Part shown: piece by piece, positions 1-64,000 of the stretch | How positions within the stretch are numbered: the stretch's first letter is position 1 | How the letters are laid out: every line of letters begins with the position of its first letter | From: an uncultured bacterium | Lineage (GTDB): Bacteria > Fidelibacterota > Marinisomatia > Marinisomatales > JACNKV01 | DNA length: 64,000 bases | Direction of reading: 5' to 3' | NCBI GenBank assembly: GCA_964645915.1 | Contig: CAZYDH010000002.1 | Location: 19,465-83,464, forward strand | Made by a program: the position numbers and the translations under genes | The notes under the pieces: generated by a model | Databases searched by the model: none | What the model was told of the DNA's origin: nothing | Seen by the model: only the letters and a program-made list of their open reading frames with translations

Positions 1-2
1 TG

Positions 3-56
3 CAAACTGCCGATGGAAGATTGACTGCGGTTAAAACTGAAAATGAAGAGAATTAA
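3..56 (+). CDS. 3' end of an upstream CDS, possibly exodeoxyribonuclease VII large subunit (partial)
   Basis: Frame-3 reading frame is open from the window edge and ends at TAA 54-56. The tail QTADGRLTAVKTENEEN resembles the DG-x-hydrophobic C-terminal strand of XseA proteins. It lies directly upstream of xseB, the usual xseA-xseB order. Only 17 aa are visible, so this is tentative. Confidence 0.35.
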   Translation, partial: QTADGRLTAVKTENEEN

Positions 57-137
57 GACTTGATCCATATATAAAATAAATAATCGGATTTATGAATCTA
101 CTTGTCAAATAAATTAATAAAAGAGTTAAATTAAAAT

Positions 138-377
138 ATGGGAAAGAAAAAAGAATCGCTAGAATTCGAAGCCGCATTTACTCGGCTGGAAGAAATTGTT
201 GGGAAACTTGAATCAGGTGACCCTCATTTGGATGAAAGTTTAAAACTATATCAAGAAGGTATTGAGTTAATCCAATCTTGTTCAAAAAAACTTGAAAATG
301 CCGAGCAAACCATTAAACAATTAACTTTAGAAAATGATAAATCATCTTCAATGGGGGAGTTTGATGAAGAAGCCTAA
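138..377 (+). CDS. xseB: Exodeoxyribonuclease VII small subunit
   Basis: 79-aa helical protein. FEAAFTRLEEIVGKLESGD..LDESLKLYQEG is the characteristic XseB N-terminal motif. Confidence 0.9.
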   Translation: MGKKKESLEFEAAFTRLEEIVGKLESGDPHLDESLKLYQEGIELIQSCSKKLENAEQTIKQLTLENDKSSSMGEFDEEA

Positions 378-1251
378 ACGATTTGGGATTTGGGGAAACA
401 CTGAAAAACCCGAATTTTGGGAATTGTTTCCAACAATTATATCTTGGGCAAAAGATAAAGGTCTCGAAACTTTTATTACGACAAGAATTCGTGATAAAAT
501 GGATAGCCAACAAGAACAACTTTCAGTTATTGAATCTGCAGAGGATTTTTATAAATTAGATTTCTTACTTACCCTGGGTGGAGATGGTACCATCTTGTCT
601 GCTGCACGTGCTGTTGGCCACAGGAAAACACGTATCCTTGGAATTCATTTAGGTGAATTGGGTTTTTTAGCACAAGTTACCATTAACGATATGATTCATC
701 GCCTAAATTTAGTTTCACAAGGAAAATATACAATCCAATACAGAATGGTCTTAAAATGTGAAGTATATAACGGTGAAAAGCCAAAAATGTTTTTTGCATT
801 AAATGACTTTGTGATTGATCGCGGCAAATCGAATCGGATGCTTAGTTTTCGTTTGTTGGCGAATGATAGGTTTGTTGCTAACTATCGATCCGATGGCCTC
901 ATTATCTCAACCCCAACAGGATCTACGGCATATTCGTTAGCAGCCGGAGGACCGATTGTCATGCCTAAATTAAGTGCGATTGTTGTAACACCGATTTCAC
1001 CTCACACATTAACGCTTCGGTCAATTGTTCTTCCAGATGAGAGAACATTAGAAATTGTATTCTCAGAGAAAACACAAGAAGAAATAGCCCTATCCGTTGA
1101 TGGACAGATTTGTGAATACTTGGATTGTCAATCAAAAGTTTATATACAAAAAGCTCCTCATGAAATATATATGATCGATTTTGAGGACACTAATTATTTT
1201 CAAACACTTCGAACTAAAATGGGTTGGGGGAAGCGCGGAGAAATTGATTAA
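364..1251 (+). CDS. nadK: NAD(+) kinase
   Basis: Carries the GGDGT motif (LTLGGDGTILSAAR), NDFVIDRG and DGLIISTPTGSTAYSLAAGGPIV. I chose the ATG at 364, which overlaps the xseB stop. The ORF-track start at 334 is an upstream in-frame ATG. Confidence 0.92.
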   Translation: MKKPKRFGIWGNTEKPEFWELFPTIISWAKDKGLETFITTRIRDKMDSQQEQLSVIESAEDFYKLDFLLTLGGDGTILSAARAVGHRKTRILGIHLGELGFLAQVTINDMIHRLNLVSQGKYTIQYRMVLKCEVYNGEKPKMFFALNDFVIDRGKSNRMLSFRLLANDRFVANYRSDGLIISTPTGSTAYSLAAGGPIVMPKLSAIVVTPISPHTLTLRSIVLPDERTLEIVFSEKTQEEIALSVDGQICEYLDCQSKVYIQKAPHEIYMIDFEDTNYFQTLRTKMGWGKRGEID

Positions 1252-1272
1252 ACCAAGTTGTAAAAAACTATT

Positions 1273-1680
1273 TTAATTTATACTCGACACACTTTGATGT
1301 TGTCGTAAAATACAATCATCCATTACAACGAACAGTCCTGCATTTTCTGCCTTTTTTGCAGCAGATTCATTGATCACTCCATCTTGAAACCAAATCGCTT
1401 TTGCACCAATCTCAATCGCAGCATCTGTAATAGACCCAACGTGCTCAGATCGACGGAAAACATCTACAACATCCACTGAATGCGGAATATCCCGTAAGGT
1501 CGGATAACTTTTTTCTCCCAATATTTCATCATGTCCGGGATTGATCGGAACGATTTTGTATCCTTGCGACTGTAAGTAAGCTGCAACTCGATAGCTGGGT
1601 CTGACCGGCTTTGGTGATAACCCGACAACAGCGATCGTTTTATAAGAAAGTATTTTGCTGATAGTTTTTTGCTCGTTCAT
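1273..1680 (-). CDS. CoA-binding domain protein (YccU-like)
   Basis: 135 aa. It has a Rossmann-like N-terminus KTIAVVGLSPKPVRPSY and the layout of the small CoA-binding (YccU/YneT) family. Confidence 0.75.
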   Translation of the reverse strand: MNEQKTISKILSYKTIAVVGLSPKPVRPSYRVAAYLQSQGYKIVPINPGHDEILGEKSYPTLRDIPHSVDVVDVFRRSEHVGSITDAAIEIGAKAIWFQDGVINESAAKKAENAGLFVVMDDCILRQHQSVSSIN

Positions 1681-1741
1681 ATTATTCTCTAGCTGATATT
1701 AATTTGACGATAAACTTTAGATAATGTTACAAATAGTGGTG

Positions 1742-2686
1742 TTATTGTTTACCCAGTCGTTTTACAATATTGCCAAGGATATACCAAATTATATTCGGAT
1801 TTTCTTTCAATCGGCGAATAGAATAATCAAACCATGATTTTCCGAATGGAACATAAACACGGACTTTATATCCCTTGTTTTTCAAACATTCAAGTCTATC
1901 TCCCATAGGCACACCATACAATACTTGAAATTCAAATCGACTTTTATCAACTTGGTTATAAGTGATCCATTCGTCTAAATGGTCAATAATTTTTAAATCA
2001 TGGGTTGCAATCTCTGCATAACCTTGTCCATTTAAAATTGTTTTAACTATTTTAATAAAATTCTGACGGATATCGTCAGAGTTATGATAAGCTATTCCCG
2101 ATGATTCCTTATAAATCCCTTTACAGATACGTAAACGAAAATCCGGAGCGTCTAATGAACGAACATCTTCAACACTTCTGAAAAGATAGGCTTGTAATAC
2201 CGTTCCGGTTCCGGAATGCTCTTCAAGACAGGTTTGATATATTTGGAGTGTTTCTTCGGTATAGGGAGAATTTTCCATATCAATTGTGACTTGGAGTCCT
2301 AATTGTTTTGCCTTTTGTATGATCGTTAAGAAATTGTTTTCAGCAATTTCTTTATCAAGCTCCAATCCAAGATGCGTGGGTTTAACTGAGATAGTGCTAT
2401 CTAATTTTTCTATGTGAATTCTATTTAATAAGTCGCAATAAGCTTCGGTGACATCTTTTGCTTCATCGATAGAATGTACATGTTCACCTAGAATGTCCAG
2501 CGTTACAGAATACCCGCGTGTATTAAGAAGGTGAGCATGAAGAATGGCATCTTGAATAGTCTCACCTGCAACATATGGCGAGGCAAAAGGTTTTGCCATC
2601 CATTTTGGAAGACATGGAAGAATAAGAGTGATGACCTGATTTAAAACTCTAAAAACAAATGCAAATGTTTTGTGAAGAATCGTCAT
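1742..2686 (-). CDS. Monofunctional proline dehydrogenase
   Basis: 314 aa. Motifs YVAGET, LDILGE, SVKPTHLGL, IDMENS, VLQAYL, ICKGIY, ATHD, FEFQVLYG and VYVPFG..W..Y..RRL.ENP line up with bacterial PRODH such as the Thermus-type enzyme. Confidence 0.88.
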   Translation of the reverse strand: MTILHKTFAFVFRVLNQVITLILPCLPKWMAKPFASPYVAGETIQDAILHAHLLNTRGYSVTLDILGEHVHSIDEAKDVTEAYCDLLNRIHIEKLDSTISVKPTHLGLELDKEIAENNFLTIIQKAKQLGLQVTIDMENSPYTEETLQIYQTCLEEHSGTGTVLQAYLFRSVEDVRSLDAPDFRLRICKGIYKESSGIAYHNSDDIRQNFIKIVKTILNGQGYAEIATHDLKIIDHLDEWITYNQVDKSRFEFQVLYGVPMGDRLECLKNKGYKVRVYVPFGKSWFDYSIRRLKENPNIIWYILGNIVKRLGKQ

Positions 2687-2823
2687 TGTGTTTCCTTTTA
2701 CACTCCTTAATGAAAAAAATGAAGGATGAATTTAGACTGATATACCATTATAACGGAAACATTGAAAATAGATTATTAAAAATTAGCAACCCCAAAAAAC
2801 CATGGAATTCCTCGGTATTTAGC

Positions 2824-2853
2824 TTGACTGGCTAAAAACAGATATTCTAAATT
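2824..2853 (+). promoter_or_regulatory. Candidate promoter for the nuo operon
   Basis: TTGACT at 2824-2829, an 18-nt spacer, then TAAATT at 2848-2853. This is about 30 nt upstream of a GAGGA Shine-Dalgarno-like element and the nuoA ATG at 2881. It is a pattern match in AT-rich DNA only. Confidence 0.25.
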
Positions 2854-2880
2854 TACCACTTGAGGATTGATGAATAATTT

Positions 2881-3303
2881 ATGTTACTAAACTTCGGAAC
2901 GATATTTCTCTTTTTGGTGTTGGGGGTAGTCCTTCTCACCGTTCTTTTGTTTATTTCTAAACTTTTGTCCCCATCTAATCCCACTGAAAAAAAGGTCAGC
3001 ACCTATGAATGTGGAGAAATTGCAGAAGGCTCTGCTTGGGTCCAGTTCAATATTCGATATTATATTATTGCGTTGATCTTTTTAATATTTGATGTAGAAG
3101 TATTATTCCTCTTCCCGTGGGCTGTTGTATTTAAAGACTTGGGTTTGTTGGCCTATATTGAGATGGGAATCTTTTTATTAATTCTGATCGTAGGATTAGC
3201 CTATGTTTGGAAAAAACGAGATCTTGATTGGGTGAAATACAAAGTGAAGTATGGAAAAGGTCGTTATCAAAATTTAAATACTGAAGAGCAGGAGACGGTT
3301 TAA
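2881..3303 (+). CDS. nuoA: NADH-quinone oxidoreductase subunit A
   Basis: 140 aa with three TM segments. Contains YECGE and [12 protein letters not shown] motifs. First gene of the nuo array. Confidence 0.93.
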
Positions 3304-3798
3304 GTGGGTTATCTAGAGCACAAGTTTGAAGATAATATTGTTGTTACCAAATTGGATAAACTGATCAGTTGGGCACGATCCACATCTCCCTGGTATTTTC
3401 AATTTGGATTGGCTTGCTGTGCAATTGAAATGATGTCTACAGCTGCCAGTCGCCACGATCTTGAACGGATCGGTATGATGCCACGGTCATCACCAAGACA
3501 AGCTGATGTCATGATCGTTGCTGGGACGGTATCCATTAAGATGGCCGAAAGAGTAAAACGACTTTATGAACAAATGGCTGAACCAAAATATGTGATCGCC
3601 ATGGGTAGCTGCGCGACAAGTGGAGGTCCTTATTGGCAACACGGATATCACGTTTTAAAAGGTGTAGACCTGATTATACCGGTAGATGTTTATATCCCCG
3701 GATGCCCTCCCAGACCGGAATCTCTGATTGAAGGATTAATCAAACTTCAGGAAAAAATTAGAAATGAACGTCCATTGACCAAGGAAAAAACAGCATGA
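3304..3798 (+). CDS. nuoB: NADH-quinone oxidoreductase subunit B
   Basis: GTG start immediately after the nuoA stop. N2-cluster ligand motifs are present: [18 protein letters not shown] and IPGCPPRPE. Confidence 0.95.
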
Positions 3799-4280
3799 TC
3801 AATCTTAAAGTTGCAGAGCTGTTAGAAGCAAAATTCCCTGGTTCGATTGTTCAACTGGAAGAACCTTCCGATCAATTTATACAATTAAACCCGGATCAAT
3901 GGCAAAATATTGCAAAATATTTATTAGAGACGCCCGACCTATTATTTGACTCCCTGCAATGTATAACCGGCGTCGACTTGGATGAAGAAACTTTAGAATC
4001 GAGATATAATCTTCACTCCATGACGCATTTTCACAAGATCGAAGTACGAATCTCTACCTCAAAAGATGATCCGAAAATTCCGTCAGTTGAAACAATTTGG
4101 AGAATTGCTGACTGGTTTGAAAGAGAAGTTTATGATATGTACGGAATTATATTTGAAGGGCACCGAGATTTAAGAAGAATGCTCCTCCCCGAAGATTGGG
4201 AAGGTTGGCCTTTGCGAAAAGATTATGAGACTCCTCAAGAATATCATGGAATGGTTGTACCGAAAGTGAAGAACGTATGA
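3795..4280 (+). CDS. nuoC: NADH-quinone oxidoreductase subunit C
   Basis: ATGA overlap with nuoB. The [17 protein letters not shown] motif is typical of the 30-kDa subunit. Confidence 0.93.
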
Positions 4281-5398
4281 GTGTTTTACGCGGCGAAGAA
4301 ATGATTCTGAATATCGGCCCTCAGCATCCGAGTACTCATGGCGTGTTAAGACTGAAGGTAAAAACGGATGGGGAAATTGTCTCTGAGATCACTCCTGTTA
4401 TCGGTTATCTTCATAGATGTTTTGAAAAACATTGTGAAAATATTACATATGAGCAGGTAATTCCATACACAGATCGATGCGATTATATCGCAGCAATGAA
4501 CAATAATTTTGGTTACGTTATTGCCGTTGAAGAAATGATGGATATTCAAGTACCCGAGCGAGTGGAATATATCCGTGTGATTATGGCTGAATTGAATCGT
4601 ATTGCAAGTCATCTTTTAGCGCTGGGAACATATGGACTTGATATCGGAGCGTTTACACCATTTTTATATATGTTCCGTGACCGAGAACGTATTTTGGATC
4701 TATTTGAGACAGTCTGTGGTGCTAGACTTCTATATAATTATATGTGGGTTGGAGGTGTGTCTCACGATTTACCTGTCGGATTTGTAGAAGCTACCTATAA
4801 GTTTTTAGATCATTTTGAACCGCAGATTGATGAATACAATAACTTACTAATGTATAATAAAATTTTTATTGAACGTACTGCAGATGTTGGAGTTCTTCCG
4901 GTTGATGTTGCTATTAATTACGGTGTAACAGGACCGAATCTTAGAGGTTCAGGCTTAAAATGGGATATCCGTAAGAATGAACCCTATTCAATTTATGATC
5001 GATTTGATTTTGATATTCCACTTGGAGAAGGCATTGTCGGTTCAGTTGGAGATTGTTGGGATCGATATTGGGTGAGAACACAAGAAATGCGTGAAAGTGC
5101 AAAAATCGTTCGTCAAGCGCTGAAACAGTTACCCGCTGAAGGGGATATTCACGAAGCTATTCCAAGAAAAATACGTCCTCCAAAGGGATCGATTTATAAA
5201 CGGACAGAATCTCCACGTGGAGATCTTGGATATTACATTATGAGTGACGGGAAACCTAAACCACTCAGAGTAAAAATGCGGTCTCCCGCTTTTACTGCGA
5301 TGAGCGTTTTAGATGAAATATCTAGGGGATGGATGTTATCGGATGTGTTGGCAATTTTAGGGAGTCTTGATATTGTCCTAGGAGAAATTGATCGATGA
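4277..5398 (+). CDS. nuoD: NADH-quinone oxidoreductase subunit D
   Basis: ATGA overlap with nuoC. Contains GPQHPSTHGVLRL, a terminal ES.RG block and the DIVLGEIDR C-terminus of the 49-kDa subunit. Confidence 0.95.
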   Translation: MSVLRGEEMILNIGPQHPSTHGVLRLKVKTDGEIVSEITPVIGYLHRCFEKHCENITYEQVIPYTDRCDYIAAMNNNFGYVIAVEEMMDIQVPERVEYIRVIMAELNRIASHLLALGTYGLDIGAFTPFLYMFRDRERILDLFETVCGARLLYNYMWVGGVSHDLPVGFVEATYKFLDHFEPQIDEYNNLLMYNKIFIERTADVGVLPVDVAINYGVTGPNLRGSGLKWDIRKNEPYSIYDRFDFDIPLGEGIVGSVGDCWDRYWVRTQEMRESAKIVRQALKQLPAEGDIHEAIPRKIRPPKGSIYKRTESPRGDLGYYIMSDGKPKPLRVKMRSPAFTAMSVLDEISRGWMLSDVLAILGSLDIVLGEIDR

Positions 5399-6441
5399 AC
5401 GGATTATTTGACAGCGGATTTATGCTCATCGTATTACTGTCCATTGCGGGATTAGCCATCTTTGGATTAATGGCTGTTATTGCATTGGTTGGCGTCTATA
5501 TTGAGCGGAAAGTCTCTGCATTTATGCAAGATAGGGTTGGTCCGATGGGGCAAGGTGCAGGACTACATGCCGGTAAATGGGGATTGCTCCAAACGGTAGC
5601 AGATACAGTTAAACTTCTCATGAAAGAAGATATTATCCCGAAGGCTGCTGATCGAAAATTATTTATTATTGCGCCTTATATCATTTTTATTGCCGCATTC
5701 ATTGCAATGGCAGCCCTACCGTTTAATCAGGTATTAATCGCAATTAATTTGAACATAGGTGTATTTTATATTCTGGCAGTTAGCTCATTAGGTGTTATAG
5801 GATTAATTTTAGCGGGTTGGGCTTCTGACAATAAGTGGTCTTTATACGGAGGGATGCGCTCAGCAGCACAGATTATTAGTTATGAGATTCCTGCTGCTTT
5901 GTCAATTGTTTCTGTTATTATGATCACCGGCACTTTAAGCATGCAAGGGATTATTCAATCTCAATCAGGAACCATTTTAGGATTTATTCCAAACTGGATC
6001 ATTTTTAATAATCCATTTTCATTTATCGCCTTTTTTGTGTTTTTTATCGCAGGAGTTGCTGAAACAAACCGGACTCCATTTGATATTCCGGAAGCTGAAT
6101 CAGAATTGGTCGCCGGTTTTCATACAGAATACTCAGGAATGCGATGGGCTTTTTTCTTTCTGAGTGAATATGCAAATATGTTTATTGTTTCCGGTATTGC
6201 CGTTACCGTTTTCTTAGGAGGTTGGTTGAGTCCGATCTCAGGATTAATGGATTCTGCAGGATGGGGTCTTTTTTGGTTTTTATCAAAAATTGCCGTTCTG
6301 ATCTTTATCATGATGTGGTTCCGTTGGACATTCCCACGACTTAGGGTAGACCAGTTGATGAATGTAAGTTGGAAATATTTATTACCGATTGCGCTCTTTA
6401 ATATTTTTGGTGTCGGTCTTTGGATGTTGTTGCTGGGGTGA
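5395..6441 (+). CDS. nuoH: NADH-quinone oxidoreductase subunit H
   Basis: Polytopic membrane protein with the ERKVSAFMQDRVGP, AETNRTPFDIPEAESELVAG and FFLSEY motifs of NuoH/ND1. Confidence 0.95.
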   Translation: MNGLFDSGFMLIVLLSIAGLAIFGLMAVIALVGVYIERKVSAFMQDRVGPMGQGAGLHAGKWGLLQTVADTVKLLMKEDIIPKAADRKLFIIAPYIIFIAAFIAMAALPFNQVLIAINLNIGVFYILAVSSLGVIGLILAGWASDNKWSLYGGMRSAAQIISYEIPAALSIVSVIMITGTLSMQGIIQSQSGTILGFIPNWIIFNNPFSFIAFFVFFIAGVAETNRTPFDIPEAESELVAGFHTEYSGMRWAFFFLSEYANMFIVSGIAVTVFLGGWLSPISGLMDSAGWGLFWFLSKIAVLIFIMMWFRWTFPRLRVDQLMNVSWKYLLPIALFNIFGVGLWMLLLG

Positions 6442-6445
6442 TGGA

Positions 6446-7051
6446 ATGAGAAACTATTTATACGGAATTGTTGAGACACTCCAAACAATGTTTACAGGCC
6501 TTGGGATTACATGGAAACATATGGTTCGGATCCGTAAAGGAAATGTGACGCTACAGTATCCTGAAGAGAAGTGGCCGAGACCTGAACGTAATATTGGATT
6601 TGATTTTTCCAATTACAATGTAATCCGTGCTCGTTTACATCAGAACATTGATGATTGTATCGGATGTTTAAAATGCGCCCGTGCTTGCCCTGTGGATTGT
6701 ATCACCATTGAAACAGTGAAGGTCCCAAAAGGAACTGATCTCGGAACTACATCCAATGATACAAAAAAACGGCTGTTGGTAAAAAGATTTGATATCGATA
6801 TGTCTGAATGTATGTTTTGCAATCTTTGTACATATCCCTGCCCGGAGAGTTGTATTTTTATGACAGGTGGACCCAACTCTGAGAAACATGTTTTAGATTA
6901 TGAGTTCTCTGAGTATGATAGAGATAATTTAATCTACAAATTTGCTACCGTTACCCCGGAAGAGATCGAAAGATTAACCACACAACCTCAAGTTGATCTC
7001 GTACCTGCTGAAGATCAAAACAAAACAAATGGAGATGCAATAAATGGCTGA
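6446..7051 (+). CDS. nuoI: NADH-quinone oxidoreductase subunit I (2x[4Fe-4S])
   Basis: Two ferredoxin motifs, CIGCLKCARACP and CMFCNLCTYPCP. I chose the ATG at 6446, just after the nuoH stop. The ORF-track start at 6389 would overlap nuoH by 53 nt. There is a C-terminal extension of about 35 aa after the ferredoxin core. Confidence 0.9.
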   Translation: MRNYLYGIVETLQTMFTGLGITWKHMVRIRKGNVTLQYPEEKWPRPERNIGFDFSNYNVIRARLHQNIDDCIGCLKCARACPVDCITIETVKVPKGTDLGTTSNDTKKRLLVKRFDIDMSECMFCNLCTYPCPESCIFMTGGPNSEKHVLDYEFSEYDRDNLIYKFATVTPEEIERLTTQPQVDLVPAEDQNKTNGDAING

Positions 7052-7532
7052 TTTTGTCTTTTGGATAATTGCCGGCATGACCATTGTTAGCGCTGGACTG
7101 GTTGTGTTTAATAAAAACTTAGTTCATGCTGCAGTGTCATTACTGTTTACATTTTTTGGTCTAGCCGGACTTTATGCATTTCTATGGGCAGATTTTATGG
7201 CTGGTGCTCAGGTGATGATCTATATCGGTGGAATTTTGGTTCTGATTATCTTCGGAATTATGTTAACAAATAAAATTCGTTCAGTGAACATTTCACATTC
7301 AAGTGTACAAAGATCCACCGGGGGACTCGTTGCCGTTGGAATTGCCGGTTTGCTGATTTGGCTGGTTATTAAAACTCCATGGAAAACTGCGCCTGCAGTA
7401 GAACCAACCGGAACAGTTGATAAGATCGGATATTTACTGATGACAGATTATCTGTTACCTTTCGAAGTTGCATCTGTCTTATTATTAGTAGCTCTAATTG
7501 GTGCTGCAATGTTATCAAGGAAGAGGCAATAA
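7044..7532 (+). CDS. nuoJ: NADH-quinone oxidoreductase subunit J
   Basis: 162-aa membrane protein in the conserved position. It overlaps the nuoI stop. The VMIYIGGILVL segment is typical of NuoJ/ND6. Confidence 0.9.
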   Translation: MADFVFWIIAGMTIVSAGLVVFNKNLVHAAVSLLFTFFGLAGLYAFLWADFMAGAQVMIYIGGILVLIIFGIMLTNKIRSVNISHSSVQRSTGGLVAVGIAGLLIWLVIKTPWKTAPAVEPTGTVDKIGYLLMTDYLLPFEVASVLLLVALIGAAMLSRKRQ

Positions 7533-7837
7533 TGGATAATTTATATAGCTATCTTATTATTGCTTCCATCTTATTTTCTCTTGGTGTTTTTGCCGTGATG
7601 ACTCGTCGAAATGGAATTGCCGTTTTAATGGGAGTTGAATTAATTCTGAATGCAGCAAACTTAAATTTTGTTTCATTTTCACGATTTGGTGGTATGAATA
7701 TTGACGGACACATTTTCTCTTTGTTTGTCATTATTTTAGCAGCAGCCGAAGCAGCAGTTGCTCTTGCGATTATCATTAACTTATATAATAATTTTAAATC
7801 CGTAAATATTGATGAAGCTCAGCAATTAAAACAATGA
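7532..7837 (+). CDS. nuoK: NADH-quinone oxidoreductase subunit K
   Basis: 101 aa with three TM segments. Contains GVELILNAANLNFV and AAAEAAVALAI motifs of NuoK/ND4L. TAATG overlap with nuoJ. Confidence 0.93.
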   Translation: MDNLYSYLIIASILFSLGVFAVMTRRNGIAVLMGVELILNAANLNFVSFSRFGGMNIDGHIFSLFVIILAAAEAAVALAIIINLYNNFKSVNIDEAQQLKQ

Positions 7838-9897
7838 ACATATTTATTGAATACACAATCTGGATCTATCTGCTGCCGCTGGCTGCCTTTTTGATTAATA
7901 TTTTCTTTGGCAAGCGGTTACCGCGACAAGGAGATTGGATTTCGATTGGTGCTGTTTTGATTTCTCTGGCATTATCGGTCGCGATGTTTGCAGGGATGTT
8001 GTTGAACTACGATCCTGATTTTAGTCAGGAAATATCATTTACCTGGATCAATCTTGGATCATTTAATGTCAGTCTCGGTTTCTTGGTGGACAATATCACG
8101 ATCACCATGCTGCTCGTAGTATCTTTGATTTCTTCAATGAGTCATATTTTCTCGTTGAAATATATGGAAGGAGATGTCAGATACTCCCGTTATTATGCGT
8201 ATTTATCTTTATTTACCTTTAGTATGAACGGAATCGTCGTTTCCAACAATTTGATGCTACTCTACATGAGTTGGGAATTGGTTGGATTAAGTTCTTATCT
8301 CTTAATCGGACATTGGTTTGAAAAGAAATCTGCTTCGGATGCAGGGATGAAAGCGTTTTTGACCAATCGTGTTGGAGATATTGGGTTCTTTATCGGGATT
8401 ATGTTATTGTTCACTGCGGTAGGATCCCTAACATACAGTGACATTTTTACCAGTGTAGAAAATGGAAAGGTCGTTGGAAGCTTTCTTGGATTAAGTGTTT
8501 TAACTTGGGCAGGAATTGGTTTGTTTATGGGGGCGATGGGTAAGTCATCACAAGTTCCACTCCACATTTGGTTGCCTGACGCGATGGAAGGTCCAACCCC
8601 TGTTTCAGCATTGATGCACGCCGCTACAATGGTTGCGGCAGGTGTCTTTATGGTTGTTAGACTCTTTCCGATCCTTTCTCCGGATGCGCTGGTCTTTATT
8701 GCTTATATCGGTGGAATAACCGCTATCTTTGCTTCGATCATCGCCGTAACACAGAATGATATTAAAAAAGTACTGGCTTATTCAACAGTAAGTCAGCTTG
8801 GCTACATGATCATGTCAGTTGGCACAGGTGCTTATATTGCTGCATTTTTCCATTTGGTTACACACGCAGCTTTCAAAGCTAATTTATTTTACGGATCAGG
8901 AAGTGTTATCCATGCGATGCATCATGCTCTCCATAAAAAACATGACCATGATACAGATCCTCAGGATATGCGAAATATGGGTGGTTTTAAGCACAAAATG
9001 CCTATTACATATTGGGCTATGCTAATCAGCACATTAGCCATTTCAGGAGTTCCATTTTTCTCTGGCTTCCTCTCAAAAGATGCCATTCTTGCCGGAACAT
9101 TATCTTTTGCTTCACATCATCCTCAACACTTTTTATTACCCGTGTTTGGATTTGGGGCTGCAATGATCACTGCTTTTTACATGTTCCGTTTGATATTTAT
9201 GACTTTTCATCATGAACCGAAACGTGAAGATTTATATGATGACATTCATGAATCCCCGGTGGAAATGACAATGCCCTTAGTGATATTGAGTGCACTGAGT
9301 TTTTTCATTTTTTACACATTACCACATTTTAATCCAATGTCTGACCACGGATGGTTCAAAGAGATCATTCAAGCAAAGTCATCGCTGGTTATGGGAGCGC
9401 CTTCCGCTCATGAGATAGCTGAAGGAATTCATCATAGTCATATTCCTGCGATGCTGCTTTCTCTATTTGTTGCGGGCTCGGGAATATTATTAGCATGGTT
9501 AATGTATTATAAGAAAGTATTTTCCGCAGATGCATGGGCAAGACGATTCAAAGGATTGTATAATCTATCCTACAATAAATTTTATATTGATGAACTCTAC
9601 GAACGATTCCTTTACAATCCGTTTTATAAACTTGCAGGACAGGTTGCCTATCTCGATTGGGATCTCTATGACAAATATGTAATTGATGGATTTGGGAAAG
9701 TAACAAATTGGATTGCCAAATTAAGTGGAATTACTGATTATGATGGTTTAGATCAGGGAGTCATTGATGGTTTTGGACGAGTCACTCAACGAATTGGATT
9801 TTGGATGAAGGGACTTCAAACTGGAAGACTGCAGAATTATATCCTTTTCGCTGCGGTTGGAATGATATTAATAATAATTTTTCAAACGATCATTTGA
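7834..9897 (+). CDS. nuoL: NADH-quinone oxidoreductase subunit L
   Basis: 687-aa antiporter-like subunit with WELVGLSSYLLIGHW and LPDAMEGPTPVSALMHAATMV motifs, plus the long C-terminal lateral-helix region. Confidence 0.95.
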   Translation: MNIFIEYTIWIYLLPLAAFLINIFFGKRLPRQGDWISIGAVLISLALSVAMFAGMLLNYDPDFSQEISFTWINLGSFNVSLGFLVDNITITMLLVVSLISSMSHIFSLKYMEGDVRYSRYYAYLSLFTFSMNGIVVSNNLMLLYMSWELVGLSSYLLIGHWFEKKSASDAGMKAFLTNRVGDIGFFIGIMLLFTAVGSLTYSDIFTSVENGKVVGSFLGLSVLTWAGIGLFMGAMGKSSQVPLHIWLPDAMEGPTPVSALMHAATMVAAGVFMVVRLFPILSPDALVFIAYIGGITAIFASIIAVTQNDIKKVLAYSTVSQLGYMIMSVGTGAYIAAFFHLVTHAAFKANLFYGSGSVIHAMHHALHKKHDHDTDPQDMRNMGGFKHKMPITYWAMLISTLAISGVPFFSGFLSKDAILAGTLSFASHHPQHFLLPVFGFGAAMITAFYMFRLIFMTFHHEPKREDLYDDIHESPVEMTMPLVILSALSFFIFYTLPHFNPMSDHGWFKEIIQAKSSLVMGAPSAHEIAEGIHHSHIPAMLLSLFVAGSGILLAWLMYYKKVFSADAWARRFKGLYNLSYNKFYIDELYERFLYNPFYKLAGQVAYLDWDLYDKYVIDGFGKVTNWIAKLSGITDYDGLDQGVIDGFGRVTQRIGFWMKGLQTGRLQNYILFAAVGMILIIIFQTII

Positions 9898-9928
9898 TGC
9901 AAAGATAAAGTTTTTTTAAGGAAATGTT

Positions 9929-11476
9929 ATGGTAGCAAATATACTAAGCTGGATTGTATGGCTTCCCATTGTGGGTTTGACCGCAATTCTGTTTATACCT
10001 AGAGAAAAGAAAGATGTAATTAAAATTATTGCCGCAATCGCAACGGGACTGCAATTATGGATGGCTGTAATGCTGTGGCTTAATTTTGATTCTGGGTCTG
10101 GAACCTTCCAGTTCACGGAGCGTCTTAGCTGGATCCCTTCATTTAATATCTCCTACGCACTTGGTGTAGATGGACTAAGCCTTCCAATGGTAATTCTGAC
10201 AGCGTTATTATCCTTTATTGCTATCTTTGTCAGCTGGAATACCGAGAAAGCAACAAAAGGTTATTTTGCATTGTTTTTATTGTTAGACACAGGAATGATG
10301 GGTGTTTTTGTATCATTGGACTTTTTCCTTTTTTATGTCTTTTGGGAAGTCATGTTATTACCAATGTATTTCTTAATCGGGATGTGGGGTGGCCCCCAAA
10401 AAGAATACGCTGCTATTAAATTCTTTTTATATACATTAGTGGGATCAGTCACGATGTTGATTGCTATTTTGGCATTATACTTCACTTGCGGAAATACATT
10501 TGATATGATCTTGCTTATGGAAAGAGCACCTCAAGCTTTAGATGGCGTCTTCTGGTGGGGGATGGCGGCGATCAAAATCATTTGGGTTTTACTCTTTATT
10601 GGATTTGCGATCAAAGTTCCTGTTTTCCCATTCCATACTTGGCTTCCATTAGCACACGTTGAAGCTCCAACAGCTATTTCAGTTATTCTTGCCGGTGTCT
10701 TATTAAAACTGGGGCTCTACGGAATGTTACGAGTTAACTATACTATGCTTCCGGATGCTGTGTTTTGGTTTGCAGGATCTTTAGCAATCTTAGGTTTAAT
10801 CAATGTAATCTGGGGTGCGTTGTGCGCAATGGCTCAAAAGGACCTGAAAAAACTTGTGGCGTATTCTAGTATTAATCATATGGGATACGCTTTAATAGGG
10901 ATGGCAGCGGTTATTGCTGCGTCCGGTGCAAATGGTCAAGATTATACAGCTGCTCAAGCGGGATTAAGTGGGGCTGTTTTTCAGATGTTTAACCATGGAA
11001 CAATTTCTGCAATGCTCTTTATCCTTGTGGGAGTTATATATGAGAGAACACACCATCGTGATATTGATGGGTTTGGCGGTTTAGCAAAACAGATGCCCAT
11101 TTATGCCGGGATATCAATGGTTGCCTTTTTTGGTGGTCTTGGACTCCCGGGACTTTCCGGATTTGTGAGTGAGTTTCTGTGTTTTATTGGTGCATTCCCA
11201 ATATTTAAGGTAGTGGTCATCATTTCTACAATTGGTATCTTGCTGAATGCAGCTTATTTCTTGTCTGCTTATAAACGGATATTTTTTGGTGAATTGAATA
11301 CAAAATACACAGATCTTCCGGAGATAAACGGACGCGAATTGTTTACAGTTATTCCTTTGGTAGTAATAACTTTGTTCTTCGGGATTTATCCAAAGCCTTT
11401 CTTAGATATTATTCGTGAAACGGTTACGGTGCTCATCGATCAAGTTGTGTTGATTGGTAATATAACTGGAATGTAA
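9929..11476 (+). CDS. nuoM: NADH-quinone oxidoreductase subunit M
   Basis: 515-aa antiporter-like subunit with FYVFWEVMLLPMYFLIG and HTWLPLAHVEAPTA motifs. Confidence 0.95.
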   Translation: MVANILSWIVWLPIVGLTAILFIPREKKDVIKIIAAIATGLQLWMAVMLWLNFDSGSGTFQFTERLSWIPSFNISYALGVDGLSLPMVILTALLSFIAIFVSWNTEKATKGYFALFLLLDTGMMGVFVSLDFFLFYVFWEVMLLPMYFLIGMWGGPQKEYAAIKFFLYTLVGSVTMLIAILALYFTCGNTFDMILLMERAPQALDGVFWWGMAAIKIIWVLLFIGFAIKVPVFPFHTWLPLAHVEAPTAISVILAGVLLKLGLYGMLRVNYTMLPDAVFWFAGSLAILGLINVIWGALCAMAQKDLKKLVAYSSINHMGYALIGMAAVIAASGANGQDYTAAQAGLSGAVFQMFNHGTISAMLFILVGVIYERTHHRDIDGFGGLAKQMPIYAGISMVAFFGGLGLPGLSGFVSEFLCFIGAFPIFKVVVIISTIGILLNAAYFLSAYKRIFFGELNTKYTDLPEINGRELFTVIPLVVITLFFGIYPKPFLDIIRETVTVLIDQVVLIGNITGM

Positions 11477-11478
11477 TA

Positions 11479-12969
11479 ATGAATAATCTCCAAAGTTTAT
11501 CCTATTTTATTCCTGAGTTTGTTCTCGTCGGAACGATTTTAATTGCTATTATTTATGATTTACTGACAAAGGATAAAGATTGTCAAACCGGATTGTTGGT
11601 TATCTTTGGATTAATACTTTCATTTGTTGGAATTTGGTTGATAAAAGACCAAGCTATGACCAGTTTATTTATGGGGACTTTGGCTTTAGATCCCTTTGCA
11701 ATCTTTTTTAAAGCGCTGGTTACGATTGCTACGATACTCATCCTATTTGTAAGCAAAGAAAATGATGAATTAAAGGGATATAAGCTGGGTGAATATTATG
11801 TCCTGATTGCGGCATTGACTTTAGGGTTATATTTGATGGTTTCTTCTATTGATTTAATTATGGTGTATTTATCAATAGAAGTTGTTTCCATTTCGTCCTT
11901 TATCTTAGCGGGATATTTAAAAAACAACCTTCGTTCAAATGAGTCTTCTCTGAAATATGTCATTTACGGTGCGTTTTCATCTGGACTAATGTTATTTGGA
12001 TTAAGTATCCTATTTGGTTTAACCGGTTCTACAAAGTTTGCAACAATCCAAACGGAGATCGTCAATCTTTCTGGAACAGCTGATTTTGCATTGATCGTTG
12101 CCATTGCATTGATCTTGGCTGGATTTGGATATAAGATTTCAGCCGTACCCTTTCATTTTTGGACACCGGACGTATATGAAGGAGCTCCTACACCGGTTAC
12201 AGCTTATTTATCTGTTGCACCCAAAGCAGCAGGTTTTGGATTGTTGATTCGATTTTTCCATTCGATTTTTACCGATGGAACCTTGCTTCTTCCTACTGAA
12301 CAGTTAGGCTCATCCGGATTGCCTTGGCCTCAATTGATCGCGGTAATCGCTGTGATTACAATGACGTTGGGAAATATCGTTGCCTTACAACAAACGAATG
12401 TAAAGAGAATGCTTGCATATTCGAGTATTGCTCATGCAGGATATATGTTGATGGCTTTACCCATGTTATCAGCTGAAGGTATTTACTCCATTCTTATATA
12501 TCTTGTGATGTATATGATAATGAATCTTGGTGCTTTCACAGTTGTTATTGTTGTAAGAAATCAAACCGGTGGAGAGCAATTATCAGATTATATCGGTTTA
12601 GGATGGAAAATGCCATTTGTTGGTGCGGTTATGACGATCTTTATGTTGTCATTAACAGGAATTCCTCCAACCGCAGGATTTATCGGAAAATTTTACCTCT
12701 TTGCTGCAGTCATTAAAGCCGGATCAACTTTTTATTGGTTAGTCGTCATTGGAGCTGTTAACAGCGTTATTTCATTGTATTATTATATGCGGATTATCAA
12801 AGCAATGTTTTTAAAAGGAGAACCTCAGTCTGAATTAATTTCACCTGGAAGACTTCTCGCAGTTCTCCTTGGCCTGTTAGCAACGGCTATCATACTTTTT
12901 GGTGTCTATTGGTCACCAATTGCAGATTGGGTACGAAACTCCATGATGTTTTTTACTCAAATTCAATAA
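11479..12969 (+). CDS. nuoN: NADH-quinone oxidoreductase subunit N
   Basis: 496-aa antiporter-like subunit with FHFWTPDVYEGAPTPVTAYLS and KRMLAYSSIAHAGYM motifs. Last gene of the nuo array. Confidence 0.95.
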   Translation: MNNLQSLSYFIPEFVLVGTILIAIIYDLLTKDKDCQTGLLVIFGLILSFVGIWLIKDQAMTSLFMGTLALDPFAIFFKALVTIATILILFVSKENDELKGYKLGEYYVLIAALTLGLYLMVSSIDLIMVYLSIEVVSISSFILAGYLKNNLRSNESSLKYVIYGAFSSGLMLFGLSILFGLTGSTKFATIQTEIVNLSGTADFALIVAIALILAGFGYKISAVPFHFWTPDVYEGAPTPVTAYLSVAPKAAGFGLLIRFFHSIFTDGTLLLPTEQLGSSGLPWPQLIAVIAVITMTLGNIVALQQTNVKRMLAYSSIAHAGYMLMALPMLSAEGIYSILIYLVMYMIMNLGAFTVVIVVRNQTGGEQLSDYIGLGWKMPFVGAVMTIFMLSLTGIPPTAGFIGKFYLFAAVIKAGSTFYWLVVIGAVNSVISLYYYMRIIKAMFLKGEPQSELISPGRLLAVLLGLLATAIILFGVYWSPIADWVRNSMMFFTQIQ

Positions 12970-12988
12970 CCAATTAACTTAAAAAGAC

Positions 12989-14332
12989 ATGTCTAATATT
13001 AAAATAAAAAAAGGGCATGATATTCGAATTGCAGGTATTCCTTCTAAGGAAATCAAACCCTGTGATCCTCCATTATCAGTTGCCCTCATACCTATTGAAT
13101 TCCCATCCGTTAAACCGAAACTTCTTGTAAAGGAAGGAGATTCCGTTAAAATCGGTTCTCCTGTTTTCTTTGATAAAAGCAGACCCGAAACAAAATTTGC
13201 CTCACCGGGTTGTGGGATTATAGCAAAGATTCAATATGGCGCAAGACGTGCTATTGAGCGGATTATCATTGAGCTGGATAAAAATGAAACTGCAGAAAAA
13301 ACGGAAGTCTTTCATGAAGAATCATTGATCTCCCTAGGAAAAGAAAAAGTCATTAAAACGCTTTTGAATGCAAATCTTTGGCCAATGATCCGCCAAAGAC
13401 CCTATAATCAAATTGCGAATCCATCTGATGTCCCAAAATCGATCTTTGTTTCCGGATTAAACACAAATCCTCTCGGCGTCGATTTGGATCTTGCTTTAGC
13501 CGGTCAGGAGAAAGCATTCCAAGCAGGATTAGATATTTTGACAAACCTGACTCAAGGGAAAACGCATCTTACCGTTAAGAAATCCTCTCCTTTGCAACCA
13601 ATGAAAAATGTCGAGGTTCATACAATAAGCGGACCACATCCTGCAGGGAATGTTGGTATTCAAATTCATCATGTAGATCCCATTAATCCTCATGAAGTGG
13701 TTTGGACTGTAAATGCACAACACGTTGCAATAATCGGAAAGTTATTCTTAACCGGTCAATATGATCCAAGCATCGTCGTTAGCGTTGGTGGACCCATGGT
13801 TGAATCTCCTGCTTATGTTTCAACTCGTATAGGAGTTCCATTTTCTCTCTTGCTGGAAAACCGACTTCAATCCGGTAAAAACAGAATTATACATGGGGAT
13901 GTATTAACGGGATTGAAAGCCAATAAGTATTATTGTCTTGGATTTTATGAAACGACGGTTTCAGCTATCTCGGTTAGTCATGAACGACCGGTCTTAGGAT
14001 GGATACGTCCGGGTTCGAATAAAACCTCATATAGTGTTTCCAGTACGTTTTTATCTTTTGGAAAACGCTTATTCAATTTTACAACATTACAAAATGGAGC
14101 TGAACGAGGAATGGTTCCGTTTGACAGTTGGGAGAATATGCTTCCGATGGACATTTTACCTAATCCATTATATCGTAGTATTTTAGCCAAAGATGTTGAA
14201 GAAATGGAAAAACTTGGTATCTATGAATGTGATCCTGAAGACTTTGCGCTTTGTTCCTTTGCTTGTCCCAGTAAAATTGATGTTGGGGGTGCGATCAAAG
14301 AAGGACTGGACTTAATGCGGAAGGAAGGATAG
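12989..14332 (+). CDS. nqrA: Na(+)-translocating NADH-quinone reductase subunit A
   Basis: 447 aa. It has the N-terminal IKKGHDIRIAGIP pattern and a C-terminal Cys-containing region typical of NqrA. It begins 19 nt after the nuoN stop. Confidence 0.93.
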   Translation: MSNIKIKKGHDIRIAGIPSKEIKPCDPPLSVALIPIEFPSVKPKLLVKEGDSVKIGSPVFFDKSRPETKFASPGCGIIAKIQYGARRAIERIIIELDKNETAEKTEVFHEESLISLGKEKVIKTLLNANLWPMIRQRPYNQIANPSDVPKSIFVSGLNTNPLGVDLDLALAGQEKAFQAGLDILTNLTQGKTHLTVKKSSPLQPMKNVEVHTISGPHPAGNVGIQIHHVDPINPHEVVWTVNAQHVAIIGKLFLTGQYDPSIVVSVGGPMVESPAYVSTRIGVPFSLLLENRLQSGKNRIIHGDVLTGLKANKYYCLGFYETTVSAISVSHERPVLGWIRPGSNKTSYSVSSTFLSFGKRLFNFTTLQNGAERGMVPFDSWENMLPMDILPNPLYRSILAKDVEEMEKLGIYECDPEDFALCSFACPSKIDVGGAIKEGLDLMRKEG

Positions 14333-14336
14333 ACAA

Positions 14337-15488
14337 ATGAAATTCTTAGAAAAGTTTTTTAAAAAAGGTGGAAAGCTCGAATACTTCTATCCGATATTTG
14401 AAATGGTGGACACCATATTTTTTGCAACAAATAAGCAAACAAAATCCGGTCCTCATATTCGAGATAGTATTGATCTGAAACGAGCTATGACAATGGTGAT
14501 CATTGCATTGATACCGGCTGTGGTATTTGGGATGATCAATACAGGATATCAACAAGCAATCGCTTTGGGAATTGAACGATCATGGCTTGATAATCTAATT
14601 GTCGGGATGGGTTATTTTGTTCCGATATTGATAGTTTCATATCTTTCAGGAGGTTTTTGGGAAATCCTGTTTGCTTTGATCCGTAAACATGAAGTGGATG
14701 AAGGATTCTTTGTAACAGGATTGCTAATCCCGCTAATTGTCCCTGCAACGATTCCTTTATGGCAAGTTGCTGTTGCAACGTCATTCGGAGTGATCCTTGG
14801 TAAAATGATTTTCGGTGGGACGGGAATGAATATATTCAATCCTGCATTAACTGCACGTGCCTTTCTGTTCTTTTCATATCCTGGGAATATTTCCGGTGAT
14901 CTTGTTTGGGTAGCTGCGGATGGATTTTCAGGAGCAACGGCACTTTCAGTATCTGCTTCACAAGAAGGTGCGAATGCTGTTTCATTACTGTCTCAAACGA
15001 CACAATTTGATTATTCTTGGTGGAACTTGTTCATAGGGTGGGTCCCCGGATCTATTGGAGAGACCAGCGCATTAATGATATTGTTTGGTGCGTTTTTCTT
15101 AATTCTGACCAAAATTGGTTCTTGGCGTATTATAGTTGGTTCAGTGCTTGGATTAGTTTTTACAAGTATGATCACCAATTTATTTTCCGGTTATTCCACA
15201 AATACAATGTTGAGTCTTACTCCACATTATCATTTGGTTATGGGCGGATTTCTATTTGGAACGGTCTTTATGGCAACCGACCCCGTAACTGGAGCATATA
15301 CTAACCGTGGTCGATGGATTTACGGTTTTATGATTGGATTCTTAACGGTTGTCATTCGATCAATAAATCCAGCGTATCCCGAAGGAACGATGTTAGCTAT
15401 TTTATTGATGAATGCCTTTTCACCGTTAATCGATTATTTTGTTGTTCAAGGAAATATCAAAAGGAGGGTTGCCCGTTATGCGAAGTAA
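14337..15488 (+). CDS. nqrB: Na(+)-NQR subunit B
   Basis: Polytopic membrane protein with the DGFSGATAL flavinylation (SGAT) motif and the FMATDPVT motif. Confidence 0.95.
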   Translation: MKFLEKFFKKGGKLEYFYPIFEMVDTIFFATNKQTKSGPHIRDSIDLKRAMTMVIIALIPAVVFGMINTGYQQAIALGIERSWLDNLIVGMGYFVPILIVSYLSGGFWEILFALIRKHEVDEGFFVTGLLIPLIVPATIPLWQVAVATSFGVILGKMIFGGTGMNIFNPALTARAFLFFSYPGNISGDLVWVAADGFSGATALSVSASQEGANAVSLLSQTTQFDYSWWNLFIGWVPGSIGETSALMILFGAFFLILTKIGSWRIIVGSVLGLVFTSMITNLFSGYSTNTMLSLTPHYHLVMGGFLFGTVFMATDPVTGAYTNRGRWIYGFMIGFLTVVIRSINPAYPEGTMLAILLMNAFSPLIDYFVVQGNIKRRVARYAK

Positions 15489-16158
15489 CCTTTATGTGAT
15501 ATCGTTTATGTCATCTATTACCATCGTTCTTGGTTTATTGCTATCCATTGCAGCGACATCCTTAGCAGATCGTCAAGAAATGAATGTGCAGATCGACATG
15601 AAGAAAAATATTTTGAGTTCACTTAATATCCCTGAAGATTCTTCAATGCAATTGACAGGCGAAGAAATTCAATCTTTGTTTAGTGAACGGATCGAAAAAA
15701 TCACCATTAATGAAAAAGGTGAAATTATTACAGATGGACCCTTTTCAGTTTTTGTCAAAAAGTCACCTGAAGGTGTTGGTGGGTATGCCATTCCAATTAG
15801 TGGAAAAGGACTTTGGTCCACTGTATATGGTTATCTTGCCATTGAACCGGACGGGGAAACTGTAAAAGGAATTACATTCTACAAACACGGCGAAACTCCC
15901 GGGCTTGGTGGCGAGATTGACAAAGATTGGTTTACATCCAATTACACAGGGAAAAAAATCGTTAATGCAGAAGGAGTTCCGGTTCCATTGGAAATAATAA
16001 AAGGAGCTGTATTGCCAACAGATCCGGAAGGCTATCATCGTGTAGATGGAATCTCCGGTGCAACCTTAACATGTAATGGACTCAACCAGTTTATCGCAAA
16101 GGATTTAGCTGTTTATGATCCGTTCTTCAGTAAGATCAGACAGGGAGTAAGTGAATAA
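15478..16158 (+). CDS. nqrC: Na(+)-NQR subunit C
   Basis: Single N-terminal TM segment and the [12 protein letters not shown]-attachment motif. I chose the ATG at 15478, preceded by AAGGAGGG. The ORF-track start at 15439 is an upstream in-frame ATG inside nqrB. Confidence 0.93.
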
Positions 16159-16784
16159 TGAGTATACTAAGTAAAAAATCACAACAAGCTCTAGTCGATC
16201 CTTTGGTTCATAATAATCCGATCGCTTCACAAATATTAGGGATTTGTTCTGCTCTTGCTGTTACGGTAAAAATGGATACAGCAATTGTAATGACTCTTGC
16301 TGTAATATTTGTATTATCATTTTCAAATACGGTGATCTCATTATTACGATCTTTCATCCCCAATCGGGTAAGAATTATTGTAATGCTAACAGTGATTGCA
16401 TCTCTGGTTATTGTTACGGATCAGGTTTTAAGAGCATTCATGTATGATATCAGCAAACAACTTTCTGTGTTTGTGGGTTTGATCATAACCAATTGTATTG
16501 TAATGGGACGGGCAGAAGCTTTTGCCATGCAAAATAAACCTGGGAAAGCATTCTTAGATGGTCTGGGTAATGCATTGGGTTATGGACTCATTCTTATCTT
16601 TGTATCATTTTTCAGAGAACTATTGGGGAGTGGAACTCTCCTCGGATTTCAAATCATTCCACAATCATTTTATGATATTGGTTATATCAATGTTGGATTG
16701 ATGGTCCTTTCTCCAGGAGCGTTTATTATCCTTGGATTGATCATCTGGGTTCAACGCTCTATTACAAAATTTGAGGAGGCCTAA
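16158..16784 (+). CDS. nqrD: Na(+)-NQR subunit D
   Basis: 208-aa membrane protein. TAATG overlap with nqrC. The [10 protein letters not shown] and [14 protein letters not shown] motifs are shared with the NqrD/RnfE family. Confidence 0.94.
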
Positions 16785-16785
16785 G

Positions 16786-17397
16786 ATGTTTGAACATTAT
16801 TTATCTCTAGCGGTTAAATCAATTTTTGTCGAAAATATTCTCCTTGCATATTTTCTTGGGATGTGTTCATTTCTTGCGATCTCAAAAAAAGTGGAAACAT
16901 CCATTGGCTTGGGGATTGCAGTTGTATTCGTCTTAACGATCACGGCACCAGTCAACTGGGCTTTGCATCATTTCTTCTTAGAAAAAGGAGCCCTCTCTTG
17001 GCTTGGAATGCCAAACAGTGATTTGAGTTATCTCAATTTCATTGCCTTTATTGCTGTGATCGCAGCGATGGTTCAATTAGTTGAGATGACCTTGGATCGA
17101 TTTTTACCGGTGCTTTATCAGGCATTGGGGATCTTCCTTCCGTTAATTGCTGTTAACTGCGCTATTTTAGGTGGATCACTTTTATTGGTGGAACGTCAAT
17201 ATACTTTCGGTGAATCAATGGTGTTTGGATTCGGATCTGGAATAGGCTTTTTCTTAGCAATTGCCTCAATGGCTGCTATCCGACACAAATTGAGATATTC
17301 AAATGTCCCACCCGGATTGAAAGGATTGGGAATCACAATGTTGTTAACGGGTTTGTTGTCGATGGCATTTATGGCCTTTTCGGGCATCAGTTTATAA
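16786..17397 (+). CDS. nqrE: Na(+)-NQR subunit E
   Basis: Membrane protein with [12 protein letters not shown] and [10 protein letters not shown] motifs (NqrE/RnfA family). I chose the ATG at 16786, preceded by GGAGG. Confidence 0.94.
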
Positions 17398-17410
17398 GGA
17401 GGCGGATACA

Positions 17411-18631
17411 ATGATTACAGCATTAACAGGTGTGATATTCTTTACAGCATTGATCTTGATCCTTGTTCTCCTTTTGAACTTTGCAGAAAGCAAATTGTTA
17501 CCCAAAGGAGATATGAACATTGAAATCAATGAAGATTCTGAAAAAACATTAAAAGTACGTCCGGGTGGAACGCTGCTCCAAAGTCTCGCTGCAAATGAGA
17601 TCTTTATTCCTTCAGCTTGTGGAGGAGGAGGAACCTGCGCCATGTGTACTTGTCAGGTAATTGAAGGTGGTGGAGATATCCTACCCACAGAAACCGGGCA
17701 CATAAGCAGAGTAAAAGCAAAGGACAATTGGAGACTAGCCTGCCAAGTAAAAATAAAGAATGATATAAAAATAAAAATTCCTGATGAAATATTTAATATT
17801 CAAAAATGGGAATGCACAGTTAGATCCAATGCGAACGTTGCAACATTTATTAAAGAATTAATATTAGAACTTCCAGAGGGAGAAATACTGGATTTTCGTG
17901 CAGGTGGATATATACAAATCGATATTCCTGAATATGAATTGGATTATAGTGAATTTGATGTTGAAGAAGAATACCGTCCAGATTGGGATAAATTCAATCT
18001 ATGGCAATATCATGCTGTAAATGATGAGTCGGTTTTCAGAGCTTACTCAATGGCAAACCATCCGGCTGAAGGGAATATTGTGATGCTGAATGTGCGAATT
18101 GCATCTCCTCCTCCAAACGTTCCCGATGCGCCTCCCGGCATTGCTTCGTCGTTCATTTTTAATTTGAAGCCAGGAGATAAGGTAATGGTATCAGGTCCTT
18201 ATGGAGAATTTTTCCCAAAAGAGACCGACCGTGAAATGCTATACATCGGCGGTGGAGCAGGGATGGCTCCTATGCGCAGTCATATCTTTGATCTGTTAAA
18301 AACAAAAGGGACAAAACGAAAGATATCATTTTGGTATGGAGCGCGATCTCTAAGAGAAATGTTTTATGATGATGATTTCAAAACACTTGCCGAAGAATTT
18401 CCAAATTTCTCTTATAATGTTGGTTTATCGGAACCTCTTCCTGAAGATAACTGGGAAGGTCCCGTTGGTTTTATCCATCAAGTCGTACACGATCATTATT
18501 TAGAAAACCATGATGACCCGACTGAGATCGAATATTACATGTGCGGACCTCCTATGATGATCGATGCTGTTGATAAAATGCTTTACGATCTAGGTGTGGA
18601 TGCTGAAATGATCGATTACGACAAGTTCTGA
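17411..18631 (+). CDS. nqrF: Na(+)-NQR subunit F (2Fe-2S, FAD, NADH-binding)
   Basis: N-terminal TM segment, a plant-type ferredoxin motif [19 protein letters not shown] (FAD binding) and GGGAGMAPM (NAD binding). Confidence 0.95.
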
Positions 18632-18689
18632 TATCTTCTGAAAATATCAAAAGTTTAGGATCAAATTCATCTTGTCTGATTATTTCAAG

Positions 18690-19718
18690 ATGAGTTATGT
18701 ATTTATGATTAACCATCTGATCAAACACTATTTTCCATTTACGGTTTTAATCATATCTCTGTTCTCAGGATGTGAAAATCTTTCTCAAGAGACCACATTA
18801 TCTGGTCGAACCATGGGAACAACCTATTCAATTATCCTCATTTCAGATTCGCTGGTAGAGACTCAGAGGATTCAAAATGGGATTGATTCAGTATTAGTTG
18901 AGATAAACCGTCAGATGTCGACATATATTCCGGAAAGTGAAATATCTCATTTCAATCGGTGGGAAAGTATTGAGCCATTTCCTGTTTCTAAGGAATTCGC
19001 ATTTGTTGTTGAAAGAGCTTTAGATATCCATAAGATAACGGGAGGAGCGTTTGATATTACGGTAATGCCCATTGTGGACCTCTGGGGATTTTTTGGTATG
19101 CGGATGAAAAACTGGACACCACCAACCGATCAACAAATTACAAACATTTTAGAGAGAATTGGTTCCGATCAGCTGGAAGTTCATCAAAATCAACTTATTA
19201 AACGAAATCCAACACTGCAAATCGATGTAAATGCTATTGCCAAAGGATTTGGTGTAGATGTCGTTTATGACTATATCGTAAACCTTGGATATAAGAACTG
19301 TCTAGTGGAAATCGGTGGAGAGGTTCGATGTGGCGGTAGAAATAAAAATGGAGAAATATGGAAGATCGGGATTGATATTCCTTCATATAACGCAATACCG
19401 GGTAAACAATTAGCAGATATTATCGAGTTAGAAGATCAGGCGATGGCAACCTCCGGAGATTATCGAAATTTTATTGAATGGGAAGGAGAAATATTTTCCC
19501 ACGCAATAGATCCCAGAACGGGTTATCCCGTTAAAATGAATGTAGGTTCAGCAACGGTCTTTGCCCCTACATGTTTAGAAGCGGATGCTATAGCAACAGC
19601 CTTAATGGTTTTGGGTGAAGAAGAAGGGAATAAATTAATACGATCTTTACCAGAGGTAAGTTGTTTACTTATCCTGCGAGAGGATACAGAAAAGTACAAT
19701 ATTATAAAAGTAAATTAG
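18690..19718 (+). CDS. apbE: FAD:protein FMN transferase (flavin transferase ApbE), predicted lipoprotein
   Basis: Contains TSGDYRNF, HAIDPRTG and EADAIATAL motifs. A lipobox-like LFSGC follows a hydrophobic leader. The start is uncertain: the ORF track uses TTG at 18672 and I chose the first ATG at 18690. Confidence 0.9.
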   Translation: MSYVFMINHLIKHYFPFTVLIISLFSGCENLSQETTLSGRTMGTTYSIILISDSLVETQRIQNGIDSVLVEINRQMSTYIPESEISHFNRWESIEPFPVSKEFAFVVERALDIHKITGGAFDITVMPIVDLWGFFGMRMKNWTPPTDQQITNILERIGSDQLEVHQNQLIKRNPTLQIDVNAIAKGFGVDVVYDYIVNLGYKNCLVEIGGEVRCGGRNKNGEIWKIGIDIPSYNAIPGKQLADIIELEDQAMATSGDYRNFIEWEGEIFSHAIDPRTGYPVKMNVGSATVFAPTCLEADAIATALMVLGEEEGNKLIRSLPEVSCLLILREDTEKYNIIKVN

Positions 19719-19924
19719 AACTTACTCGAACGATCGTTCTTACAATTTTCTTTTTCATCATGACTGCATGCACAGGAATCCGGCTGGTTATTACAGGAAC
19801 CACGTAATGATTTATTCCCGAATATGATTCCAATCGACATCCCGAGAATAGCAATACCGAGTACAGCAATACCTAAAAGAATTTTCATAATAAAAATTAA
19901 AGATTTTGAGAAATATACATCCAT
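19715..19924 (-). CDS. nqrM: (Na+)-NQR maturation factor NqrM (DUF539-like)
   Basis: 69 aa with one TM helix, followed by KSLRGSC and three further Cys (SCACSHDEKENC). That is four Cys in total, as described for NqrM. It sits next to apbE. The start may instead be the internal ATG at 19888 (MKILLG). Confidence 0.7.
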   Translation of the reverse strand: MDVYFSKSLIFIMKILLGIAVLGIAILGMSIGIIFGNKSLRGSCNNQPDSCACSHDEKENCKNDRSSKF

Positions 19925-20046
19925 TTAATTTTAATTGATTATAATTTGATTCATTATCAGGCACATTTTACAAGGATAAATATTTTCATAATTATTTGAA
20001 TAGAAAGCAGTAAATTTTGTGTCTAAAATATGGTAAGATAACACAA

Positions 20047-21489
20047 ATGAAAACAATGTATGTTAGAAAAATAATTATTGCTGCTACCCTGTTGGTTTTT
20101 CCGATCTTTACCCTAGCAGCATCAGGCCATAATTCTACTCCACATCTTCAAGGTGCCGATTTATCAATTCTGTGGGTTCTCCCTTTTGTTGGGATACTCC
20201 TTTCAATTGCAGTAATGCCATTGATTGCTCCTGCATTTTGGCACCATCATTTTGGGAAGATATCCTTTTTCTGGGCAATCTTATTTATTGTTCCATTTTT
20301 TGCTCAGTACGGGACATCCATGACCGTTTATGAGTTGCTCCATGTTGGTCTACTGGAATATTTTCCATTTATTGTTCTTTTATTGGCACTTTTTACAATC
20401 TCTGGCGGGATAAGATTGACAGGTAAATTAGTTGGAAGTCCAATAGTAAATACAGGAATCATTTTTATAGGAACTCTCCTTGCAAGCTGGATGGGAACGA
20501 CGGGTGCGGCGATGTTGTTAATTAGACCCTTAATTCGAGCGAATATCAATCGAAAACATAAAGTACATGTTATCGTGTTTTTTATCTTTTTAGTTGCAAA
20601 TATAGGGGGGTCGTTAACTCCGCTTGGTGATCCGCCACTATTTTTAGGATTTTTAAAGGGAGTGAATTTTTTCTGGACAACTAAAGCCATGTTAGCTCCA
20701 ATGATCTTCGTTACTACGTTGTTATTGGTTGTGTTTTATCTGCTTGATTCGTTTTATTATCGAAAAGAAGATCTTCCGGAACCATCTGCGAAAATATCTG
20801 AATCCGGTGAATATAAACTTGGAATAGAAGGACAGGGGAATTTTCTTCTTATTGCAGGTGTTGTATTCTCAGTGTTGTTGAGTGGATTTTGGCATCCAAA
20901 CATATCGTTTTCAATTTACCATATTGAATTAGAACTGCAAAATATCACAAGGGATGCTTTAATGCTTTTGTTTACCGGATTAAGCTGGAAATACACTAAA
21001 CAAGATATTCGTATTAAAAATGACTTTACTTGGTTCCCCATTCAAGAAGTAGCAAAATTATTCGCAGGGATTTTTGTTACTATCATTCCTGCGATTGCAA
21101 TATTACGAGCTGGAGAAAATGGAGTGTTATCACCCGTTATCAATTCAGTCTCATCAAATGGGAATCCAGTGAATGAGATGTATTTTTGGGCTACAGGAAC
21201 TTTATCCAGCTTCTTAGACAATGCTCCAACGTATTTGGTCTTTTTCAGTACGGCAGGTGGAGATCCGATACAATTAATGGGAGAATTAAGTTCTACACTG
21301 TTAGCTATTTCTATGGGGGCAGTCTTTATGGGAGCTAACACATATATCGGTAACGCTCCGAATTTCATGGTTAAATCAATTTCTGAAGAAGCCGGAGTTG
21401 CAATGCCCAGTTTCTTTGGGTATATGTTGAAATACTCAATTCCAATTTTAATTCCTATTTTTATCTTGGTTTCATTAATTTTCCTATAA
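20047..21489 (+). CDS. ArsB/NhaD-superfamily (CitMHS-like) ion transporter, putative Na+/H+ antiporter
   Basis: About 480 aa with many TM segments and a SLTPLGDPPLFLGFL motif seen in this permease superfamily. The substrate cannot be read from the sequence. I chose the ATG at 20047; the ORF-track start at 20017 is TTG. Confidence 0.6.
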   Translation: MKTMYVRKIIIAATLLVFPIFTLAASGHNSTPHLQGADLSILWVLPFVGILLSIAVMPLIAPAFWHHHFGKISFFWAILFIVPFFAQYGTSMTVYELLHVGLLEYFPFIVLLLALFTISGGIRLTGKLVGSPIVNTGIIFIGTLLASWMGTTGAAMLLIRPLIRANINRKHKVHVIVFFIFLVANIGGSLTPLGDPPLFLGFLKGVNFFWTTKAMLAPMIFVTTLLLVVFYLLDSFYYRKEDLPEPSAKISESGEYKLGIEGQGNFLLIAGVVFSVLLSGFWHPNISFSIYHIELELQNITRDALMLLFTGLSWKYTKQDIRIKNDFTWFPIQEVAKLFAGIFVTIIPAIAILRAGENGVLSPVINSVSSNGNPVNEMYFWATGTLSSFLDNAPTYLVFFSTAGGDPIQLMGELSSTLLAISMGAVFMGANTYIGNAPNFMVKSISEEAGVAMPSFFGYMLKYSIPILIPIFILVSLIFL

Positions 21490-22022
21490 TGCGTATTAGT
21501 AAAGTCACTACAAAAAAAGGGGATAAAGGAAACACATCCTTGGGCGATGGAAAGATCGTATCCAAAACACATCCGAGCATTGATGTGCTTGGCGACTTGG
21601 ATGAGCTGAATGCAATGATTGGATTTGCAATCACCGCTTGTGATGAAACAGCCATTAAAAAAGAACTTTTAATTATACAAAATGATTTATTCTCCATCGG
21701 AGGAGAAATCTCACTTCCGGATAAGGAAATTGAGTTGCTTTCTAAAGATCGGATAACAACATTAGAATCTCAAATAGAAGAGATGAACAAGACACTTCCT
21801 GCTTTAAAAGAGTTTATCTTACCGGGCGGAAATGAGTTCACTTCAAGACTTCATATTACTCGGGCAGTTTGCCGAAGGGTAGAAAGGCAAGTGGTGAGTC
21901 TATTAGATTCTGAAAATGGGAATACACGCAGGATTCAATATTTGAATCGGTTATCTGATTATCTGTTTGTTTTGGCAAGATATTGCACACAATCTTCAGA
22001 AACACAATGGAAAAGATCATAG
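21489..22022 (+). CDS. pduO: ATP:cob(I)alamin adenosyltransferase, PduO type
   Basis: N-terminal TKKGDKGNTSL...DVLGDLDELN and C-terminal LNRLSDYLFVLAR motifs of PduO/MMAB-type adenosyltransferases. The start overlaps the permease stop (TAATG). Confidence 0.9.
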   Translation: MRISKVTTKKGDKGNTSLGDGKIVSKTHPSIDVLGDLDELNAMIGFAITACDETAIKKELLIIQNDLFSIGGEISLPDKEIELLSKDRITTLESQIEEMNKTLPALKEFILPGGNEFTSRLHITRAVCRRVERQVVSLLDSENGNTRRIQYLNRLSDYLFVLARYCTQSSETQWKRS

Positions 22023-22090
22023 AATAAAATTCATATTTCTTCTAAAATATTCTCACATAAAACACATCCGGTTTCTTTCAAATCTTTAGT

Positions 22091-23140
22091 ATGATAAAGG
22101 AAAACAACATAAATTCTTTGTTCACTAAAATGCATCATATGATCGATTGGACTAAATATCATCAAATTATTAATGAAGCGGATCGCATTCTGCTGACAAC
22201 ACATGAAAACCCCGATGGTGATGGTTTGGGATGTGAAACAGCTCTATATGAATTTCTATCGGAACTTGGTAAAGAATGCAGAATCGTTAATGTGTCTCCG
22301 TTCCCCTCGGAATATTTGTTTTTAAATCCTGATAATCGATTTGAATTATACCAAAATGGAACCCAGTCTGATTGGATTAAAAAGGTAGACCTTGCAATTG
22401 TATTGGATATTGGAGATTACAAACGGATGAATGTATTGTGGAATGAATTGGAAAGTAACAACATACCCACATTAAATATAGATCATCATCCACATTTGGC
22501 AGGATCTCCATTTACATACAATATAATTGATATTAAAGCCGCAGCGACGGGGGAGATGATTTTTGAGTATATTAAAAATCATTATAATGGCTCGATCCCG
22601 ACGATAATCTGTGAAGGAATATATACAGCCATCATGACGGATACAGGTTCATTTCGTCATAACAACACGACAATCAATAGTCATAAAGTTGCGATCGAAT
22701 GTATTCAAAACGGAATTGACTATACGGGAATTTATCAAAAAGTTTACGAGTCGCACTCTCGAAACCGAATGGCTTTATTAGGGCAGGTCTTAGCAAATCT
22801 TAATTATAGTCATAATGGCGAATTAGCTTGGTTTATTATTGATCAGAAACTATTGTCAAAAACAAAAGCGGTTAAAGAAGATGTTGACGGTTTTACGGAT
22901 ATTGTAAGAACGATCCGAGGAGTTGAAATTGCTGTAATGATTTTCCAATTGGATGGGAAATTCTGTCGGGTCAATTTTAGATCCAAAGGAAAATATATTA
23001 TAGGAGAAGTGGCTCGTCGGTTAGGCGGTGGGGGTCATGATATGGCAGCAGGAGCTATTGTTCATGGGCATTTGAGCCTAGTGGTAAAAAAAGTACTCAC
23101 TGAAATCGAAAATACGATATTTCAATCCGATGAAAATTAA
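22091..23140 (+). CDS. nrnA: DHH-family phosphoesterase (NrnA-like oligoribonuclease/pAp phosphatase)
   Basis: Contains HENPDGDGLGC, DHH (IDHHPH) and GGGGH motifs in DHH/DHHA1 order. Confidence 0.85.
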   Translation: MIKENNINSLFTKMHHMIDWTKYHQIINEADRILLTTHENPDGDGLGCETALYEFLSELGKECRIVNVSPFPSEYLFLNPDNRFELYQNGTQSDWIKKVDLAIVLDIGDYKRMNVLWNELESNNIPTLNIDHHPHLAGSPFTYNIIDIKAAATGEMIFEYIKNHYNGSIPTIICEGIYTAIMTDTGSFRHNNTTINSHKVAIECIQNGIDYTGIYQKVYESHSRNRMALLGQVLANLNYSHNGELAWFIIDQKLLSKTKAVKEDVDGFTDIVRTIRGVEIAVMIFQLDGKFCRVNFRSKGKYIIGEVARRLGGGGHDMAAGAIVHGHLSLVVKKVLTEIENTIFQSDEN

Positions 23141-23993
23141 AGTAGCCAAAGACGCAGGATACTGTTTTGGAGTGAGAGAAGCAGTAAAATTAGCAGAGAA
23201 GACCGCTACGGATTATGGAGAAGTCTATATGCTTGGTCATATCGTTCATAACGAACGAGTGGTCTCAAGTTTGGAAGATTCCGGAGTAAGAGTTATAGAA
23301 TCGCTGGATGATGTACCCAAAGATAAGCCTGTTCTATTTAGAGCACATGGGACGAGCCCTGAAATATGGGAAAAGGCGCAAAAAAGTGGAGTAGAAATTA
23401 TCGATGCCACTTGTCCGTTGGTGACTGAAATTCATAAAGAAGCAAAAATATTAGAGGAAGAAGGATATAAGATCATCATCATTGGAGATCATGGGCATGA
23501 TGAGGTCATCGCTATTGCAAATCAGGTCAAAGAGTCAATTGTGGTTTCAACTCCGGAAGAGGCTGCAAACTTACCAAAGATCAAAAAAGCGGGAATCGTC
23601 ACTCAATCAACTCAGATGATAGAGAATGTCCAAAATATTATAAAAATTCTCATTACAAAAGTATTCGATCTTAGGTTTAAAAATACGATATGTTATCCGA
23701 CTCGCCGTAATCATGAACAAATCATGTCGTTGGCAGTAGAATGCGATATCATGTTGATTATTGGTTCGTTTACAAGTGCCAATTCGAAACGATTGACACA
23801 ATTATCCAAACAACGCAATCAACGGTCATATCAGGTCACGTCCATCGACGACATTGACCCTGAATGGTTTGAGTCAGATGATACCGTAGGAATCACTGCA
23901 GGAGCATCTACACCGGATAACGTGATTGAAGAAGTGATAAATAAAGTTAAAAAAATCGGTAAGATTAATAATAAGGAAATTATTTATGAGTAA
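23130..23993 (+). CDS. ispH: 4-hydroxy-3-methylbut-2-enyl diphosphate reductase
   Basis: GYCFGV, ATCPLV and HDE motifs, a conserved third Cys (NTICYPT) and the SANS motif of IspH/LytB. Confidence 0.93.
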
Positions 23994-24867
23994 AGAAGCA
24001 ATGAAGGTTAAAGTTGGTTTAGCTGAGATGTTAAAAGGCGGTGTTATCATGGATGTCATGAACGCTGAACAAGCACAGATTGCAGAAGATGCCGGTGCAG
24101 TTGCGGTAATGGCATTGGAGCGAATTCCGGCTTTGATCCGTCAGGATGGTGGAATTGCAAGAATGAGTAATCCAACCATGATCCAAGAAATTCAGAAGAT
24201 GGTCTCCATTCCGGTGATGGCCAAATGTCGTATTGGTCATTTTGCTGAAGCACAAATTTTAGAAGCACTGGAAGTAGATTTTATTGACGAAAGTGAAGTT
24301 TTAACACCTGCAGATGAAGCAAATCATATTTGGAAACACGATTATAAAGTTCCATTTGTTTGTGGATGTAGAAATCTTGGCGAAGCTTTAAGACGAATCG
24401 GTGAAGGAGCAGCAATGATCCGAACCAAAGGTGAAGCCGGAAGCGGAAATATCGTTGAGGCTGTTCGGCATATGAGAACTGTCCAAACACAGTTGAAAGA
24501 GCTAACGATTAAAAGTAAAGATGAGCTGATGGCCGTTGCAAAAGAAATGGGAGCACCATTTTCATTGGTTGAAACAGTTGCAGAAACCAGTAGCCTTCCG
24601 GTGCCTAATTTTGCTGCAGGTGGAATTGCAACTCCTGCAGATGCTTCTCTTATGATGCAATTAGGTGCTGAATCAGTATTTGTTGGATCTGGAATCTTTA
24701 TGAGTGAAGATCCTGCTGCACGAGCAAAAGCGATTGTTGAAGCAACAACCTACTATGATGACCCTAAAAAATTAGTCGAAATTTCCGCTGAGCTTAAAGA
24801 AGCTATGCGGGGATTAGATATGAGCGAAATTCCGGAAGAAGAACGCCTTCAGGAGCGTGGCTGGTAA
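23986..24867 (+). CDS. pdxS: Pyridoxal 5'-phosphate synthase, lyase subunit
   Basis: Highly conserved PdxS sequence ([48 protein letters not shown]). Confidence 0.96.
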
Positions 24868-24885
24868 TTCGGGTTGGAATCAATT

Positions 24886-25446
24886 ATGAGAATTGGAATC
24901 TTAGGACTTCAAGGGAATGTTAATTCTCATCAAAACATTCTTCAAAAGTTGGAGATAGATACTAGTATCGTTCGATATCCTTCTCAGCTTGATCATATTG
25001 ATGGTTTGGTCATTCCAGGAGGTGAATCCACAACGATGACAAATTTGTTGGATTGCATGGATCTATATAACCCAATTCGACAATTTGCTAAATCTCATCC
25101 GGTGTTAGGAACCTGTGCAGGTCTGATTCTCATGGCAAAAAAAGTTAAAGATTCGCGAGTAAGACCATTGGGGTTGTTGGATATATCTGTTGATCGAAAT
25201 GGTTTTGGAAGACAAATTTATTCCTTTTCAGATTCGGTGATTGCAAATACGCATGATGGATCGAAAACAATTAAAGCAACTTTTATTCGTGCGCCAAAAA
25301 TATCGAATGTTTCTGATTCAGTCCGAGTAATTGCAAAATATAATAATGAGCCAATTGCAGTGAAAGAAGGAAAACATGTCGGTTTAACTTTTCATCCTGA
25401 ATTAGATGGCGAAACATTTTTCCACAAGTTAATGATGGAAATATAA
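24886..25446 (+). CDS. pdxT: Pyridoxal 5'-phosphate synthase, glutaminase subunit
   Basis: RIGILGLQG, GGESTT, GTCAG and FHPE motifs of the class I amidotransferase PdxT. I chose the ATG at 24886; the ORF-track start at 24874 is TTG. Confidence 0.93.
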   Translation: MRIGILGLQGNVNSHQNILQKLEIDTSIVRYPSQLDHIDGLVIPGGESTTMTNLLDCMDLYNPIRQFAKSHPVLGTCAGLILMAKKVKDSRVRPLGLLDISVDRNGFGRQIYSFSDSVIANTHDGSKTIKATFIRAPKISNVSDSVRVIAKYNNEPIAVKEGKHVGLTFHPELDGETFFHKLMMEI

Positions 25447-25484
25447 TTAATGTATACCAATTGACAATCATAGAGCGTAAGAAC

Positions 25485-27356
25485 ATGTCTAAAGAATTAT
25501 TATCTACAATCCATTCTCCAAGTGATTTAAGAGAGCTTGATATTGATCAACTTTATCAAGTTGCTGATGAGCTGAGGGAATACATTATACCGACCATCAC
25601 AGAAGTTGGAGGGCATCTGGCTTCAACATTAGGTGCAATAGAATTGACATTGGCTTTGCATTATGTCTTTGATACACCGGATGATAAATTGGTTTGGGAT
25701 GTTGGTCATCAAGGATATGCTCACAAAGTATTAACCGGTCGATATAATGCATTAAAAACCATTCGTCAATACGGAGGATTGAGTGGATTTTTAAAACGTT
25801 CGGAAAGTGAATACGATGCTTTTGGAGCAGGACATGCTTCAACATCCATTTCAGCGGCTTTAGGAATCGCCTGTGCACGCGATCATAACAATGAAGATTT
25901 TAGTGTTGTGAGTATCATTGGTGATGGATCCATGACAGGTGGACTTGCTTATGAAGGAATTAATAACGCAGGACATTTGCGAAAACAGATGCTTGTGATT
26001 TTAAATGATAATGATATGTCCATTAGCCCGAATGTTGGTGCGGTAAAAACTCATCTGAATAGAATCGTGACCAACCCGATTTATAACCGAATCCGTGATG
26101 AAATTTGGAACTTTACAGGATCTCTTCCCTTTGGCAAGTCAATGGCGCGAAAGGGACTCCGAAAATTGGAAGAAAGTTTAAAAAATCTTGTATCACCCGG
26201 GATTGTTTTTGATGAATTGGGGCTTCGATATTTTGGACCTGTTGATGGGCACGATCTCGAAGAATTGATCCGTACATTAACGAATCTAAAGAAAATTAAA
26301 ACGCCGGTTCTCCTCCATGTCCTTAGTAAAAAAGGAAAGGGGATGAAGTTGGCGGAAGTTGATCCAATCACATTTCATGGTATTAGCGGAAGTGATAATA
26401 AGAAATCAGATATCCCTAAACCCCCATCTTTTCAAGATGTGTTTGGTGAGGTTGTTACTGAAATAGCTCAAAACCGAGAAGATACAGTTTGTATATCTGC
26501 AGCGATGCGAGAAGGGACGGGATTGGTAAAGTTTGATAATAAATTTCCGGAACGGTTTTATGATGTGGGAATTGCAGAAGGACATGCGGTTACATTTGCT
26601 AGTGGATTGGCCACGGAAGGGGTTCGACCGATTGTTGCCATTTACTCAACTTTCTTACAACGTGCTTTTGATCACATTGTTCATGATGTCGCTTTGCAAA
26701 ATCTCCCGGTCCTGTTTTGTTTAGACCGTGCAGGATTGGTTGGAGAAGATGGTCCGACCCATCACGGTGCATTAGATATTGTTTATCAACGTTGTATTCA
26801 AAATCTTATCGTTGCTGCGCCAAGAAATGGGAATGAATTAAGACATCTTATGTATACTGCTTTGAATCAGTCCAACAAACCTTTCTCAATTCGGTATCCA
26901 AAAGGGAGTTCTGTTCAATTTGATCAAGATAGACAAGCAGAACTCGTTCCGATTGGAAGTTGGGAAGTCTTGAAGAAGGGGAATGATGTTGCCATTCTTG
27001 CGGTTGGAGCACAAACCTATGATGCTATGGAAGCTGCTGAGTATCTTGAACGTGCAGGAATTTCATGTGAAGTAGTTAACTGTCGGTTTATCAAACCGAT
27101 GGATGAATCTGTCCTTGAATCTGTTTATAAACGATTTAATAAAATTGTAACGATCGAAGAAGGTGTCATACAAGGCGGATTTGGAGACGGTGTCTCATCT
27201 TGGTTAGTGGAAAAAGGTTTTTCCGGCAAATTAAAACGGATGGGACTTCCTGATGAATATATCACGCATGGAGCTCGAGAGCTTTTGTTGAAAGATGTTG
27301 GTTTAACAGTTGACGGAATTGTAAAAACCGCACAAGATATTTATAAAAACAATTAA
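25485..27356 (+). CDS. dxs: 1-deoxy-D-xylulose-5-phosphate synthase
   Basis: GGHL.S.LG..EL, DVGHQ.Y.HK.LTGR, GDGS.TGG and DRAG.VG.DG.TH motifs. I chose the ATG at 25485; the ORF-track start at 25461 is TTG. Confidence 0.95.
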   Translation: MSKELLSTIHSPSDLRELDIDQLYQVADELREYIIPTITEVGGHLASTLGAIELTLALHYVFDTPDDKLVWDVGHQGYAHKVLTGRYNALKTIRQYGGLSGFLKRSESEYDAFGAGHASTSISAALGIACARDHNNEDFSVVSIIGDGSMTGGLAYEGINNAGHLRKQMLVILNDNDMSISPNVGAVKTHLNRIVTNPIYNRIRDEIWNFTGSLPFGKSMARKGLRKLEESLKNLVSPGIVFDELGLRYFGPVDGHDLEELIRTLTNLKKIKTPVLLHVLSKKGKGMKLAEVDPITFHGISGSDNKKSDIPKPPSFQDVFGEVVTEIAQNREDTVCISAAMREGTGLVKFDNKFPERFYDVGIAEGHAVTFASGLATEGVRPIVAIYSTFLQRAFDHIVHDVALQNLPVLFCLDRAGLVGEDGPTHHGALDIVYQRCIQNLIVAAPRNGNELRHLMYTALNQSNKPFSIRYPKGSSVQFDQDRQAELVPIGSWEVLKKGNDVAILAVGAQTYDAMEAAEYLERAGISCEVVNCRFIKPMDESVLESVYKRFNKIVTIEEGVIQGGFGDGVSSWLVEKGFSGKLKRMGLPDEYITHGARELLLKDVGLTVDGIVKTAQDIYKNN

Positions 27357-27390
27357 CTAAATATGATGATAAAGTTACCCGGACTTACTT

Positions 27391-29049
27391 ATGAGTAAAC
27401 AATTAGAACTTTTTGACAAACAAAAACATCAATGGGAAGAAGTCGCTAATTCTTCTGCAGAACGGAATTATGACTTTGACACCTTAAGTGGAGAACCCCT
27501 CGATTTATTATATCTTCCGCAGGATCCGTCAGAGGATTATTTGGATCAACTAGGCTTCCCTGGGCAATATCCATATACGAGAGGTGTTCATCCCAACTTG
27601 TTTCGTGGAAAATTATGGACGATGAGACAATTCTCAGGATTTGGAACACCAAATGAAACAAATGAGCGTTTCCATTTTTTGTTAAAACAAGGACAGATGG
27701 GGCTCTCAGTTGCCTATGATATGCCAACACTTATGGGATACGATCCGGGGCATCCATTTGCTTTAGGTGAAGTAGGTAAGTGTGGTGTCAGCGTGGCATC
27801 CTTAAAAGATATGGAAATTTTATTTGATGGAATAGACTTGGGTGAGATATCTGTTTCTCAAACCATTAATGGACCTTCAGTCATTTTATTAGCTTTTTAT
27901 ATCGCGGTTGCTGAAAAACAAGGGGTTCCAAAAGAAAAACTACGTGGAACACTGCAAAATGATATTTTGAAAGAATTTATTGCGCAAAAAGAGTGGATAT
28001 TCCCACCGGAACCTTCCATGCGAGTCATAACTGATATGATGAAGTATTGCACAGAACACTTACCAAAGTATAACACGATCTCTATCAGCGGTTATCATAT
28101 TCGAGAAGCCGGTTCAACAGCCGCTCAGGAATTAGCATTTACTTTAGCTGATGGATTTACTTATGTAGAATATGCAATCAAAGCAGGGATGGATGTTGAT
28201 AGCTTTGCACCGAGATTATCATTTTTCTTTAATTCTCATTTGGACTTTTTTGAAGAGGTAGTAAAATATCGAGCCGCCAGAAGAATCTGGGCGAAAAGGA
28301 TGAAAAATAAATATGGTGCGAAAGATCCACGCTCATGGAAGCTAAGGTTTCATACACAAACAGCCGGATGCTCTTTAACAGCTCAACAACCCGAAATCAA
28401 TATTGCTAGAACCGCTTTTCAAGGATTAGCTGCCGTAATGGGCGGAACCCAATCACTACACACAAACTCGATGGATGAAACGTTAGCATTGCCTTCTGAG
28501 AAAGCAGCTGAGATCGCCTTGAGAACACAACAGTTGATCGCCTTTGAAACCGGAGTGCCCAATGTTGTCGATCCGTTAGGAGGTTCATGGTTTGTTGAAT
28601 CCTTAACTGATCGCATGGAAGCACTTGCAGAAGATTATTTTAATCAGATCGATGAATTTGGAGGAGTGATTCCTGCAATCGAAGCCGGATTCTTCCAACG
28701 TGAGATCGCACATGCAGCTTCTGAATATCAACGGAAAATTGACAATAAACAAAGAATTGTTGTTGGAGTAAATGAGTTCATTAAAGAAGATGAAAACATT
28801 GAAATTCCAATTTTAGAAATTGGACAGAAAGTCGAACAGGATCAAATTTCTGCGCTGGAATTATTAAAAAATGAACGGGATAATGATTTAGTCCAAGCGG
28901 CTTTAAATGAACTATCAGATGCATGTAAATCCGGAAAAAATATCATGCCTCCAATTGTTAAAGCTGCAAAACAGTATGCGACATTAGGTGAAATTGTTCA
29001 AACGATGAAAAACATATTTGGCGAATGGCAGGAGACGACTGCTTTCTAA
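27391..29049 (+). CDS. Methylmalonyl-CoA mutase family protein, substrate-binding (TIM barrel) subunit without B12-binding domain
   Basis: 552 aa with [15 protein letters not shown] and FHTQTAG motifs of acyl-CoA mutases. The ORF ends before the C-terminal DxHxxG cobalamin-binding domain found in fused enzymes. Confidence 0.88.
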
Positions 29050-29065
29050 AGATGGGAGAGAATAA

Positions 29066-30214
29066 ATGAAAAAAACATCAATTTTTAATGAGATATGGGA
29101 TTTATTGGTTTCGATGAAATTTGCAACGATCCTGTTGACGGTATTGGGCGGAATTTCAATGCTGTCAATGTTAATGAATGAATATCCTAATTTTTTCAAC
29201 GAAACTTCGTTGTTGCATCAATTACTCCAACAACATTCACCCTATTCATCATGGTGGTATAGAGGATTGTTGTCGTTGTTGTTTTTATCGGTGTTTTTCT
29301 GTGTGATCCAAAGATTCAAACCAATGATCAATCAACTTAGCTTTAAACCATTTAAGTCTGCAGACAGTATTAAAAACTTAGGTCAATATTATGAAGTTAA
29401 AGGAGATCCTTCCCATCTTAAATCAAGAATATTGGCTCTTATTAGTAAATCTTTATATAAAGTAAAAGAGCGCGAAACTGATGGTGGTATAGAGATCATT
29501 GCAAGTAAATACCGATTTAGTGGTATCGGTTCATGGATATCTCATGTAGGGCTGCTTATTATATTTATCGGAGCGGTTTTATACAGCATAACTGAGGAAA
29601 AAAGATTTCGATACGTCCTTGGGCAAGAACATCGTATAAACCATACACTAAGTGAAAAAATATCGCAGGATTGGTTTGAATGGAATATCCCAGTTTCGGG
29701 TTCAGATACCATTCAAGTAGTAGTAGATAGTTTTCGTGTGTTTTTCTATGAAGATAGACAAATGATTTCGGATTATCGGTCCTTTATTAGTCTTTATTCT
29801 AAAAATGGTGAAAAAATACGGAGTCATGAATTAACAGTTAATAGTCCTCTTTTATATAAGAACACAGCGATTCATCAATCAGATTATAAACCATTTGTTT
29901 CAGAGTTCTTCACACCACGATCCAAATTTGTAGACGATAGATTAAATCGTATTCAGCGAACCCAAGAGATAGAAAAAATAACAGATAATTGGATTACCGG
30001 ATTGAGTTATAAAAAATACAGTGGAAAGTCAGTTATTTTATTTGGAATGCTATTATCCTGTACCGGTTTAGTGATTGCTTTTCTATTTTGGCGTAGGGAT
30101 ATCTGGATCTCTATCAGTAAAAAAGAACTTATTATGAGTGGACAGACTATTAAAAATACGGTTGCTTTCCAACGAGAGTTAAATCAAATTTCAGAAAGGA
30201 TCAAACATGAATAA
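29066..30214 (+). CDS. ccsB: Cytochrome c biogenesis protein ResB/Ccs1 (System II)
   Basis: The N-terminal SMKFATILL TM motif, the periplasmic DYRSFISLY....VNSPLLYKNTAIHQSDY block and a C-terminal TM segment are typical of ResB. It lies upstream of ccsA. At 382 aa it is short for the family. Confidence 0.8.
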   Translation: MKKTSIFNEIWDLLVSMKFATILLTVLGGISMLSMLMNEYPNFFNETSLLHQLLQQHSPYSSWWYRGLLSLLFLSVFFCVIQRFKPMINQLSFKPFKSADSIKNLGQYYEVKGDPSHLKSRILALISKSLYKVKERETDGGIEIIASKYRFSGIGSWISHVGLLIIFIGAVLYSITEEKRFRYVLGQEHRINHTLSEKISQDWFEWNIPVSGSDTIQVVVDSFRVFFYEDRQMISDYRSFISLYSKNGEKIRSHELTVNSPLLYKNTAIHQSDYKPFVSEFFTPRSKFVDDRLNRIQRTQEIEKITDNWITGLSYKKYSGKSVILFGMLLSCTGLVIAFLFWRRDIWISISKKELIMSGQTIKNTVAFQRELNQISERIKHE

Positions 30215-30713
30215 AAATACACTAATCGCTTTATGTGGAATTGCACTTTTAGTTATCCTGGGGTATTTTGCATTAAATACCGAGGAAGAAGTAAAAGTAG
30301 AAACAAATGTACCAAACTTTACATCTCCGATGGGTGCCCATGGGAATGGTGAACTTGTTACGGTAATTGAAGAGGAAGTGATTCCGTTTAACACATTGTT
30401 TAATGTTGATGACCAATGGACGATCAAAGTCATTCAATTTGAACCGGATGCTCGGTTGTCAGAACCAATGGGAAGCGGAAAAATTGAATCTGGATCAGAT
30501 GTGGAAAATAACCCCGCAATTAAGGTTGAATTCTATAAAGACGGAAATTATGAGCATTATCAAATCTGTTTCAAAAATATGAAAGGAATTCATTCTAAGA
30601 AGTCAAATCAAAAGTATTTCGTAGATTTGCTGGATTATAAAAATATGGAAAAAACTGGCGATGGAAATTTTGTAGTTGAGTCAACAACTGTTAAAATTAA
30701 TGAGGCAAAATAA
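30207..30713 (+). CDS. Hypothetical membrane-anchored periplasmic protein embedded in the ccs operon
   Basis: 168 aa with one N-terminal TM or signal anchor (LIALCGIALLVILGYFAL), then a soluble domain with no motif I recognise. It overlaps the resB stop by 8 nt and shares 1 nt with the ccsA start (TAATG), so it is almost certainly expressed with them. Confidence 0.7.
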   Translation: MNKNTLIALCGIALLVILGYFALNTEEEVKVETNVPNFTSPMGAHGNGELVTVIEEEVIPFNTLFNVDDQWTIKVIQFEPDARLSEPMGSGKIESGSDVENNPAIKVEFYKDGNYEHYQICFKNMKGIHSKKSNQKYFVDLLDYKNMEKTGDGNFVVESTTVKINEAK

Positions 30714-32023
30714 TGGAAAGTTTATATCAAAATTTATTCTGGTATACATTTATTTTATACCTAGCAGGATTTGCCGGTTATGTGTTCTATTTCTCATTGA
30801 AAAAAGAAGTATTACATAAAGTAGGTTTTTGGTTATTTAATATAGGACTCGTTTTACAAACATCAGGATTTATCGTAAAATGGATGATTGTTGGATCCAT
30901 CCGATTTCAAAATATGTTTGAACATTTAATGTTAATGTCCTGGGCGGGTGTAGCTATAATGATCTATGCAATTTGGAAATATAAGAACCCCGTTGTAGGT
31001 ATTATTATTTCACCGATCATTGTCATGTTAAATGCAGCCGCAGCATTATTAGATAATTCACCAGCTGAACACCTCATGCCCGCGTTACAAAGTAATTGGT
31101 TAACCATCCATATTTCTTTAGCGGCACTTGGTTCCGGTGCATTTATTGTTGCCGGTGCTGTTAGCTTGTTATTCTTGATGAAAAATCATGAATACACACC
31201 AAAATGGAATGATGAGAAGAAACGATTTTTCTCTCAGGGATTGATCTATATGATCTATATTCCTATCATATTATTTTTCGTTTTGCGAATTGTTGGTTTA
31301 ACTCCGGAGCATACGGCTTTTTCAGTAGGACTTGGATATAAATTCGACACTCAGGCGAGCTTTGAAGCAGCCAGAACCTTATTAGGTCAGTTTGTTATCA
31401 TCATTGGAATGGTATTTATTCCTCTGATGGGTTTATTTACCTATATGGAAACTAAAAATAAATCTTCAGCAAAACAGAAGGGATTCGGTGGAAGTATTTT
31501 TGCCATTTATACATTATCTTTTGGTTTAGGGAGTTTGATTATTGGAATCTTAAACTCAGCAGGATATTTACTTATCACTCCCAGCAGACATTTAGGTGGT
31601 GTTTGGAGATTCTTTGAATTTATGGGAGCTGCATATGTGGTTTCAATCTTCTGCTTTGTCATTTTGTATTACATTCTTTATGTTTTAGCAGGAGAGAAGA
31701 TCAACCAATTAAGCAGCAATTTAGATTTATTGGATGAAATCAATTATCGAGCGGTTTCACTTGGTTATCCGTTATATACTGTAGGGGCATTGTTTGCCGG
31801 TGCGATTTGGGCTGAACAAGCCTGGGGCACTTTTTGGAGTTGGGATCCAAAAGAAGTTGGAGCATTGCTTGTATGGCTATTCTATTCGGCGGTTCTTCAT
31901 GCTCGATATAACAGAGAATGGAAAGATGAAAAACTTGCTGTCTTGTCCATTATCGGAACGATTACAATATTTATAACATTTTATGGGAATTTCTTTTTTG
32001 GCGGATTACATGCATATGCATGA
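30713..32023 (+). CDS. ccsA: Cytochrome c biogenesis protein CcsA/ResC (heme exporter/lyase, System II)
   Basis: Polytopic membrane protein with the tryptophan-rich WWD-type heme-handling motif WAEQAWGTFWSWDPKEVGAL. Confidence 0.9.
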   Translation: MESLYQNLFWYTFILYLAGFAGYVFYFSLKKEVLHKVGFWLFNIGLVLQTSGFIVKWMIVGSIRFQNMFEHLMLMSWAGVAIMIYAIWKYKNPVVGIIISPIIVMLNAAAALLDNSPAEHLMPALQSNWLTIHISLAALGSGAFIVAGAVSLLFLMKNHEYTPKWNDEKKRFFSQGLIYMIYIPIILFFVLRIVGLTPEHTAFSVGLGYKFDTQASFEAARTLLGQFVIIIGMVFIPLMGLFTYMETKNKSSAKQKGFGGSIFAIYTLSFGLGSLIIGILNSAGYLLITPSRHLGGVWRFFEFMGAAYVVSIFCFVILYYILYVLAGEKINQLSSNLDLLDEINYRAVSLGYPLYTVGALFAGAIWAEQAWGTFWSWDPKEVGALLVWLFYSAVLHARYNREWKDEKLAVLSIIGTITIFITFYGNFFFGGLHAYA

Positions 32024-32071
32024 TAATCTAAAATAAACGCGTTGCAAATAAACTAAAAATAGGAGTTAAAA

Positions 32072-33136
32072 ATGGAGCGTAAAATTGTTCATGTTGTAGG
32101 TACAGGAACTATTGGAGAACCATTAATCGGGTTGCTATGTGATTATCGTAATCAATTAGGGATTGATGATATCACATTTCATAAAAACTCTGCATTAACC
32201 AGTGATGCATCGAAGGTTGCAAGTCTTATTAAAAGAGGAGCAAGATTATCGGTTGATGAAAAGAAAATGGATGACTTTAAATCCCTTGATTTGGATCCAT
32301 CATTCAATACAGAAGAAGCGATTAAAAGATCTTCAGTCGTGATTGATTGTACACCGCGTGGGATCGGACATAAAAATAAAGAACAATATTATCGGAATTT
32401 TAGTGAAGATGTTAAAGGCTTTATCGCACAAGGGAGTGAAAACGGTTTTGGGAAAAAATATGCACGTGGAATAAACGATTCTGCTTTGACTTCAGAAGAT
32501 CAATTTATTCAGGTTGTATCTTGTAATACGCATAATTTATCCTGTGTTACAAAAACATTAGCATTAGATGTCTGTCCGGACAATTTAGTGGATGGCAAGT
32601 TTGTATGTGTCAGACGTGCGAATGATATTAGCCAACCGGGGAGTTTTATTCCGGCTCCACAAGTGGGTAAACATGGTCATCCCATTTATGGAACTCACCA
32701 TGCTGAAGATGCAGCGGACTTATTTCACACATTGAATTATGATCTGAATCTTTTCTCATCTGCAATGAAAGTTAACAGTCAGTATATGCACGTTTTGTGG
32801 TTTACATTAAATGTGAAAGAACCCGTTACGTTAAACGAAGTAAAAGAAAGACTTTATACCAATCCTTATGTGGCAATGACTCAAAAAGACATGACCAGCA
32901 CGGTCTTTTCGTTTGGTCGTGATCAAGGTCATTTTGGACGAATTCTCAATCAAACAGTAATGGTTGAGCAGTCATTGAATGTACGAAATGATCATGAGAT
33001 TACAGGGTTTTGTTTCACACCACAGGATGGAAATTCCTTGTTAAGTAGTGTGTCTGCAGCAGAATGGTTTCTTTATCCTCATTCTTATCAAGATAAAATT
33101 CAGTGTCTTGCAGAATACTTCTTTGATCGTATCTAA
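32072..33136 (+). CDS. gap: Type II (archaeal-type) glyceraldehyde-3-phosphate dehydrogenase
   Basis: 354 aa. Blocks VIDCTPRGIGHKN, VVSCNTHNL (catalytic Cys), VRRANDISQP and THHAEDA match, by eye, the archaeal class II GAPDH blocks VIDCTPEGIGAKN, VVSCNTTGL, VRRGADP and SHHGPDV as I recall them. It does not resemble the bacterial class I GapA motif SCTTNC. Confidence 0.75.
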   Translation: MERKIVHVVGTGTIGEPLIGLLCDYRNQLGIDDITFHKNSALTSDASKVASLIKRGARLSVDEKKMDDFKSLDLDPSFNTEEAIKRSSVVIDCTPRGIGHKNKEQYYRNFSEDVKGFIAQGSENGFGKKYARGINDSALTSEDQFIQVVSCNTHNLSCVTKTLALDVCPDNLVDGKFVCVRRANDISQPGSFIPAPQVGKHGHPIYGTHHAEDAADLFHTLNYDLNLFSSAMKVNSQYMHVLWFTLNVKEPVTLNEVKERLYTNPYVAMTQKDMTSTVFSFGRDQGHFGRILNQTVMVEQSLNVRNDHEITGFCFTPQDGNSLLSSVSAAEWFLYPHSYQDKIQCLAEYFFDRI

Positions 33137-33154
33137 CTCTGTACTGAAAAAACA

Positions 33155-33793
33155 ATGTCAATGCATATCGAAAAGTTAGTCGTTGGATCATTTCAGGAGA
33201 ACGCGTATATCGTGTATAACAAGGATAACCGTGAAGCTGTGATTATCGACCCCGGTGATGAAAGTCAGAAGATCAAAGAACACATTGATCGACTTGGTTT
33301 AACGCTTCTAGCGATTCTGAATACTCATGCCCACGTTGACCATGTTGGGGCTGTATCGGATTTACAGGAATGGTTTGATGCTCCTTTCTATTTGCATGAA
33401 CAGGAAAAAGACGTGTTGAATCGATTGAATGACCATTGTGCTATGTTTGGTTTGCCCGTGAAAAAAGAACCCAACGTTGCTGTATGGTTGACAACCGATG
33501 AAACCATCACCATTGGCTCTTTTTCAATTAAAATAATACATACCCCGGGGCATACCCCCGGGGGAGTATGCTACATAATTGACGGACATTGTTTTGTGGG
33601 TGACACCATTTTTAAAGGATCTGTAGGTCGCACGGATCTTCCGGGTGGCTCTTGGGACATCCTTGAAGGTTCGTTGAGAAAGATTATTCAAGAAGTCCCA
33701 AAAGAAATGATTATTCATTCAGGACATGGATTTGATACAACTCTCGCTGAAGAATACATTGATAATCCATTTCTTCATGCGATTGTATTTTGA
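33155..33793 (+). CDS. MBL-fold metallo-hydrolase (GloB/YcbL-like)
   Basis: HAHVDHVG zinc motif, a later HTPGHTPG, and a GD..F..S.GRTD block typical of the small glyoxalase II-like family. Confidence 0.85.
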   Translation: MSMHIEKLVVGSFQENAYIVYNKDNREAVIIDPGDESQKIKEHIDRLGLTLLAILNTHAHVDHVGAVSDLQEWFDAPFYLHEQEKDVLNRLNDHCAMFGLPVKKEPNVAVWLTTDETITIGSFSIKIIHTPGHTPGGVCYIIDGHCFVGDTIFKGSVGRTDLPGGSWDILEGSLRKIIQEVPKEMIIHSGHGFDTTLAEEYIDNPFLHAIVF

Positions 33794-33810
33794 AGGACCT
33801 TTCGAAACAA

Positions 33811-35172
33811 ATGAGTTTGAATAAAGGATCTTTTTTAAAACATATAGAAGAGACAAATCTATTCCAAAAAAACGATTATTTGCTGATCGCAGTTTCAGGA
33901 GGTCTTGACTCAACCACCTTGTTGTATTTAGTTCGATCGGTTGCACAGGAATTAAATATCAATGTATCCGTTGGACATATTAATCATCAACTCAGAGATG
34001 AATCTAATCAAGAACAATTATTTGTGGAAAATATTTGTAAAGGTTGGAATGTCCCTTTCTATTCAAAGGAGTTAGACCCTTCAACCATCTCCAAAGGAAG
34101 TAGTATTGAAAATTGGGCAAGAACTGAACGATATAAGGCGTTAGAGACGATCAGAGACCAAATAGATGCAGATTGGATTTTAACAGCTCATCATGGCAAT
34201 GATCAAATCGAAACATTACTGATGCATATTTCAGACGGATGTGGTTTGAGTGGATTAATTGGAATAAGATCCAAAAAAGAACGGATTATTCGCCCCCTAC
34301 TTCCATTCTCGAAAAATGAGATTGTCAGTTATGCAGATCAATCAAAGATTCCTTTCTGTGAAGATGAATCCAACAAAGATTTATCAAATCCACGGAATTT
34401 TATCCGACATAAAGTTGTAAAAGACTGGGAAGAAAACTCACCTTCGATCGTTGAAGGATTTCATCGAATGTCACAGAATGTCGATAAATTGATAGAAGGC
34501 TATCATTCTCTCATCCCTTGGGTAGCAGAATCAGCATTGATAGAAAAAACAGAGGATAGAATAAAGTTATCCGGATTAAAATTGTCAGAATTTCCGCTTA
34601 TCATACAGGCAATGATTTTCAAAGATATTGTCGGCAAAGGGAAAGCTTCATGGCGTCGGTATCGTTGGGACGATATCAAGAGTTTTTTAGAGACTGCGAC
34701 AACCGGACAAACATTTCAATTTGATAATGATTGGACGTGTTTAAAAGACAGAGATCATTGGATACTGGAAAGAAGATTTATCAGTAATATAGTTGAGATT
34801 CGTGTTGAAGAAGATAAAGATACGGATATTGGTGAATATAGTTTTCGATGGAAAAAGATAAAACGTCCAACAGAACTTAATACAGATTCGATGAATGAGA
34901 TTATTGACGGAACTTTTATTCGAAATAAAAAGTTAATCATTCGACCATGGAAATCCGGAGATGTGTTTATTCCTCTTGGAATGAAAGGAAAAAAGAAGAT
35001 CCATGATTTTCTGGTGGATGAAAAAGTTGATCTATTCTCTAAAAGCAGACAACTTGTTTTAACCGCCGATGATGAAATCATTTGGGTTTGTGGAAGACGA
35101 ATAAGTGATTTAGTAAAAGTAACTGAAAAAACGAAAGAATGGGTTAAGCTTCACTTAGTGAAGAAGAATTAG
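33811..35172 (+). CDS. tilS: tRNA(Ile)-lysidine synthetase
   Basis: PP-loop motif AVSGGLDS, the TAHHGNDQIET block and the TilS C-terminal domain (IRPW..GD.F.PLGM.G.KK). I chose the ATG at 33811; the ORF-track start at 33790 is TTG. Confidence 0.9.
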   Translation: MSLNKGSFLKHIEETNLFQKNDYLLIAVSGGLDSTTLLYLVRSVAQELNINVSVGHINHQLRDESNQEQLFVENICKGWNVPFYSKELDPSTISKGSSIENWARTERYKALETIRDQIDADWILTAHHGNDQIETLLMHISDGCGLSGLIGIRSKKERIIRPLLPFSKNEIVSYADQSKIPFCEDESNKDLSNPRNFIRHKVVKDWEENSPSIVEGFHRMSQNVDKLIEGYHSLIPWVAESALIEKTEDRIKLSGLKLSEFPLIIQAMIFKDIVGKGKASWRRYRWDDIKSFLETATTGQTFQFDNDWTCLKDRDHWILERRFISNIVEIRVEEDKDTDIGEYSFRWKKIKRPTELNTDSMNEIIDGTFIRNKKLIIRPWKSGDVFIPLGMKGKKKIHDFLVDEKVDLFSKSRQLVLTADDEIIWVCGRRISDLVKVTEKTKEWVKLHLVKKN

Positions 35173-35255
35173 TATCACGAAAATTAAAATGTGTAGATTT
35201 TAACCGGTAGTAGAGTAACAATATTTTATCTATTGGTAATGATAGAAAGAAAAAA

Positions 35256-37316
35256 ATGAATAGAAAGCCAAAAAAACAAGAGCCAAAACCTAAATTCAGA
35301 CCTCAGAAGCAGCAAGGAAAATGTAAGAAACAAACACCCAAGAAACCTACCTCGCCTAAGATGGGTTTCGAATGGAAACGTGCCGGAAAAACCTCGATAA
35401 TATGGGTAGCGATCATTATGGGGGCAATTTTCTTATCAGGTCTGTTTACTGATGGACTCAAGCGTGAAGTTGAAATTAATTATTTTCAATATCAAGACTA
35501 CCTTATTAATAAACAAATATCCTCAGGTAAAGTCATTGAAACGGTTTTCCATGGTGAATTTAAAGTTCCTCAAACAGTAACAACTGAAGTTGGTGACTTA
35601 GAAGATATTTCAAATTTCTTTGTCAAATTACCATTTGTTGATCGAGAGGTCATGCAAGAATGGGATGAGTTTGGTGTCAAATACACATTCGAAGAAGAAA
35701 GTATTAATTGGTCGGGTTATTTGTTAAATATGCTTCCGTGGATTTTACTCATTGGTTTCTGGCTATTTATCATGAGAAGAATGCAAGGTGGCGGCGGTGC
35801 AGGAATGAAATCCGTATTCAATTTTGGTAAAAGTCGGGCACGTCTTTGGGATTCCAATATCAAAAAAGTGACGTTCAGAGATGTCGCCGGATGTGTAGAA
35901 GCAAAAGATGAATTGAAAGAGGTAATTGCATTTTTAAAACATCCTAAACGCTTTCAAAGATTAGGTGCAGAGATCCCGAAAGGTGTATTATTGGTCGGAC
36001 CTCCCGGAACCGGAAAAACACTATTAGCTCGTGCTGTAGCAGGAGAAGCAAACGTCCCATTTTACAGTTTAAGTGGTGCAGATTTTGTTGAGATGTTTGT
36101 CGGGGTCGGAGCTTCTAGGGTTCGAGACTTATTTGAACAAGGTAAAAAGACAGCACCGTGTATTATCTTTATTGACGAGTTAGATGCAGTGGGTCGTCAA
36201 AGAGGTGCCGGACTCGGTGGAGGTCATGATGAGCGGGAGCAAACTTTAAATGCTTTATTAGTAGAGCTGGACGGATTTGAATCCAATCAAAACGTCATTG
36301 TAATGGCAGCAACAAACCGACCGGATGTCCTTGATAAAGCCTTATTACGCCCGGGACGGTTTGACCGTCAAGTTGTGGTTGACATCCCTGATATGCAGGG
36401 TAGACTAGGTGTATTAAAAGTCCATGCGAAAAAGATCTTAATGAATAAGCGGAAAGTTAAATTAGAAGATATTGCTAAGGGCACACCCGGAATGGTCGGA
36501 GCTGATCTGGCAAATATTGTTAATGAGGCTGCTTTATTAGCTGCAAGAAAGAAAAAGAATGCGGTGGAGATGATCGACTTCGAAGAGGCGATTGATAAGG
36601 TGATGATGGGTGTACAGCGAAAAAGTTTGATATTATCCGAAAGTGAGAAAAAAGTAACCGCTTATCATGAAGCCGGTCATGCATTGGTAGCCTCAAAAAC
36701 TCCAGGAGCAGATCCTGTTCATAAGGTGTCTATTATTCCTCGCGGGCGTGCATTAGGAATCACGATGCAGTTACCGATTGACGAAAAGCATGGATATTCA
36801 CGGAAATATATTGAGGGACGTTTAGCGATTATGATGGGAGGTCGTGCCGCAGAAAAACTGATCTTCGATGAATTAACCACCGGTGCTGGGAACGATCTTG
36901 AACAAGCTACAAAAATTGCACGAAAAATGGTTTGTGAATGGGGAATGAGTGATCTGCTCGGACCGTTGACATTTGGAAAGAATTCAGAAGAAGTATTTCT
37001 TGGGCGAGATATTCAATCTCAACGAGATTATAGTGAAGTTACGGCTCGCATTATTGATGAAGAAGTCGCACGAATCTTAAGAACTGCTCAAAAGAATGCA
37101 GAAGAATCCTTGAAAAAACATCAAACTCTTTTACACAGAGTAGCAGATGAATTACTTAAATTTGAAACGATTGATGGTAAAGATCTTCAGAAGATTATTG
37201 AAGGAAAATCACTTAGACGACCCAACAATCCTCGAAAGAGACGACCACCGCAAAGACGTCCGAGAAAACAAGCCCCACCAAAAGCTGAGAATAAAACGTT
37301 CAAAAAGAATAAATGA
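35256..37316 (+). CDS. ftsH: ATP-dependent zinc metalloprotease FtsH
   Basis: Walker A GPPGTGKT, the second region of homology, and the zinc motif HEAGHA. It has Lys/Pro/Arg-rich N- and C-terminal tails. Confidence 0.96.
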
Positions 37317-38155
37317 CACACGACCAATATATTGAGTGGAGATCCAGCGAGGATTCCTCTACTCTTATTATGGGAATATTGAATGTTACTCCGGATTCAT
37401 TCAGTGATGGCGGAGAGTTTATTTCAATAGAATCCGCCATAAAACATGCCTTAGAGATGGAGAAAGAAGGGGCTCACATCATTGATATTGGTGGAGAATC
37501 CAGTCGCCCGGGTGCAGATCCGGTTTCCGTTGAAGAGGAAATTGAGAGAGTCGTTCCGGTTATCAAAAAGATCAGAGCACAATCTGACATCATGATCTCG
37601 ATTGATACAACCAAAGCCCTTGTTGCGATAGAAGCGATAAAAGCCGGAGCATCAATGGTTAATGATATCAGTGGTATGACCTTCGATGAAAAGATGATTG
37701 ATGTCGTAAAAGAATTCAATGTTCCGATCGTTATTATGCACATGAAAGGTTCTCCGAAGACAATGCAAACTGATCCGGTTTATCATAATTTGATACAGGA
37801 GATTCAACATTACTTTGAAGAAAGAATTTCATATGCAAAATCTCATCAAATTAAAAAAGATCAAATCATTTTAGACCCGGGGATCGGGTTTGGGAAAACA
37901 GTCGAGGACAATTTTATTTTAATAAGAGACATGCGCCATTTTACAGAATTAGGATGTCCCGTACTGGTAGGTCCTTCACGGAAATCATTTATTGGAAGGA
38001 CACTCGATTTACCTGAAAACGATCGGTTAGAAGGGACAGCAGCAGCGGTAACTGCATCTGTAATGAATGGAGCAAAAATCATTCGAGTTCATGACGTCAA
38101 AGAGATGAGTCGTGTTATAAAAATATCTGAAAAGGTCACACCAAATATTGTGTGA
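37313..38155 (+). CDS. folP: Dihydropteroate synthase
   Basis: GILNVTPDSFSDGG, DIGGESSRPG and DPGIGFGK motifs. ATGA overlap with ftsH. Confidence 0.94.
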   Translation: MTHDQYIEWRSSEDSSTLIMGILNVTPDSFSDGGEFISIESAIKHALEMEKEGAHIIDIGGESSRPGADPVSVEEEIERVVPVIKKIRAQSDIMISIDTTKALVAIEAIKAGASMVNDISGMTFDEKMIDVVKEFNVPIVIMHMKGSPKTMQTDPVYHNLIQEIQHYFEERISYAKSHQIKKDQIILDPGIGFGKTVEDNFILIRDMRHFTELGCPVLVGPSRKSFIGRTLDLPENDRLEGTAAAVTASVMNGAKIIRVHDVKEMSRVIKISEKVTPNIV

Positions 38156-38202
38156 ATCATTTGATGAGGATATAATAGGATTTATGTAACTTCTGAACAG
38201 TT

Positions 38203-38979
38203 ATGATTCTCTTCAAAATAGGATTTCTAACCGTAACACTCGTTGATGTAGTTGACCTTTTATTGGTCAGCTGGATTTTCTACACGGTATACCAATATTT
38301 TCGTGGTACTCGTGCTGGACAAATGCTTGTGGGTCTGATCATTCTGTTAATCGCTTCATTTTTATTTAACGCATTTGGATTGCGTGCAACATCATGGTTG
38401 GTCAATCAATTTCAAACGGTCTGGGTAGTTGCTTTTGTTATCTTATTTCAACCTGAGATCCGTAGACTTCTTATCTATGTAGGGCAGCATCGATTCTTTC
38501 AAACCATATTTCGCGTAGGTACGTCCAAAACTATTGAAGCGATCGTAGAGACGGTCAATCTATTGATCGAAAAGAGATGGGGTGGACTCATTGTTATTCA
38601 GAGAGAGACGGGTTTACGAACCTATAAAGAAGCAGGGATGCCACTTAAAGCTGAAGTAACTGCACCACTTCTAATTTCGATCTTTAATCCGACTTCTCCA
38701 TTACATGATGGTGCGGTGATCATTCAAAATGATATTATCGAAGCTGCTGCTTGTATTCTTCCTTTGACAGAGAGAACCACCATTGATGCAAACATGGGAA
38801 CTCGTCATCGGGCAGCGTTAGGCTTGTCCGAAGAAACCGATGCAATTATCATCGTTATTTCTGAAGAAACTCAAAAAGTGTCCATTGCGGAAGAAAATCG
38901 ATTCGTACATATCGGCTTGGATGAAATGGATCTGAGAAGATATCTCAATGAACAATTATTTATATCCTCCGGAGAATGA
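38203..38979 (+). CDS. dacA: Diadenylate cyclase (c-di-AMP synthase, CdaA/DacA type)
   Basis: Three N-terminal TM helices followed by a DAC domain with DGAVII and GTRHRAALGLSEETDA motifs. Confidence 0.92.
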   Translation: MILFKIGFLTVTLVDVVDLLLVSWIFYTVYQYFRGTRAGQMLVGLIILLIASFLFNAFGLRATSWLVNQFQTVWVVAFVILFQPEIRRLLIYVGQHRFFQTIFRVGTSKTIEAIVETVNLLIEKRWGGLIVIQRETGLRTYKEAGMPLKAEVTAPLLISIFNPTSPLHDGAVIIQNDIIEAAACILPLTERTTIDANMGTRHRAALGLSEETDAIIIVISEETQKVSIAEENRFVHIGLDEMDLRRYLNEQLFISSGE

Positions 38980-39398
38980 ACTCACCAAACAAACAACAAC
39001 ACTTAGATCGTTTAAAAGATTTCTATAAAGACTCCATGTTGACCGCAATTGGTATTGAGGTTACCGATTTTGGAGATGATTTTGTATGTGGCAAAATGCC
39101 GGTGGATCATCGCACTGTACAACCCTATGGACGTCTTCATGGTGGAGCATCCGCTACATTAGCAGAATCTTTGGGTAGTATTGCCGCCGGACTGCAAATC
39201 GACCGTAATGTGCAATCCGTTGTTGGTGTGGAATTAAATATCAATCACCTAAAAAGTGTAACCGACGGTTGGGTGTATGGCAAAGCAACGCCAATAAAGG
39301 TCGGAAAACGATTGCACGTTTGGGATATTCGAATCACCGATAGCAATGATAAATTGGTCAGTGTAAGCCGACTTACCTTAGCTGTAATTAATAAATAA
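38976..39398 (+). CDS. menI: Hotdog-fold thioesterase (PaaI/YdiI family), probable 1,4-dihydroxy-2-naphthoyl-CoA hydrolase
   Basis: 140 aa. The LHGGASATLAES motif is typical of the YbdB/YdiI/PaaI clade. It lies immediately upstream of menF in a men cluster. The functional assignment rests on context. Confidence 0.6.
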   Translation: MNSPNKQQHLDRLKDFYKDSMLTAIGIEVTDFGDDFVCGKMPVDHRTVQPYGRLHGGASATLAESLGSIAAGLQIDRNVQSVVGVELNINHLKSVTDGWVYGKATPIKVGKRLHVWDIRITDSNDKLVSVSRLTLAVINK

Positions 39399-39427
39399 TC
39401 GCCTTTCTGCGATAACTCTCCCGGAAC

Positions 39428-40591
39428 ATGGCTAAACACGCATTAGAAAATAATCTGGATCTCAACTCATTTTGGTCTAGTGTGATATCAAAAAATGGAT
39501 CGATCGCGTTTTGGTGTTGCCCAAGAGAAAAAACTATACATTGTTTAGCTGATCTATCCGGATCAGTGAGCAGAGGTCGAGTTGACCTAAAGACCATCGA
39601 TCAAGGATTCATCGTCAGTCCGTTTTTAAATCCTGAAGGAAATGAAACCCTCTTCTTAAAAAGAGATGTGTATGCAGAGTATAAAGATGGTCAGTGGAGA
39701 AACCAATTTGGTATCGAAAATATCATTAACCATGATATTCAAAATCCAAAATCTTATAATTACCATTTAAATGAACGACCCGATACTGAAATATCAGGAG
39801 AGAAAGCACATTTTATTCAGATGGTGGAAGATGCTCTTGTATCTATTAACGAGGGTGAGTTTGATAAAGTTGTTTCTGCCAGAACATACGATGAACCTTT
39901 ACCGGATCATTTTGATATAATTCAATATTTTCTCAATTTGGTAGAAACGTATCAAGATGCTTTTGTGAGTCTTGTCTCAATCCCGGGTCGTGGAACATGG
40001 ATAGGTGCAACCCCGGAACTTCTAATCGAATATTCTGAAGATCATTTTCGAACGGTATCCGTTGCAGGTACACAACCCTTTTCAATCGATAAAGAATTAT
40101 CCGATGCGGGTTGGAATCAAAAAGAGATTGAAGAACAAGCAATGGTAAGTCGATATATTATTGATCAGTTTAAAACCATCCGTTTGAGAGAGTTTGAAGA
40201 AATGGGTCCGCGAACCGTGAGAGCGGGGAATATGATCCATTTAAAAACTGAATATTCGGTCAATCTCAAAGAAGTTCAATTCCCGGAATTGGGAACGGTT
40301 ATGTTAAATCTACTGCATCCGACATCTGCCGTGTGCGGAATGCCAAAGTTTTCAGCCCTTCGTTTCATTGCCGCTCATGAACATTTAAACAGAGAGTTTT
40401 ATAGTGGTTATTTAGGTCCTGTGAATACGAATGGTGTATCGAGACTTTATGTAAATTTAAGGTGTATGCAAATATTAAGAACTCGAGCTGTTTTATACGC
40501 AGGTGCAGGGATCACTCACGATTCTATCCCGGAAAGAGAATGGGAAGAAACCGCACTTAAATGTCAAACTTTGTTAGATGTGATGAGTTGA
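39428..40591 (+). CDS. menF: Isochorismate synthase
   Basis: Chorismate-binding enzyme core (GATPELL, LHPT.AV.G.P, Y.G..G, AGAGI). Assigned as menF from its context in the men cluster. Confidence 0.85.
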   Translation: MAKHALENNLDLNSFWSSVISKNGSIAFWCCPREKTIHCLADLSGSVSRGRVDLKTIDQGFIVSPFLNPEGNETLFLKRDVYAEYKDGQWRNQFGIENIINHDIQNPKSYNYHLNERPDTEISGEKAHFIQMVEDALVSINEGEFDKVVSARTYDEPLPDHFDIIQYFLNLVETYQDAFVSLVSIPGRGTWIGATPELLIEYSEDHFRTVSVAGTQPFSIDKELSDAGWNQKEIEEQAMVSRYIIDQFKTIRLREFEEMGPRTVRAGNMIHLKTEYSVNLKEVQFPELGTVMLNLLHPTSAVCGMPKFSALRFIAAHEHLNREFYSGYLGPVNTNGVSRLYVNLRCMQILRTRAVLYAGAGITHDSIPEREWEETALKCQTLLDVMS

Positions 40592-40603
40592 AAATAGTTT
40601 GAC

Positions 40604-40656
40604 GCACAATGATTAGTATAAACGGTCGTTTTAATGCCATTTATACATTGTTGTGC
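40604..40656. terminator. Imperfect hairpin between convergent menF and rsgA (possible bidirectional terminator)
   Basis: GCACAA..TATAAA at 40604-40622 can pair with TTTATA..TTGTGC at 40640-40656, giving two 6-bp helices around an internal mismatch. It is AT-rich and weak, with no clear U-tract. Confidence 0.25.
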
Positions 40657-41724
40657 TTAGTACTTGTTTGATTTTCTGGTCTTCTTATAATGCTTTATCA
40701 TTTTCCCGAAATCTTTCTCTTTTTTCCGTTTTTCAGCAACGGTCGACTCATAATGTGCTTTTTCTCGTTCCATTTTCATATAGTTTTCAAAAGACAATTG
40801 TTCTATTTCTCCATTTTCTATTGCTGATTTAACTGCACAACCTTTTTCAGAGGTATGGGTGCAATCCGAAAACCTACAATGTTGCGTCAGATCGTATATC
40901 TTTTCAAATGTATTCTCTAGTCCACCCAAACTGTCTGTAATACCAACTTCACGCATTCCCGGATTATCAACAAGTATTGCACCATTTACCAATGGAATTA
41001 ACTCACGGTGGGTTGTAACGTGCTTGCCTTTATAAGTACTATCACTTATAGCTCCTGTTTTCATCTGATTTTTTCCACTCAAACTGTTTATCAACGAGGA
41101 TTTTCCAACACCTGACGAACCTAAAAGGCAATATGTTTTTCCTTTATTAACCAATTTTTTTAAACCATCCATCCCGGCTTGCGTTTCATTACTCACAGGG
41201 ATGACCGGAACATTTTCAATTCTTTGGTTTATTTTGTCAAGCATATCATTCAATTTTATTTCATCCATCAAGTCTGTCTTTGAAACAACAATTATCGGTT
41301 CAATTTTTGAGGCGTAGCAAAGTGTTAAATATCTCTCCAATCTGTTAATGTTATAGTCTCTGTTTACTGATTGTACAATTAACCCATAGTCGATATTACA
41401 GGCAATCATTTGTTTTTCTCCGAATTTGCCCACAGCTTGTCGTTCTAAGACTGAGTAGCGTGGTAAAATTGCGTGAATCAATGCTTTTCCTATTTCATAT
41501 TCAGAAATGGCTACCCAATCACCAACAGCGGGTAATTCATTCCTGTCTTTTGCTGTGAACCTTAAACCCCCTATAAGTTCACAATCTAATTCATCGGAAC
41601 CCGTATTGACCGTGTACCGATCTTTATGTTCCCGAATAACCCTACCAATATCAAAGGAGCCAAGATTTTGCTCTTGTCTGTATTCTTCTAGTTCACTATT
41701 ATATCCTAAATCTAAAAGTGTCAT
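40657..41724 (-). CDS. rsgA: Ribosome small-subunit-dependent GTPase A
   Basis: Circularly permuted GTPase: NxxD (VSKTD) before the P-loop GSSGVGKSSLIN, with a C-terminal zinc finger CRFSDCTHTSEKGCAV. I chose the ATG at 41724; the ORF-track start at 41742 is TTG. Confidence 0.92.
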   Translation of the reverse strand: MTLLDLGYNSELEEYRQEQNLGSFDIGRVIREHKDRYTVNTGSDELDCELIGGLRFTAKDRNELPAVGDWVAISEYEIGKALIHAILPRYSVLERQAVGKFGEKQMIACNIDYGLIVQSVNRDYNINRLERYLTLCYASKIEPIIVVSKTDLMDEIKLNDMLDKINQRIENVPVIPVSNETQAGMDGLKKLVNKGKTYCLLGSSGVGKSSLINSLSGKNQMKTGAISDSTYKGKHVTTHRELIPLVNGAILVDNPGMREVGITDSLGGLENTFEKIYDLTQHCRFSDCTHTSEKGCAVKSAIENGEIEQLSFENYMKMEREKAHYESTVAEKRKKEKDFGKMIKHYKKTRKSNKY

Positions 41725-41962
41725 TTCAATTAAGCACAACAACCGGATAAATGCTATTGCATTTATTGGGTTTAGTGAGTTTAAAGTTTATTTTAGAAAT
41801 CATTACATAAAAGTAATGAGTGATGTAATTATGGAGCAATATCTATTTTAATGAAAGAAAAGGGAAATGAGTTTATCATTGCTGAAACATTCAGTAAAAC
41901 TCTACCGGCTTTTTTCTGTAATTTCTCTATTGATTCATAAGCGTCTCTTTATAAGAAAACAA

Positions 41963-43603
41963 ATGACAGATCCGATACAAAATATCAGCCATATATTTGA
42001 TCTAGTAACTCGGTGTGCAAAATACGGTGTGGAAAAAGCCGTGGTTTGTCCTGGGTCGCGCTGTGCACCTTTACTGATTGGGTTTGGCCAGCATCCTGCA
42101 ATTGAAACTATTTCAGTGACGGATGAACGATCTGCCGGATATGTGGGTTTAGGCTTTGCACAGCAATCGGATAAACCCGTCGTTTTAGTATGTACATCCG
42201 GAACCGCTGCCCAAAATTTTATTCCGGCAGTAACTGAAGCATTTTATCAGCAAGTTCCACTCATTGTAATTACAGCAGATCGACCTTCAGAATGGATCGA
42301 CCAATGGGATGGGCAAACTATTCATCAAAACGATCTTTTTGAGCCACATATTAAAGGAAGTTACGTTTATTCGAAAGATCAACAAGATGTAAGTGAAGAA
42401 GCATTTTCATTTGCATTAAGTGATGCGAAAGGTCCTGTTCATTTGAATGTTCCTATCGATGAACCTTTTTATCCAAATTCTTTGAACGATATCAAATTCT
42501 CTGTGGATACAAAACGGGATCATAAAACAGTTATAGATGAATCCATTTCAGATGATATTTTGGATGAGTTTAGTTCAATATTGAGAACCTCTGAGAAGGT
42601 GATGATCATCGGTGGACAGTTGAAACCTGATGACGATTTAATACAGTTGTTAAATCAGGTAAAGGTTACGGTAGTAGGTGATGTGATATCAAACCTTCAT
42701 GGAGTGGATGGTGTTATCAAATCAGCTGATATGGTTTTTAACACAAATGATGAATCATTTTCACCTGATTTTCTGATAACGATCGGTCGATCTGTTATCT
42801 CAAAAAAGATGAAATTATTTTTGAGAAAAAATCAACCCAAGGTCCATTGGCATATCGGGAATGGCATGGTTGGAGATCCCTATCAATCGATCACGAAAAT
42901 TATTAAAACATCCCCGGTTCATTTTTTCAAAAGATGGTTGGAACAAGATATCCATCAGAATAACTCGACTGGATATCGAACCAAATTATCGAATATCCAA
43001 AAAAAGGTCGATACTCAACTATCAACGGTATTAGACCATGCAAAGTTCAATTATTTTACAGCTCTAGAAACGCTCATAAAAACACTACCAGAAAACAGTG
43101 TGCTTCATTTAGGAAACAGTATGCCCGTCCGTATTGTTAATTATATTGGAATGAACGACCCCACTATTGATATTTGGTGTAATCGCGGAACATCCGGTAT
43201 CGATGGAGTGGTCAGCACCGCTGTAGGGCATGCAATAGCTGAACCCAATCGAAAACATACACTGATCGTTGGAGATCTATCCTTTTTCTACGACCGAAAC
43301 GGATTGTGGTTGAATCATGAATTTCCAACCAATTTACAGATTGTCGTTTTAAATGACTTTAGTGGTGGAATATTCAATATGATCCTCGGTCCATCAAATC
43401 AGGGAGAATTGTTAGATCTGTTTACCGTTCCGCACAAACGAACAGCCAAACTCACCGCAAAAGAATTTGGATTAGCATATCATTTGATTACATCCTTGGA
43501 GGAAATAAAAGGATGGTTTTCAGGAATCATGGAAATATTTACAGATTCAAAAATAAATAAAGACGTGTATAAAAAAATTACCACAATTGGAGGTTATTTA
43601 TGA
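41963..43603 (+). CDS. menD: 2-succinyl-5-enolpyruvyl-6-hydroxy-3-cyclohexene-1-carboxylate (SEPHCHC) synthase
   Basis: ThDP enzyme with CPGSR..PL, ERSA.F.ALG, CTSGTA and GTSGIDG motifs. I chose the ATG at 41963. The 32 upstream codons of the ORF-track model (from 41867) look non-coding. Confidence 0.9.
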
Positions 43604-44424
43604 ATTGGAAGCAGAATTGGCAAACAATTAGAGAATATAATGAAATCAAATTTGACTTTTTTGAAGGGATTGCCAAGATCAGTATCAATCGACCGGAAAA
43701 GCACAACGCATTCACTCCTCGAACGGTGAAAGAAATGATCGATGCCATGACTATTTGCCGTGATGATGAAAACATTGAAGTTGTCGTTTTTACAGGCGAA
43801 GGTGGAAAAGCTTTTTGTAGTGGAGGTGACCAAGGCGTTCGCGGGCATGGTGGCTATATTGGTAAAGATGAAGTACCTCGTCTGAATGTACTCGATCTTC
43901 AAAAACAAATACGATCCATCCCAAAAGTAGTTATTGCCGCTGTGGCAGGATGGTCGATCGGAGGTGGTCACGTACTTCATGTGGTTTGCGATTTAACGAT
44001 CGCTGCTGAAAATGCCATGTTCGGTCAAACCGGACCAAAAGTTGGATCCTTTGATGGAGGGTTTGGAGCTTCCTATTTGGCTAGAAGTGTTGGGCAAAAG
44101 AAAGCCCGTGAGATATGGTTCCTTTGTGATCAGTATAATGCTGAGCAAGCGTTGGATATGGGATTAGTGAATACGGTAGTTCCATTAGGAAAATTGGAGG
44201 ATACATTCATTGAATGGGCTAAGAAAATTCAAGAGAAATCTCCTTTAGCTATCCGCATGTTGAAATCAGCATTCAATGCGGAATTGGATGGTCAAGCCGG
44301 AATTCAGGAATTAGCCGGGAATTCCACATTGCTTTATTATTTATCCGATGAAGCAAAAGAAGGAAAAAATGCATTCATGGAGAAGCGAAAACCGGATTTT
44401 TCAAAATATCCGAAATTTCCGTAG
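43600..44424 (+). CDS. menB: 1,4-dihydroxy-2-naphthoyl-CoA synthase
   Basis: Crotonase fold with highly conserved MenB blocks ([34 protein letters not shown]). ATGA overlap with menD. Confidence 0.95.
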
Positions 44425-44433
44425 AATGCTACG

Positions 44434-45321
44434 ATGAAAAAATGGATAAAAGCCTTCCGTTTACGGACGTTACCACTCGCTTTTTCCTGTGTAATCATGG
44501 GAAGTGGATTAGCAAGGTATGACAATCAACTAAATTGGTTAGTGTTTTCACTCGCGTTGATAACGACTTTATTTTTACAAATTTTATCAAATCTTGCAAA
44601 TGATTATGGGGACTATACAAAAGGTACGGATGATGAAAATAGGATAGGTCCTGATCGCACGATGCAAAGCGGACTTATTTCAAAATCAGAAATGATCACT
44701 GGAATGTGGATCATCATTCTACTTTGTTCTATTTTTGGAGTGTGGCTTATTTTTGAAGGAACAAAAGGAATTCAAATTCAAAACGCTGCATTATTTGCGG
44801 TTCTCGGACTTGCGGCTATTGGAGCAGCAGTGAAATATACGATGGGTAACAATCCTTATGGTTATGCGGGGTTGGGAGACCTCTTCGTGTTTTTGTTCTT
44901 TGGATGGTTAGGGGTGATCGGAACATATTTTTTACATACAAATTCATTTCAGGTCGAAATCTTACTCCCGGCTTCTTCCATCGGATTCTTTACATCAGCC
45001 GTATTAAATATCAATAATATGCGAGATCATGAAACGGATCAAAATACAAAAAAAAGAACATTAGTTGTTCGGATCGGATTTGTGTGGGCTAAGCGATATC
45101 ATTTCATTCTAAATTTCTTGGGAGTATTTTTCATCATTTTGTATTTAATTCCTGATATCAAAGCAGTTTGGTTATTTCTTGTCGGGTTTGTATTCTTTTT
45201 AAAACCTAGCAGGGATATTCTACGACTCAACGATCACAGATTATTAGATCCGTTCTTGAAAAAACAGGCAATTGCCACCTTTGTTTTTACGATATTATTT
45301 GTTCTCTTTATCAACATCTAG
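44434..45321 (+). CDS. menA: 1,4-dihydroxy-2-naphthoate polyprenyltransferase
   Basis: UbiA-family membrane protein with NLANDYGDY and NNMRD...D motifs. Confidence 0.92.
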   Translation: MKKWIKAFRLRTLPLAFSCVIMGSGLARYDNQLNWLVFSLALITTLFLQILSNLANDYGDYTKGTDDENRIGPDRTMQSGLISKSEMITGMWIIILLCSIFGVWLIFEGTKGIQIQNAALFAVLGLAAIGAAVKYTMGNNPYGYAGLGDLFVFLFFGWLGVIGTYFLHTNSFQVEILLPASSIGFFTSAVLNINNMRDHETDQNTKKRTLVVRIGFVWAKRYHFILNFLGVFFIILYLIPDIKAVWLFLVGFVFFLKPSRDILRLNDHRLLDPFLKKQAIATFVFTILFVLFINI

Positions 45322-45341
45322 TAGCAGAGTATTGATTTTAG

Positions 45342-47294
45342 ATGAATGCTAATTGGACAAAACGCAGATTGATTTTTCACCACCCGGCTGGGACATTTCG
45401 AGGAATTATGAACTATCGAGATGTTTGGTTTATTACTTTAAGAGAAAATAGAGTAAACGGGATTGGTGAATGTGCACCATTGCCTGGACTTTCGGTTGAT
45501 GATTTATCAACATTTGAAGCCATGTTGAGTAAAGTATGTTCTGACCCTGTATCATATATTCAATCTCCAGATAGATTATCAGATTATCCATCTATTCGAT
45601 TTGGATTGGAAATGGCAGAAATGGATTTAAAAAATGGTGGTGGGCAACGATACTATCCTGTTAATGATTCTATCGAAGTACCGATAAACGGATTAATTTG
45701 GATGGGAGATTCCAACTTTCTTCTTGATCAGATTGAGACCAAATTGAAAGAAAATTGGAAGTGCATTAAAATAAAAATCGGGGCATTAGATTTTGAAACT
45801 GAATTAGACATACTCAAATCGATTCGCAACAAATTTAATCAAGGTGAATTGGAGCTTCGTGTAGATGCGAATGGAGCATTTTCTGCTGATGAAGTATTTC
45901 AAAAGATAGAAGCATTGTCCAAATATGATATCCATTCTATTGAGCAACCTATTGCAGCAGGGCAGTGGGATGTGATGAAAGAACTATGCGCGACTTCTCC
46001 TATCCCAATTGCTTTAGATGAAGAATTAATTCCGTTGATAAGTGAAGAATCTCGAATCAATATGTTGGATAAAATCCAACCGGATTACATAGTTCTGAAA
46101 CCCAGTTTGTTGGGAGGATTTTCTGAAACGAATAAATGGATTCAACTCGCAGAAATCAGGAATATTAAATGGTGGGTGACATCCGCATTAGAATCTAACA
46201 TTGGTCTGAATGCAATATTTCAATGGACTAATCAAATTCAACCCAAAGGATTTCAAGGATTGGGAACAGGAAAATTATTTACAAATAATATCCCATCATC
46301 TTTAGAAATGAAAGAAGGAAAGTTAACGTACTCTCATTCTTCATTTAGTCACGATGTTAACCAAGTTATTTCAGAATGGTTAAATGATAAAAAAGATATA
46401 CCCCTTCAAACTTCCGGTTCTACAGGAAAACCAAAATCAATTATCGTTAAGAAAGATTGGGTAAAAAATTCAGTAGAGCTAACAAAAGACACTTTCCATT
46501 TGAAAAGTGGGGACTCAGCACTTTTATGCTTACCGGTGAATTATATTGCTGGTAAAATGATGGTTATTCGAGCGATTGAACTTGGATTGGATCTGACGAT
46601 TAAAGAACCATCTGTAAATCCTTTGGAAAACAGTTCTGAACTATTTGATTTTGCAGCAATGACTCCTTATCAAGCGGGCAACTTAATTGAGCAACTATCA
46701 CAGATAAAAACTCTGTTAGTTGGTGGAGCAGAGGTCAGTTCAGCATTAAATCAAAAACTACAGCCATTAACAACAAAAGTCTATGAAACGTATGGAATGA
46801 CCGAAACGTTGACACACGTAGCGATCAAACGACTTAATGGTGATAAAAGTACCGACCTTTTTCAAGCATTAGATGGAGTTCTTTTAGGAACGGATGAAAG
46901 GGGATGTGGAGTTATCTATGCACCAAAGGTAAATCCTTCGCCTATCATCACAAATGATTTGATTAAAATAATTAACAGTAAATCTTTTCAATGGCTAGGT
47001 CGATATGATCGTATGATCAATTCCGGAGGTGTAAAAATAATTCCAGAGCAGGTGGAAGAAAAATTAGAATCAGTGATAGATCAGCAGCGGTATTTTATTA
47101 CCGGAATCCCCGACGAAAAGTTAGGACAAAAAGTAGTATTAATTATAGAGGGCGAAGAGAAAGAGATCAATTTTGATACCCTAAATAAATATGAAAAACC
47201 TAAAGAAATATTCTTTGTATCCAAATTTGTAGAAACCCATACAGGGAAGATAGATCGAATTAAATCATTACAGTTAATATCTGAATTATTTTAA
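45342..47294 (+). CDS. menC/menE: Fusion protein: o-succinylbenzoate synthase (N-terminal, about aa 1-332) and o-succinylbenzoate-CoA ligase (C-terminal, about aa 340-650)
   Basis: A single uninterrupted 650-codon ORF. The N-terminal half has the enolase-superfamily OSBS signature (IKIKIG, RVDANG, IEQP, ALDEEL, LKPS). The C-terminal half has ANL-adenylating motifs: TSGSTGKPK (nt 46410-46436), YETYGMTET and a C-terminal GKIDR. Confidence 0.85.
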   Translation: MNANWTKRRLIFHHPAGTFRGIMNYRDVWFITLRENRVNGIGECAPLPGLSVDDLSTFEAMLSKVCSDPVSYIQSPDRLSDYPSIRFGLEMAEMDLKNGGGQRYYPVNDSIEVPINGLIWMGDSNFLLDQIETKLKENWKCIKIKIGALDFETELDILKSIRNKFNQGELELRVDANGAFSADEVFQKIEALSKYDIHSIEQPIAAGQWDVMKELCATSPIPIALDEELIPLISEESRINMLDKIQPDYIVLKPSLLGGFSETNKWIQLAEIRNIKWWVTSALESNIGLNAIFQWTNQIQPKGFQGLGTGKLFTNNIPSSLEMKEGKLTYSHSSFSHDVNQVISEWLNDKKDIPLQTSGSTGKPKSIIVKKDWVKNSVELTKDTFHLKSGDSALLCLPVNYIAGKMMVIRAIELGLDLTIKEPSVNPLENSSELFDFAAMTPYQAGNLIEQLSQIKTLLVGGAEVSSALNQKLQPLTTKVYETYGMTETLTHVAIKRLNGDKSTDLFQALDGVLLGTDERGCGVIYAPKVNPSPIITNDLIKIINSKSFQWLGRYDRMINSGGVKIIPEQVEEKLESVIDQQRYFITGIPDEKLGQKVVLIIEGEEKEINFDTLNKYEKPKEIFFVSKFVETHTGKIDRIKSLQLISELF

Positions 47295-50200
47295 TAGGAT
47301 CATCTTTTTCGTTTCTACGAACTCTCCGGTTTTTAACTGATAGAAGTATAATCCTGCACTAACTTGCTTTCCAAAATGATCTCTTCCATTCCATTGAATG
47401 GTATGTCTTCCTACATCAAGATTCGCACTTAACAATCGAATTATTTCTCTTCCCGTGATGTCATAAATAGTCATTTCGGAATGTGATGCGAAAGGTAAAC
47501 TAAATTGAATAGTTGTAATCGGATTAAATGGATTCGGGTAATTCTGTTCAAGAGAAATTCTTGTTGGGATCCCATAATCATCCGTTATAGATAAAATTTC
47601 AAATGTACTGTTTTGCAACCCGGGTGTACCGTAATCAACTGTTGATGCTGACCATGATTCGGGTGCGGAATTTTCCAGTGATGGATTGACCAATTCCAAA
47701 GTTGGACCGTTGCCATCAGGTCCAGATGGCCAAGGGGTATTATCATCATATTGGACGGAGTCAATTAATACACCGTTGGAATCAAAAACTCTGACTTGAT
47801 CTCCGCTACCACTTAGGCCGAAACCAATTGGTCCAACAACATCAACAACATCGGGGAAATGATATGTAAACTGATTTAAATCTTTTGAAATAATGATGTA
47901 TTGATCAGGTAAAACGGTTGTCCCTTCAGGAATATTGAAAGCATGCCCATCGTCGTCATCCTTTACGACCCAATTGGAAATATCAATGGAAGTTTCGCCG
48001 GGGTTGTGTAATTCAATCCAGTCATCCGGATCAAATGCGTTGTTGGAATTGTAATTGATTTCATTGATAACGACTGTCCCGGGTGTCTGTCCGTTTGGTT
48101 CAAATAGTGCAGTTAAATAGAAGGGGTCAGAAATGGAAATATTCATTTCAGCACTGGAATCCGGAAATTCAGCCCAACCAACAAAATCGAATCCATTTTT
48201 TGGTAGTGCCTTAACATAAATTGGGACGGTCGGAAAATAATAACCACTCCAATTAGGTTCAGAAATTTCCAATGAATTAACTTGGACGTTACCTTGCTCA
48301 GGAATTGTTTGAATGTTGATCAATGCGATATTTGGAAGATTAAACTTATCTCGGACGTGTATTCTGGCGTACACTTGTCGATAATTGATAAAGTTATACA
48401 TTGTATTTAAATCATTATCCCAGTTTATGGCAGATCCATCACCCCAACAGCATCCACCTCCCCATGGAATAGCCCAACGTTCTTGATGGTGGGGAATTAG
48501 ATCAATAATTGTGTCTACAATAGAGTCCAAACGTTGGTGTAGATGATTGGCAGATAAAACCGAATTGATCAAGTCACAGTAAAGATTAATGAATCTATGC
48601 TTGAAATGATCATTTTGAAGAATTCTTCTGAATAAATATGTACTCCAAGGGGGATTTGGCCATCCAGGACCATTAGGATCCGATGCAAATTCTAACGTGT
48701 TATATGTGAAAGCATTTTGATCCCAAATACCAAATCCAAAGTCAGTATCAAATAAGATCCAACGCCATTTTCCTTCGGGTTGATGATCACGCCAATATTT
48801 TACATTATTCCCCGGCCAATCACGATTGTCTGAAAATATTTGAATCCCTTGGTATTTTAAATAAGAGTCAAGATCCATCCAATTTTCTAAGGCTATTTCT
48901 ACAGAAGGATCATTTATATTATGTGTTTCAAGATATTCTATAAGATTCAAATAGTCCGTATTTGTTCCATGGATAACGCTGTTATTTCCTTCTAAGAGAT
49001 CCACTTGATCAGGGTCAACTCCATGATTGGATGCTAGATAGTGTTCATTAACTTTTTCTCTAAGATTGAAAATTCCCCAATATTCACCATTTAGATAAAC
49101 AATGCTGGGGCGGTATTGTTGATAATCAACATTCTGCCCATTAGCCAAGCCTGTGATAAAACCATCTCTAAGCATGGATGATATCCAATCATTCCCTGAA
49201 TTTCGGAGGATGAATGCTTCGAAGGTTTCAATGGAATGATCAGGGAAGATAGGATAATCAAATTCAGTGGGTCCATATTGACCACGTGCAAATATTGCCA
49301 TGGATTTTTGAGGATAACCTCTACTCCAAGCGCCAAAAATTTTCACCCCTGCATTCGCATTAAACCCGGTGCCGTCATTTTCTAATATTTCAAAATGGAT
49401 AGGTCGTTCCCAATCCTCCCAAAAGTTTGCACCAAAATGAGGGAAATCCGGACTAGCGTTAGATCCCATTTCGTAAATACCGGTTTCTTCATTGAAAAGA
49501 TGTTCAGAATCTGTCGCAAGGAAAACAACCGGAACAGTTTCGGGGTGAGATTCGTCAAATATATAAGTTTTTGATTGAGTTTTGGATTCATACCAGCCTG
49601 ATAAAAACACTTTTGCTCTAACTACTCTGTTTGAATTGATCGGGATGGGATAGGCATATAATAAAGAACTGGTGGTCGGCTCTGAACCATCTATGGTAAA
49701 ATAGATTTGTGCGTTTGGTATCTCAGAAGTTAGGCTAAGGTATATTGTCTGTCCGTTCGGATAGAACCCTGATGGCTGAGAAAAACCAGGAGGAAGGAGT
49801 GTCCCAATATAGGGTGGAGTATTATTAGAACTATTGGGAGTTGGCTCAGAGAAAATACCCCATGTGTCTCCCTCAAGTAATCTCCCCAAAGAAATATCCC
49901 GATGAATGATACCGGTATAGACAGAATCTATCGTCTCTCCTAACGGAGTTGATAGAATTAGATTTTCACCATTTGAATTGATCTTAAAATTAGTATGTAA
50001 GTAAAATATAGGTAAGTTGATTGATGGATTTGGTTCACGCACATTTGTTTGAATGGTATTATATCCAAAGGTTAAAAAAGGAATACAACTTAGATCAGAT
50101 GAGTAGATATTATAATTATGCACTTCAATTGCTAGTACATTTTCACCTGCAATTAGAGGAACTTCATTTATGTCAAGCCAAATAGATTCCGGGAATCCAC

Positions 50201-50882
50201 CGGAATAAATTTCTGCCTCATGCAATTCAGAAGCAGATTGATTATAGTACACATTAGAACCGGGATAACCTAAATTTCTTCGGGAAATTTCTTGTCCATT
50301 GAGATATGCAACATATCCATCATCATAATCTAAATTAAAAACAGCTTTTTCAACGATACTCGGATCTTCGATATAAATAGATTTTCTTACAAATACCGAA
50401 ATGGTTTGAGGGATGATTGTATTATCATCTGAATCTCCATAGCCAAAACCACTTTGACCATTTGACCAATTGGAATCATCAAAAGATAATTCTTTCCAAT
50501 GAACTGTCGGGTTGGAATTACCGACAAAATATTTCCATTGATCTCCCCAGTCAATTACAGCATCCCATTGACTGATTATGTCTGTACGATTCTTCTCAGA
50601 AGCGAAAACAACAAGAAATTCTTCCGGTTCTATTAAAAGATCAGGGAACGTCCATTTATCTAAGTCTCCTGCATCATCTGTCAATCCATATCCGGAAAGA
50701 TCAAGATTTGATCCTGAAGAATTGTAAAGCTCGATCCAGTCAGGTGTGTCACCATCTTCATCATAAAGTGTGAAGCCATTACTAGACATAACCTCATTGA
50801 TTTGGATTGATTGTCCAATAACAAAAGTGAGAAACAATAGTATGGATAATAATTTTTTCATTATTGTAATTATATACTCCAT
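47286..50882 (-). CDS. Secreted multidomain LTD-CotH-LTD protein with T9SS C-terminal sorting domain
   Basis: 1198 aa with a signal peptide (MKKLLSILLFLTFVIGQS; the start may be 50861). Approximate residue ranges:
- Lamin-tail-like domain, aa 26-98 (INEVMSSN...DWIELYN).
- Beta-sandwich region with FDDSNWSNGQSGFGYG.
- Chitobiase/Fn3-associated-like segment (IYFTIDGSEPT).
- CotH-kinase-like core, aa 450-800, with WRWILFDTDFGFG.
- Second LTD, aa 935-1075 (VINEINYNS...DWIELHN).
- Terminal LEQNYPNPFNPITTIQFSL...YFYQLK T9SS type-A sorting domain. Confidence 0.8.
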   Translation of the reverse strand: MEYIITIMKKLLSILLFLTFVIGQSIQINEVMSSNGFTLYDEDGDTPDWIELYNSSGSNLDLSGYGLTDDAGDLDKWTFPDLLIEPEEFLVVFASEKNRTDIISQWDAVIDWGDQWKYFVGNSNPTVHWKELSFDDSNWSNGQSGFGYGDSDDNTIIPQTISVFVRKSIYIEDPSIVEKAVFNLDYDDGYVAYLNGQEISRRNLGYPGSNVYYNQSASELHEAEIYSGGFPESIWLDINEVPLIAGENVLAIEVHNYNIYSSDLSCIPFLTFGYNTIQTNVREPNPSINLPIFYLHTNFKINSNGENLILSTPLGETIDSVYTGIIHRDISLGRLLEGDTWGIFSEPTPNSSNNTPPYIGTLLPPGFSQPSGFYPNGQTIYLSLTSEIPNAQIYFTIDGSEPTTSSLLYAYPIPINSNRVVRAKVFLSGWYESKTQSKTYIFDESHPETVPVVFLATDSEHLFNEETGIYEMGSNASPDFPHFGANFWEDWERPIHFEILENDGTGFNANAGVKIFGAWSRGYPQKSMAIFARGQYGPTEFDYPIFPDHSIETFEAFILRNSGNDWISSMLRDGFITGLANGQNVDYQQYRPSIVYLNGEYWGIFNLREKVNEHYLASNHGVDPDQVDLLEGNNSVIHGTNTDYLNLIEYLETHNINDPSVEIALENWMDLDSYLKYQGIQIFSDNRDWPGNNVKYWRDHQPEGKWRWILFDTDFGFGIWDQNAFTYNTLEFASDPNGPGWPNPPWSTYLFRRILQNDHFKHRFINLYCDLINSVLSANHLHQRLDSIVDTIIDLIPHHQERWAIPWGGGCCWGDGSAINWDNDLNTMYNFINYRQVYARIHVRDKFNLPNIALINIQTIPEQGNVQVNSLEISEPNWSGYYFPTVPIYVKALPKNGFDFVGWAEFPDSSAEMNISISDPFYLTALFEPNGQTPGTVVINEINYNSNNAFDPDDWIELHNPGETSIDISNWVVKDDDDGHAFNIPEGTTVLPDQYIIISKDLNQFTYHFPDVVDVVGPIGFGLSGSGDQVRVFDSNGVLIDSVQYDDNTPWPSGPDGNGPTLELVNPSLENSAPESWSASTVDYGTPGLQNSTFEILSITDDYGIPTRISLEQNYPNPFNPITTIQFSLPFASHSEMTIYDITGREIIRLLSANLDVGRHTIQWNGRDHFGKQVSAGLYFYQLKTGEFVETKKMILLK

Positions 50883-50888
50883 ATGGAA

Positions 50889-50909
50889 ATTACCGAATAA
50901 ATCGGTAAT
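50889..50909 (-). promoter_or_regulatory. Perfect 8-bp stem, 5-nt loop hairpin between GH3-PA14 and the CotH gene
   Basis: ATTACCGA (50889-50896), ATAAA, TCGGTAAT (50902-50909). No U-tract follows on the transcribed (minus) strand, so this is not a canonical terminator. Function unknown. Confidence 0.3.
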
Positions 50910-50944
50910 ATAAAATTGATGTAGATCATATTTATTAAAAGATT

Positions 50945-53476
50945 TTATATGACAGTAATCATAACTCTTTGTTTGATATCAACAGAAGAACTTCCGATAA
51001 GGATCTCAAATGTCCCTGACTCGACTTCCCAAGAATGACTTTTGGGGTTATAAAATGAAAATGAATCTTTATCTAAAATGAACTGAACTGTTTTATCTTC
51101 ACCTGGTTGTAACTGAACTTTATCAAATGCTTTGAGTTCTTTGATCGGGCGTGGGAGAGAGGACTCATTATCTGAAACATATAATTGAACAATTTCTTCA
51201 CCATATCGATCTCCGATATTTTTCACTTGAACACTTACAAGTACATTATCATCAATTGTATATGTGCTATTATCAGTTTTGATCTTTTCGTATTCGAATT
51301 CGGTATAAGATAAACCAAATCCAAATGGGAAGCGTGGTTTCTCTGGAGATTTATCCCAATGACGGTAACCTAAGAAAATACCTTCTCCATAAAAAACTTG
51401 ATTATCATTATCATGATCGAAGTAATACTCATAAGTTGGATTATCTTCAATATGATGCTCAAATGATATCGGGAGTTTTCCCGAGGGGTTTGTTTCTCCA
51501 AACAGAATTTCAGCTGCAGCAAGATTTCCTTCCTGACCGGGATACCAAGCCATTAATAGCGCATTAACGTTATCGATCCAACTTTCCATCTCTACATTTC
51601 CGCCTGCGTTCAAGACTACAATAATATTGTCATTTACCTCTGAAATAGAATTGATCAGATTGCTTTGGTCATATGGCATCTCAAATGTACGATCAAATGC
51701 TTCACCTTCCAAAGATGCGTTAAATCCAACCGCCATGATCACTAGGTCAGAGTTTTTTGCTGCTTCAATTGCTCGTGATGGATATTGATCCGGAAGAATG
51801 TCCATTACGGTCTTTTTAACCCCTAATCTAAGTCGTGCATCTCCACCGGCTTGATAATACTCAATGACAACTTTATATTCCTGACCGGCATTTAAAAAAC
51901 ATTCATATTTTGCCCTAGTATCTCCTTGATCTCTCCATAACTCTAACACATTGGTATCATCAATGAGGAGTCGATATCCATCATCCCCGGAGACACCGAT
52001 ACAATAATGTCCGGTTTCATTGGGTGTATAATAACAAGTGAACCGTGCAGAAAAATCAGTTTCCGGAACATCAGGTTTATTCCACATGTCTTCATTGACT
52101 AGAGCCAGTTTACTGTAAAATCCGGAGTAAATACTCTCTCCGGACAATGTTTTTCCTTTGAAAAAGTCCACGTTTACTCCTTTAAGTTGTTTACCATCAT
52201 CATAGACATAAAAATCGAAATCATTAAATATTCCTTCAGGAAATTCCACTCCGGTGAAAATTCCTTTTTCAAAAATAATGTCCAATTTATTGTCGGTAGT
52301 TTGCTTAATAGCATCGACCAATGATAATGGATATCTTGGTTCAACAGTTGAACTTCCTCCTCCACCGGTAACTGCAGGATGTCCATTTGGTCCGATAATT
52401 GCGATCGAATTGATATTATCTGCTTGAAGGGGAAGTATTTGATCTCTGTTTTTAAGGAGAACCATACCACCTCGTGCAGCCGCTAAAGAAGTTTGTCTGG
52501 CAAATTCATGATCAAACGAATATCCTTTGCTGCGATCTGGATTTTCAAACAATCCAAATCGGTGATAAACAGATAGAATTCGACGGACTTTATCATCAAG
52601 TATTGATTCATCCAATTGACCTGCCTTAATTGCAGGAATCAATGTTTCAGGACTCATCATCTTTCCGGAAGGCATTTCAAGATCAAGTCCACCATTATAG
52701 CATGCTACACCATTATAAGTTGAAACCCAGTCAGAGACAACAAAACCTTCAAATCCCCAATCCTCTTTAAGAATATTATTAACTAAATAATCATGCTCTG
52801 AAGCATGGATACCGTTAATCAGGTTATAACTTGTCATTACAGAAGCAACACTTCCTTCTTGTACAACTGTTTTAAATGCAGGAAGATATATTTCATGCAA
52901 TGTTCTTTCATCCATATCTGAAGAACAGTGATGCCGATTGAATTCTTGATTATTTGCCACATAATGTTTTGCTGTGGCGATCATTTTTTCACTTTGCATT
53001 CCAATCGTATACTCTTTTGCTAGTTGTCCGGCAAGAAAAGGATCTTCACCAAGATATTCAAAATTTCGACCACATAAAGGTAATCGATAGATATTAAACC
53101 CCGGTCCAAGCATAACATGAATATTTTTTGAACGGGCTTCACCGCCGATTGCTTTACCAATATTAAAAGCCAGTTCCTTATCCCATGAAGCAGCAAGATT
53201 GATAGATGCCGGGAAAGCCGTTGCTTTCCCAAAATTTCGAATTCCAACAGGACCGTCTGCCAAATAAGCTTCGGGGATTCCTAAATGTTTATACCCTCTA
53301 ATATTATATCCTTTATATCCTCCGATAAAGTCAATTTTTTCTTCCAACGTCATTTTGGAGATCAATTCATCAACATCTATGTCATTTTGATTATGGATAT
53401 GAATATTGTTTGAGCATCCACTGATGAGAATTAATAGAACAATAAAGAGTAATTGGATATATTTTTTTTGAATCAT
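50945..53476 (-). CDS. Glycoside hydrolase family 3 beta-glucosidase with inserted PA14 domain, predicted lipoprotein
   Basis: Lipobox LILISGCS. GH3 N-terminal barrel with nucleophile motif GFVVSDW. PA14-like insert (FSARFTCYYTPNETGHYCIGVSGDDGYRLLIDD...YYQAGGDARLRLG). C-terminal Fn3-like domain. Confidence 0.88.
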   Translation of the reverse strand: MIQKKYIQLLFIVLLILISGCSNNIHIHNQNDIDVDELISKMTLEEKIDFIGGYKGYNIRGYKHLGIPEAYLADGPVGIRNFGKATAFPASINLAASWDKELAFNIGKAIGGEARSKNIHVMLGPGFNIYRLPLCGRNFEYLGEDPFLAGQLAKEYTIGMQSEKMIATAKHYVANNQEFNRHHCSSDMDERTLHEIYLPAFKTVVQEGSVASVMTSYNLINGIHASEHDYLVNNILKEDWGFEGFVVSDWVSTYNGVACYNGGLDLEMPSGKMMSPETLIPAIKAGQLDESILDDKVRRILSVYHRFGLFENPDRSKGYSFDHEFARQTSLAAARGGMVLLKNRDQILPLQADNINSIAIIGPNGHPAVTGGGGSSTVEPRYPLSLVDAIKQTTDNKLDIIFEKGIFTGVEFPEGIFNDFDFYVYDDGKQLKGVNVDFFKGKTLSGESIYSGFYSKLALVNEDMWNKPDVPETDFSARFTCYYTPNETGHYCIGVSGDDGYRLLIDDTNVLELWRDQGDTRAKYECFLNAGQEYKVVIEYYQAGGDARLRLGVKKTVMDILPDQYPSRAIEAAKNSDLVIMAVGFNASLEGEAFDRTFEMPYDQSNLINSISEVNDNIIVVLNAGGNVEMESWIDNVNALLMAWYPGQEGNLAAAEILFGETNPSGKLPISFEHHIEDNPTYEYYFDHDNDNQVFYGEGIFLGYRHWDKSPEKPRFPFGFGLSYTEFEYEKIKTDNSTYTIDDNVLVSVQVKNIGDRYGEEIVQLYVSDNESSLPRPIKELKAFDKVQLQPGEDKTVQFILDKDSFSFYNPKSHSWEVESGTFEILIGSSSVDIKQRVMITVI

Positions 53477-53483
53477 AATGGTG

Positions 53484-54857
53484 CTATTTGTTATTGTCGT
53501 TTAGTGGAGGTAAAAGTAGATCTTTAAATAATGAATCTTTGTTTCCATCATATGTTTTTACGATTGGATTTTCACCTCTATGAATGTTATTAAATGTTCC
53601 GTTATCTACTAACTCCCATAAGGCATATTTTGCTTTTCCCTCAACGGTGAAAAGTCCAAAATGTGATTCACTTCCTTTTTCTCCACCTTTCCAAGGCTCA
53701 TTGAATGCTTCAAAATAAAAACAGCTTATATTGTTTTGAAAAGTCCACTTTGAGATTGAATCATAATAGAGTTTCATTTTGATTTCATCCGTCGCTCCTG
53801 AGCCGGGAGTTGTATAGATGTCATCGTCTACCGTTGCCCATCCTGTCTCTCCAATATGGATTGGTTTTACGCAATTTATTTCCTGTAGATAATTTTTTAC
53901 CAAATTATATTGATTAACTGCACTTGCAAACGCAGCCTTCAGGCGGGATTGGACAATTTCTTCAGTGGTCTTTTTCTGGTCTTTTTCTGTCAATTGCCAA
54001 AATCCGGGATTCCAATGAGTATCATGAAAAGGATATGTATGAAGTGAAATAAAATCGATTGCATGCAATAGTTCAATTAAAGAATCTTTTCTGTATTGAT
54101 CTTCAGCACCCCAAACTGCAAAATTATCTGAAGAAGTGATCAATACATCTTGTGGAAGTAAGTAACCGTTTACCGGAGCGATTTTTGCCTTTTGTGCATA
54201 GTTAACGTATTTCAAGATAATTTCAGATGATACCCAATGTGCTTGCCAGGTCACCATTGCTTCATTCCCGACTGCAATAATTTTTACGATATCAGGATAC
54301 TTAGAAGCCAATTCGATTGCATAATCCATTTCGGCTATATTTGTTTCAATGTCCTCTTTAGTGTGGTCTACACTATCGGTATATGATCCTGCACACTGTA
54401 TCCATGCACCCAGCATTACATACATTTCAAAATCCGGGTCATCCTGTTTCAATTGATGGATAGCTTCTAAAAGACGTGTGGCATGTAGATATTGCTGAGT
54501 GTCATAAGTCCGTAATAGTTTAATCCCCATTGCAGCCATGATTTTCATATCTTCTTTTAACTCAGCGGTGGATGGACAATAATCATTTTTATCAGGAAGA
54601 TTATCTCCGCGGGTTGGTTTTCGATATCCGGAAAATGATATAGCAGGATATTGTTTGTTTCCTAATAACAAATCTCCGTTATCAAGGGAATAATTGTTTC
54701 TCACTGAAGTTTGAATTTCATTGACCCATTGATCACCCAAGTAATGGTTATCAATGATTTTGGACGAAACATCTATTTGTGGGTATAGAATATTTCCTAC
54801 AAGAACAACCGTCATACTCAATAATGTGAAGTGAAATCGGTTAGAAATAAGCTTCAT
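53484..54857 (-). CDS. Glycoside hydrolase family 17-like (beta-1,3-glucan hydrolase/transglycosylase)
   Basis: N-terminal hydrophobic leader. Clan GH-A barrel with acid/base motif AVGNEAM and nucleophile motif IGETGWAT, the GH17 signature pair (GNE ... ETGW). Confidence 0.7.
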   Translation of the reverse strand: MKLISNRFHFTLLSMTVVLVGNILYPQIDVSSKIIDNHYLGDQWVNEIQTSVRNNYSLDNGDLLLGNKQYPAISFSGYRKPTRGDNLPDKNDYCPSTAELKEDMKIMAAMGIKLLRTYDTQQYLHATRLLEAIHQLKQDDPDFEMYVMLGAWIQCAGSYTDSVDHTKEDIETNIAEMDYAIELASKYPDIVKIIAVGNEAMVTWQAHWVSSEIILKYVNYAQKAKIAPVNGYLLPQDVLITSSDNFAVWGAEDQYRKDSLIELLHAIDFISLHTYPFHDTHWNPGFWQLTEKDQKKTTEEIVQSRLKAAFASAVNQYNLVKNYLQEINCVKPIHIGETGWATVDDDIYTTPGSGATDEIKMKLYYDSISKWTFQNNISCFYFEAFNEPWKGGEKGSESHFGLFTVEGKAKYALWELVDNGTFNNIHRGENPIVKTYDGNKDSLFKDLLLPPLNDNNK

Positions 54858-54869
54858 AGTGATTCTCCT

Positions 54870-57800
54870 TTAAGTTAGAAGAGTATGAGAAATTGAAACG
54901 TTAATTTGTTTAATTTTATTAGCCCTCTGAAAAATAGACGTTGAAATATCTTGGTTGAGTTCGAGCCCACCAATGGTTTCAAGTTCATTGTTAGAGTAAG
55001 TAATTGTTATTTGATTGTTATCAGAGATAGTATAAACAATTGGTGTTTGTACAAATGTGAAAGCCAAATTGTTTTTATGAAGTGATATTGTATTTTTCTC
55101 CCCTGAAATATTGTAGTAAGAAAACTCATTCTCATCTATGAGAAATTCTGATTTTCTAATCAGGTTTGGTTTGAAAATTATATGCCCTTCGTCAACGGTA
55201 ACCCCTAATTCCCCAAACCTGGTAATATAATCTTCTTTTACTTGACCGGTCATCCCGGGTTGTTGGACACCACAATGTTCAGGAGTATGCGAATAGGGGT
55301 CGGTAGGGAAGGCCCCATACAGAGCCGGGTTTTTATGGACACCAATTCCATTTTTAATTTCGTAGTATATGGACTTTAGTTCAGTTAAGGTCTCGGAATC
55401 AGCATTTTCAGATAAAGCGGTATAATAGATTTCATTAACAGCTAAAAGAAGTTTTGAAACCATATGCCAATATATACTTCCTAATCCTTCATATTTAAAG
55501 AACGTTCCTGATCGACCAGTGAATGATTGGTGATCGAATATTTTCTCATAAATATTCAATACATCTAAGATATCCTCTTGAGAAAACCGATTTAATTCTA
55601 CTAATTTATCTTTTAACAGTCTTGAATTACTAAACTGATTGTTGAAATGGATGTTTCCTTCAATATCTACTTCGATAATATCAGTGCTCTGCTCTTGAAT
55701 AAGTTGTTTTAATACGGTTGAGGTATTTGCTAATTCATTCGGAATAATGTTTTTCTCGGTGAAATGTGGTAGTCGCCGGTTTGGATACAGAATATAACTT
55801 TGTTGATCTTCTCTGTATAATGAGCTTGAACGTAGAACTTTTAATAAATCTAAAGCTTTTTTTGTATCTAAATATCTTGAGCTGAGAACAGATACTTGAC
55901 CTTCTAGCATTTCATATAAATGCCTGATCTTAATTCCATTATTTGAATCAAATTGAATCAAATTATATGCATTGTATAAATGGTCTTCCCGTTCATTTAT
56001 TTGAATGGAGTGATCAATGTGCTCCATCCCAATTTCTAGAAATGATAATAGACTTTGAATAGGTAGCGGACTTTTCTTCCCTGAGAATCCATCTGAGTAT
56101 ATACGAGCACGGTGATTTGAACCTGCGGTAGATAAAATATCGGTGATCTTCTTGCGGTCTTGGTCTGATAAGGGTTTAGATAGATAGCTGTGTGTGTTGT
56201 GCAATCCTTCAAATATATGTTGGAATAACTTGATGACCTCATCAGAGATAGAAATTTCACTAATATTTACTTCTTTTAATAAATCTTGTAGGAATGTAGT
56301 ATATCGCCTAAGGTAATATAAAGTAACCATCGATGTCCCATTTCCGACCAATGCATTATTAGCATCATTCCATTCGGGACGTTGAGTATTCATCCAAATC
56401 CCTGCTTCAGGAATAAAATTAGAGAATTTCACTAACATTGGGATTAGGAGTTTTTCAAGCATCGAAACGTGATATAATTCCCCATTTGGGTCATGATGGA
56501 ATTTTCCATCGGTGCCTATCTTTTCTACTCTATCTAAAAGGAGTTTGTTTAGATCAAAGTCAAAATCAACCGTAATGTGATGATCTTTTTGTATTTCAGA
56601 ATATGGTTTAATTTTATAAGGTACATTAGCATAGGAATAGATATTTTTTTCTAAAAGACTGAGTAGCCTTCCCGGGTGATATTTATGTGATATCTCTAAT
56701 AATTTTAGAAGATAAATAATTTGGTGATCTCCCCAGTAACCAATATAGGTCCACGCATCATCCGGATTCAATACTTCCCAATCAAAACCATCACGAACTA
56801 CTCGATATGGGTTATAACCATCAGCAGTAGAAGCATTTAAGAATTTGGTGATCATTCCTTCTATATATTCAGGGAAGGAAATAGCTAGTGCTTCCCAATT
56901 TTGAAAGATATCTCGCCAATTCCCTTGATAGTTTAGCGTTTTTACACCTTGTTCATCTTTTAACTCTATCGAAAAGTTATTCCATGGACGGCTAGGATCT
57001 CCATGCCTTCTGCTAAAACTGAGGGGTAGATACTCAAAATAAAGTCTTTCAAGATCTGGATGATCTATTTTTTTTATCTCCGATATATGAAAATAATCAG
57101 GTAAATGTTCCAACAATGAGTTAAACTGAGATTGTTTAGGCTTATTAGCTTGGTAAATGTATCCTAGAAAATCTTCTTTGCTGATCATATAATTATCATC
57201 AAAGATTCCCCCACGCATAATATTAAATAGTGTGTTTGAGCAATGCCGAAAATTGTTTAGTGTATCGCGAGTTAATTGAATTCCATCTGCCTTGGCAATT
57301 TTCTTGAATAAATTTTTATAGCTTTCTTGAATTGATTGCTGAAGTTTAAAGTTCAAGTCCTTGTCATTAATGATTTTATGCGATAATAATGCTACCTGAG
57401 ATTGGTTTTTATTAATATCAGTTACAAAATTCCATTCTCTTGTTTGGTGCTGGTTCAAAACAAATTCAGTATGGATAAAATAAGCACCGCGACGTGCTCT
57501 AATATTGTTTTCGGGGTTAACCTTCATTGTTTTTCGGAAGGTATCTAACTGTTCTGACGATAATAAAATGGTGGGATCTTGTAATCCAAATGACCAAACA
57601 GTTGTAGCCGTTAATGACTCACTGGGCTCTGCTCGATCAACTGGAATAGAGCTTAACATAAAAAGTCCTAAATTGGAGTCTGGTATCAACTCATTTTTTT
57701 TATATCCGTCAATTAACGTACTATATTCTAATTGGAATTTTCTATCTACTCCTGAAGGAAGAATATTCTGAATCCCATCACACATATTAATTGTGATTTC

Positions 57801-58313
57801 CTCTGAACTGTTATTAATAATTCGTGATCTTTTAACAAATCCAAACTCATCACAATTATACCAGCTATACTGAAAAGTCACATTAAGATCGTGGTTGATC
57901 TCTTCAAAAAGGATATGATTCCCTAAAATATTCTTATACAGATTTCTTTCTAAAGAATATAACCCTTCATACTTATGTGAAAATGGTTCCCATAAAAATG
58001 TTTTATCAGACGTGTGAATAAATACAATAGTTTTACTACCTGTGATTTCAGAGGAATCATGAATTCGGTCATCGGTATAATACGGGAATATGGCATTGTC
58101 AGGGTTTTTTCTACCAGCAGATAAAGCTCCGTTGCTAGAGAGAAACATCCATAGATCAGAATCACTAACGATGCTCATAAAAAAAGGAGGGATTAGATCA
58201 TAATTCGAAATTTGATAATATGGCTTACCATCCAAAGTGACGACTTCACCATGAATATCCTCATTTGAATGTTTAAACTTTGCATTCCCTATATAAATAG
58301 TGTTTTGATTCAT
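54870..58313 (-). CDS. Large cytoplasmic glycoside-phosphorylase-like protein (candidate GH94/GH149/GH161-class beta-glucan phosphorylase)
   Basis: 1147 aa with no signal peptide or TM segment. It is embedded between GH genes with 12-13 nt gaps. The RPEWNDANN motif (aa 645-653, nt 56355-56381) resembles the xDWND catalytic-Asp motif of GH94-type phosphorylases as I recall it. Size matches the roughly 1100-aa beta-1,3- and beta-1,2-oligoglucan phosphorylases. Family not verified. Confidence 0.45.
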   Translation of the reverse strand: MNQNTIYIGNAKFKHSNEDIHGEVVTLDGKPYYQISNYDLIPPFFMSIVSDSDLWMFLSSNGALSAGRKNPDNAIFPYYTDDRIHDSSEITGSKTIVFIHTSDKTFLWEPFSHKYEGLYSLERNLYKNILGNHILFEEINHDLNVTFQYSWYNCDEFGFVKRSRIINNSSEEITINMCDGIQNILPSGVDRKFQLEYSTLIDGYKKNELIPDSNLGLFMLSSIPVDRAEPSESLTATTVWSFGLQDPTILLSSEQLDTFRKTMKVNPENNIRARRGAYFIHTEFVLNQHQTREWNFVTDINKNQSQVALLSHKIINDKDLNFKLQQSIQESYKNLFKKIAKADGIQLTRDTLNNFRHCSNTLFNIMRGGIFDDNYMISKEDFLGYIYQANKPKQSQFNSLLEHLPDYFHISEIKKIDHPDLERLYFEYLPLSFSRRHGDPSRPWNNFSIELKDEQGVKTLNYQGNWRDIFQNWEALAISFPEYIEGMITKFLNASTADGYNPYRVVRDGFDWEVLNPDDAWTYIGYWGDHQIIYLLKLLEISHKYHPGRLLSLLEKNIYSYANVPYKIKPYSEIQKDHHITVDFDFDLNKLLLDRVEKIGTDGKFHHDPNGELYHVSMLEKLLIPMLVKFSNFIPEAGIWMNTQRPEWNDANNALVGNGTSMVTLYYLRRYTTFLQDLLKEVNISEISISDEVIKLFQHIFEGLHNTHSYLSKPLSDQDRKKITDILSTAGSNHRARIYSDGFSGKKSPLPIQSLLSFLEIGMEHIDHSIQINEREDHLYNAYNLIQFDSNNGIKIRHLYEMLEGQVSVLSSRYLDTKKALDLLKVLRSSSLYREDQQSYILYPNRRLPHFTEKNIIPNELANTSTVLKQLIQEQSTDIIEVDIEGNIHFNNQFSNSRLLKDKLVELNRFSQEDILDVLNIYEKIFDHQSFTGRSGTFFKYEGLGSIYWHMVSKLLLAVNEIYYTALSENADSETLTELKSIYYEIKNGIGVHKNPALYGAFPTDPYSHTPEHCGVQQPGMTGQVKEDYITRFGELGVTVDEGHIIFKPNLIRKSEFLIDENEFSYYNISGEKNTISLHKNNLAFTFVQTPIVYTISDNNQITITYSNNELETIGGLELNQDISTSIFQRANKIKQINVSISHTLLT

Positions 58314-58326
58314 AAGACTACTCGTT

Positions 58327-59592
58327 TCATTTCACTGTGAAGGGGATATTGGCATGACCGCCATTTCCACTTTCATCAAATACAAAGACGAACAAACGAT
58401 AATGCCCGGATTCTTTAGGGGTGTTAAAAACCAATGAATCTTTCGTTTGATTTATAACAGCATATTCTGCGATGGGAGGTTTCTTTTCCTCATCTCCACC
58501 ATCCTTTTTATCAATGGCTTCATGTAAGATTTCCCACAAAACAGATACTGTGCTTCCTTCAGGATCGTTTGCCCAAACAACCGCTTTATGAGCAGATTCA
58601 GGAGAGAAGGTAAGGTTTGAATAGGCGCTTTTGTTATCGATTCGAAGTGAATCCAAAATCGGAGATCTATCATTAGGCCATTGATTATTCCACACATAAT
58701 GCAATACGTCTACAGATTGAGTTTTTGCTCCATCTGATAGAAACAAACTGTACCAGGTTGATGTCCTCTCTTGTTTATTCCCCCAGAAAAAAACATATCC
58801 GCCCAAGCAGTTTGAATGAGGGAGAATGTCTTCTCTATATTCCTTTTCGTATAACTCGGCTTTTTCTTTACTAGTAAACTCAATTGGTTCACCCCAACTT
58901 GTTTTTGCAACTTCCCAATGACCAAATGGTCCCCATTCTCCCAGGATATAAGGTTTTGTCCAGCCGAAGTCTTCCAACCAATCATTGACAACGGGTATTC
59001 CCGCATAGGCATTCACACCTAGAATATCAATACTGGGACATTGTTTTTGTATGAGTTCTGCTTCTCGTCTTTCAATAAAGGCAGTTGTGGTCATCGTAGG
59101 ATGGTTGCCATCAACTTCATGTATATACCGAGCAAATTCTTCGACTGCATTCCAAACAGTGGTATCTGTATAAAAAGAATTTAATTCATTTCCAATTCCC
59201 CACATCAATAAGTTAGGATGATCTTTATATTTTAGGATGTAGGGTTTATATTTTTCAAATTGTTGTTTAACAGCGTCAGGATCACTATAATCAAATCCTT
59301 GTCGTTCCTGAACAAGCCAAATTCCGGCACAGACATAAAAGTTGTATTTCTCCGCCATTTCGAAGATTTCGTTCCACTTATCTACACCCCAAGTCCGTAT
59401 AGAGTTAGCTCCACTCGCGGCTAATATATCATAATGGTCATCAATTCCTGCACCTATAATGTAAAAGGGTTCTCCATTAACTTGTAATTGATACCCTGTA
59501 TCTGTTTTTAATATTTTTACCGAGGATCCATCCTTGGAATAACCGGGGACCGTAAGAAAAATCGATAGAAGTAAAATAATCGAGTTTTTCAT
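58327..59592 (-). CDS. Secreted clan GH-A glycoside hydrolase with C-terminal beta-sandwich (GH158-like or GH2/GH5-like; candidate endo-beta-1,3-glucanase)
   Basis: Signal peptide. TIM-barrel motifs MWGIGNELN (acid/base NE) and ILGEWGPF (candidate nucleophile E). A C-terminal Ig-like region of about 110 aa. The architecture and size (421 aa) fit the GH158 description. The family call is tentative. Confidence 0.5.
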   Translation of the reverse strand: MKNSIILLLSIFLTVPGYSKDGSSVKILKTDTGYQLQVNGEPFYIIGAGIDDHYDILAASGANSIRTWGVDKWNEIFEMAEKYNFYVCAGIWLVQERQGFDYSDPDAVKQQFEKYKPYILKYKDHPNLLMWGIGNELNSFYTDTTVWNAVEEFARYIHEVDGNHPTMTTTAFIERREAELIQKQCPSIDILGVNAYAGIPVVNDWLEDFGWTKPYILGEWGPFGHWEVAKTSWGEPIEFTSKEKAELYEKEYREDILPHSNCLGGYVFFWGNKQERTSTWYSLFLSDGAKTQSVDVLHYVWNNQWPNDRSPILDSLRIDNKSAYSNLTFSPESAHKAVVWANDPEGSTVSVLWEILHEAIDKKDGGDEEKKPPIAEYAVINQTKDSLVFNTPKESGHYRLFVFVFDESGNGGHANIPFTVK

Positions 59593-59607
59593 GGTCTTTG
59601 TATTAGT

Positions 59608-61854
59608 TTACCTAATTACCTCAAACTTAGCGAACAGTCCACTATCAGAATCCGGAGCTATCCACACATGAAATGTACCGGGTTCGGTTACCAATTTCAT
59701 TTCTGGATTATAAAAAGCCAGATCGCTAGTGTTTAAAGTGAATTGAACAGTTTGTGATTCTCCTGGTTGAAGTTGAATCCTTTTGAATCTTCTTAACTCT
59801 TTTACAGGTGGGGTAATACTGGCAACTAAATCACGAGTATATAACTGAACTACCTCTTCAGCTTTAACATGTCCATCGTTTCTAATAACTGCTGAAATTG
59901 TAATATCTTTACCCATTTGCACAATAGAGTCCGAAAGTGTGGGATTGGAATAACTGAAATTCGTATAGGAAAGTCCGTACCCAAAAGGAAATTGCGGTTT
60001 ATATCCGGCATCTAAATAGTGAGATTCATTCCCAAGAGACGTTTGCCACATGCGAACCGGAATATCATCTATATGAACATAAGTATCCTCGTTAGGAGGT
60101 CTGCCCGTATTTTTATGATTATAATACATGGGTATTTGTCCTACAACTTTAGGGAAAGTAACAGGAAGTTTACCCGAAGGGCATTCTTTACCAAAAAGTA
60201 GATCAACAATTGCCGGTCCACCCATAGTTCCTGGATGGAAGGAGAAGAGGACAGCATCAACTTTATCAAGAATGTTTCCCATGGTTAATGGTCTGCCTGC
60301 CATCACGATGAGGACAATAGGTTTGCCTGTTTGATGTAATTGTAAGATCAGCTCTTCTTGTGCTCCGGGAAGATTTATATTAGCTCTACAATGTGCTTCT
60401 CCGGTAATAATGGCTTCTTCTCCAGCAAAAAATAAAATCACATCAGATTTTTCAGCTGCTGATATTGCTTCTTTGAAATAAGTATCTTCAGTGGATCGGG
60501 AAATTTCTAATCCTTTGGAATAATGAATGTTCAAATCACTGCTATAGATATCATTGAGCGCATCCATTGGAGTTTTGGAATCCTCAATATTTTGATCAAA
60601 AGACCAAGTCCCAAGCTGTTCATAAGGATCGTCAGCAAATGGTCCGATTACTGCGATGTCTTTAATGTTTTTAGAAAGGGGTAATATGTTCTGATCATTT
60701 TTTAACATCACGATACTTTGTATAGCGGATTCTTTTGCCATACTCAAATAATCTTCATTAACCATTTTTGGGAATTGATCAGTATCTACAAAAGGATTTT
60801 CAAATAACCCCAATTCGAACTTTAATCGTAATATATTCCGGACAGCCTCATCAATAAGTTTGATGTCAACTTCTCCTGAATTTACAAGCTCTTGTAAATA
60901 ATCTTCATAATCTGTTGAAGCCATCTCCATGTCTACTCCAGCGGTCAATGCTTTTTGAGCAGTAGCTTTTTCATCTGCACAGTATCCGTGCGCAATCATT
61001 TCATGGATAGATGCCCAGTCACTGACCACAACTCCATTCCAATCCCATTCCTGACGTAAAATGTCTCTTAATAAAAATGAGTTTCCTGTGGAGGGAATTC
61101 CATTTACATCATGAAATCCAGCCATTAATGTTTTTACTCCGACTTCTGCGCTAGCCTGGAAAGGTTTTAAATAGACCTCTCTAAGAAGTTGTTCGGGAAT
61201 GTAAGCTGTATTATAATCTCTTCCGCCTTCACCACCTCCATATCCGACATAATGTTTAGCGCAGGCGGCAATAGATTCGGGATTTGACGGATCATCTGAT
61301 TGAAATCCTTTTATCATAGCCACCGCCATTTGACTGGTTAAGTAGTGATCTTCACCAAAGGATTCAGCGATTCTACCCCATCTTGGATCTCTTGAAATAT
61401 CCATCATGGGTCCAAATGTCCACTTAATTCCAACTGAAGCTGCTTCAGAAGCTGCAACTCGTGCTCCTTGCTCGACTAAGTCAGTATTCCAAGTTGCTGC
61501 AAGTCCGATTGGAATTGGGAAAATTGTGCGAAATCCATGAATTACATCCCGTGCAATAAGTAAGGGAATACCATGCGGGCTTTCTTCAACAGCGAGTTTT
61601 TGAAGAGTTTTTATTTTTTCTGGATCGGTTACATTCAAGATGGATCCAATTTTTCCTGCTTTTACACCTTCATAGTTCCAATCAGCTCCACTCCGCTGAC
61701 ACATTTGACCGATTTTATCTTGAAGTGACATTTCTTTAAGTAAGCGATCAATTTTTACTTCCATATCATTGACTTCGTTAGACATGTTAAACCCGATTGT
61801 ATGAATTAAAAATAGTATCGGATAAATGAGTTTAAATTTCATTGAGAACCTCAT
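59608..61854 (-). CDS. Glycoside hydrolase family 3 beta-glucosidase (BglX-like), periplasmic
   Basis: Signal peptide, the KIGQM N-terminal motif, nucleophile motif GVVVSDW, a C-terminal alpha/beta sandwich and an Fn3-like domain. The start may be the internal ATG at 61842. Confidence 0.9.
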   Translation of the reverse strand: MRFSMKFKLIYPILFLIHTIGFNMSNEVNDMEVKIDRLLKEMSLQDKIGQMCQRSGADWNYEGVKAGKIGSILNVTDPEKIKTLQKLAVEESPHGIPLLIARDVIHGFRTIFPIPIGLAATWNTDLVEQGARVAASEAASVGIKWTFGPMMDISRDPRWGRIAESFGEDHYLTSQMAVAMIKGFQSDDPSNPESIAACAKHYVGYGGGEGGRDYNTAYIPEQLLREVYLKPFQASAEVGVKTLMAGFHDVNGIPSTGNSFLLRDILRQEWDWNGVVVSDWASIHEMIAHGYCADEKATAQKALTAGVDMEMASTDYEDYLQELVNSGEVDIKLIDEAVRNILRLKFELGLFENPFVDTDQFPKMVNEDYLSMAKESAIQSIVMLKNDQNILPLSKNIKDIAVIGPFADDPYEQLGTWSFDQNIEDSKTPMDALNDIYSSDLNIHYSKGLEISRSTEDTYFKEAISAAEKSDVILFFAGEEAIITGEAHCRANINLPGAQEELILQLHQTGKPIVLIVMAGRPLTMGNILDKVDAVLFSFHPGTMGGPAIVDLLFGKECPSGKLPVTFPKVVGQIPMYYNHKNTGRPPNEDTYVHIDDIPVRMWQTSLGNESHYLDAGYKPQFPFGYGLSYTNFSYSNPTLSDSIVQMGKDITISAVIRNDGHVKAEEVVQLYTRDLVASITPPVKELRRFKRIQLQPGESQTVQFTLNTSDLAFYNPEMKLVTEPGTFHVWIAPDSDSGLFAKFEVIR

Positions 61855-61869
61855 GAATTTATAAATGTT

Positions 61870-63294
61870 TTACTCAACGTATTCTTTACGAGTAGCTAAC
61901 TCTGCACGGTTTTCAGCAGCTTTTTGTTCATCAATATCGTAAGAGTTCATTACCCACATCGCGATAAGAGTTCCTAGAATTGGTAACCCGGAATAGAAAA
62001 TTCGCATTCCGGTTATTGCACTCTCTGGATTGTTAGGTCCCTGTTCAAATCCTACAAGCGACATAATTACCCCGCTAAGCAAACCTGCAATAGCTAATCC
62101 GAATTTTACCATCCACCAATAAATTGCACCCAAAACACCTTCGCGACGCTTACCGGTGTTGATTTCATCTAAATCGCAAACATCGGCAGTCATAGACATC
62201 ATTAGCGTAAATAGACCCCCTATACCAAATGAGAAAAATGGAAGAGCTATAAGAAACATATAAGGTTTTCCAGGAATAAATAAGAACCAAAATAATATAT
62301 AACCGATAATGGAAATACCTTGTGAAAGAAGAAAGGTCTTTTTCTTGCCAAATATTTTGGAAACTTTTGCAACAATTGGAATAACTACAAATGTTGTAAC
62401 AAGAGCCCCCACACATCCATGAAGTGTTGGCCAAATACCGGCGGCGCTTGCATCTCCATTAAACAAATAGTATACAATAATGAAAAAGGAAAATGCTGCA
62501 ACAGTATTAAAAGCGTTAAAAACCAAGAAAGTCGCAATACACAGTTTTCGAAACGGTTTATTTTGGAATGCTATCTTAAATCCTTTGAAGATATCGACTG
62601 CGCTGTTACCGATATTACCTCTGGTAAGCGGCATCAATGAATCATCATTTAAAGTAGATTTACTTTTAACGAACACTGCGGGCACCATGGCAAGTAGCAT
62701 ACAGATCACCCCGATCCAAATGGCAACTTCTCTACTGCCAGCATCGGCACTTTCAAACCAGTTAGGATCGTAGAGTATTACCCAGAACCATGGAGCAATT
62801 ACCCAAGCCCATTGCCCAATCCACTGAGCTACGGCCATTATGCTCGTTCGCTCATGAAAATCGTTACTCATCTCATAGCCCATAGCTACATAAGGCACAC
62901 TAAAGATGGTTAAGCCAAGATAAAATACAAATGAGAATAATAGAAAATATATAAAGTTGTAACTCACTCCGTTTTCAGGATATAATTGCCACATTAAACT
63001 AAATGAAGCACCCATTATCAATGCCCCAAGAAAAACCCACTGTCTGCGTCTTCCCCATTTTGAACGGGTATTGTCTGAAATAAATCCCATGATAGGATCG
63101 GTAATGGCATCAAACACTCTAGGAAGAAAGAAAATGATTCCCCAAAGTAATGGTGGGAATCCCAGATCTTGAACTAACACTACCATTAAGATTCCTAACG
63201 CAGCTGGGAACATTTGGTTTGCTAGCATTCCTAAACCAAATGCTAATTTCTGTCCGAAGGCAACTTTATCCTGAGTTTCTATCGCGTGTGACAT
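61870..63294 (-). CDS. Glycoside-pentoside-hexuronide (GPH):cation symporter family MFS transporter
   Basis: 474 aa with about 12 TM segments. The signature DAITDPIMGFISDNTRSKWGRRRQW matches the GPH D..DP..G...D.T....GR.RPW motif. Confidence 0.88.
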   Translation of the reverse strand: MSHAIETQDKVAFGQKLAFGLGMLANQMFPAALGILMVVLVQDLGFPPLLWGIIFFLPRVFDAITDPIMGFISDNTRSKWGRRRQWVFLGALIMGASFSLMWQLYPENGVSYNFIYFLLFSFVFYLGLTIFSVPYVAMGYEMSNDFHERTSIMAVAQWIGQWAWVIAPWFWVILYDPNWFESADAGSREVAIWIGVICMLLAMVPAVFVKSKSTLNDDSLMPLTRGNIGNSAVDIFKGFKIAFQNKPFRKLCIATFLVFNAFNTVAAFSFFIIVYYLFNGDASAAGIWPTLHGCVGALVTTFVVIPIVAKVSKIFGKKKTFLLSQGISIIGYILFWFLFIPGKPYMFLIALPFFSFGIGGLFTLMMSMTADVCDLDEINTGKRREGVLGAIYWWMVKFGLAIAGLLSGVIMSLVGFEQGPNNPESAITGMRIFYSGLPILGTLIAMWVMNSYDIDEQKAAENRAELATRKEYVE

Positions 63295-63352
63295 AATTTT
63301 ATTCTATTAGTACTTTGTTTTGTAAGAATGGTTTGATTTAATTAGGAAAATC

Positions 63353-64000
63353 TTATTGGCCGGGTTTTGTGCTGGAGCGAATACTTAATGAAACAGGAAC
63401 TAAATTGATATGCCCGTGACTATCGTTTTCCCCTTGATATTTCTTTTCCAATAAACGTATTGAAGCTTTGCCAAGTTCGTAGAAATTTGTATTAACTGAT
63501 GTCAATTCTGGATTATAAATTTTACAAAATGGAAGATCATCATATCCGGCTAAGGCAAAATCTTTAGGGATATTTCTTCCATCCTGTATGGCTTTTTTAA
63601 TAAATCCAAAACACATTTGATCGTTAGAGCCAAATATAGCAATATTGGACAAACCTTGGTCTTTAATGTCTTTATAGGCATGATATCCGGAACCAATTGA
63701 GTAATCGCCCTTAAATCTCCAGACATTATTTAATTTTTTTGAAACAGATACATAGTCTAGAAATCCATTTTTTCTATAGAGAGCTTCCACTTTATTTGAA
63801 GGTCCGGTAATAATTCCAACGTTAGTATATCCTAATTCTTCAAAGTGTTTTGCAACCATATATCCACCACGATAGGCGTCAAATGTGACCGTGTCAATTA
63901 CCGGATTTACAATGGGCGCAAGAGAGATAATGGGATAGTCACCTATAGCTTTTTTGATCTTTTTATAATCTTTCACACCAAATTCGGGCAGGAAGAGACA
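63353..64000 (-). CDS. LacI-family transcriptional regulator (C-terminal sugar-binding domain; N-terminal HTH lies beyond the window)
   Basis: Periplasmic-binding-protein-like fold with ALAGYDDLP and PELTSV motifs typical of LacI/GalR effector domains. The reading frame stays open to nt 64000, so the gene is truncated by the window edge. Confidence 0.8.
   Translation of the reverse strand, partial: CLFLPEFGVKDYKKIKKAIGDYPIISLAPIVNPVIDTVTFDAYRGGYMVAKHFEELGYTNVGIITGPSNKVEALYRKNGFLDYVSVSKKLNNVWRFKGDYSIGSGYHAYKDIKDQGLSNIAIFGSNDQMCFGFIKKAIQDGRNIPKDFALAGYDDLPFCKIYNPELTSVNTNFYELGKASIRLLEKKYQGENDSHGHINLVPVSLSIRSSTKPGQ

What the first reader, a model, noticed from the sequence alone, without database searches (positions are those of the whole stretch)
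50945..64000. SusC/SusD-less beta-1,3-glucan (laminarin-type) utilisation operon built on a GPH symporter and a cytoplasmic phosphorylase-like giant
Seven co-directional minus-strand genes follow each other, and six of them are packed with only 7-15 nt between them. The order is:
- LacI regulator, separated by a 58-nt gap from
- GPH symporter
- periplasmic GH3
- secreted clan GH-A enzyme (GH158-like)
- leaderless 1147-aa phosphorylase-like protein
- GH17-like enzyme
- GH3-PA14 lipoprotein

GH17 together with GH3 points to beta-1,3-glucans such as laminarin. The neighbouring gene carries a T9SS sorting domain, which suggests an FCB-group organism. In that group glycan loci are normally organised around SusC/SusD pairs, and none is present in this window.

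The implied route is surface or periplasmic trimming, oligosaccharide/cation symport, then ATP-sparing phosphorolysis in the cytoplasm. This differs from the canonical PUL design.
Basis: partly seen in the sequence, partly recalled or inferred. Interest (0 to 1): 0.6.

Follow-up and report, generated by a model that had tools for sequence, protein, structure and literature searches.

The report
Laminarin-degradation operon of a SAR406 bacterium
This is one arm of a fairly standard gene cluster for eating the algal storage sugar laminarin, found in an uncultured marine SAR406 (Fidelibacterota) bacterium; its outer-membrane import genes are not missing, they lie just past the end of the window.

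Summary
Seven co-directional minus-strand genes lie at the stated coordinates, with gaps of 58 nt and then 15, 15, 13, 12 and 7 nt.

The organism is a Fidelibacterota (Marinimicrobia/SAR406) bacterium, not a Bacteroidota, so a missing SusC/SusD pair is expected. The same contig, recovered from metagenomes, continues beyond base 64000 with a divergent arm:
- a Na+/solute symporter
- a TonB-dependent transporter
- a 1154-aa T9SS cargo protein
- a PorV paralogue
- two GH16 laminarinases
- a GH5-CBM6 enzyme

The system therefore does have dedicated outer-membrane uptake. It matches the SusCD-less GH149 clusters already described in Gammaproteobacteria (TonB receptor + GH16 + GH17 + MFS + GH149).

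GH149, GH17, GH158, GH3 and an MFS transporter are the canonical laminarin gene set. I rate this a new member of a known kind, of modest interest. The more novel lead is off-window: the conserved transporter / T9SS-cargo / PorV triad that sits where SusD would be.

The parts
63353..64000 (-). LacI-family regulator, C-terminal 215 codons only. The gene runs off the window end. The full protein is 333 aa and has an N-terminal LacI helix-turn-helix.
   Evidence: Peripla_BP_3 78.4 bits. The complete gene is at L003 8941-9942, with PF00356 LacI 28.9 bits and Peripla_BP_3. L003 is identical to the window over the last 3 kb.
63295..63352 (-). 58-nt spacer between the LacI stop and the GPH start. No operator-like palindrome and no terminator were found here.
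61870..63294 (-). GPH-family (MFS_2) sugar:cation symporter, 474 aa. It is the predicted inner-membrane importer of laminari-oligosaccharides.
   Evidence: PF13347 237.3 bits. TIGR00792 194.8 bits, below its cut-off of 231. It is 70-75% identical to the MFS of flavobacterial laminarin PULs.
59608..61854 (-). GH3 beta-glucosidase of the BglX type, 748 aa, with an N-terminal signal peptide. Predicted periplasmic.
   Evidence: GH3 N, GH3 C and Fn3-like domains. NF011678 686.7 bits against a cut-off of 666. Best PDB matches are the periplasmic beta-glucosidases 5XXL, 3U48 and 6R5I.
58327..59592 (-). GH158 endo-beta-1,3-glucanase homologue, 421 aa, with a signal peptide.
   Evidence: PDB 9ORO (GH158) 3.6e-90 and 6PAL (BuGH158) 6.8e-72, aligned over residues 23-420. 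The GNE and E(W/F)GP catalytic motifs are conserved.
54870..58313 (-). GH149 beta-1,3-glucan phosphorylase, 1147 aa, with no signal peptide. Predicted cytoplasmic.
   Evidence: NF058639 1650.6 bits against a cut-off of 1150. PDB 6HQ6 (Pro_7066) 1191 bits. The active-site motifs R467-D468, W648-N649-D650 and H950 are present.
53484..54857 (-). GH17 beta-1,3-glucanase, 457 aa, with an N-terminal hydrophobic leader.
   Evidence: PDB 6FCG (a GH17-family glycoside hydrolase; identified from my own knowledge as Formosa FbGH17A) E 1.6e-120. The GNEAMV and GETGW motifs are conserved. Pfam PF00332 gives only 24 bits, below its 28.2 cut-off.
50945..53476 (-). GH3 beta-glucosidase with an inserted PA14 domain, 843 aa. 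Lipoprotein (lipobox ISGC).
   Evidence: GH3 N, GH3 C, PA14 and Fn3-like domains. Best PDB matches are 7MS2 and 3ABZ. N-terminus shown.
47286..50882 (-). Possible eighth gene: a 1198-aa T9SS-secreted CotH + lamin-tail-domain protein. It is co-directional and starts 62 nt after the GH3-PA14 gene. Its function is unknown.
   Evidence: Domains. Homologues sit beside GH149, GH3 or GH16 genes in L007, L071, L105, L126, L148 and L150.

Best explanation
The seven genes form the left arm of a divergently organised beta-1,3-glucan (laminarin) utilisation locus. It lies on the chromosome of an uncultured marine Fidelibacterota (Marinimicrobia/SAR406) bacterium.

Proposed route:
1. Outside the cell, GH16 laminarinases, at least one of them T9SS-secreted, a T9SS-secreted GH5-CBM6 enzyme and a T9SS-anchored CBM9 protein bind and cut laminarin. 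These genes lie on the right arm, beyond base 64000.
2. A TonB-dependent transporter on that arm imports the oligosaccharides.
3. In the periplasm, GH158, GH17 and the two GH3 enzymes shorten and debranch them.
4. The GPH symporter carries short laminari-oligosaccharides across the inner membrane, and the SSF symporter carries glucose.
5. In the cytoplasm, GH149 phosphorolyses the oligosaccharides to alpha-glucose-1-phosphate. This saves one ATP per glucosyl unit.
6. The LacI protein sits between the two arms and probably represses both until an oligosaccharide inducer appears.

What is shown: the gene content and order, the family memberships and catalytic motifs, the physical continuity with the right arm, the taxonomy, and the conservation of the module.

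What is inferred: substrate, cellular locations, direction of the GH149 reaction, coupling ion, regulation, and co-transcription.
For: Families and motifs.

Contig continuation:
- Six metagenome loci differ from the window at 0 or 1 position over its last 3 kb.
- L167 shows this order: SSF, CBM9-T9SS, transporter, 1154-aa protein, PorV-like, 498-aa protein, GH16, GH16-T9SS, GH5-CBM6-T9SS.
- The first GH16 matches the laminarinase 3ILN at 1.6e-64.

Taxonomy:
- The 90%-identity cluster of the GPH protein holds proteins named Candidatus Marinimicrobia / Neomarinimicrobiota.
- Named homologues of the transporter and the 1154-aa protein carry the same labels.
- The best genome hit for GH149, GH17 and GH158 is a Neomarinimicrobiota MAG.
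- The lineage is confirmed.

Conservation:
- GH149-GH17 adjacency in 59 of 80 loci and a GPH transporter in 62 of 80.
- The transporter occurs beside the 1154-aa gene in 71 of 80 marine loci, the CBM9-T9SS gene in 50 and LacI in 29.
- Among the 37 loci long enough to judge, the PorV-like and ~498-aa genes are present in 37 of 37 and GH16 in 25 of 37.

Other support:
- Published biochemistry and gene contexts for GH149: PMC5827456 and PMC6771811.
- The canonical laminarin family set: PMC10108472 and 10.64898/2026.01.10.698779.
- Na+-NQR genes in the window fit Na+-coupled symport.
Against: - No expression or biochemical data exist for this organism.
- A perfect 34-nt hairpin separates the CBM9 gene from the transporter gene. 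The transporter unit may therefore be transcribed separately, and its link to the left arm rests on proximity and conserved synteny only.
- No convincing LacI operator was found. The only candidate is a TGCAAAT-N22-ATTTGCA inverted repeat in the LacI/SSF spacer.
- Promoter and terminator scans gave no more hits than shuffled sequence.
- GH149 reactions are reversible, and some GH17 enzymes are transglycosylases.
- The GPH protein scores below the TIGR00792 cut-off, so its substrate and coupling ion are open.
Confidence: 0.8

Rival explanations
1. The operon is a self-contained scavenging system for small, already-hydrolysed beta-1,3-oligosaccharides that diffuse through porins. It has no dedicated outer-membrane uptake, and the nearby TonB-dependent transporter module is unrelated.
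For: - A strong hairpin lies between the CBM9 gene and the transporter gene.
- The transporter and the 1154-aa protein are more conserved (58-88% identity) than their neighbours and sit next to varying CAZyme sets.
- Type I GH149 clusters without any outer-membrane transporter exist in Proteobacteria (PMC5827456).
Against: - The transporter module is flanked on both sides by beta-1,3-glucan genes in this contig and in three relatives examined gene by gene.
- GH16 follows the module in at least 25 of 37 related loci.
- A LacI gene lies divergently next to the module in 29 loci.
Confidence: 0.12
2. The locus targets a different beta-glucan (mixed-linkage beta-1,3/1,4, beta-1,6 pustulan, bacterial or fungal curdlan-type glucan). 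Alternatively it works anabolically, with GH149 and a GH17 transglycosylase building or remodelling beta-1,3-glucans.
For: - GH149 phosphorolysis is reversible (PMC5827456).
- The only other GH17 structures matched are beta-1,3-glucanosyltransferases (4WTP).
- GH16 relatives in the PDB include beta-1,3(4)-glucanases.
- A GH5-CBM6 enzyme of unknown specificity is present.
Against: - The GH17 matches the PDB chain 6FCG (deposited only as 'Glycoside hydrolase, GH17 family'; from my own knowledge Formosa FbGH17A, a laminarin-degrading enzyme) at E 1.6e-120, against only about 1e-6 for the transferases.
- Secreted endo-glucanases, uptake transporters and a LacI repressor are the signature of catabolism.
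- There is no glycosyltransferase in the locus.
- The family set matches published, expressed laminarin PULs.
Confidence: 0.06
3. It is an ordinary Bacteroidota-type PUL whose SusC/SusD pair lies further away on the contig.
For: - The transporter has the N-terminal carboxypeptidase-regulatory-like domain that SusC proteins also carry.
Against: - The NCBIfam scan of the transporter returned no SusC/RagA model among its 16 hits.
- No SusD family was found in any of the 12 genes of L167.
- The partner protein is all-beta and T9SS-secreted.
- The organism is Fidelibacterota.
Confidence: 0.02

Closest known systems
Type II GH149 gene clusters of Alteromonadales and PUL-like laminarin loci of bloom Gammaproteobacteria (Kuhaudomlarp et al. 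2018, PMC5827456; Sidhu et al. 2023, PMC10108472)
   Same: - Both have a TonB-dependent receptor without SusD, GH16, GH17, an inner-membrane MFS_2 (PF13347) transporter and a cytoplasmic GH149, sometimes with GH158.
- A Porticoccaceae locus in my own set (L081) carries GH149, GPH (58% identical), GH158 and GH17 side by side.
   Different: - The phylum here is Fidelibacterota.
- The regulator is LacI rather than a histidine kinase/response regulator or an ECF sigma factor.
- The extracellular components carry T9SS sorting domains.
- The transporter is translationally coupled to a 1154-aa T9SS cargo protein and a PorV paralogue.
- There are two GH3 enzymes and an SSF symporter.
Flavobacterial laminarin PUL, 'variant 1' (for example Formosa sp. 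Hel1_33_131, locus L034)
   Same: - The GH149 then GH17 gene order is identical.
- The GH17 matches the PDB chain 6FCG at E 1.6e-120. From my own knowledge that chain is the Formosa enzyme FbGH17A, and its 430-aa length equals the GH17-position ORF in L034.
- The GPH symporter is 70-75% identical to the flavobacterial one.
- The substrate logic is the same.
   Different: - Formosa has a pair of ORFs of 1045 and 487 aa upstream, read as SusC/SusD from their sizes and my own knowledge, not tested with family models.
- Formosa has a 778-aa ORF at the MFS position, consistent with the MFS-GH17 fusion reported for Formosa (PMC10108472).
- Formosa has a 495-aa ORF between the GH17 and MFS genes that I did not annotate. 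GH30 is reported for this PUL type in PMC10108472.
- The window has a stand-alone GPH gene, LacI control, and no SusC/SusD.
Pro_7066, the structurally characterised bacterial GH149 (PDB 6HQ6/6HQ8)
   Same: - The alignment runs end to end (1191 bits).
- The RD and WND motifs and the histidine are all conserved.
- Neither protein has a signal peptide.
   Different: - The chain-length preference of the window protein is unknown.
- Conservation of the surface binding-site residues (the YE motif) was not examined.
BuGH158 of the Bacteroides uniformis beta-1,3-glucan locus (PDB 6PAL)
   Same: - Same two-domain architecture, aligned over residues 26-420, E 6.8e-72.
   Different: - From my own knowledge, BuGH158 is a surface lipoprotein. 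The window protein has a signal peptide without a lipobox cysteine, so it is more probably periplasmic.

Membership tests
GH149 beta-1,3-glucan phosphorylase | Full-length similarity to characterised members, above the curated cut-off | tested here: met
   NF058639 equivalog model 1650.6 bits against a cut-off of 1150, covering residues 17-1141. PDB 6HQ6 1191 bits over residues 8-1142.
GH149 beta-1,3-glucan phosphorylase | Active-site RD motif, WND catalytic loop with the catalytic Asp, and the phosphate-site His (R470/D471, W651/N652/D653, H959 in Pro_7066) | tested here: met
   NWRDIFQNW (R467-D468), PEWNDANN (W648-N649-D650) and SIYWHMV (H950) are present and aligned with Pro_7066.
GH149 beta-1,3-glucan phosphorylase | Phosphorolysis of beta-1,3-gluco-oligosaccharides to alpha-glucose-1-phosphate | not testable with these tools
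   Needs a recombinant enzyme assay.
GH17 | Similarity to characterised GH17 enzymes, with both catalytic glutamates | tested here: met
   6FCG E 1.6e-120. The GNEAMV and GETGW motifs are conserved in the alignment. Pfam PF00332 alone is below its threshold (24 against 28.2 bits).
GH158 | Similarity over the TIM barrel plus the C-terminal Ig-like domain to BuGH158 and GH158(Pro) | tested here: met
   9ORO 3.6e-90 and 6PAL 6.8e-72, aligned over residues 23-420 of 421.
GH3 beta-glucosidase | GH3 N-terminal and C-terminal domains plus an Fn3-like domain | tested here: met
   Both proteins have these domains. The 748-aa protein passes the BglX cut-off (686.7 against 666). The 843-aa protein has a PA14 insert at residues 434-552. 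Linkage specificity was not tested.
GPH (glycoside-pentoside-hexuronide):cation symporter, TC 2.A.2 | Match to the family models | tested here: inconclusive
   Pfam MFS_2 237.3 bits, far above its cut-off of 27. TIGR00792 194.8 bits, below its cut-off of 231.35. Substrate and coupling ion cannot be tested here.
LacI-family repressor | N-terminal LacI helix-turn-helix plus a periplasmic-binding-protein-like effector domain | tested here: met
   In the complete 333-aa protein from L003: PF00356 28.9 bits (cut-off 27) and PF13377 76.8 bits. The window holds only the effector domain.
LacI-family repressor | Palindromic operator in the regulated promoters | tested here: inconclusive
   Only an AT-rich inverted repeat, TGCAAAT-N22-ATTTGCA, was found in the LacI/SSF spacer. 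Nothing was found in the other spacers.
Canonical Bacteroidota PUL | SusC-type TonB-dependent transporter | tested here: not met
   The 891-aa transporter hits only generic TonB-receptor models, all far below their cut-offs. No SusC/RagA model appears among them. Its Pfam domains are CarbopepD_reg_2, Plug, TonB_dep_Rec_b-barrel and OMP_b-brl_4.
Canonical Bacteroidota PUL | Adjacent SusD-like lipoprotein (from my own knowledge, an alpha-helical TPR fold) | tested here: not met
   The gene after the transporter encodes a 1154-aa protein with no Pfam hit. Its model is almost entirely beta-strand, with mean pLDDT 88.4, and it has a T9SS sorting-domain-like C-terminus. No SusD family was found in any of the 12 genes of L167.
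Type II GH149 cluster (Kuhaudomlarp 2018) | GH149 co-located with a TonB-dependent receptor, GH16, GH17 and an MFS (PF13347) transporter | tested here: met
   All five are present within about 27 kb on one contig. The regulator type differs: LacI here, against a histidine kinase/response regulator in the published type.

The most novel reading that the evidence does not exclude
Marine Fidelibacterota (SAR406) may replace the SusC/SusD pair with a different surface apparatus. It would consist of an Oar-like TonB-dependent transporter, a 1154-aa all-beta protein and a dedicated PorV paralogue.
- The transporter gene's stop overlaps the start of the 1154-aa gene.
- The 1154-aa protein has Ca-binding-type and Fn3-like segments and is exported by the type IX secretion system.
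- The PorV paralogue follows directly, then a conserved ~498-aa protein.

On this reading, the PorV paralogue would hold the T9SS cargo at the transporter, where it would act as the glycan-capturing lid or binding partner. Together with the T9SS-secreted CBM9 protein and GH16 enzymes, and perhaps the CotH-LTD protein, this would be a T9SS-built, SusD-independent laminarin import machine in one of the most abundant dark-ocean lineages.
Probability: 0.3. Interest if true: 0.65.

Novelty: new member of a known kind. Interest (0 to 1): 0.35.

Why it matters
Laminarin is one of the largest fluxes of labile carbon in the ocean. Its bacterial consumption has been mapped mainly to Flavobacteriia and some Gammaproteobacteria.

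SAR406/Fidelibacterota are abundant below the photic zone and in oxygen-minimum waters, and their carbohydrate metabolism is poorly described. In the papers I could search:
- An earlier survey of SAR406 genomes listed GH3, GH5, GH16, GH30, CBM6, CBM9 and T9SS-tagged proteins, but read them as cellulose, agar and xylan genes (10.1101/095471).
- Only one Fidelibacterota laminarinase has been characterised (PMC12296878).

A complete and widely conserved laminarin locus in this lineage would make them credible consumers of sinking algal glucan.

For glycobiology, the seven-gene operon itself adds nothing new in principle. The off-window transporter / T9SS-cargo / PorV module is the part worth following up.

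Tried and rejected
- Promoter and terminator consensus scans over 47000-64000 gave no more hits than shuffled sequence: 63 against 66 promoter-like sites and 13 against 10.8 terminator-like sites. They say nothing about transcription units.
- An Rfam scan of the whole window found nothing.
- The LacI operator search in all spacers found one AT-rich inverted repeat only. I do not claim an operator.
- A sequence search of the PDB found nothing for the duplicated N-terminal domain of the CBM9-T9SS protein or for the 1154-aa protein.
- A Foldseek search of the 1154-aa model against the PDB gave only partial, low-TM matches. PorZ (5M11, E 1.2e-7) and PorU (6ZA2) were best, with TM no higher than 0.13. 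That fits a multidomain T9SS surface protein but gives no function.
I reached it through a homology search instead.
- I rejected the idea that the GH149 giant is novel: it is a textbook family member.
- I rejected the SusC reading of the transporter.
- I rejected an anabolic reading of the locus.


Full report
**Observation**

The ORF list shows seven co-directional minus-strand ORFs in 50945-64000:

| Coordinates | Length |
|---|---|
| 50945-53476 | 843 aa |
| 53484-54857 | 457 aa |
| 54870-58313 | 1147 aa |
| 58327-59592 | 421 aa |
| 59608-61854 | 748 aa |
| 61870-63294 | 474 aa |
| 63353 to beyond the window end | cut off |

The spacers are 7, 12, 13, 15 and 15 nt, and then 58 nt between the regulator and the transporter.

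An eighth co-directional gene (47286-50882, 1198 aa) follows after 62 nt. It carries CotH, lamin-tail, CHB_HEX_C and T9SS sorting domains.

The rest of the window is chromosomal housekeeping: nuoLMN, Na+-NQR, a CitMHS transporter, dxs, methylmalonyl-CoA mutase, cytochrome c assembly, tilS, ftsH, menF/D/C-E and rsgA. It holds no TonB-dependent receptor, SusC or SusD.

**Identity of the genes**

- **The 1147-aa 'giant' is a GH149 beta-1,3-glucan phosphorylase.**
  - It scores 1650.6 bits on the NCBIfam equivalog model NF058639, whose cut-off is 1150.
  - It aligns end to end with the crystallised enzyme Pro_7066 (6HQ6, 1191 bits).
  - It keeps the published active-site elements. R467-D468, W648-N649-D650 and H950 correspond to R470/D471, W651/N652/D653 and H959 of Pro_7066 (PMC6771811).
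  - It has no signal peptide.
- **The 457-aa protein is GH17.** It matches the PDB chain 6FCG, deposited as a GH17-family glycoside hydrolase and known to me as the laminarin enzyme FbGH17A of Formosa, at E 1.6e-120. Both catalytic-glutamate motifs are present.
- **The 421-aa protein is GH158.** It matches 9ORO at 3.6e-90 and BuGH158 (6PAL) at 6.8e-72 over its whole length.
- **The 748-aa protein is a BglX-type periplasmic GH3** (686.7 bits against a cut-off of 666).
- **The 843-aa protein is a GH3 with an inserted PA14 domain** and an ISGC lipobox.
- **The transporter is an MFS_2/GPH protein** (237 bits on PF13347). It scores below the TIGR00792 cut-off.
- **The regulator is LacI-type.** The complete protein is 333 aa and has the helix-turn-helix.

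**Organism**

- The transporter's 90%-identity cluster (464 members) contains proteins that NCBI names 'Candidatus Marinimicrobia' or 'Neomarinimicrobiota' bacterium.
- The named homologues of two off-window proteins carry the same label.
- The best genomic match for GH149 (57%), GH17 (67%), GH158 (60%) and the CotH protein (41%) is a Neomarinimicrobiota MAG.
- NCBI taxonomy files this phylum as Fidelibacterota within the FCB group.

The expectation of SusC/SusD was not. To my knowledge SusD-like proteins are essentially restricted to Bacteroidota, so their absence here is not a departure from the norm of this lineage.

**What lies beyond base 64000**

An exact-protein look-up found the same contig in many metagenome assemblies. 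Six loci differ from the window at 0 or 1 position over its last 3 kb. A second look-up, through the identical transporter protein, extended the view further.

A divergent arm starts 127 nt from the LacI start codon. In order it encodes:

1. An SSF Na+/solute symporter (539 aa).
2. A 1186-aa protein with a duplicated N-terminal domain, a CBM9-like domain and a T9SS sorting domain.
3. A perfect 34-nt hairpin.
4. An 891-aa TonB-dependent transporter (CarbopepD_reg, Plug, barrel, OMP_b-brl_4).
5. A 1154-aa protein whose start overlaps the transporter's stop.
6. A 364-aa PorV paralogue, also overlapping (PDB 6H3I_F, E 2.9e-8).
7. A 498-aa protein.
8. A GH16 whose best PDB match is the laminarinase 3ILN at 1.6e-64.
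9. A second GH16 with a T9SS sorting domain.
10. A GH5-CBM6-T9SS enzyme.

The transporter does not match any SusC/RagA model, and no SusD family appears in the locus.

**Is that arm really part of the system?**

Among 80 related marine metagenome loci found with the 1154-aa protein:
- the transporter is adjacent in 71
- the CBM9-T9SS gene is present in 50
- a divergent LacI gene is present in 29

Of the 37 loci with enough downstream sequence:
- all 37 have the PorV-like and the ~498-aa genes
- at least 25 continue with GH16
- 16 continue with the GH5 gene

Three relatives annotated gene by gene show GH16-PA14, GH16-malectin-T9SS, GH3, GH30 and a GH149 homologue around the same module. The transporter module is therefore consistently embedded in beta-1,3-glucan genes in this lineage.

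The caveat is the hairpin. It suggests a separate transcript, and I could not identify a LacI operator.

**Mechanism**

The best-supported reading has these steps:
1. T9SS-delivered GH16 and GH5 enzymes and CBM proteins capture and cut laminarin outside the cell.
2. The TonB-dependent transporter imports the oligosaccharides.
3. GH158, GH17 and the two GH3 enzymes trim them in the periplasm.
4. The GPH symporter takes up short laminari-oligosaccharides, and the SSF symporter takes up glucose.
5. GH149 phosphorolyses the oligosaccharides in the cytoplasm to alpha-glucose-1-phosphate. This enters glycolysis through phosphoglucomutase without spending ATP.

The Na+-NQR genes in the window make Na+ coupling plausible.

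Gene content, family membership and synteny are shown. Locations, substrates, ion coupling, regulation and co-transcription are inferred from the characterised families.

**Comparison with what is known**

- Kuhaudomlarp et al. 2018 (PMC5827456) established GH149 and sorted bacterial GH149 contexts into three groups:
  - Type I: ABC transporter plus LacI or AraC.
  - Type II: TonB-dependent receptor, GH16, GH17, PF13347 MFS transporter and regulators.
  - Bacteroidetes PULs, together with 'CAZyme clusters lacking susCD' that carry GH3/GH30 and GH17/GH16.
- Sidhu et al. 2023 (PMC10108472) use GH149, GH17, GH16, GH30 and GH158 as the laminarin PUL signature. They describe expressed, SusD-less gammaproteobacterial versions, some of them with GH158.
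- A 2026 preprint lists GH3, GH16, GH17, GH30, GH149 and GH158 as the laminarin set.
- In my own comparison, the GH149 then GH17 order equals that of the Formosa sp. Hel1_33_131 PUL (L034). A Porticoccaceae locus (L081) has GH149, GPH, GH158 and GH17 together.

The window's locus therefore passes the Type II definition and fails the canonical SusC/SusD definition. It is a new member of a known kind, in a phylum where such loci have scarcely been described. For that phylum I found only a generic CAZyme inventory and one characterised GH16 in the searchable literature.

**The more unusual part**

The protein sitting where SusD would be is a 1154-aa protein.
- It belongs to a large family: at least 3000 representatives at 50% identity clustering, 422 of them at E <= 1e-30.
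- It has no Pfam or PDB sequence match.
- An AlphaFold2 model built on 48 sequences is confident (mean pLDDT 88.4, pTM 0.75) and almost entirely beta-strand.
- Its last ~110 residues match a profile of the locus's own T9SS sorting domains (hhalign probability 96.3%, E 1.8e-9).
- The best Foldseek matches are the T9SS surface proteins PorZ and PorU, but with TM no higher than 0.13.

With a PorV paralogue encoded immediately after it, a transporter / T9SS-cargo / PorV surface complex is an attractive hypothesis. It is untested.

The CotH-LTD-T9SS gene at 47286-50882 also recurs next to GH149, GH3 or GH16 genes in other Fidelibacterota and in an Ignavibacteriaceae MAG. It may belong to the system.

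**Verdict**

The families, the substrate and the inner pathway are right. The claims of 'no outer-membrane machinery' and 'differs from the normal design of its group' are wrong.
- Novelty: new member of a known kind.
- Interest: about 0.35, mostly for the ecological point (SAR406 as laminarin consumers) and for the off-window transporter module.

Noticed in passing
window 47286-50882 (minus strand): A 1198-aa T9SS-secreted protein with CotH kinase-like, two lamin-tail and CHB_HEX_C/Fn3-associated domains follows the operon after 62 nt. A small hairpin (TTACCGA-TTTAT-TCGGTAA) lies just before its start. Homologues (41-49% identity) sit beside GH149, GH3 or GH16 clusters in L007, L071, L105, L126, L148 and L150. 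Its role in glycan use is unknown.
   Followed up: partly
L167 10001-18801 (off-window, same contig): The genes for the TonB-dependent transporter, the 1154-aa T9SS cargo protein and the PorV paralogue overlap stop-to-start. A conserved 498-aa protein follows. The four-gene module is present in 37 of 37 related marine loci long enough to judge. The 1154-aa family has thousands of members and no annotation.
   Followed up: partly
window 61870-63294: The GPH symporter is 70-75% identical to the MFS of Flavobacteriaceae laminarin PULs. In Formosa (L034) the ORF at that position is 778 aa, consistent with the MFS-GH17 fusion reported for Formosa in PMC10108472. It is only 25% identical to the MFS in the closest Neomarinimicrobiota GH149 locus, whereas GH149 and GH17 are about 50% identical to the flavobacterial ones. 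This suggests lateral transfer of the transporter or unusually strong constraint.
   Followed up: no
L003 3580-3613 (off-window): A perfect 34-nt palindrome, AAAATGGGGGTCAAATTAATTTGACCCCCATTTT, lies between the CBM9-T9SS gene and the transporter gene. It looks like a bidirectional intrinsic terminator.
   Followed up: no
L003 3623-7183 (off-window): The 1186-aa CBM9-T9SS protein carries two near-identical ~155-aa N-terminal repeats (motif GTWMMAQQEGALKVGPAPGDGSWW...). They have no Pfam or PDB sequence match and are a candidate new glycan-binding module.
   Followed up: partly
window 7834-18631: Both a proton-pumping NADH dehydrogenase (nuoL/M/N) and a Na+-translocating NQR (nqrA, nqrF) are encoded side by side. 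This is relevant to Na+-coupled sugar symport.
   Followed up: no
window 45342-47294: A single 650-aa ORF combines o-succinylbenzoate synthase (MenC-like, N-terminal half) and o-succinylbenzoate-CoA ligase (MenE-like, C-terminal half). It appears to be a gene fusion within a menF/menD/menC-E cluster.
   Followed up: no

Follow-up and report, generated by a model that had tools for sequence, protein, structure and literature searches.

The gene at 54870..58313 of the window (the whole stretch of 64,000 nucleotides analysed here) very probably encodes a cytoplasmic GH149 beta-1,3-glucan phosphorylase of the laminaridextrin phosphorylase type which, judging from its sequence, would carry out the intracellular step of a laminarin-utilisation cluster. 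The open reading frame runs from an ATG to a TAA codon and specifies 1147 amino acids. As the first-pass annotation had described, 13 nt separate the end of the upstream gene (58327..59592) from its ATG, and 12 nt lie between its stop and the start of the downstream gene (53484..54857). The strand, which is the minus strand, had been left unstated there. The gene and the sites predicted within it are the following.

54870..58313, minus strand: GH149 beta-1,3-glucan (laminari-oligosaccharide) phosphorylase gene, 1147 aa, predicted cytoplasmic (NF058639 and PDB 6HQ6 match)
56910..56915, minus strand: R467-D468 codons, RD motif predicted to recognise the sugar-1-phosphate, equivalent to Pro_7066 R470/D471 (residue mapping; PMC6771811)
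56343..56381, minus strand: catalytic-loop motif RPEWNDANNALVG (aa 645-657), with the WND motif described in PMC6771811
56364..56366, minus strand: D650 codon, predicted catalytic (general acid) Asp, equivalent to Pro_7066 D653 (residue mapping)
55464..55466, minus strand: H950 codon, predicted phosphate-recognition His, equivalent to Pro_7066 H959 (residue mapping; PMC6771811)

The NCBIfam equivalog profile NF058639.1 (GH149_beta_1_3, "1,3-beta-D-glucan phosphorylase") matched the protein with E=0 and 1650.6 bits, compared with a curated cut-off of 1150, and the alignment was end to end (protein residues 17-1141 on positions 2-1133 of the 1134 in the profile). Among PDB chains, Pro_7066 (6HQ6/6HQ8), which is a beta-1,3-glucan phosphorylase in vitro (PMC5827456), was matched with E=0 and 1191 bits (query residues 8-1142, chain residues 27-1170). 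The two proteins belong to the same length class, are collinear from residue 8 to the C-terminus and share 48.7% identity; their alignment spans 1133 columns, of which no more than 13 are gap columns. All four domains of Pro_7066 (beta-sandwich, helical linker, (alpha/alpha)6 and jelly roll) are collinear with the query at the sequence level. Identity reaches 58% in the (alpha/alpha)6 catalytic core and 46% in the N-terminal beta-sandwich, and falls to 21-36% in the linker, in the inserts Dom1 and Dom2 and in the C-terminal jelly roll. Dom1 and Dom2 (Pro_7066 residues 370-428 and 852-938), which flank the catalytic domain, are GH149-specific inserts absent from GH94; both could be aligned here with small indels only, at 36% and 32% identity, respectively. 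By these alignments the 1147-aa protein belongs to GH149 as a complete and ordinary member.

The first-pass annotation had recognised no classical GH motif in the protein, which is true in that a Pfam-A scan matched no family, GH94 models included. Since the NCBIfam and PDB matches run full length, the blank indicates a missing model and not divergence. Pfam-A has no GH149 model, so Pfam-only tools leave the protein unannotated; a search of NCBIfam or the PDB gives its identity immediately. The same annotation had guessed at a phosphorylase, and the guess was right, the protein being a clan GH-Q glycoside phosphorylase.

Three sequences came out of the PDB search (E<=10): the GH149 chain, a chain named GH161 and 9H8V, which is named only 'Cellobiose phosphorylase' and matched over short stretches with 45 bits. 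Membership in GH161 was rejected, as 9QQK and 9H8V aligned over only three short local stretches (E~1e-11 to 3e-11, 45 bits), compared with E=0 and 1191 bits for GH149. There is a likeness to GH161 (PDB 9QQK/9SR2) at the active site, where the query W-N-D aligns with W-Y-D of the GH161 chain and the block containing the RD motif is aligned too. Membership in GH94 was rejected because no Pfam-A family was matched and, besides the GH149 and GH161 chains, the PDB search gave only 9H8V, at 45 bits in short stretches. The tie of the protein to GH94 is at the clan level only, GH94 and GH149 both belonging to clan GH-Q (PMC6771811). The GH149-specific inserts in the query set it apart from GH161 and GH94 alike.

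The residues with predicted roles in catalysis are all conserved. The motif RPEWNDANNALVG is found with the same letters in Pro_7066, and R470, D471, W651, N652, D653 and H959 of that enzyme correspond to identical residues R467, D468, W648, N649, D650 and H950 in the query, so that the loop, the RD motif and the phosphate His are shared. These six positions are invariant in 82/82 GH149 sequences. The WND catalytic loop is common to GH149 and GH94, and D653 is the predicted catalytic Asp in Pro_7066 (PMC6771811). D650, the Asp of an EWND block that had previously been likened to the GH94 catalytic block, aligns with D653 within this loop, and the comparison holds.

The N-terminus of the phosphorylase, MNQNTIYIGNAKFKHSNEDIHGEV, is hydrophilic, and Kyte-Doolittle means over 19 residues peak at 1.26, under the usual threshold of ~1.6. 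No signal peptide or TM segment, N-terminal or internal, was apparent in this hydropathy check; the protein had already been described as leaderless and devoid of TM segments, and Pro_7066 likewise has no targeting peptide. The choice of the ATG start is supported by homology, because query residue 8 pairs with Pro_7066 residue 8 (chain residue 27, with a tag offset of 19). Each of the five flanking enzymes and secreted proteins is hydrophobic at its N-terminus, unlike the phosphorylase, and the contrast between a predicted cytoplasmic phosphorylase and exported neighbours is, on these sequences, genuine. The genes that surround it are listed here.

63353..64000, minus strand: LacI-family regulator (profile matches), cut by the window end; 331 aa when complete on an identical metagenome contig
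61870..63294, minus strand: GPH-family MFS sugar:cation symporter, 474 aa (Pfam MFS_2, 3.2e-70)
59608..61854, minus strand: GH3 beta-glucosidase, BglX-like, 748 aa, hydrophobic N-terminus (Pfam GH3 N, C and Fn3-like)
58327..59592, minus strand: GH158 family protein, 421 aa, hydrophobic N-terminus, probable endo-beta-1,3-glucanase (PDB 9ORO)
53484..54857, minus strand: GH17 endo-beta-1,3-glucanase homologue, 457 aa, hydrophobic N-terminus (PDB 6FCG)
50945..53476, minus strand: GH3 with an inserted PA14 domain, 843 aa, lipoprotein-like N-terminus (…LISGC) (Pfam/NCBIfam profiles)
47286..50882, minus strand: secreted CotH-like/LTD/CHB_HEX_C protein, 1198 aa, T9SS sorting tail (Pfam)

The upstream gene, formerly annotated as 'GH-A', encodes a TIM-barrel enzyme of the clan GH-A type that is more exactly placed in GH158 by its matches to 9ORO ('Glycoside hydrolase family 158', E=3.6e-90) and 6PAL (E=6.8e-72), its Pfam match being a weak one to the GH2 TIM barrel only. 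The downstream gene was correctly called GH17: its product matched FbGH17A (6FCG) with E=1.6e-120, and the Pfam GH17 score, 24 bits, was under the cut-off. FbGH17A is a characterised laminarinase (PMC6246565). With GH158 and GH17 as neighbours, the earlier placement of the phosphorylase in a beta-glucan cluster is sound. The BglX-like protein scored 686.7 bits with NF011678 (cut-off 666). The symporter, with 194.8 bits for TIGR00792 (under the cut-off of 231), is a candidate inner-membrane importer of laminari-oligosaccharides. Membership of the last co-directional gene, 47286..50882, in the functional unit is uncertain; a 41% homologue of its product is located downstream in another GH149 locus, L001.

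The gaps between the co-directional genes are 7-62 nt. A sigma-70 promoter scan of 46500-64000 found 63 sites compared with 68.0±8.6 in shuffled sequences, and an intrinsic-terminator scan of the same region found 13 compared with 10.6±3.4. Neither was better than the shuffles, and we therefore infer co-transcription of the cluster, and its operon structure, purely from gene spacing and orientation.

The following pathway can be proposed. Exported GH158 and GH17 endo-beta-1,3-glucanases, together with the GH3 beta-glucosidases, would cleave laminarin-type beta-1,3(1,6)-glucan outside the cytoplasm, and the short laminari-oligosaccharides would enter through the GPH/MFS symporter, whose substrate is predicted from this context. 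The GH149 enzyme would then use Pi to release glucose from the non-reducing end, with inversion, as alpha-D-glucose-1-phosphate. In this presumed activity D650 in the WND loop would serve as the general acid, R467 and D468 would hold the sugar-1-phosphate and H950 would aid phosphate binding. The glucose-1-phosphate could reach glycolysis via phosphoglucomutase without ATP cost; no phosphoglucomutase gene was found within the window. The LacI-type repressor probably governs the cluster.

The location of the gene amid exported glucanases, beta-glucosidases, a sugar importer and a LacI-type regulator is classic for a catabolic locus and recurs in many lineages, and cytoplasmic Pi normally favours phosphorolysis. 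These considerations make it highly improbable that the enzyme serves mainly for synthesis in vivo, turning glucose-1-phosphate into a beta-1,3-glucan store inside the cell instead of breaking down imported oligosaccharides, even though the GH149 reaction is reversible and oligomers to ~DP 11 are readily made in vitro (PMC5827456).

The catabolic reading agrees with what was found at other loci. GH149 genes are known in laminarin PULs and in CAZyme clusters devoid of susCD, with GH3, GH16, GH17, GH30 and MFS genes (PMC5827456, PMC6246565, PMC13188888). Among 80 GH149 loci, GH17 was found within 10 kb in 59, an MFS homologue in 62 and GH158 in 13; GH17 is directly downstream of GH149 in most loci compared, and the order GH158-GH149-GH17 is matched in L001. 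As in the marine laminarin loci of Formosa sp. Hel1_33_131 (L028 in our set), Polaribacter and Muricauda, GH149 is linked here to GH17, GH3 and an MFS gene of the pfam13347 type (PMC6246565, PMC13188888, PMC5827456). Unlike those PULs and clusters, the present one has no SusC/SusD pair (none in the window nor within 10 kb past it on the identical contig L081), carries GH158 instead of GH16/GH30, includes a LacI-type regulator and has the extra secreted CotH/LTD/T9SS protein at its end. The MFS and GH17 proteins are encoded by separate genes, whereas they are fused in FbGH17B.

The first-pass annotation had considered the protein possibly divergent, only distantly related to known phosphorylases, and perhaps a new subfamily or specificity. 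The score far above the NF058639 cut-off and the full-length match to Pro_7066 speak against these ideas, and identities to other GH149 members, 48-57%, are central to the family (median 52.5%, minimum 44.4, 82 sequences). In a NJ tree the protein nests beside L001, and the small clade around it holds MAGs whose lineages are unclassified or lie outside Bacteroidota (Neomarinimicrobiota, Melioribacteraceae). The closest relative among the matches listed (species-representative genomes) is a Candidatus Neomarinimicrobiota MAG with 57% identity and the same gene order, and the source lineage, unlike that of Pro_7066, is probably not Flavobacteriia. Identity distribution and tree placement being typical of GH149, a new subfamily was rejected; the protein represents no new class of enzyme and no new mechanism.

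The surface oligosaccharide-binding site of Pro_7066, a trait of its close relatives and not of GH149 at large, is kept only in part. Three of its eight residues are swapped non-conservatively (Y841 to Q838, the stacking Tyr, E982 to S973 and E990 to S981), K831 is replaced by R, and E838, Y993, E994 and R1062 are kept as E835, Y984, E985 and R1053. The Gln at the Y841 position is unique among the 82 GH149 sequences. These changes, the small clade and the 48.7% identity to Pro_7066 could suggest a GH149-fold phosphorylase of a specificity unlike that of Pro_7066 or EgP1, such as a strict chain length, tolerance of beta-1,6 branches or another beta-linked sugar, and hence a functionally new subgroup. 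EgP1 and Pro_7066, themselves 45% identical, differ kinetically (PMC5827456). At 48.7% identity, chain-length preference is not transferable to the query from Pro_7066, the only bacterial member with kinetics. We nevertheless regard a new specificity as improbable: the score is far over an equivalog-level cut-off, donor-site and catalytic residues are invariant, the identity level is no outlier, and the adjacent genes encode beta-1,3-glucan enzymes, as they do at characterised laminarin loci. Besides, the surface site is variable across the 82 sequences and was already reported to be poorly conserved among lower-identity GH149 members (PMC6771811).

There is a slim chance that the locus represents a SusC/SusD-independent, T9SS-associated laminarin pathway of an uncultured Marinimicrobia-like (FCB-group) lineage, in which the Y841-to-Gln site and the linked secreted CotH/LTD protein would reflect a substrate range or capture (e.g., chain length or branching) distinct from flavobacterial systems. 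A search of the literature on Marinimicrobia and laminarin brought up no work dealing specifically with GH149 in this phylum. A laminarin cluster of this makeup is already a known type.

Laminarin is a major marine carbon pool. GH149 phosphorylases provide an ATP-saving intracellular step in its use and are useful biocatalysts for beta-1,3-glucan synthesis. The present protein adds one further sequence to the family, apparently from a Neomarinimicrobiota-related lineage and not from the well-studied Flavobacteriia; the occurrence in such lineages of a complete laminarin cluster devoid of susCD may have some modest ecological interest. An identical protein is encoded on at least 24 public metagenome or MAG contigs (ENA, JGI, NCBI, Logan).

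The 1147-aa protein encoded at 54870..58313 had been described in the first-pass annotation as possibly a divergent beta-glucan phosphorylase, and the phosphorylase part of that guess was right. In NCBIfam, the equivalog model NF058639.1 ('GH149_beta_1_3, 1,3-beta-D-glucan phosphorylase, GH149 family') covers residues 17-1141 on profile positions 2-1133 of 1134, with a score of 1650.6 bits where the curated cut-off is 1150. When all PDB chains were searched, the best match was 6HQ6/6HQ8, 'bacterial beta-1,3-oligosaccharide phosphorylase' (E=0, 1191 bits; query 8-1142, chain 27-1170). 6HQ6 is the GH149 enzyme Pro_7066, whose structure has been described (PMC6771811). The protein has no family matches in Pfam-A, and for this reason no "classical" GH motif is recognisable in it. 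The remaining PDB matches, at about 3e-11, were confined to three short stretches and came from 9QQK, a GH161 phosphorylase, and 9H8V, named only 'Cellobiose phosphorylase'. Membership of GH94 or GH161 was ruled out by the lack of a Pfam match and the shortness and weakness of the match to the GH161 chain. Judged by its sequence, the protein is a bona fide, typical GH149 enzyme with predicted beta-1,3-glucan phosphorylase activity.

The ORF listing shows an ATG-initiated reading frame of 1147 codons on the minus strand; translation of 54870..58313 gives many stops on the plus strand and is open on the minus strand. Its upstream neighbour (58327..59592, minus) stops 13 nt before the GH149 start and the following one (53484..54857, minus) starts 12 nt past its stop, so the position and spacing annotated before were accurate, with the strand being minus. 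The GC content is 33.7% in the gene and 37.5% in the whole window. The N-terminus, MNQNTIYIGNAKFKHSNEDIHGEV..., is hydrophilic, and the maximum 19-residue Kyte-Doolittle mean is only 1.26; therefore, there is no apparent signal peptide or membrane helix, and hydropathy bears out the earlier view of a leaderless protein. In contrast, both GH3 proteins and the GH158, GH17 and CotH-like proteins of the same cluster have hydrophobic, leader-like N-termini. The identical 1147-aa sequence is already deposited in public collections (NCBI, JGI/IMG, ENA, Logan), where at least 24 contigs carry it in an unchanged gene order; the longest contig in the cluster listing measures 175 kb, and the longest of four contigs displayed in full measures 122 kb.

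In Pro_7066 the WND loop consists of W651, N652 and the predicted catalytic D653, the RD motif (R470, D471) takes part in sugar-1-phosphate recognition, and H959 takes part in phosphate recognition (PMC6771811). Once numbering is corrected for the 19-residue tag on the PDB chain, these residues map to W648/N649/D650, R467/D468 and H950 of the GH149 protein, and all are identical. They are also invariant in 82/82 sequences of a MAFFT alignment containing the GH149 protein, Pro_7066 and 80 homologues listed from species-representative genomes. Therefore, D650 is the predicted catalytic Asp, as had been proposed. It is the Asp of EWND within RPEWNDANNALVG (residues 645-657), located exactly at nt 56343-56381 as reported, and the likeness of this stretch to the GH94 'WND' block was correct at the level of clan GH-Q.

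The GH149 protein and Pro_7066 share 48.7% identity over 1133 aligned columns; the alignment has just 13 gap columns. Domain-wise identity, obtained from HMMER alignment rows re-joined by script, is 58% in the (alpha/alpha)6 catalytic core, 46% in the N-terminal beta-sandwich, 36% and 32% in the GH149-specific inserts Dom1 and Dom2, 31% in the C-terminal jelly roll and 21% in the helical linker. Pro_7066 also has a remote surface oligosaccharide-binding site, which is only partly retained here: E835, Y984, E985 and R1053 are kept and K831 is replaced by Arg, but the stacking Tyr Y841 corresponds to Q838, and E982 and E990 are both replaced by Ser. Q838 (codon 55800-55802, minus) is the sole Gln at its position in the 82-sequence alignment. 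Poor conservation of the surface site had already been noted for GH149 members less identical to Pro_7066 (PMC6771811). The altered surface site and the moderate identity are all that speaks for a shifted specificity inside the GH149 fold, which we consider very unlikely.

The supposed divergence from known phosphorylases did not hold. The protein is 48-57% identical to the 81 other aligned sequences, and pairwise identity across the set has a median of 52.5% (minimum 44.4%, maximum 91.4%). Nothing above 57% was present among the genome-collection matches listed. In a neighbor-joining tree the protein pairs with that of locus L001, from a Candidatus Neomarinimicrobiota MAG (57.3%); next out are those of an uncultured Melioribacteraceae MAG (L003) and an unclassified MAG (L002), and the four sit inside a larger non-flavobacterial clade. 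Its divergence, as read from these sequences, is ordinary within-family diversity.

The GH149 gene is one of eight minus-strand genes running from 63976 down to 47286, separated by gaps of 7-62 nt.

Genes of the laminarin cluster, in order along the minus strand
1, minus: LacI-family regulator, truncated at the window end (331 aa when complete, on identical contigs)
2, minus: GPH/MFS_2 symporter
3, minus: BglX-like GH3
4, 58327-59592, minus: GH158 family protein, 421 aa (PDB 9ORO, 3.6e-90; 6PAL, 6.8e-72)
5, 54870..58313, minus: GH149
6, 53484..54857, minus: GH17 (PDB 6FCG, 1.6e-120)
7, minus: GH3 with PA14 insert
8, 47286-50882, minus: CotH/lamin-tail/CHB_HEX_C protein, 1198 aa, T9SS sorting tail

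Gene 4, formerly labelled 'GH-A', thus encodes a GH158 member; like GH149, this family is without a Pfam model, and the protein gave only a weak Pfam match, to a GH2-type TIM barrel. 6FCG is FbGH17A, a characterised endo-beta-1,3-glucanase from a Formosa laminarin PUL (PMC6246565). The last co-directional gene encodes a secreted protein with CotH kinase-like, two lamin-tail and chitobiase/hexosaminidase C-terminal domains. Several cluster proteins bear T9SS or lipoprotein-like signals. Beyond the LacI gene, identical contigs (L081, 1-5000) carry a divergent SSF sodium:solute symporter gene and a gene for a CBM9 protein of 1186 aa with a T9SS tail. Neither the window nor the adjoining 10 kb of L081 past the LacI gene contains a SusC/SusD pair. 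Promoter and terminator scans of 46500-64000 performed no better than shuffles.

From what is known of these families, laminarin would be broken down by exported enzymes, with GH158 and GH17 acting as endo-glucanases and the GH3 proteins as exo-glucosidases, and short beta-1,3-oligosaccharides would be taken up via the MFS symporter. Cytoplasmic GH149, with D650 as the putative general acid, would then release alpha-glucose-1-phosphate from the non-reducing end by phosphorolysis, leaving a shortened chain, and the product could enter glycolysis without ATP cost. A biosynthetic role in vivo is at odds with the catabolic gene neighbourhood and appears extremely improbable.

Gene linkage was counted as homologues of the window's neighbours within 10 kb flanks of 80 listed GH149 loci. 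GH17 accompanies GH149 in 59/80, mostly directly downstream, an MFS transporter in 62/80, GH158 in 13 and a CotH-like homologue in only two. L001 has the order of the window, GH158 (60%), GH149 (57%), GH17 (67%), with a CotH-like homologue (41%) further downstream. In the founding GH149 paper, the bacterial genes were placed both in PULs and in 'CAZyme clusters' lacking susCD, alongside GH3/GH30, GH16/GH17 and pfam13347 MFS transporters (PMC5827456); Formosa, Polaribacter and Muricauda were later shown to have the same arrangement (PMC6246565, PMC13188888). The GH149 protein is an uncharacterised addition to a known family, and the laminarin cluster around it is likewise of a known type. Four cluster genes are sister to those of a Neomarinimicrobiota MAG; together with the T9SS sorting domains, this points to a probable host from the FCB group that is Marinimicrobia-like. 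What novelty remains concerns this probable host and a cluster architecture that is susCD-less and T9SS-linked, rather than the enzyme.

Elsewhere, no tRNA or tmRNA genes were found across the 64-kb window. The region 2881-19718 (plus) holds a complex-I-type operon with nuoA, B, C, D, H, I, J, then L, M and N, space for nuoK and no nuoE/F/G genes, directly followed by a complete Na+-translocating NQR operon (nqrA-F) and apbE. Two ORFs without a significant Pfam family flank a CcsA-like cytochrome c assembly gene: one of 168 aa (30207-30713, plus), between the ResB-like and CcsA-like genes, and one of 354 aa (32072-33136, plus), with only a sub-threshold Gp_dh_C match. A menaquinone-biosynthesis run (38976-47294, plus) includes 4HBT thioesterase, isochorismate-synthase-like, MenD-like, MenB-like and UbiA/MenA-like genes and an apparent 650-aa MenC-MenE fusion (MenC_N + MR_MLE_C + AMP-binding); there is a 9-nt overlap between the 3′ end of the fusion gene and the convergent CotH-like gene.
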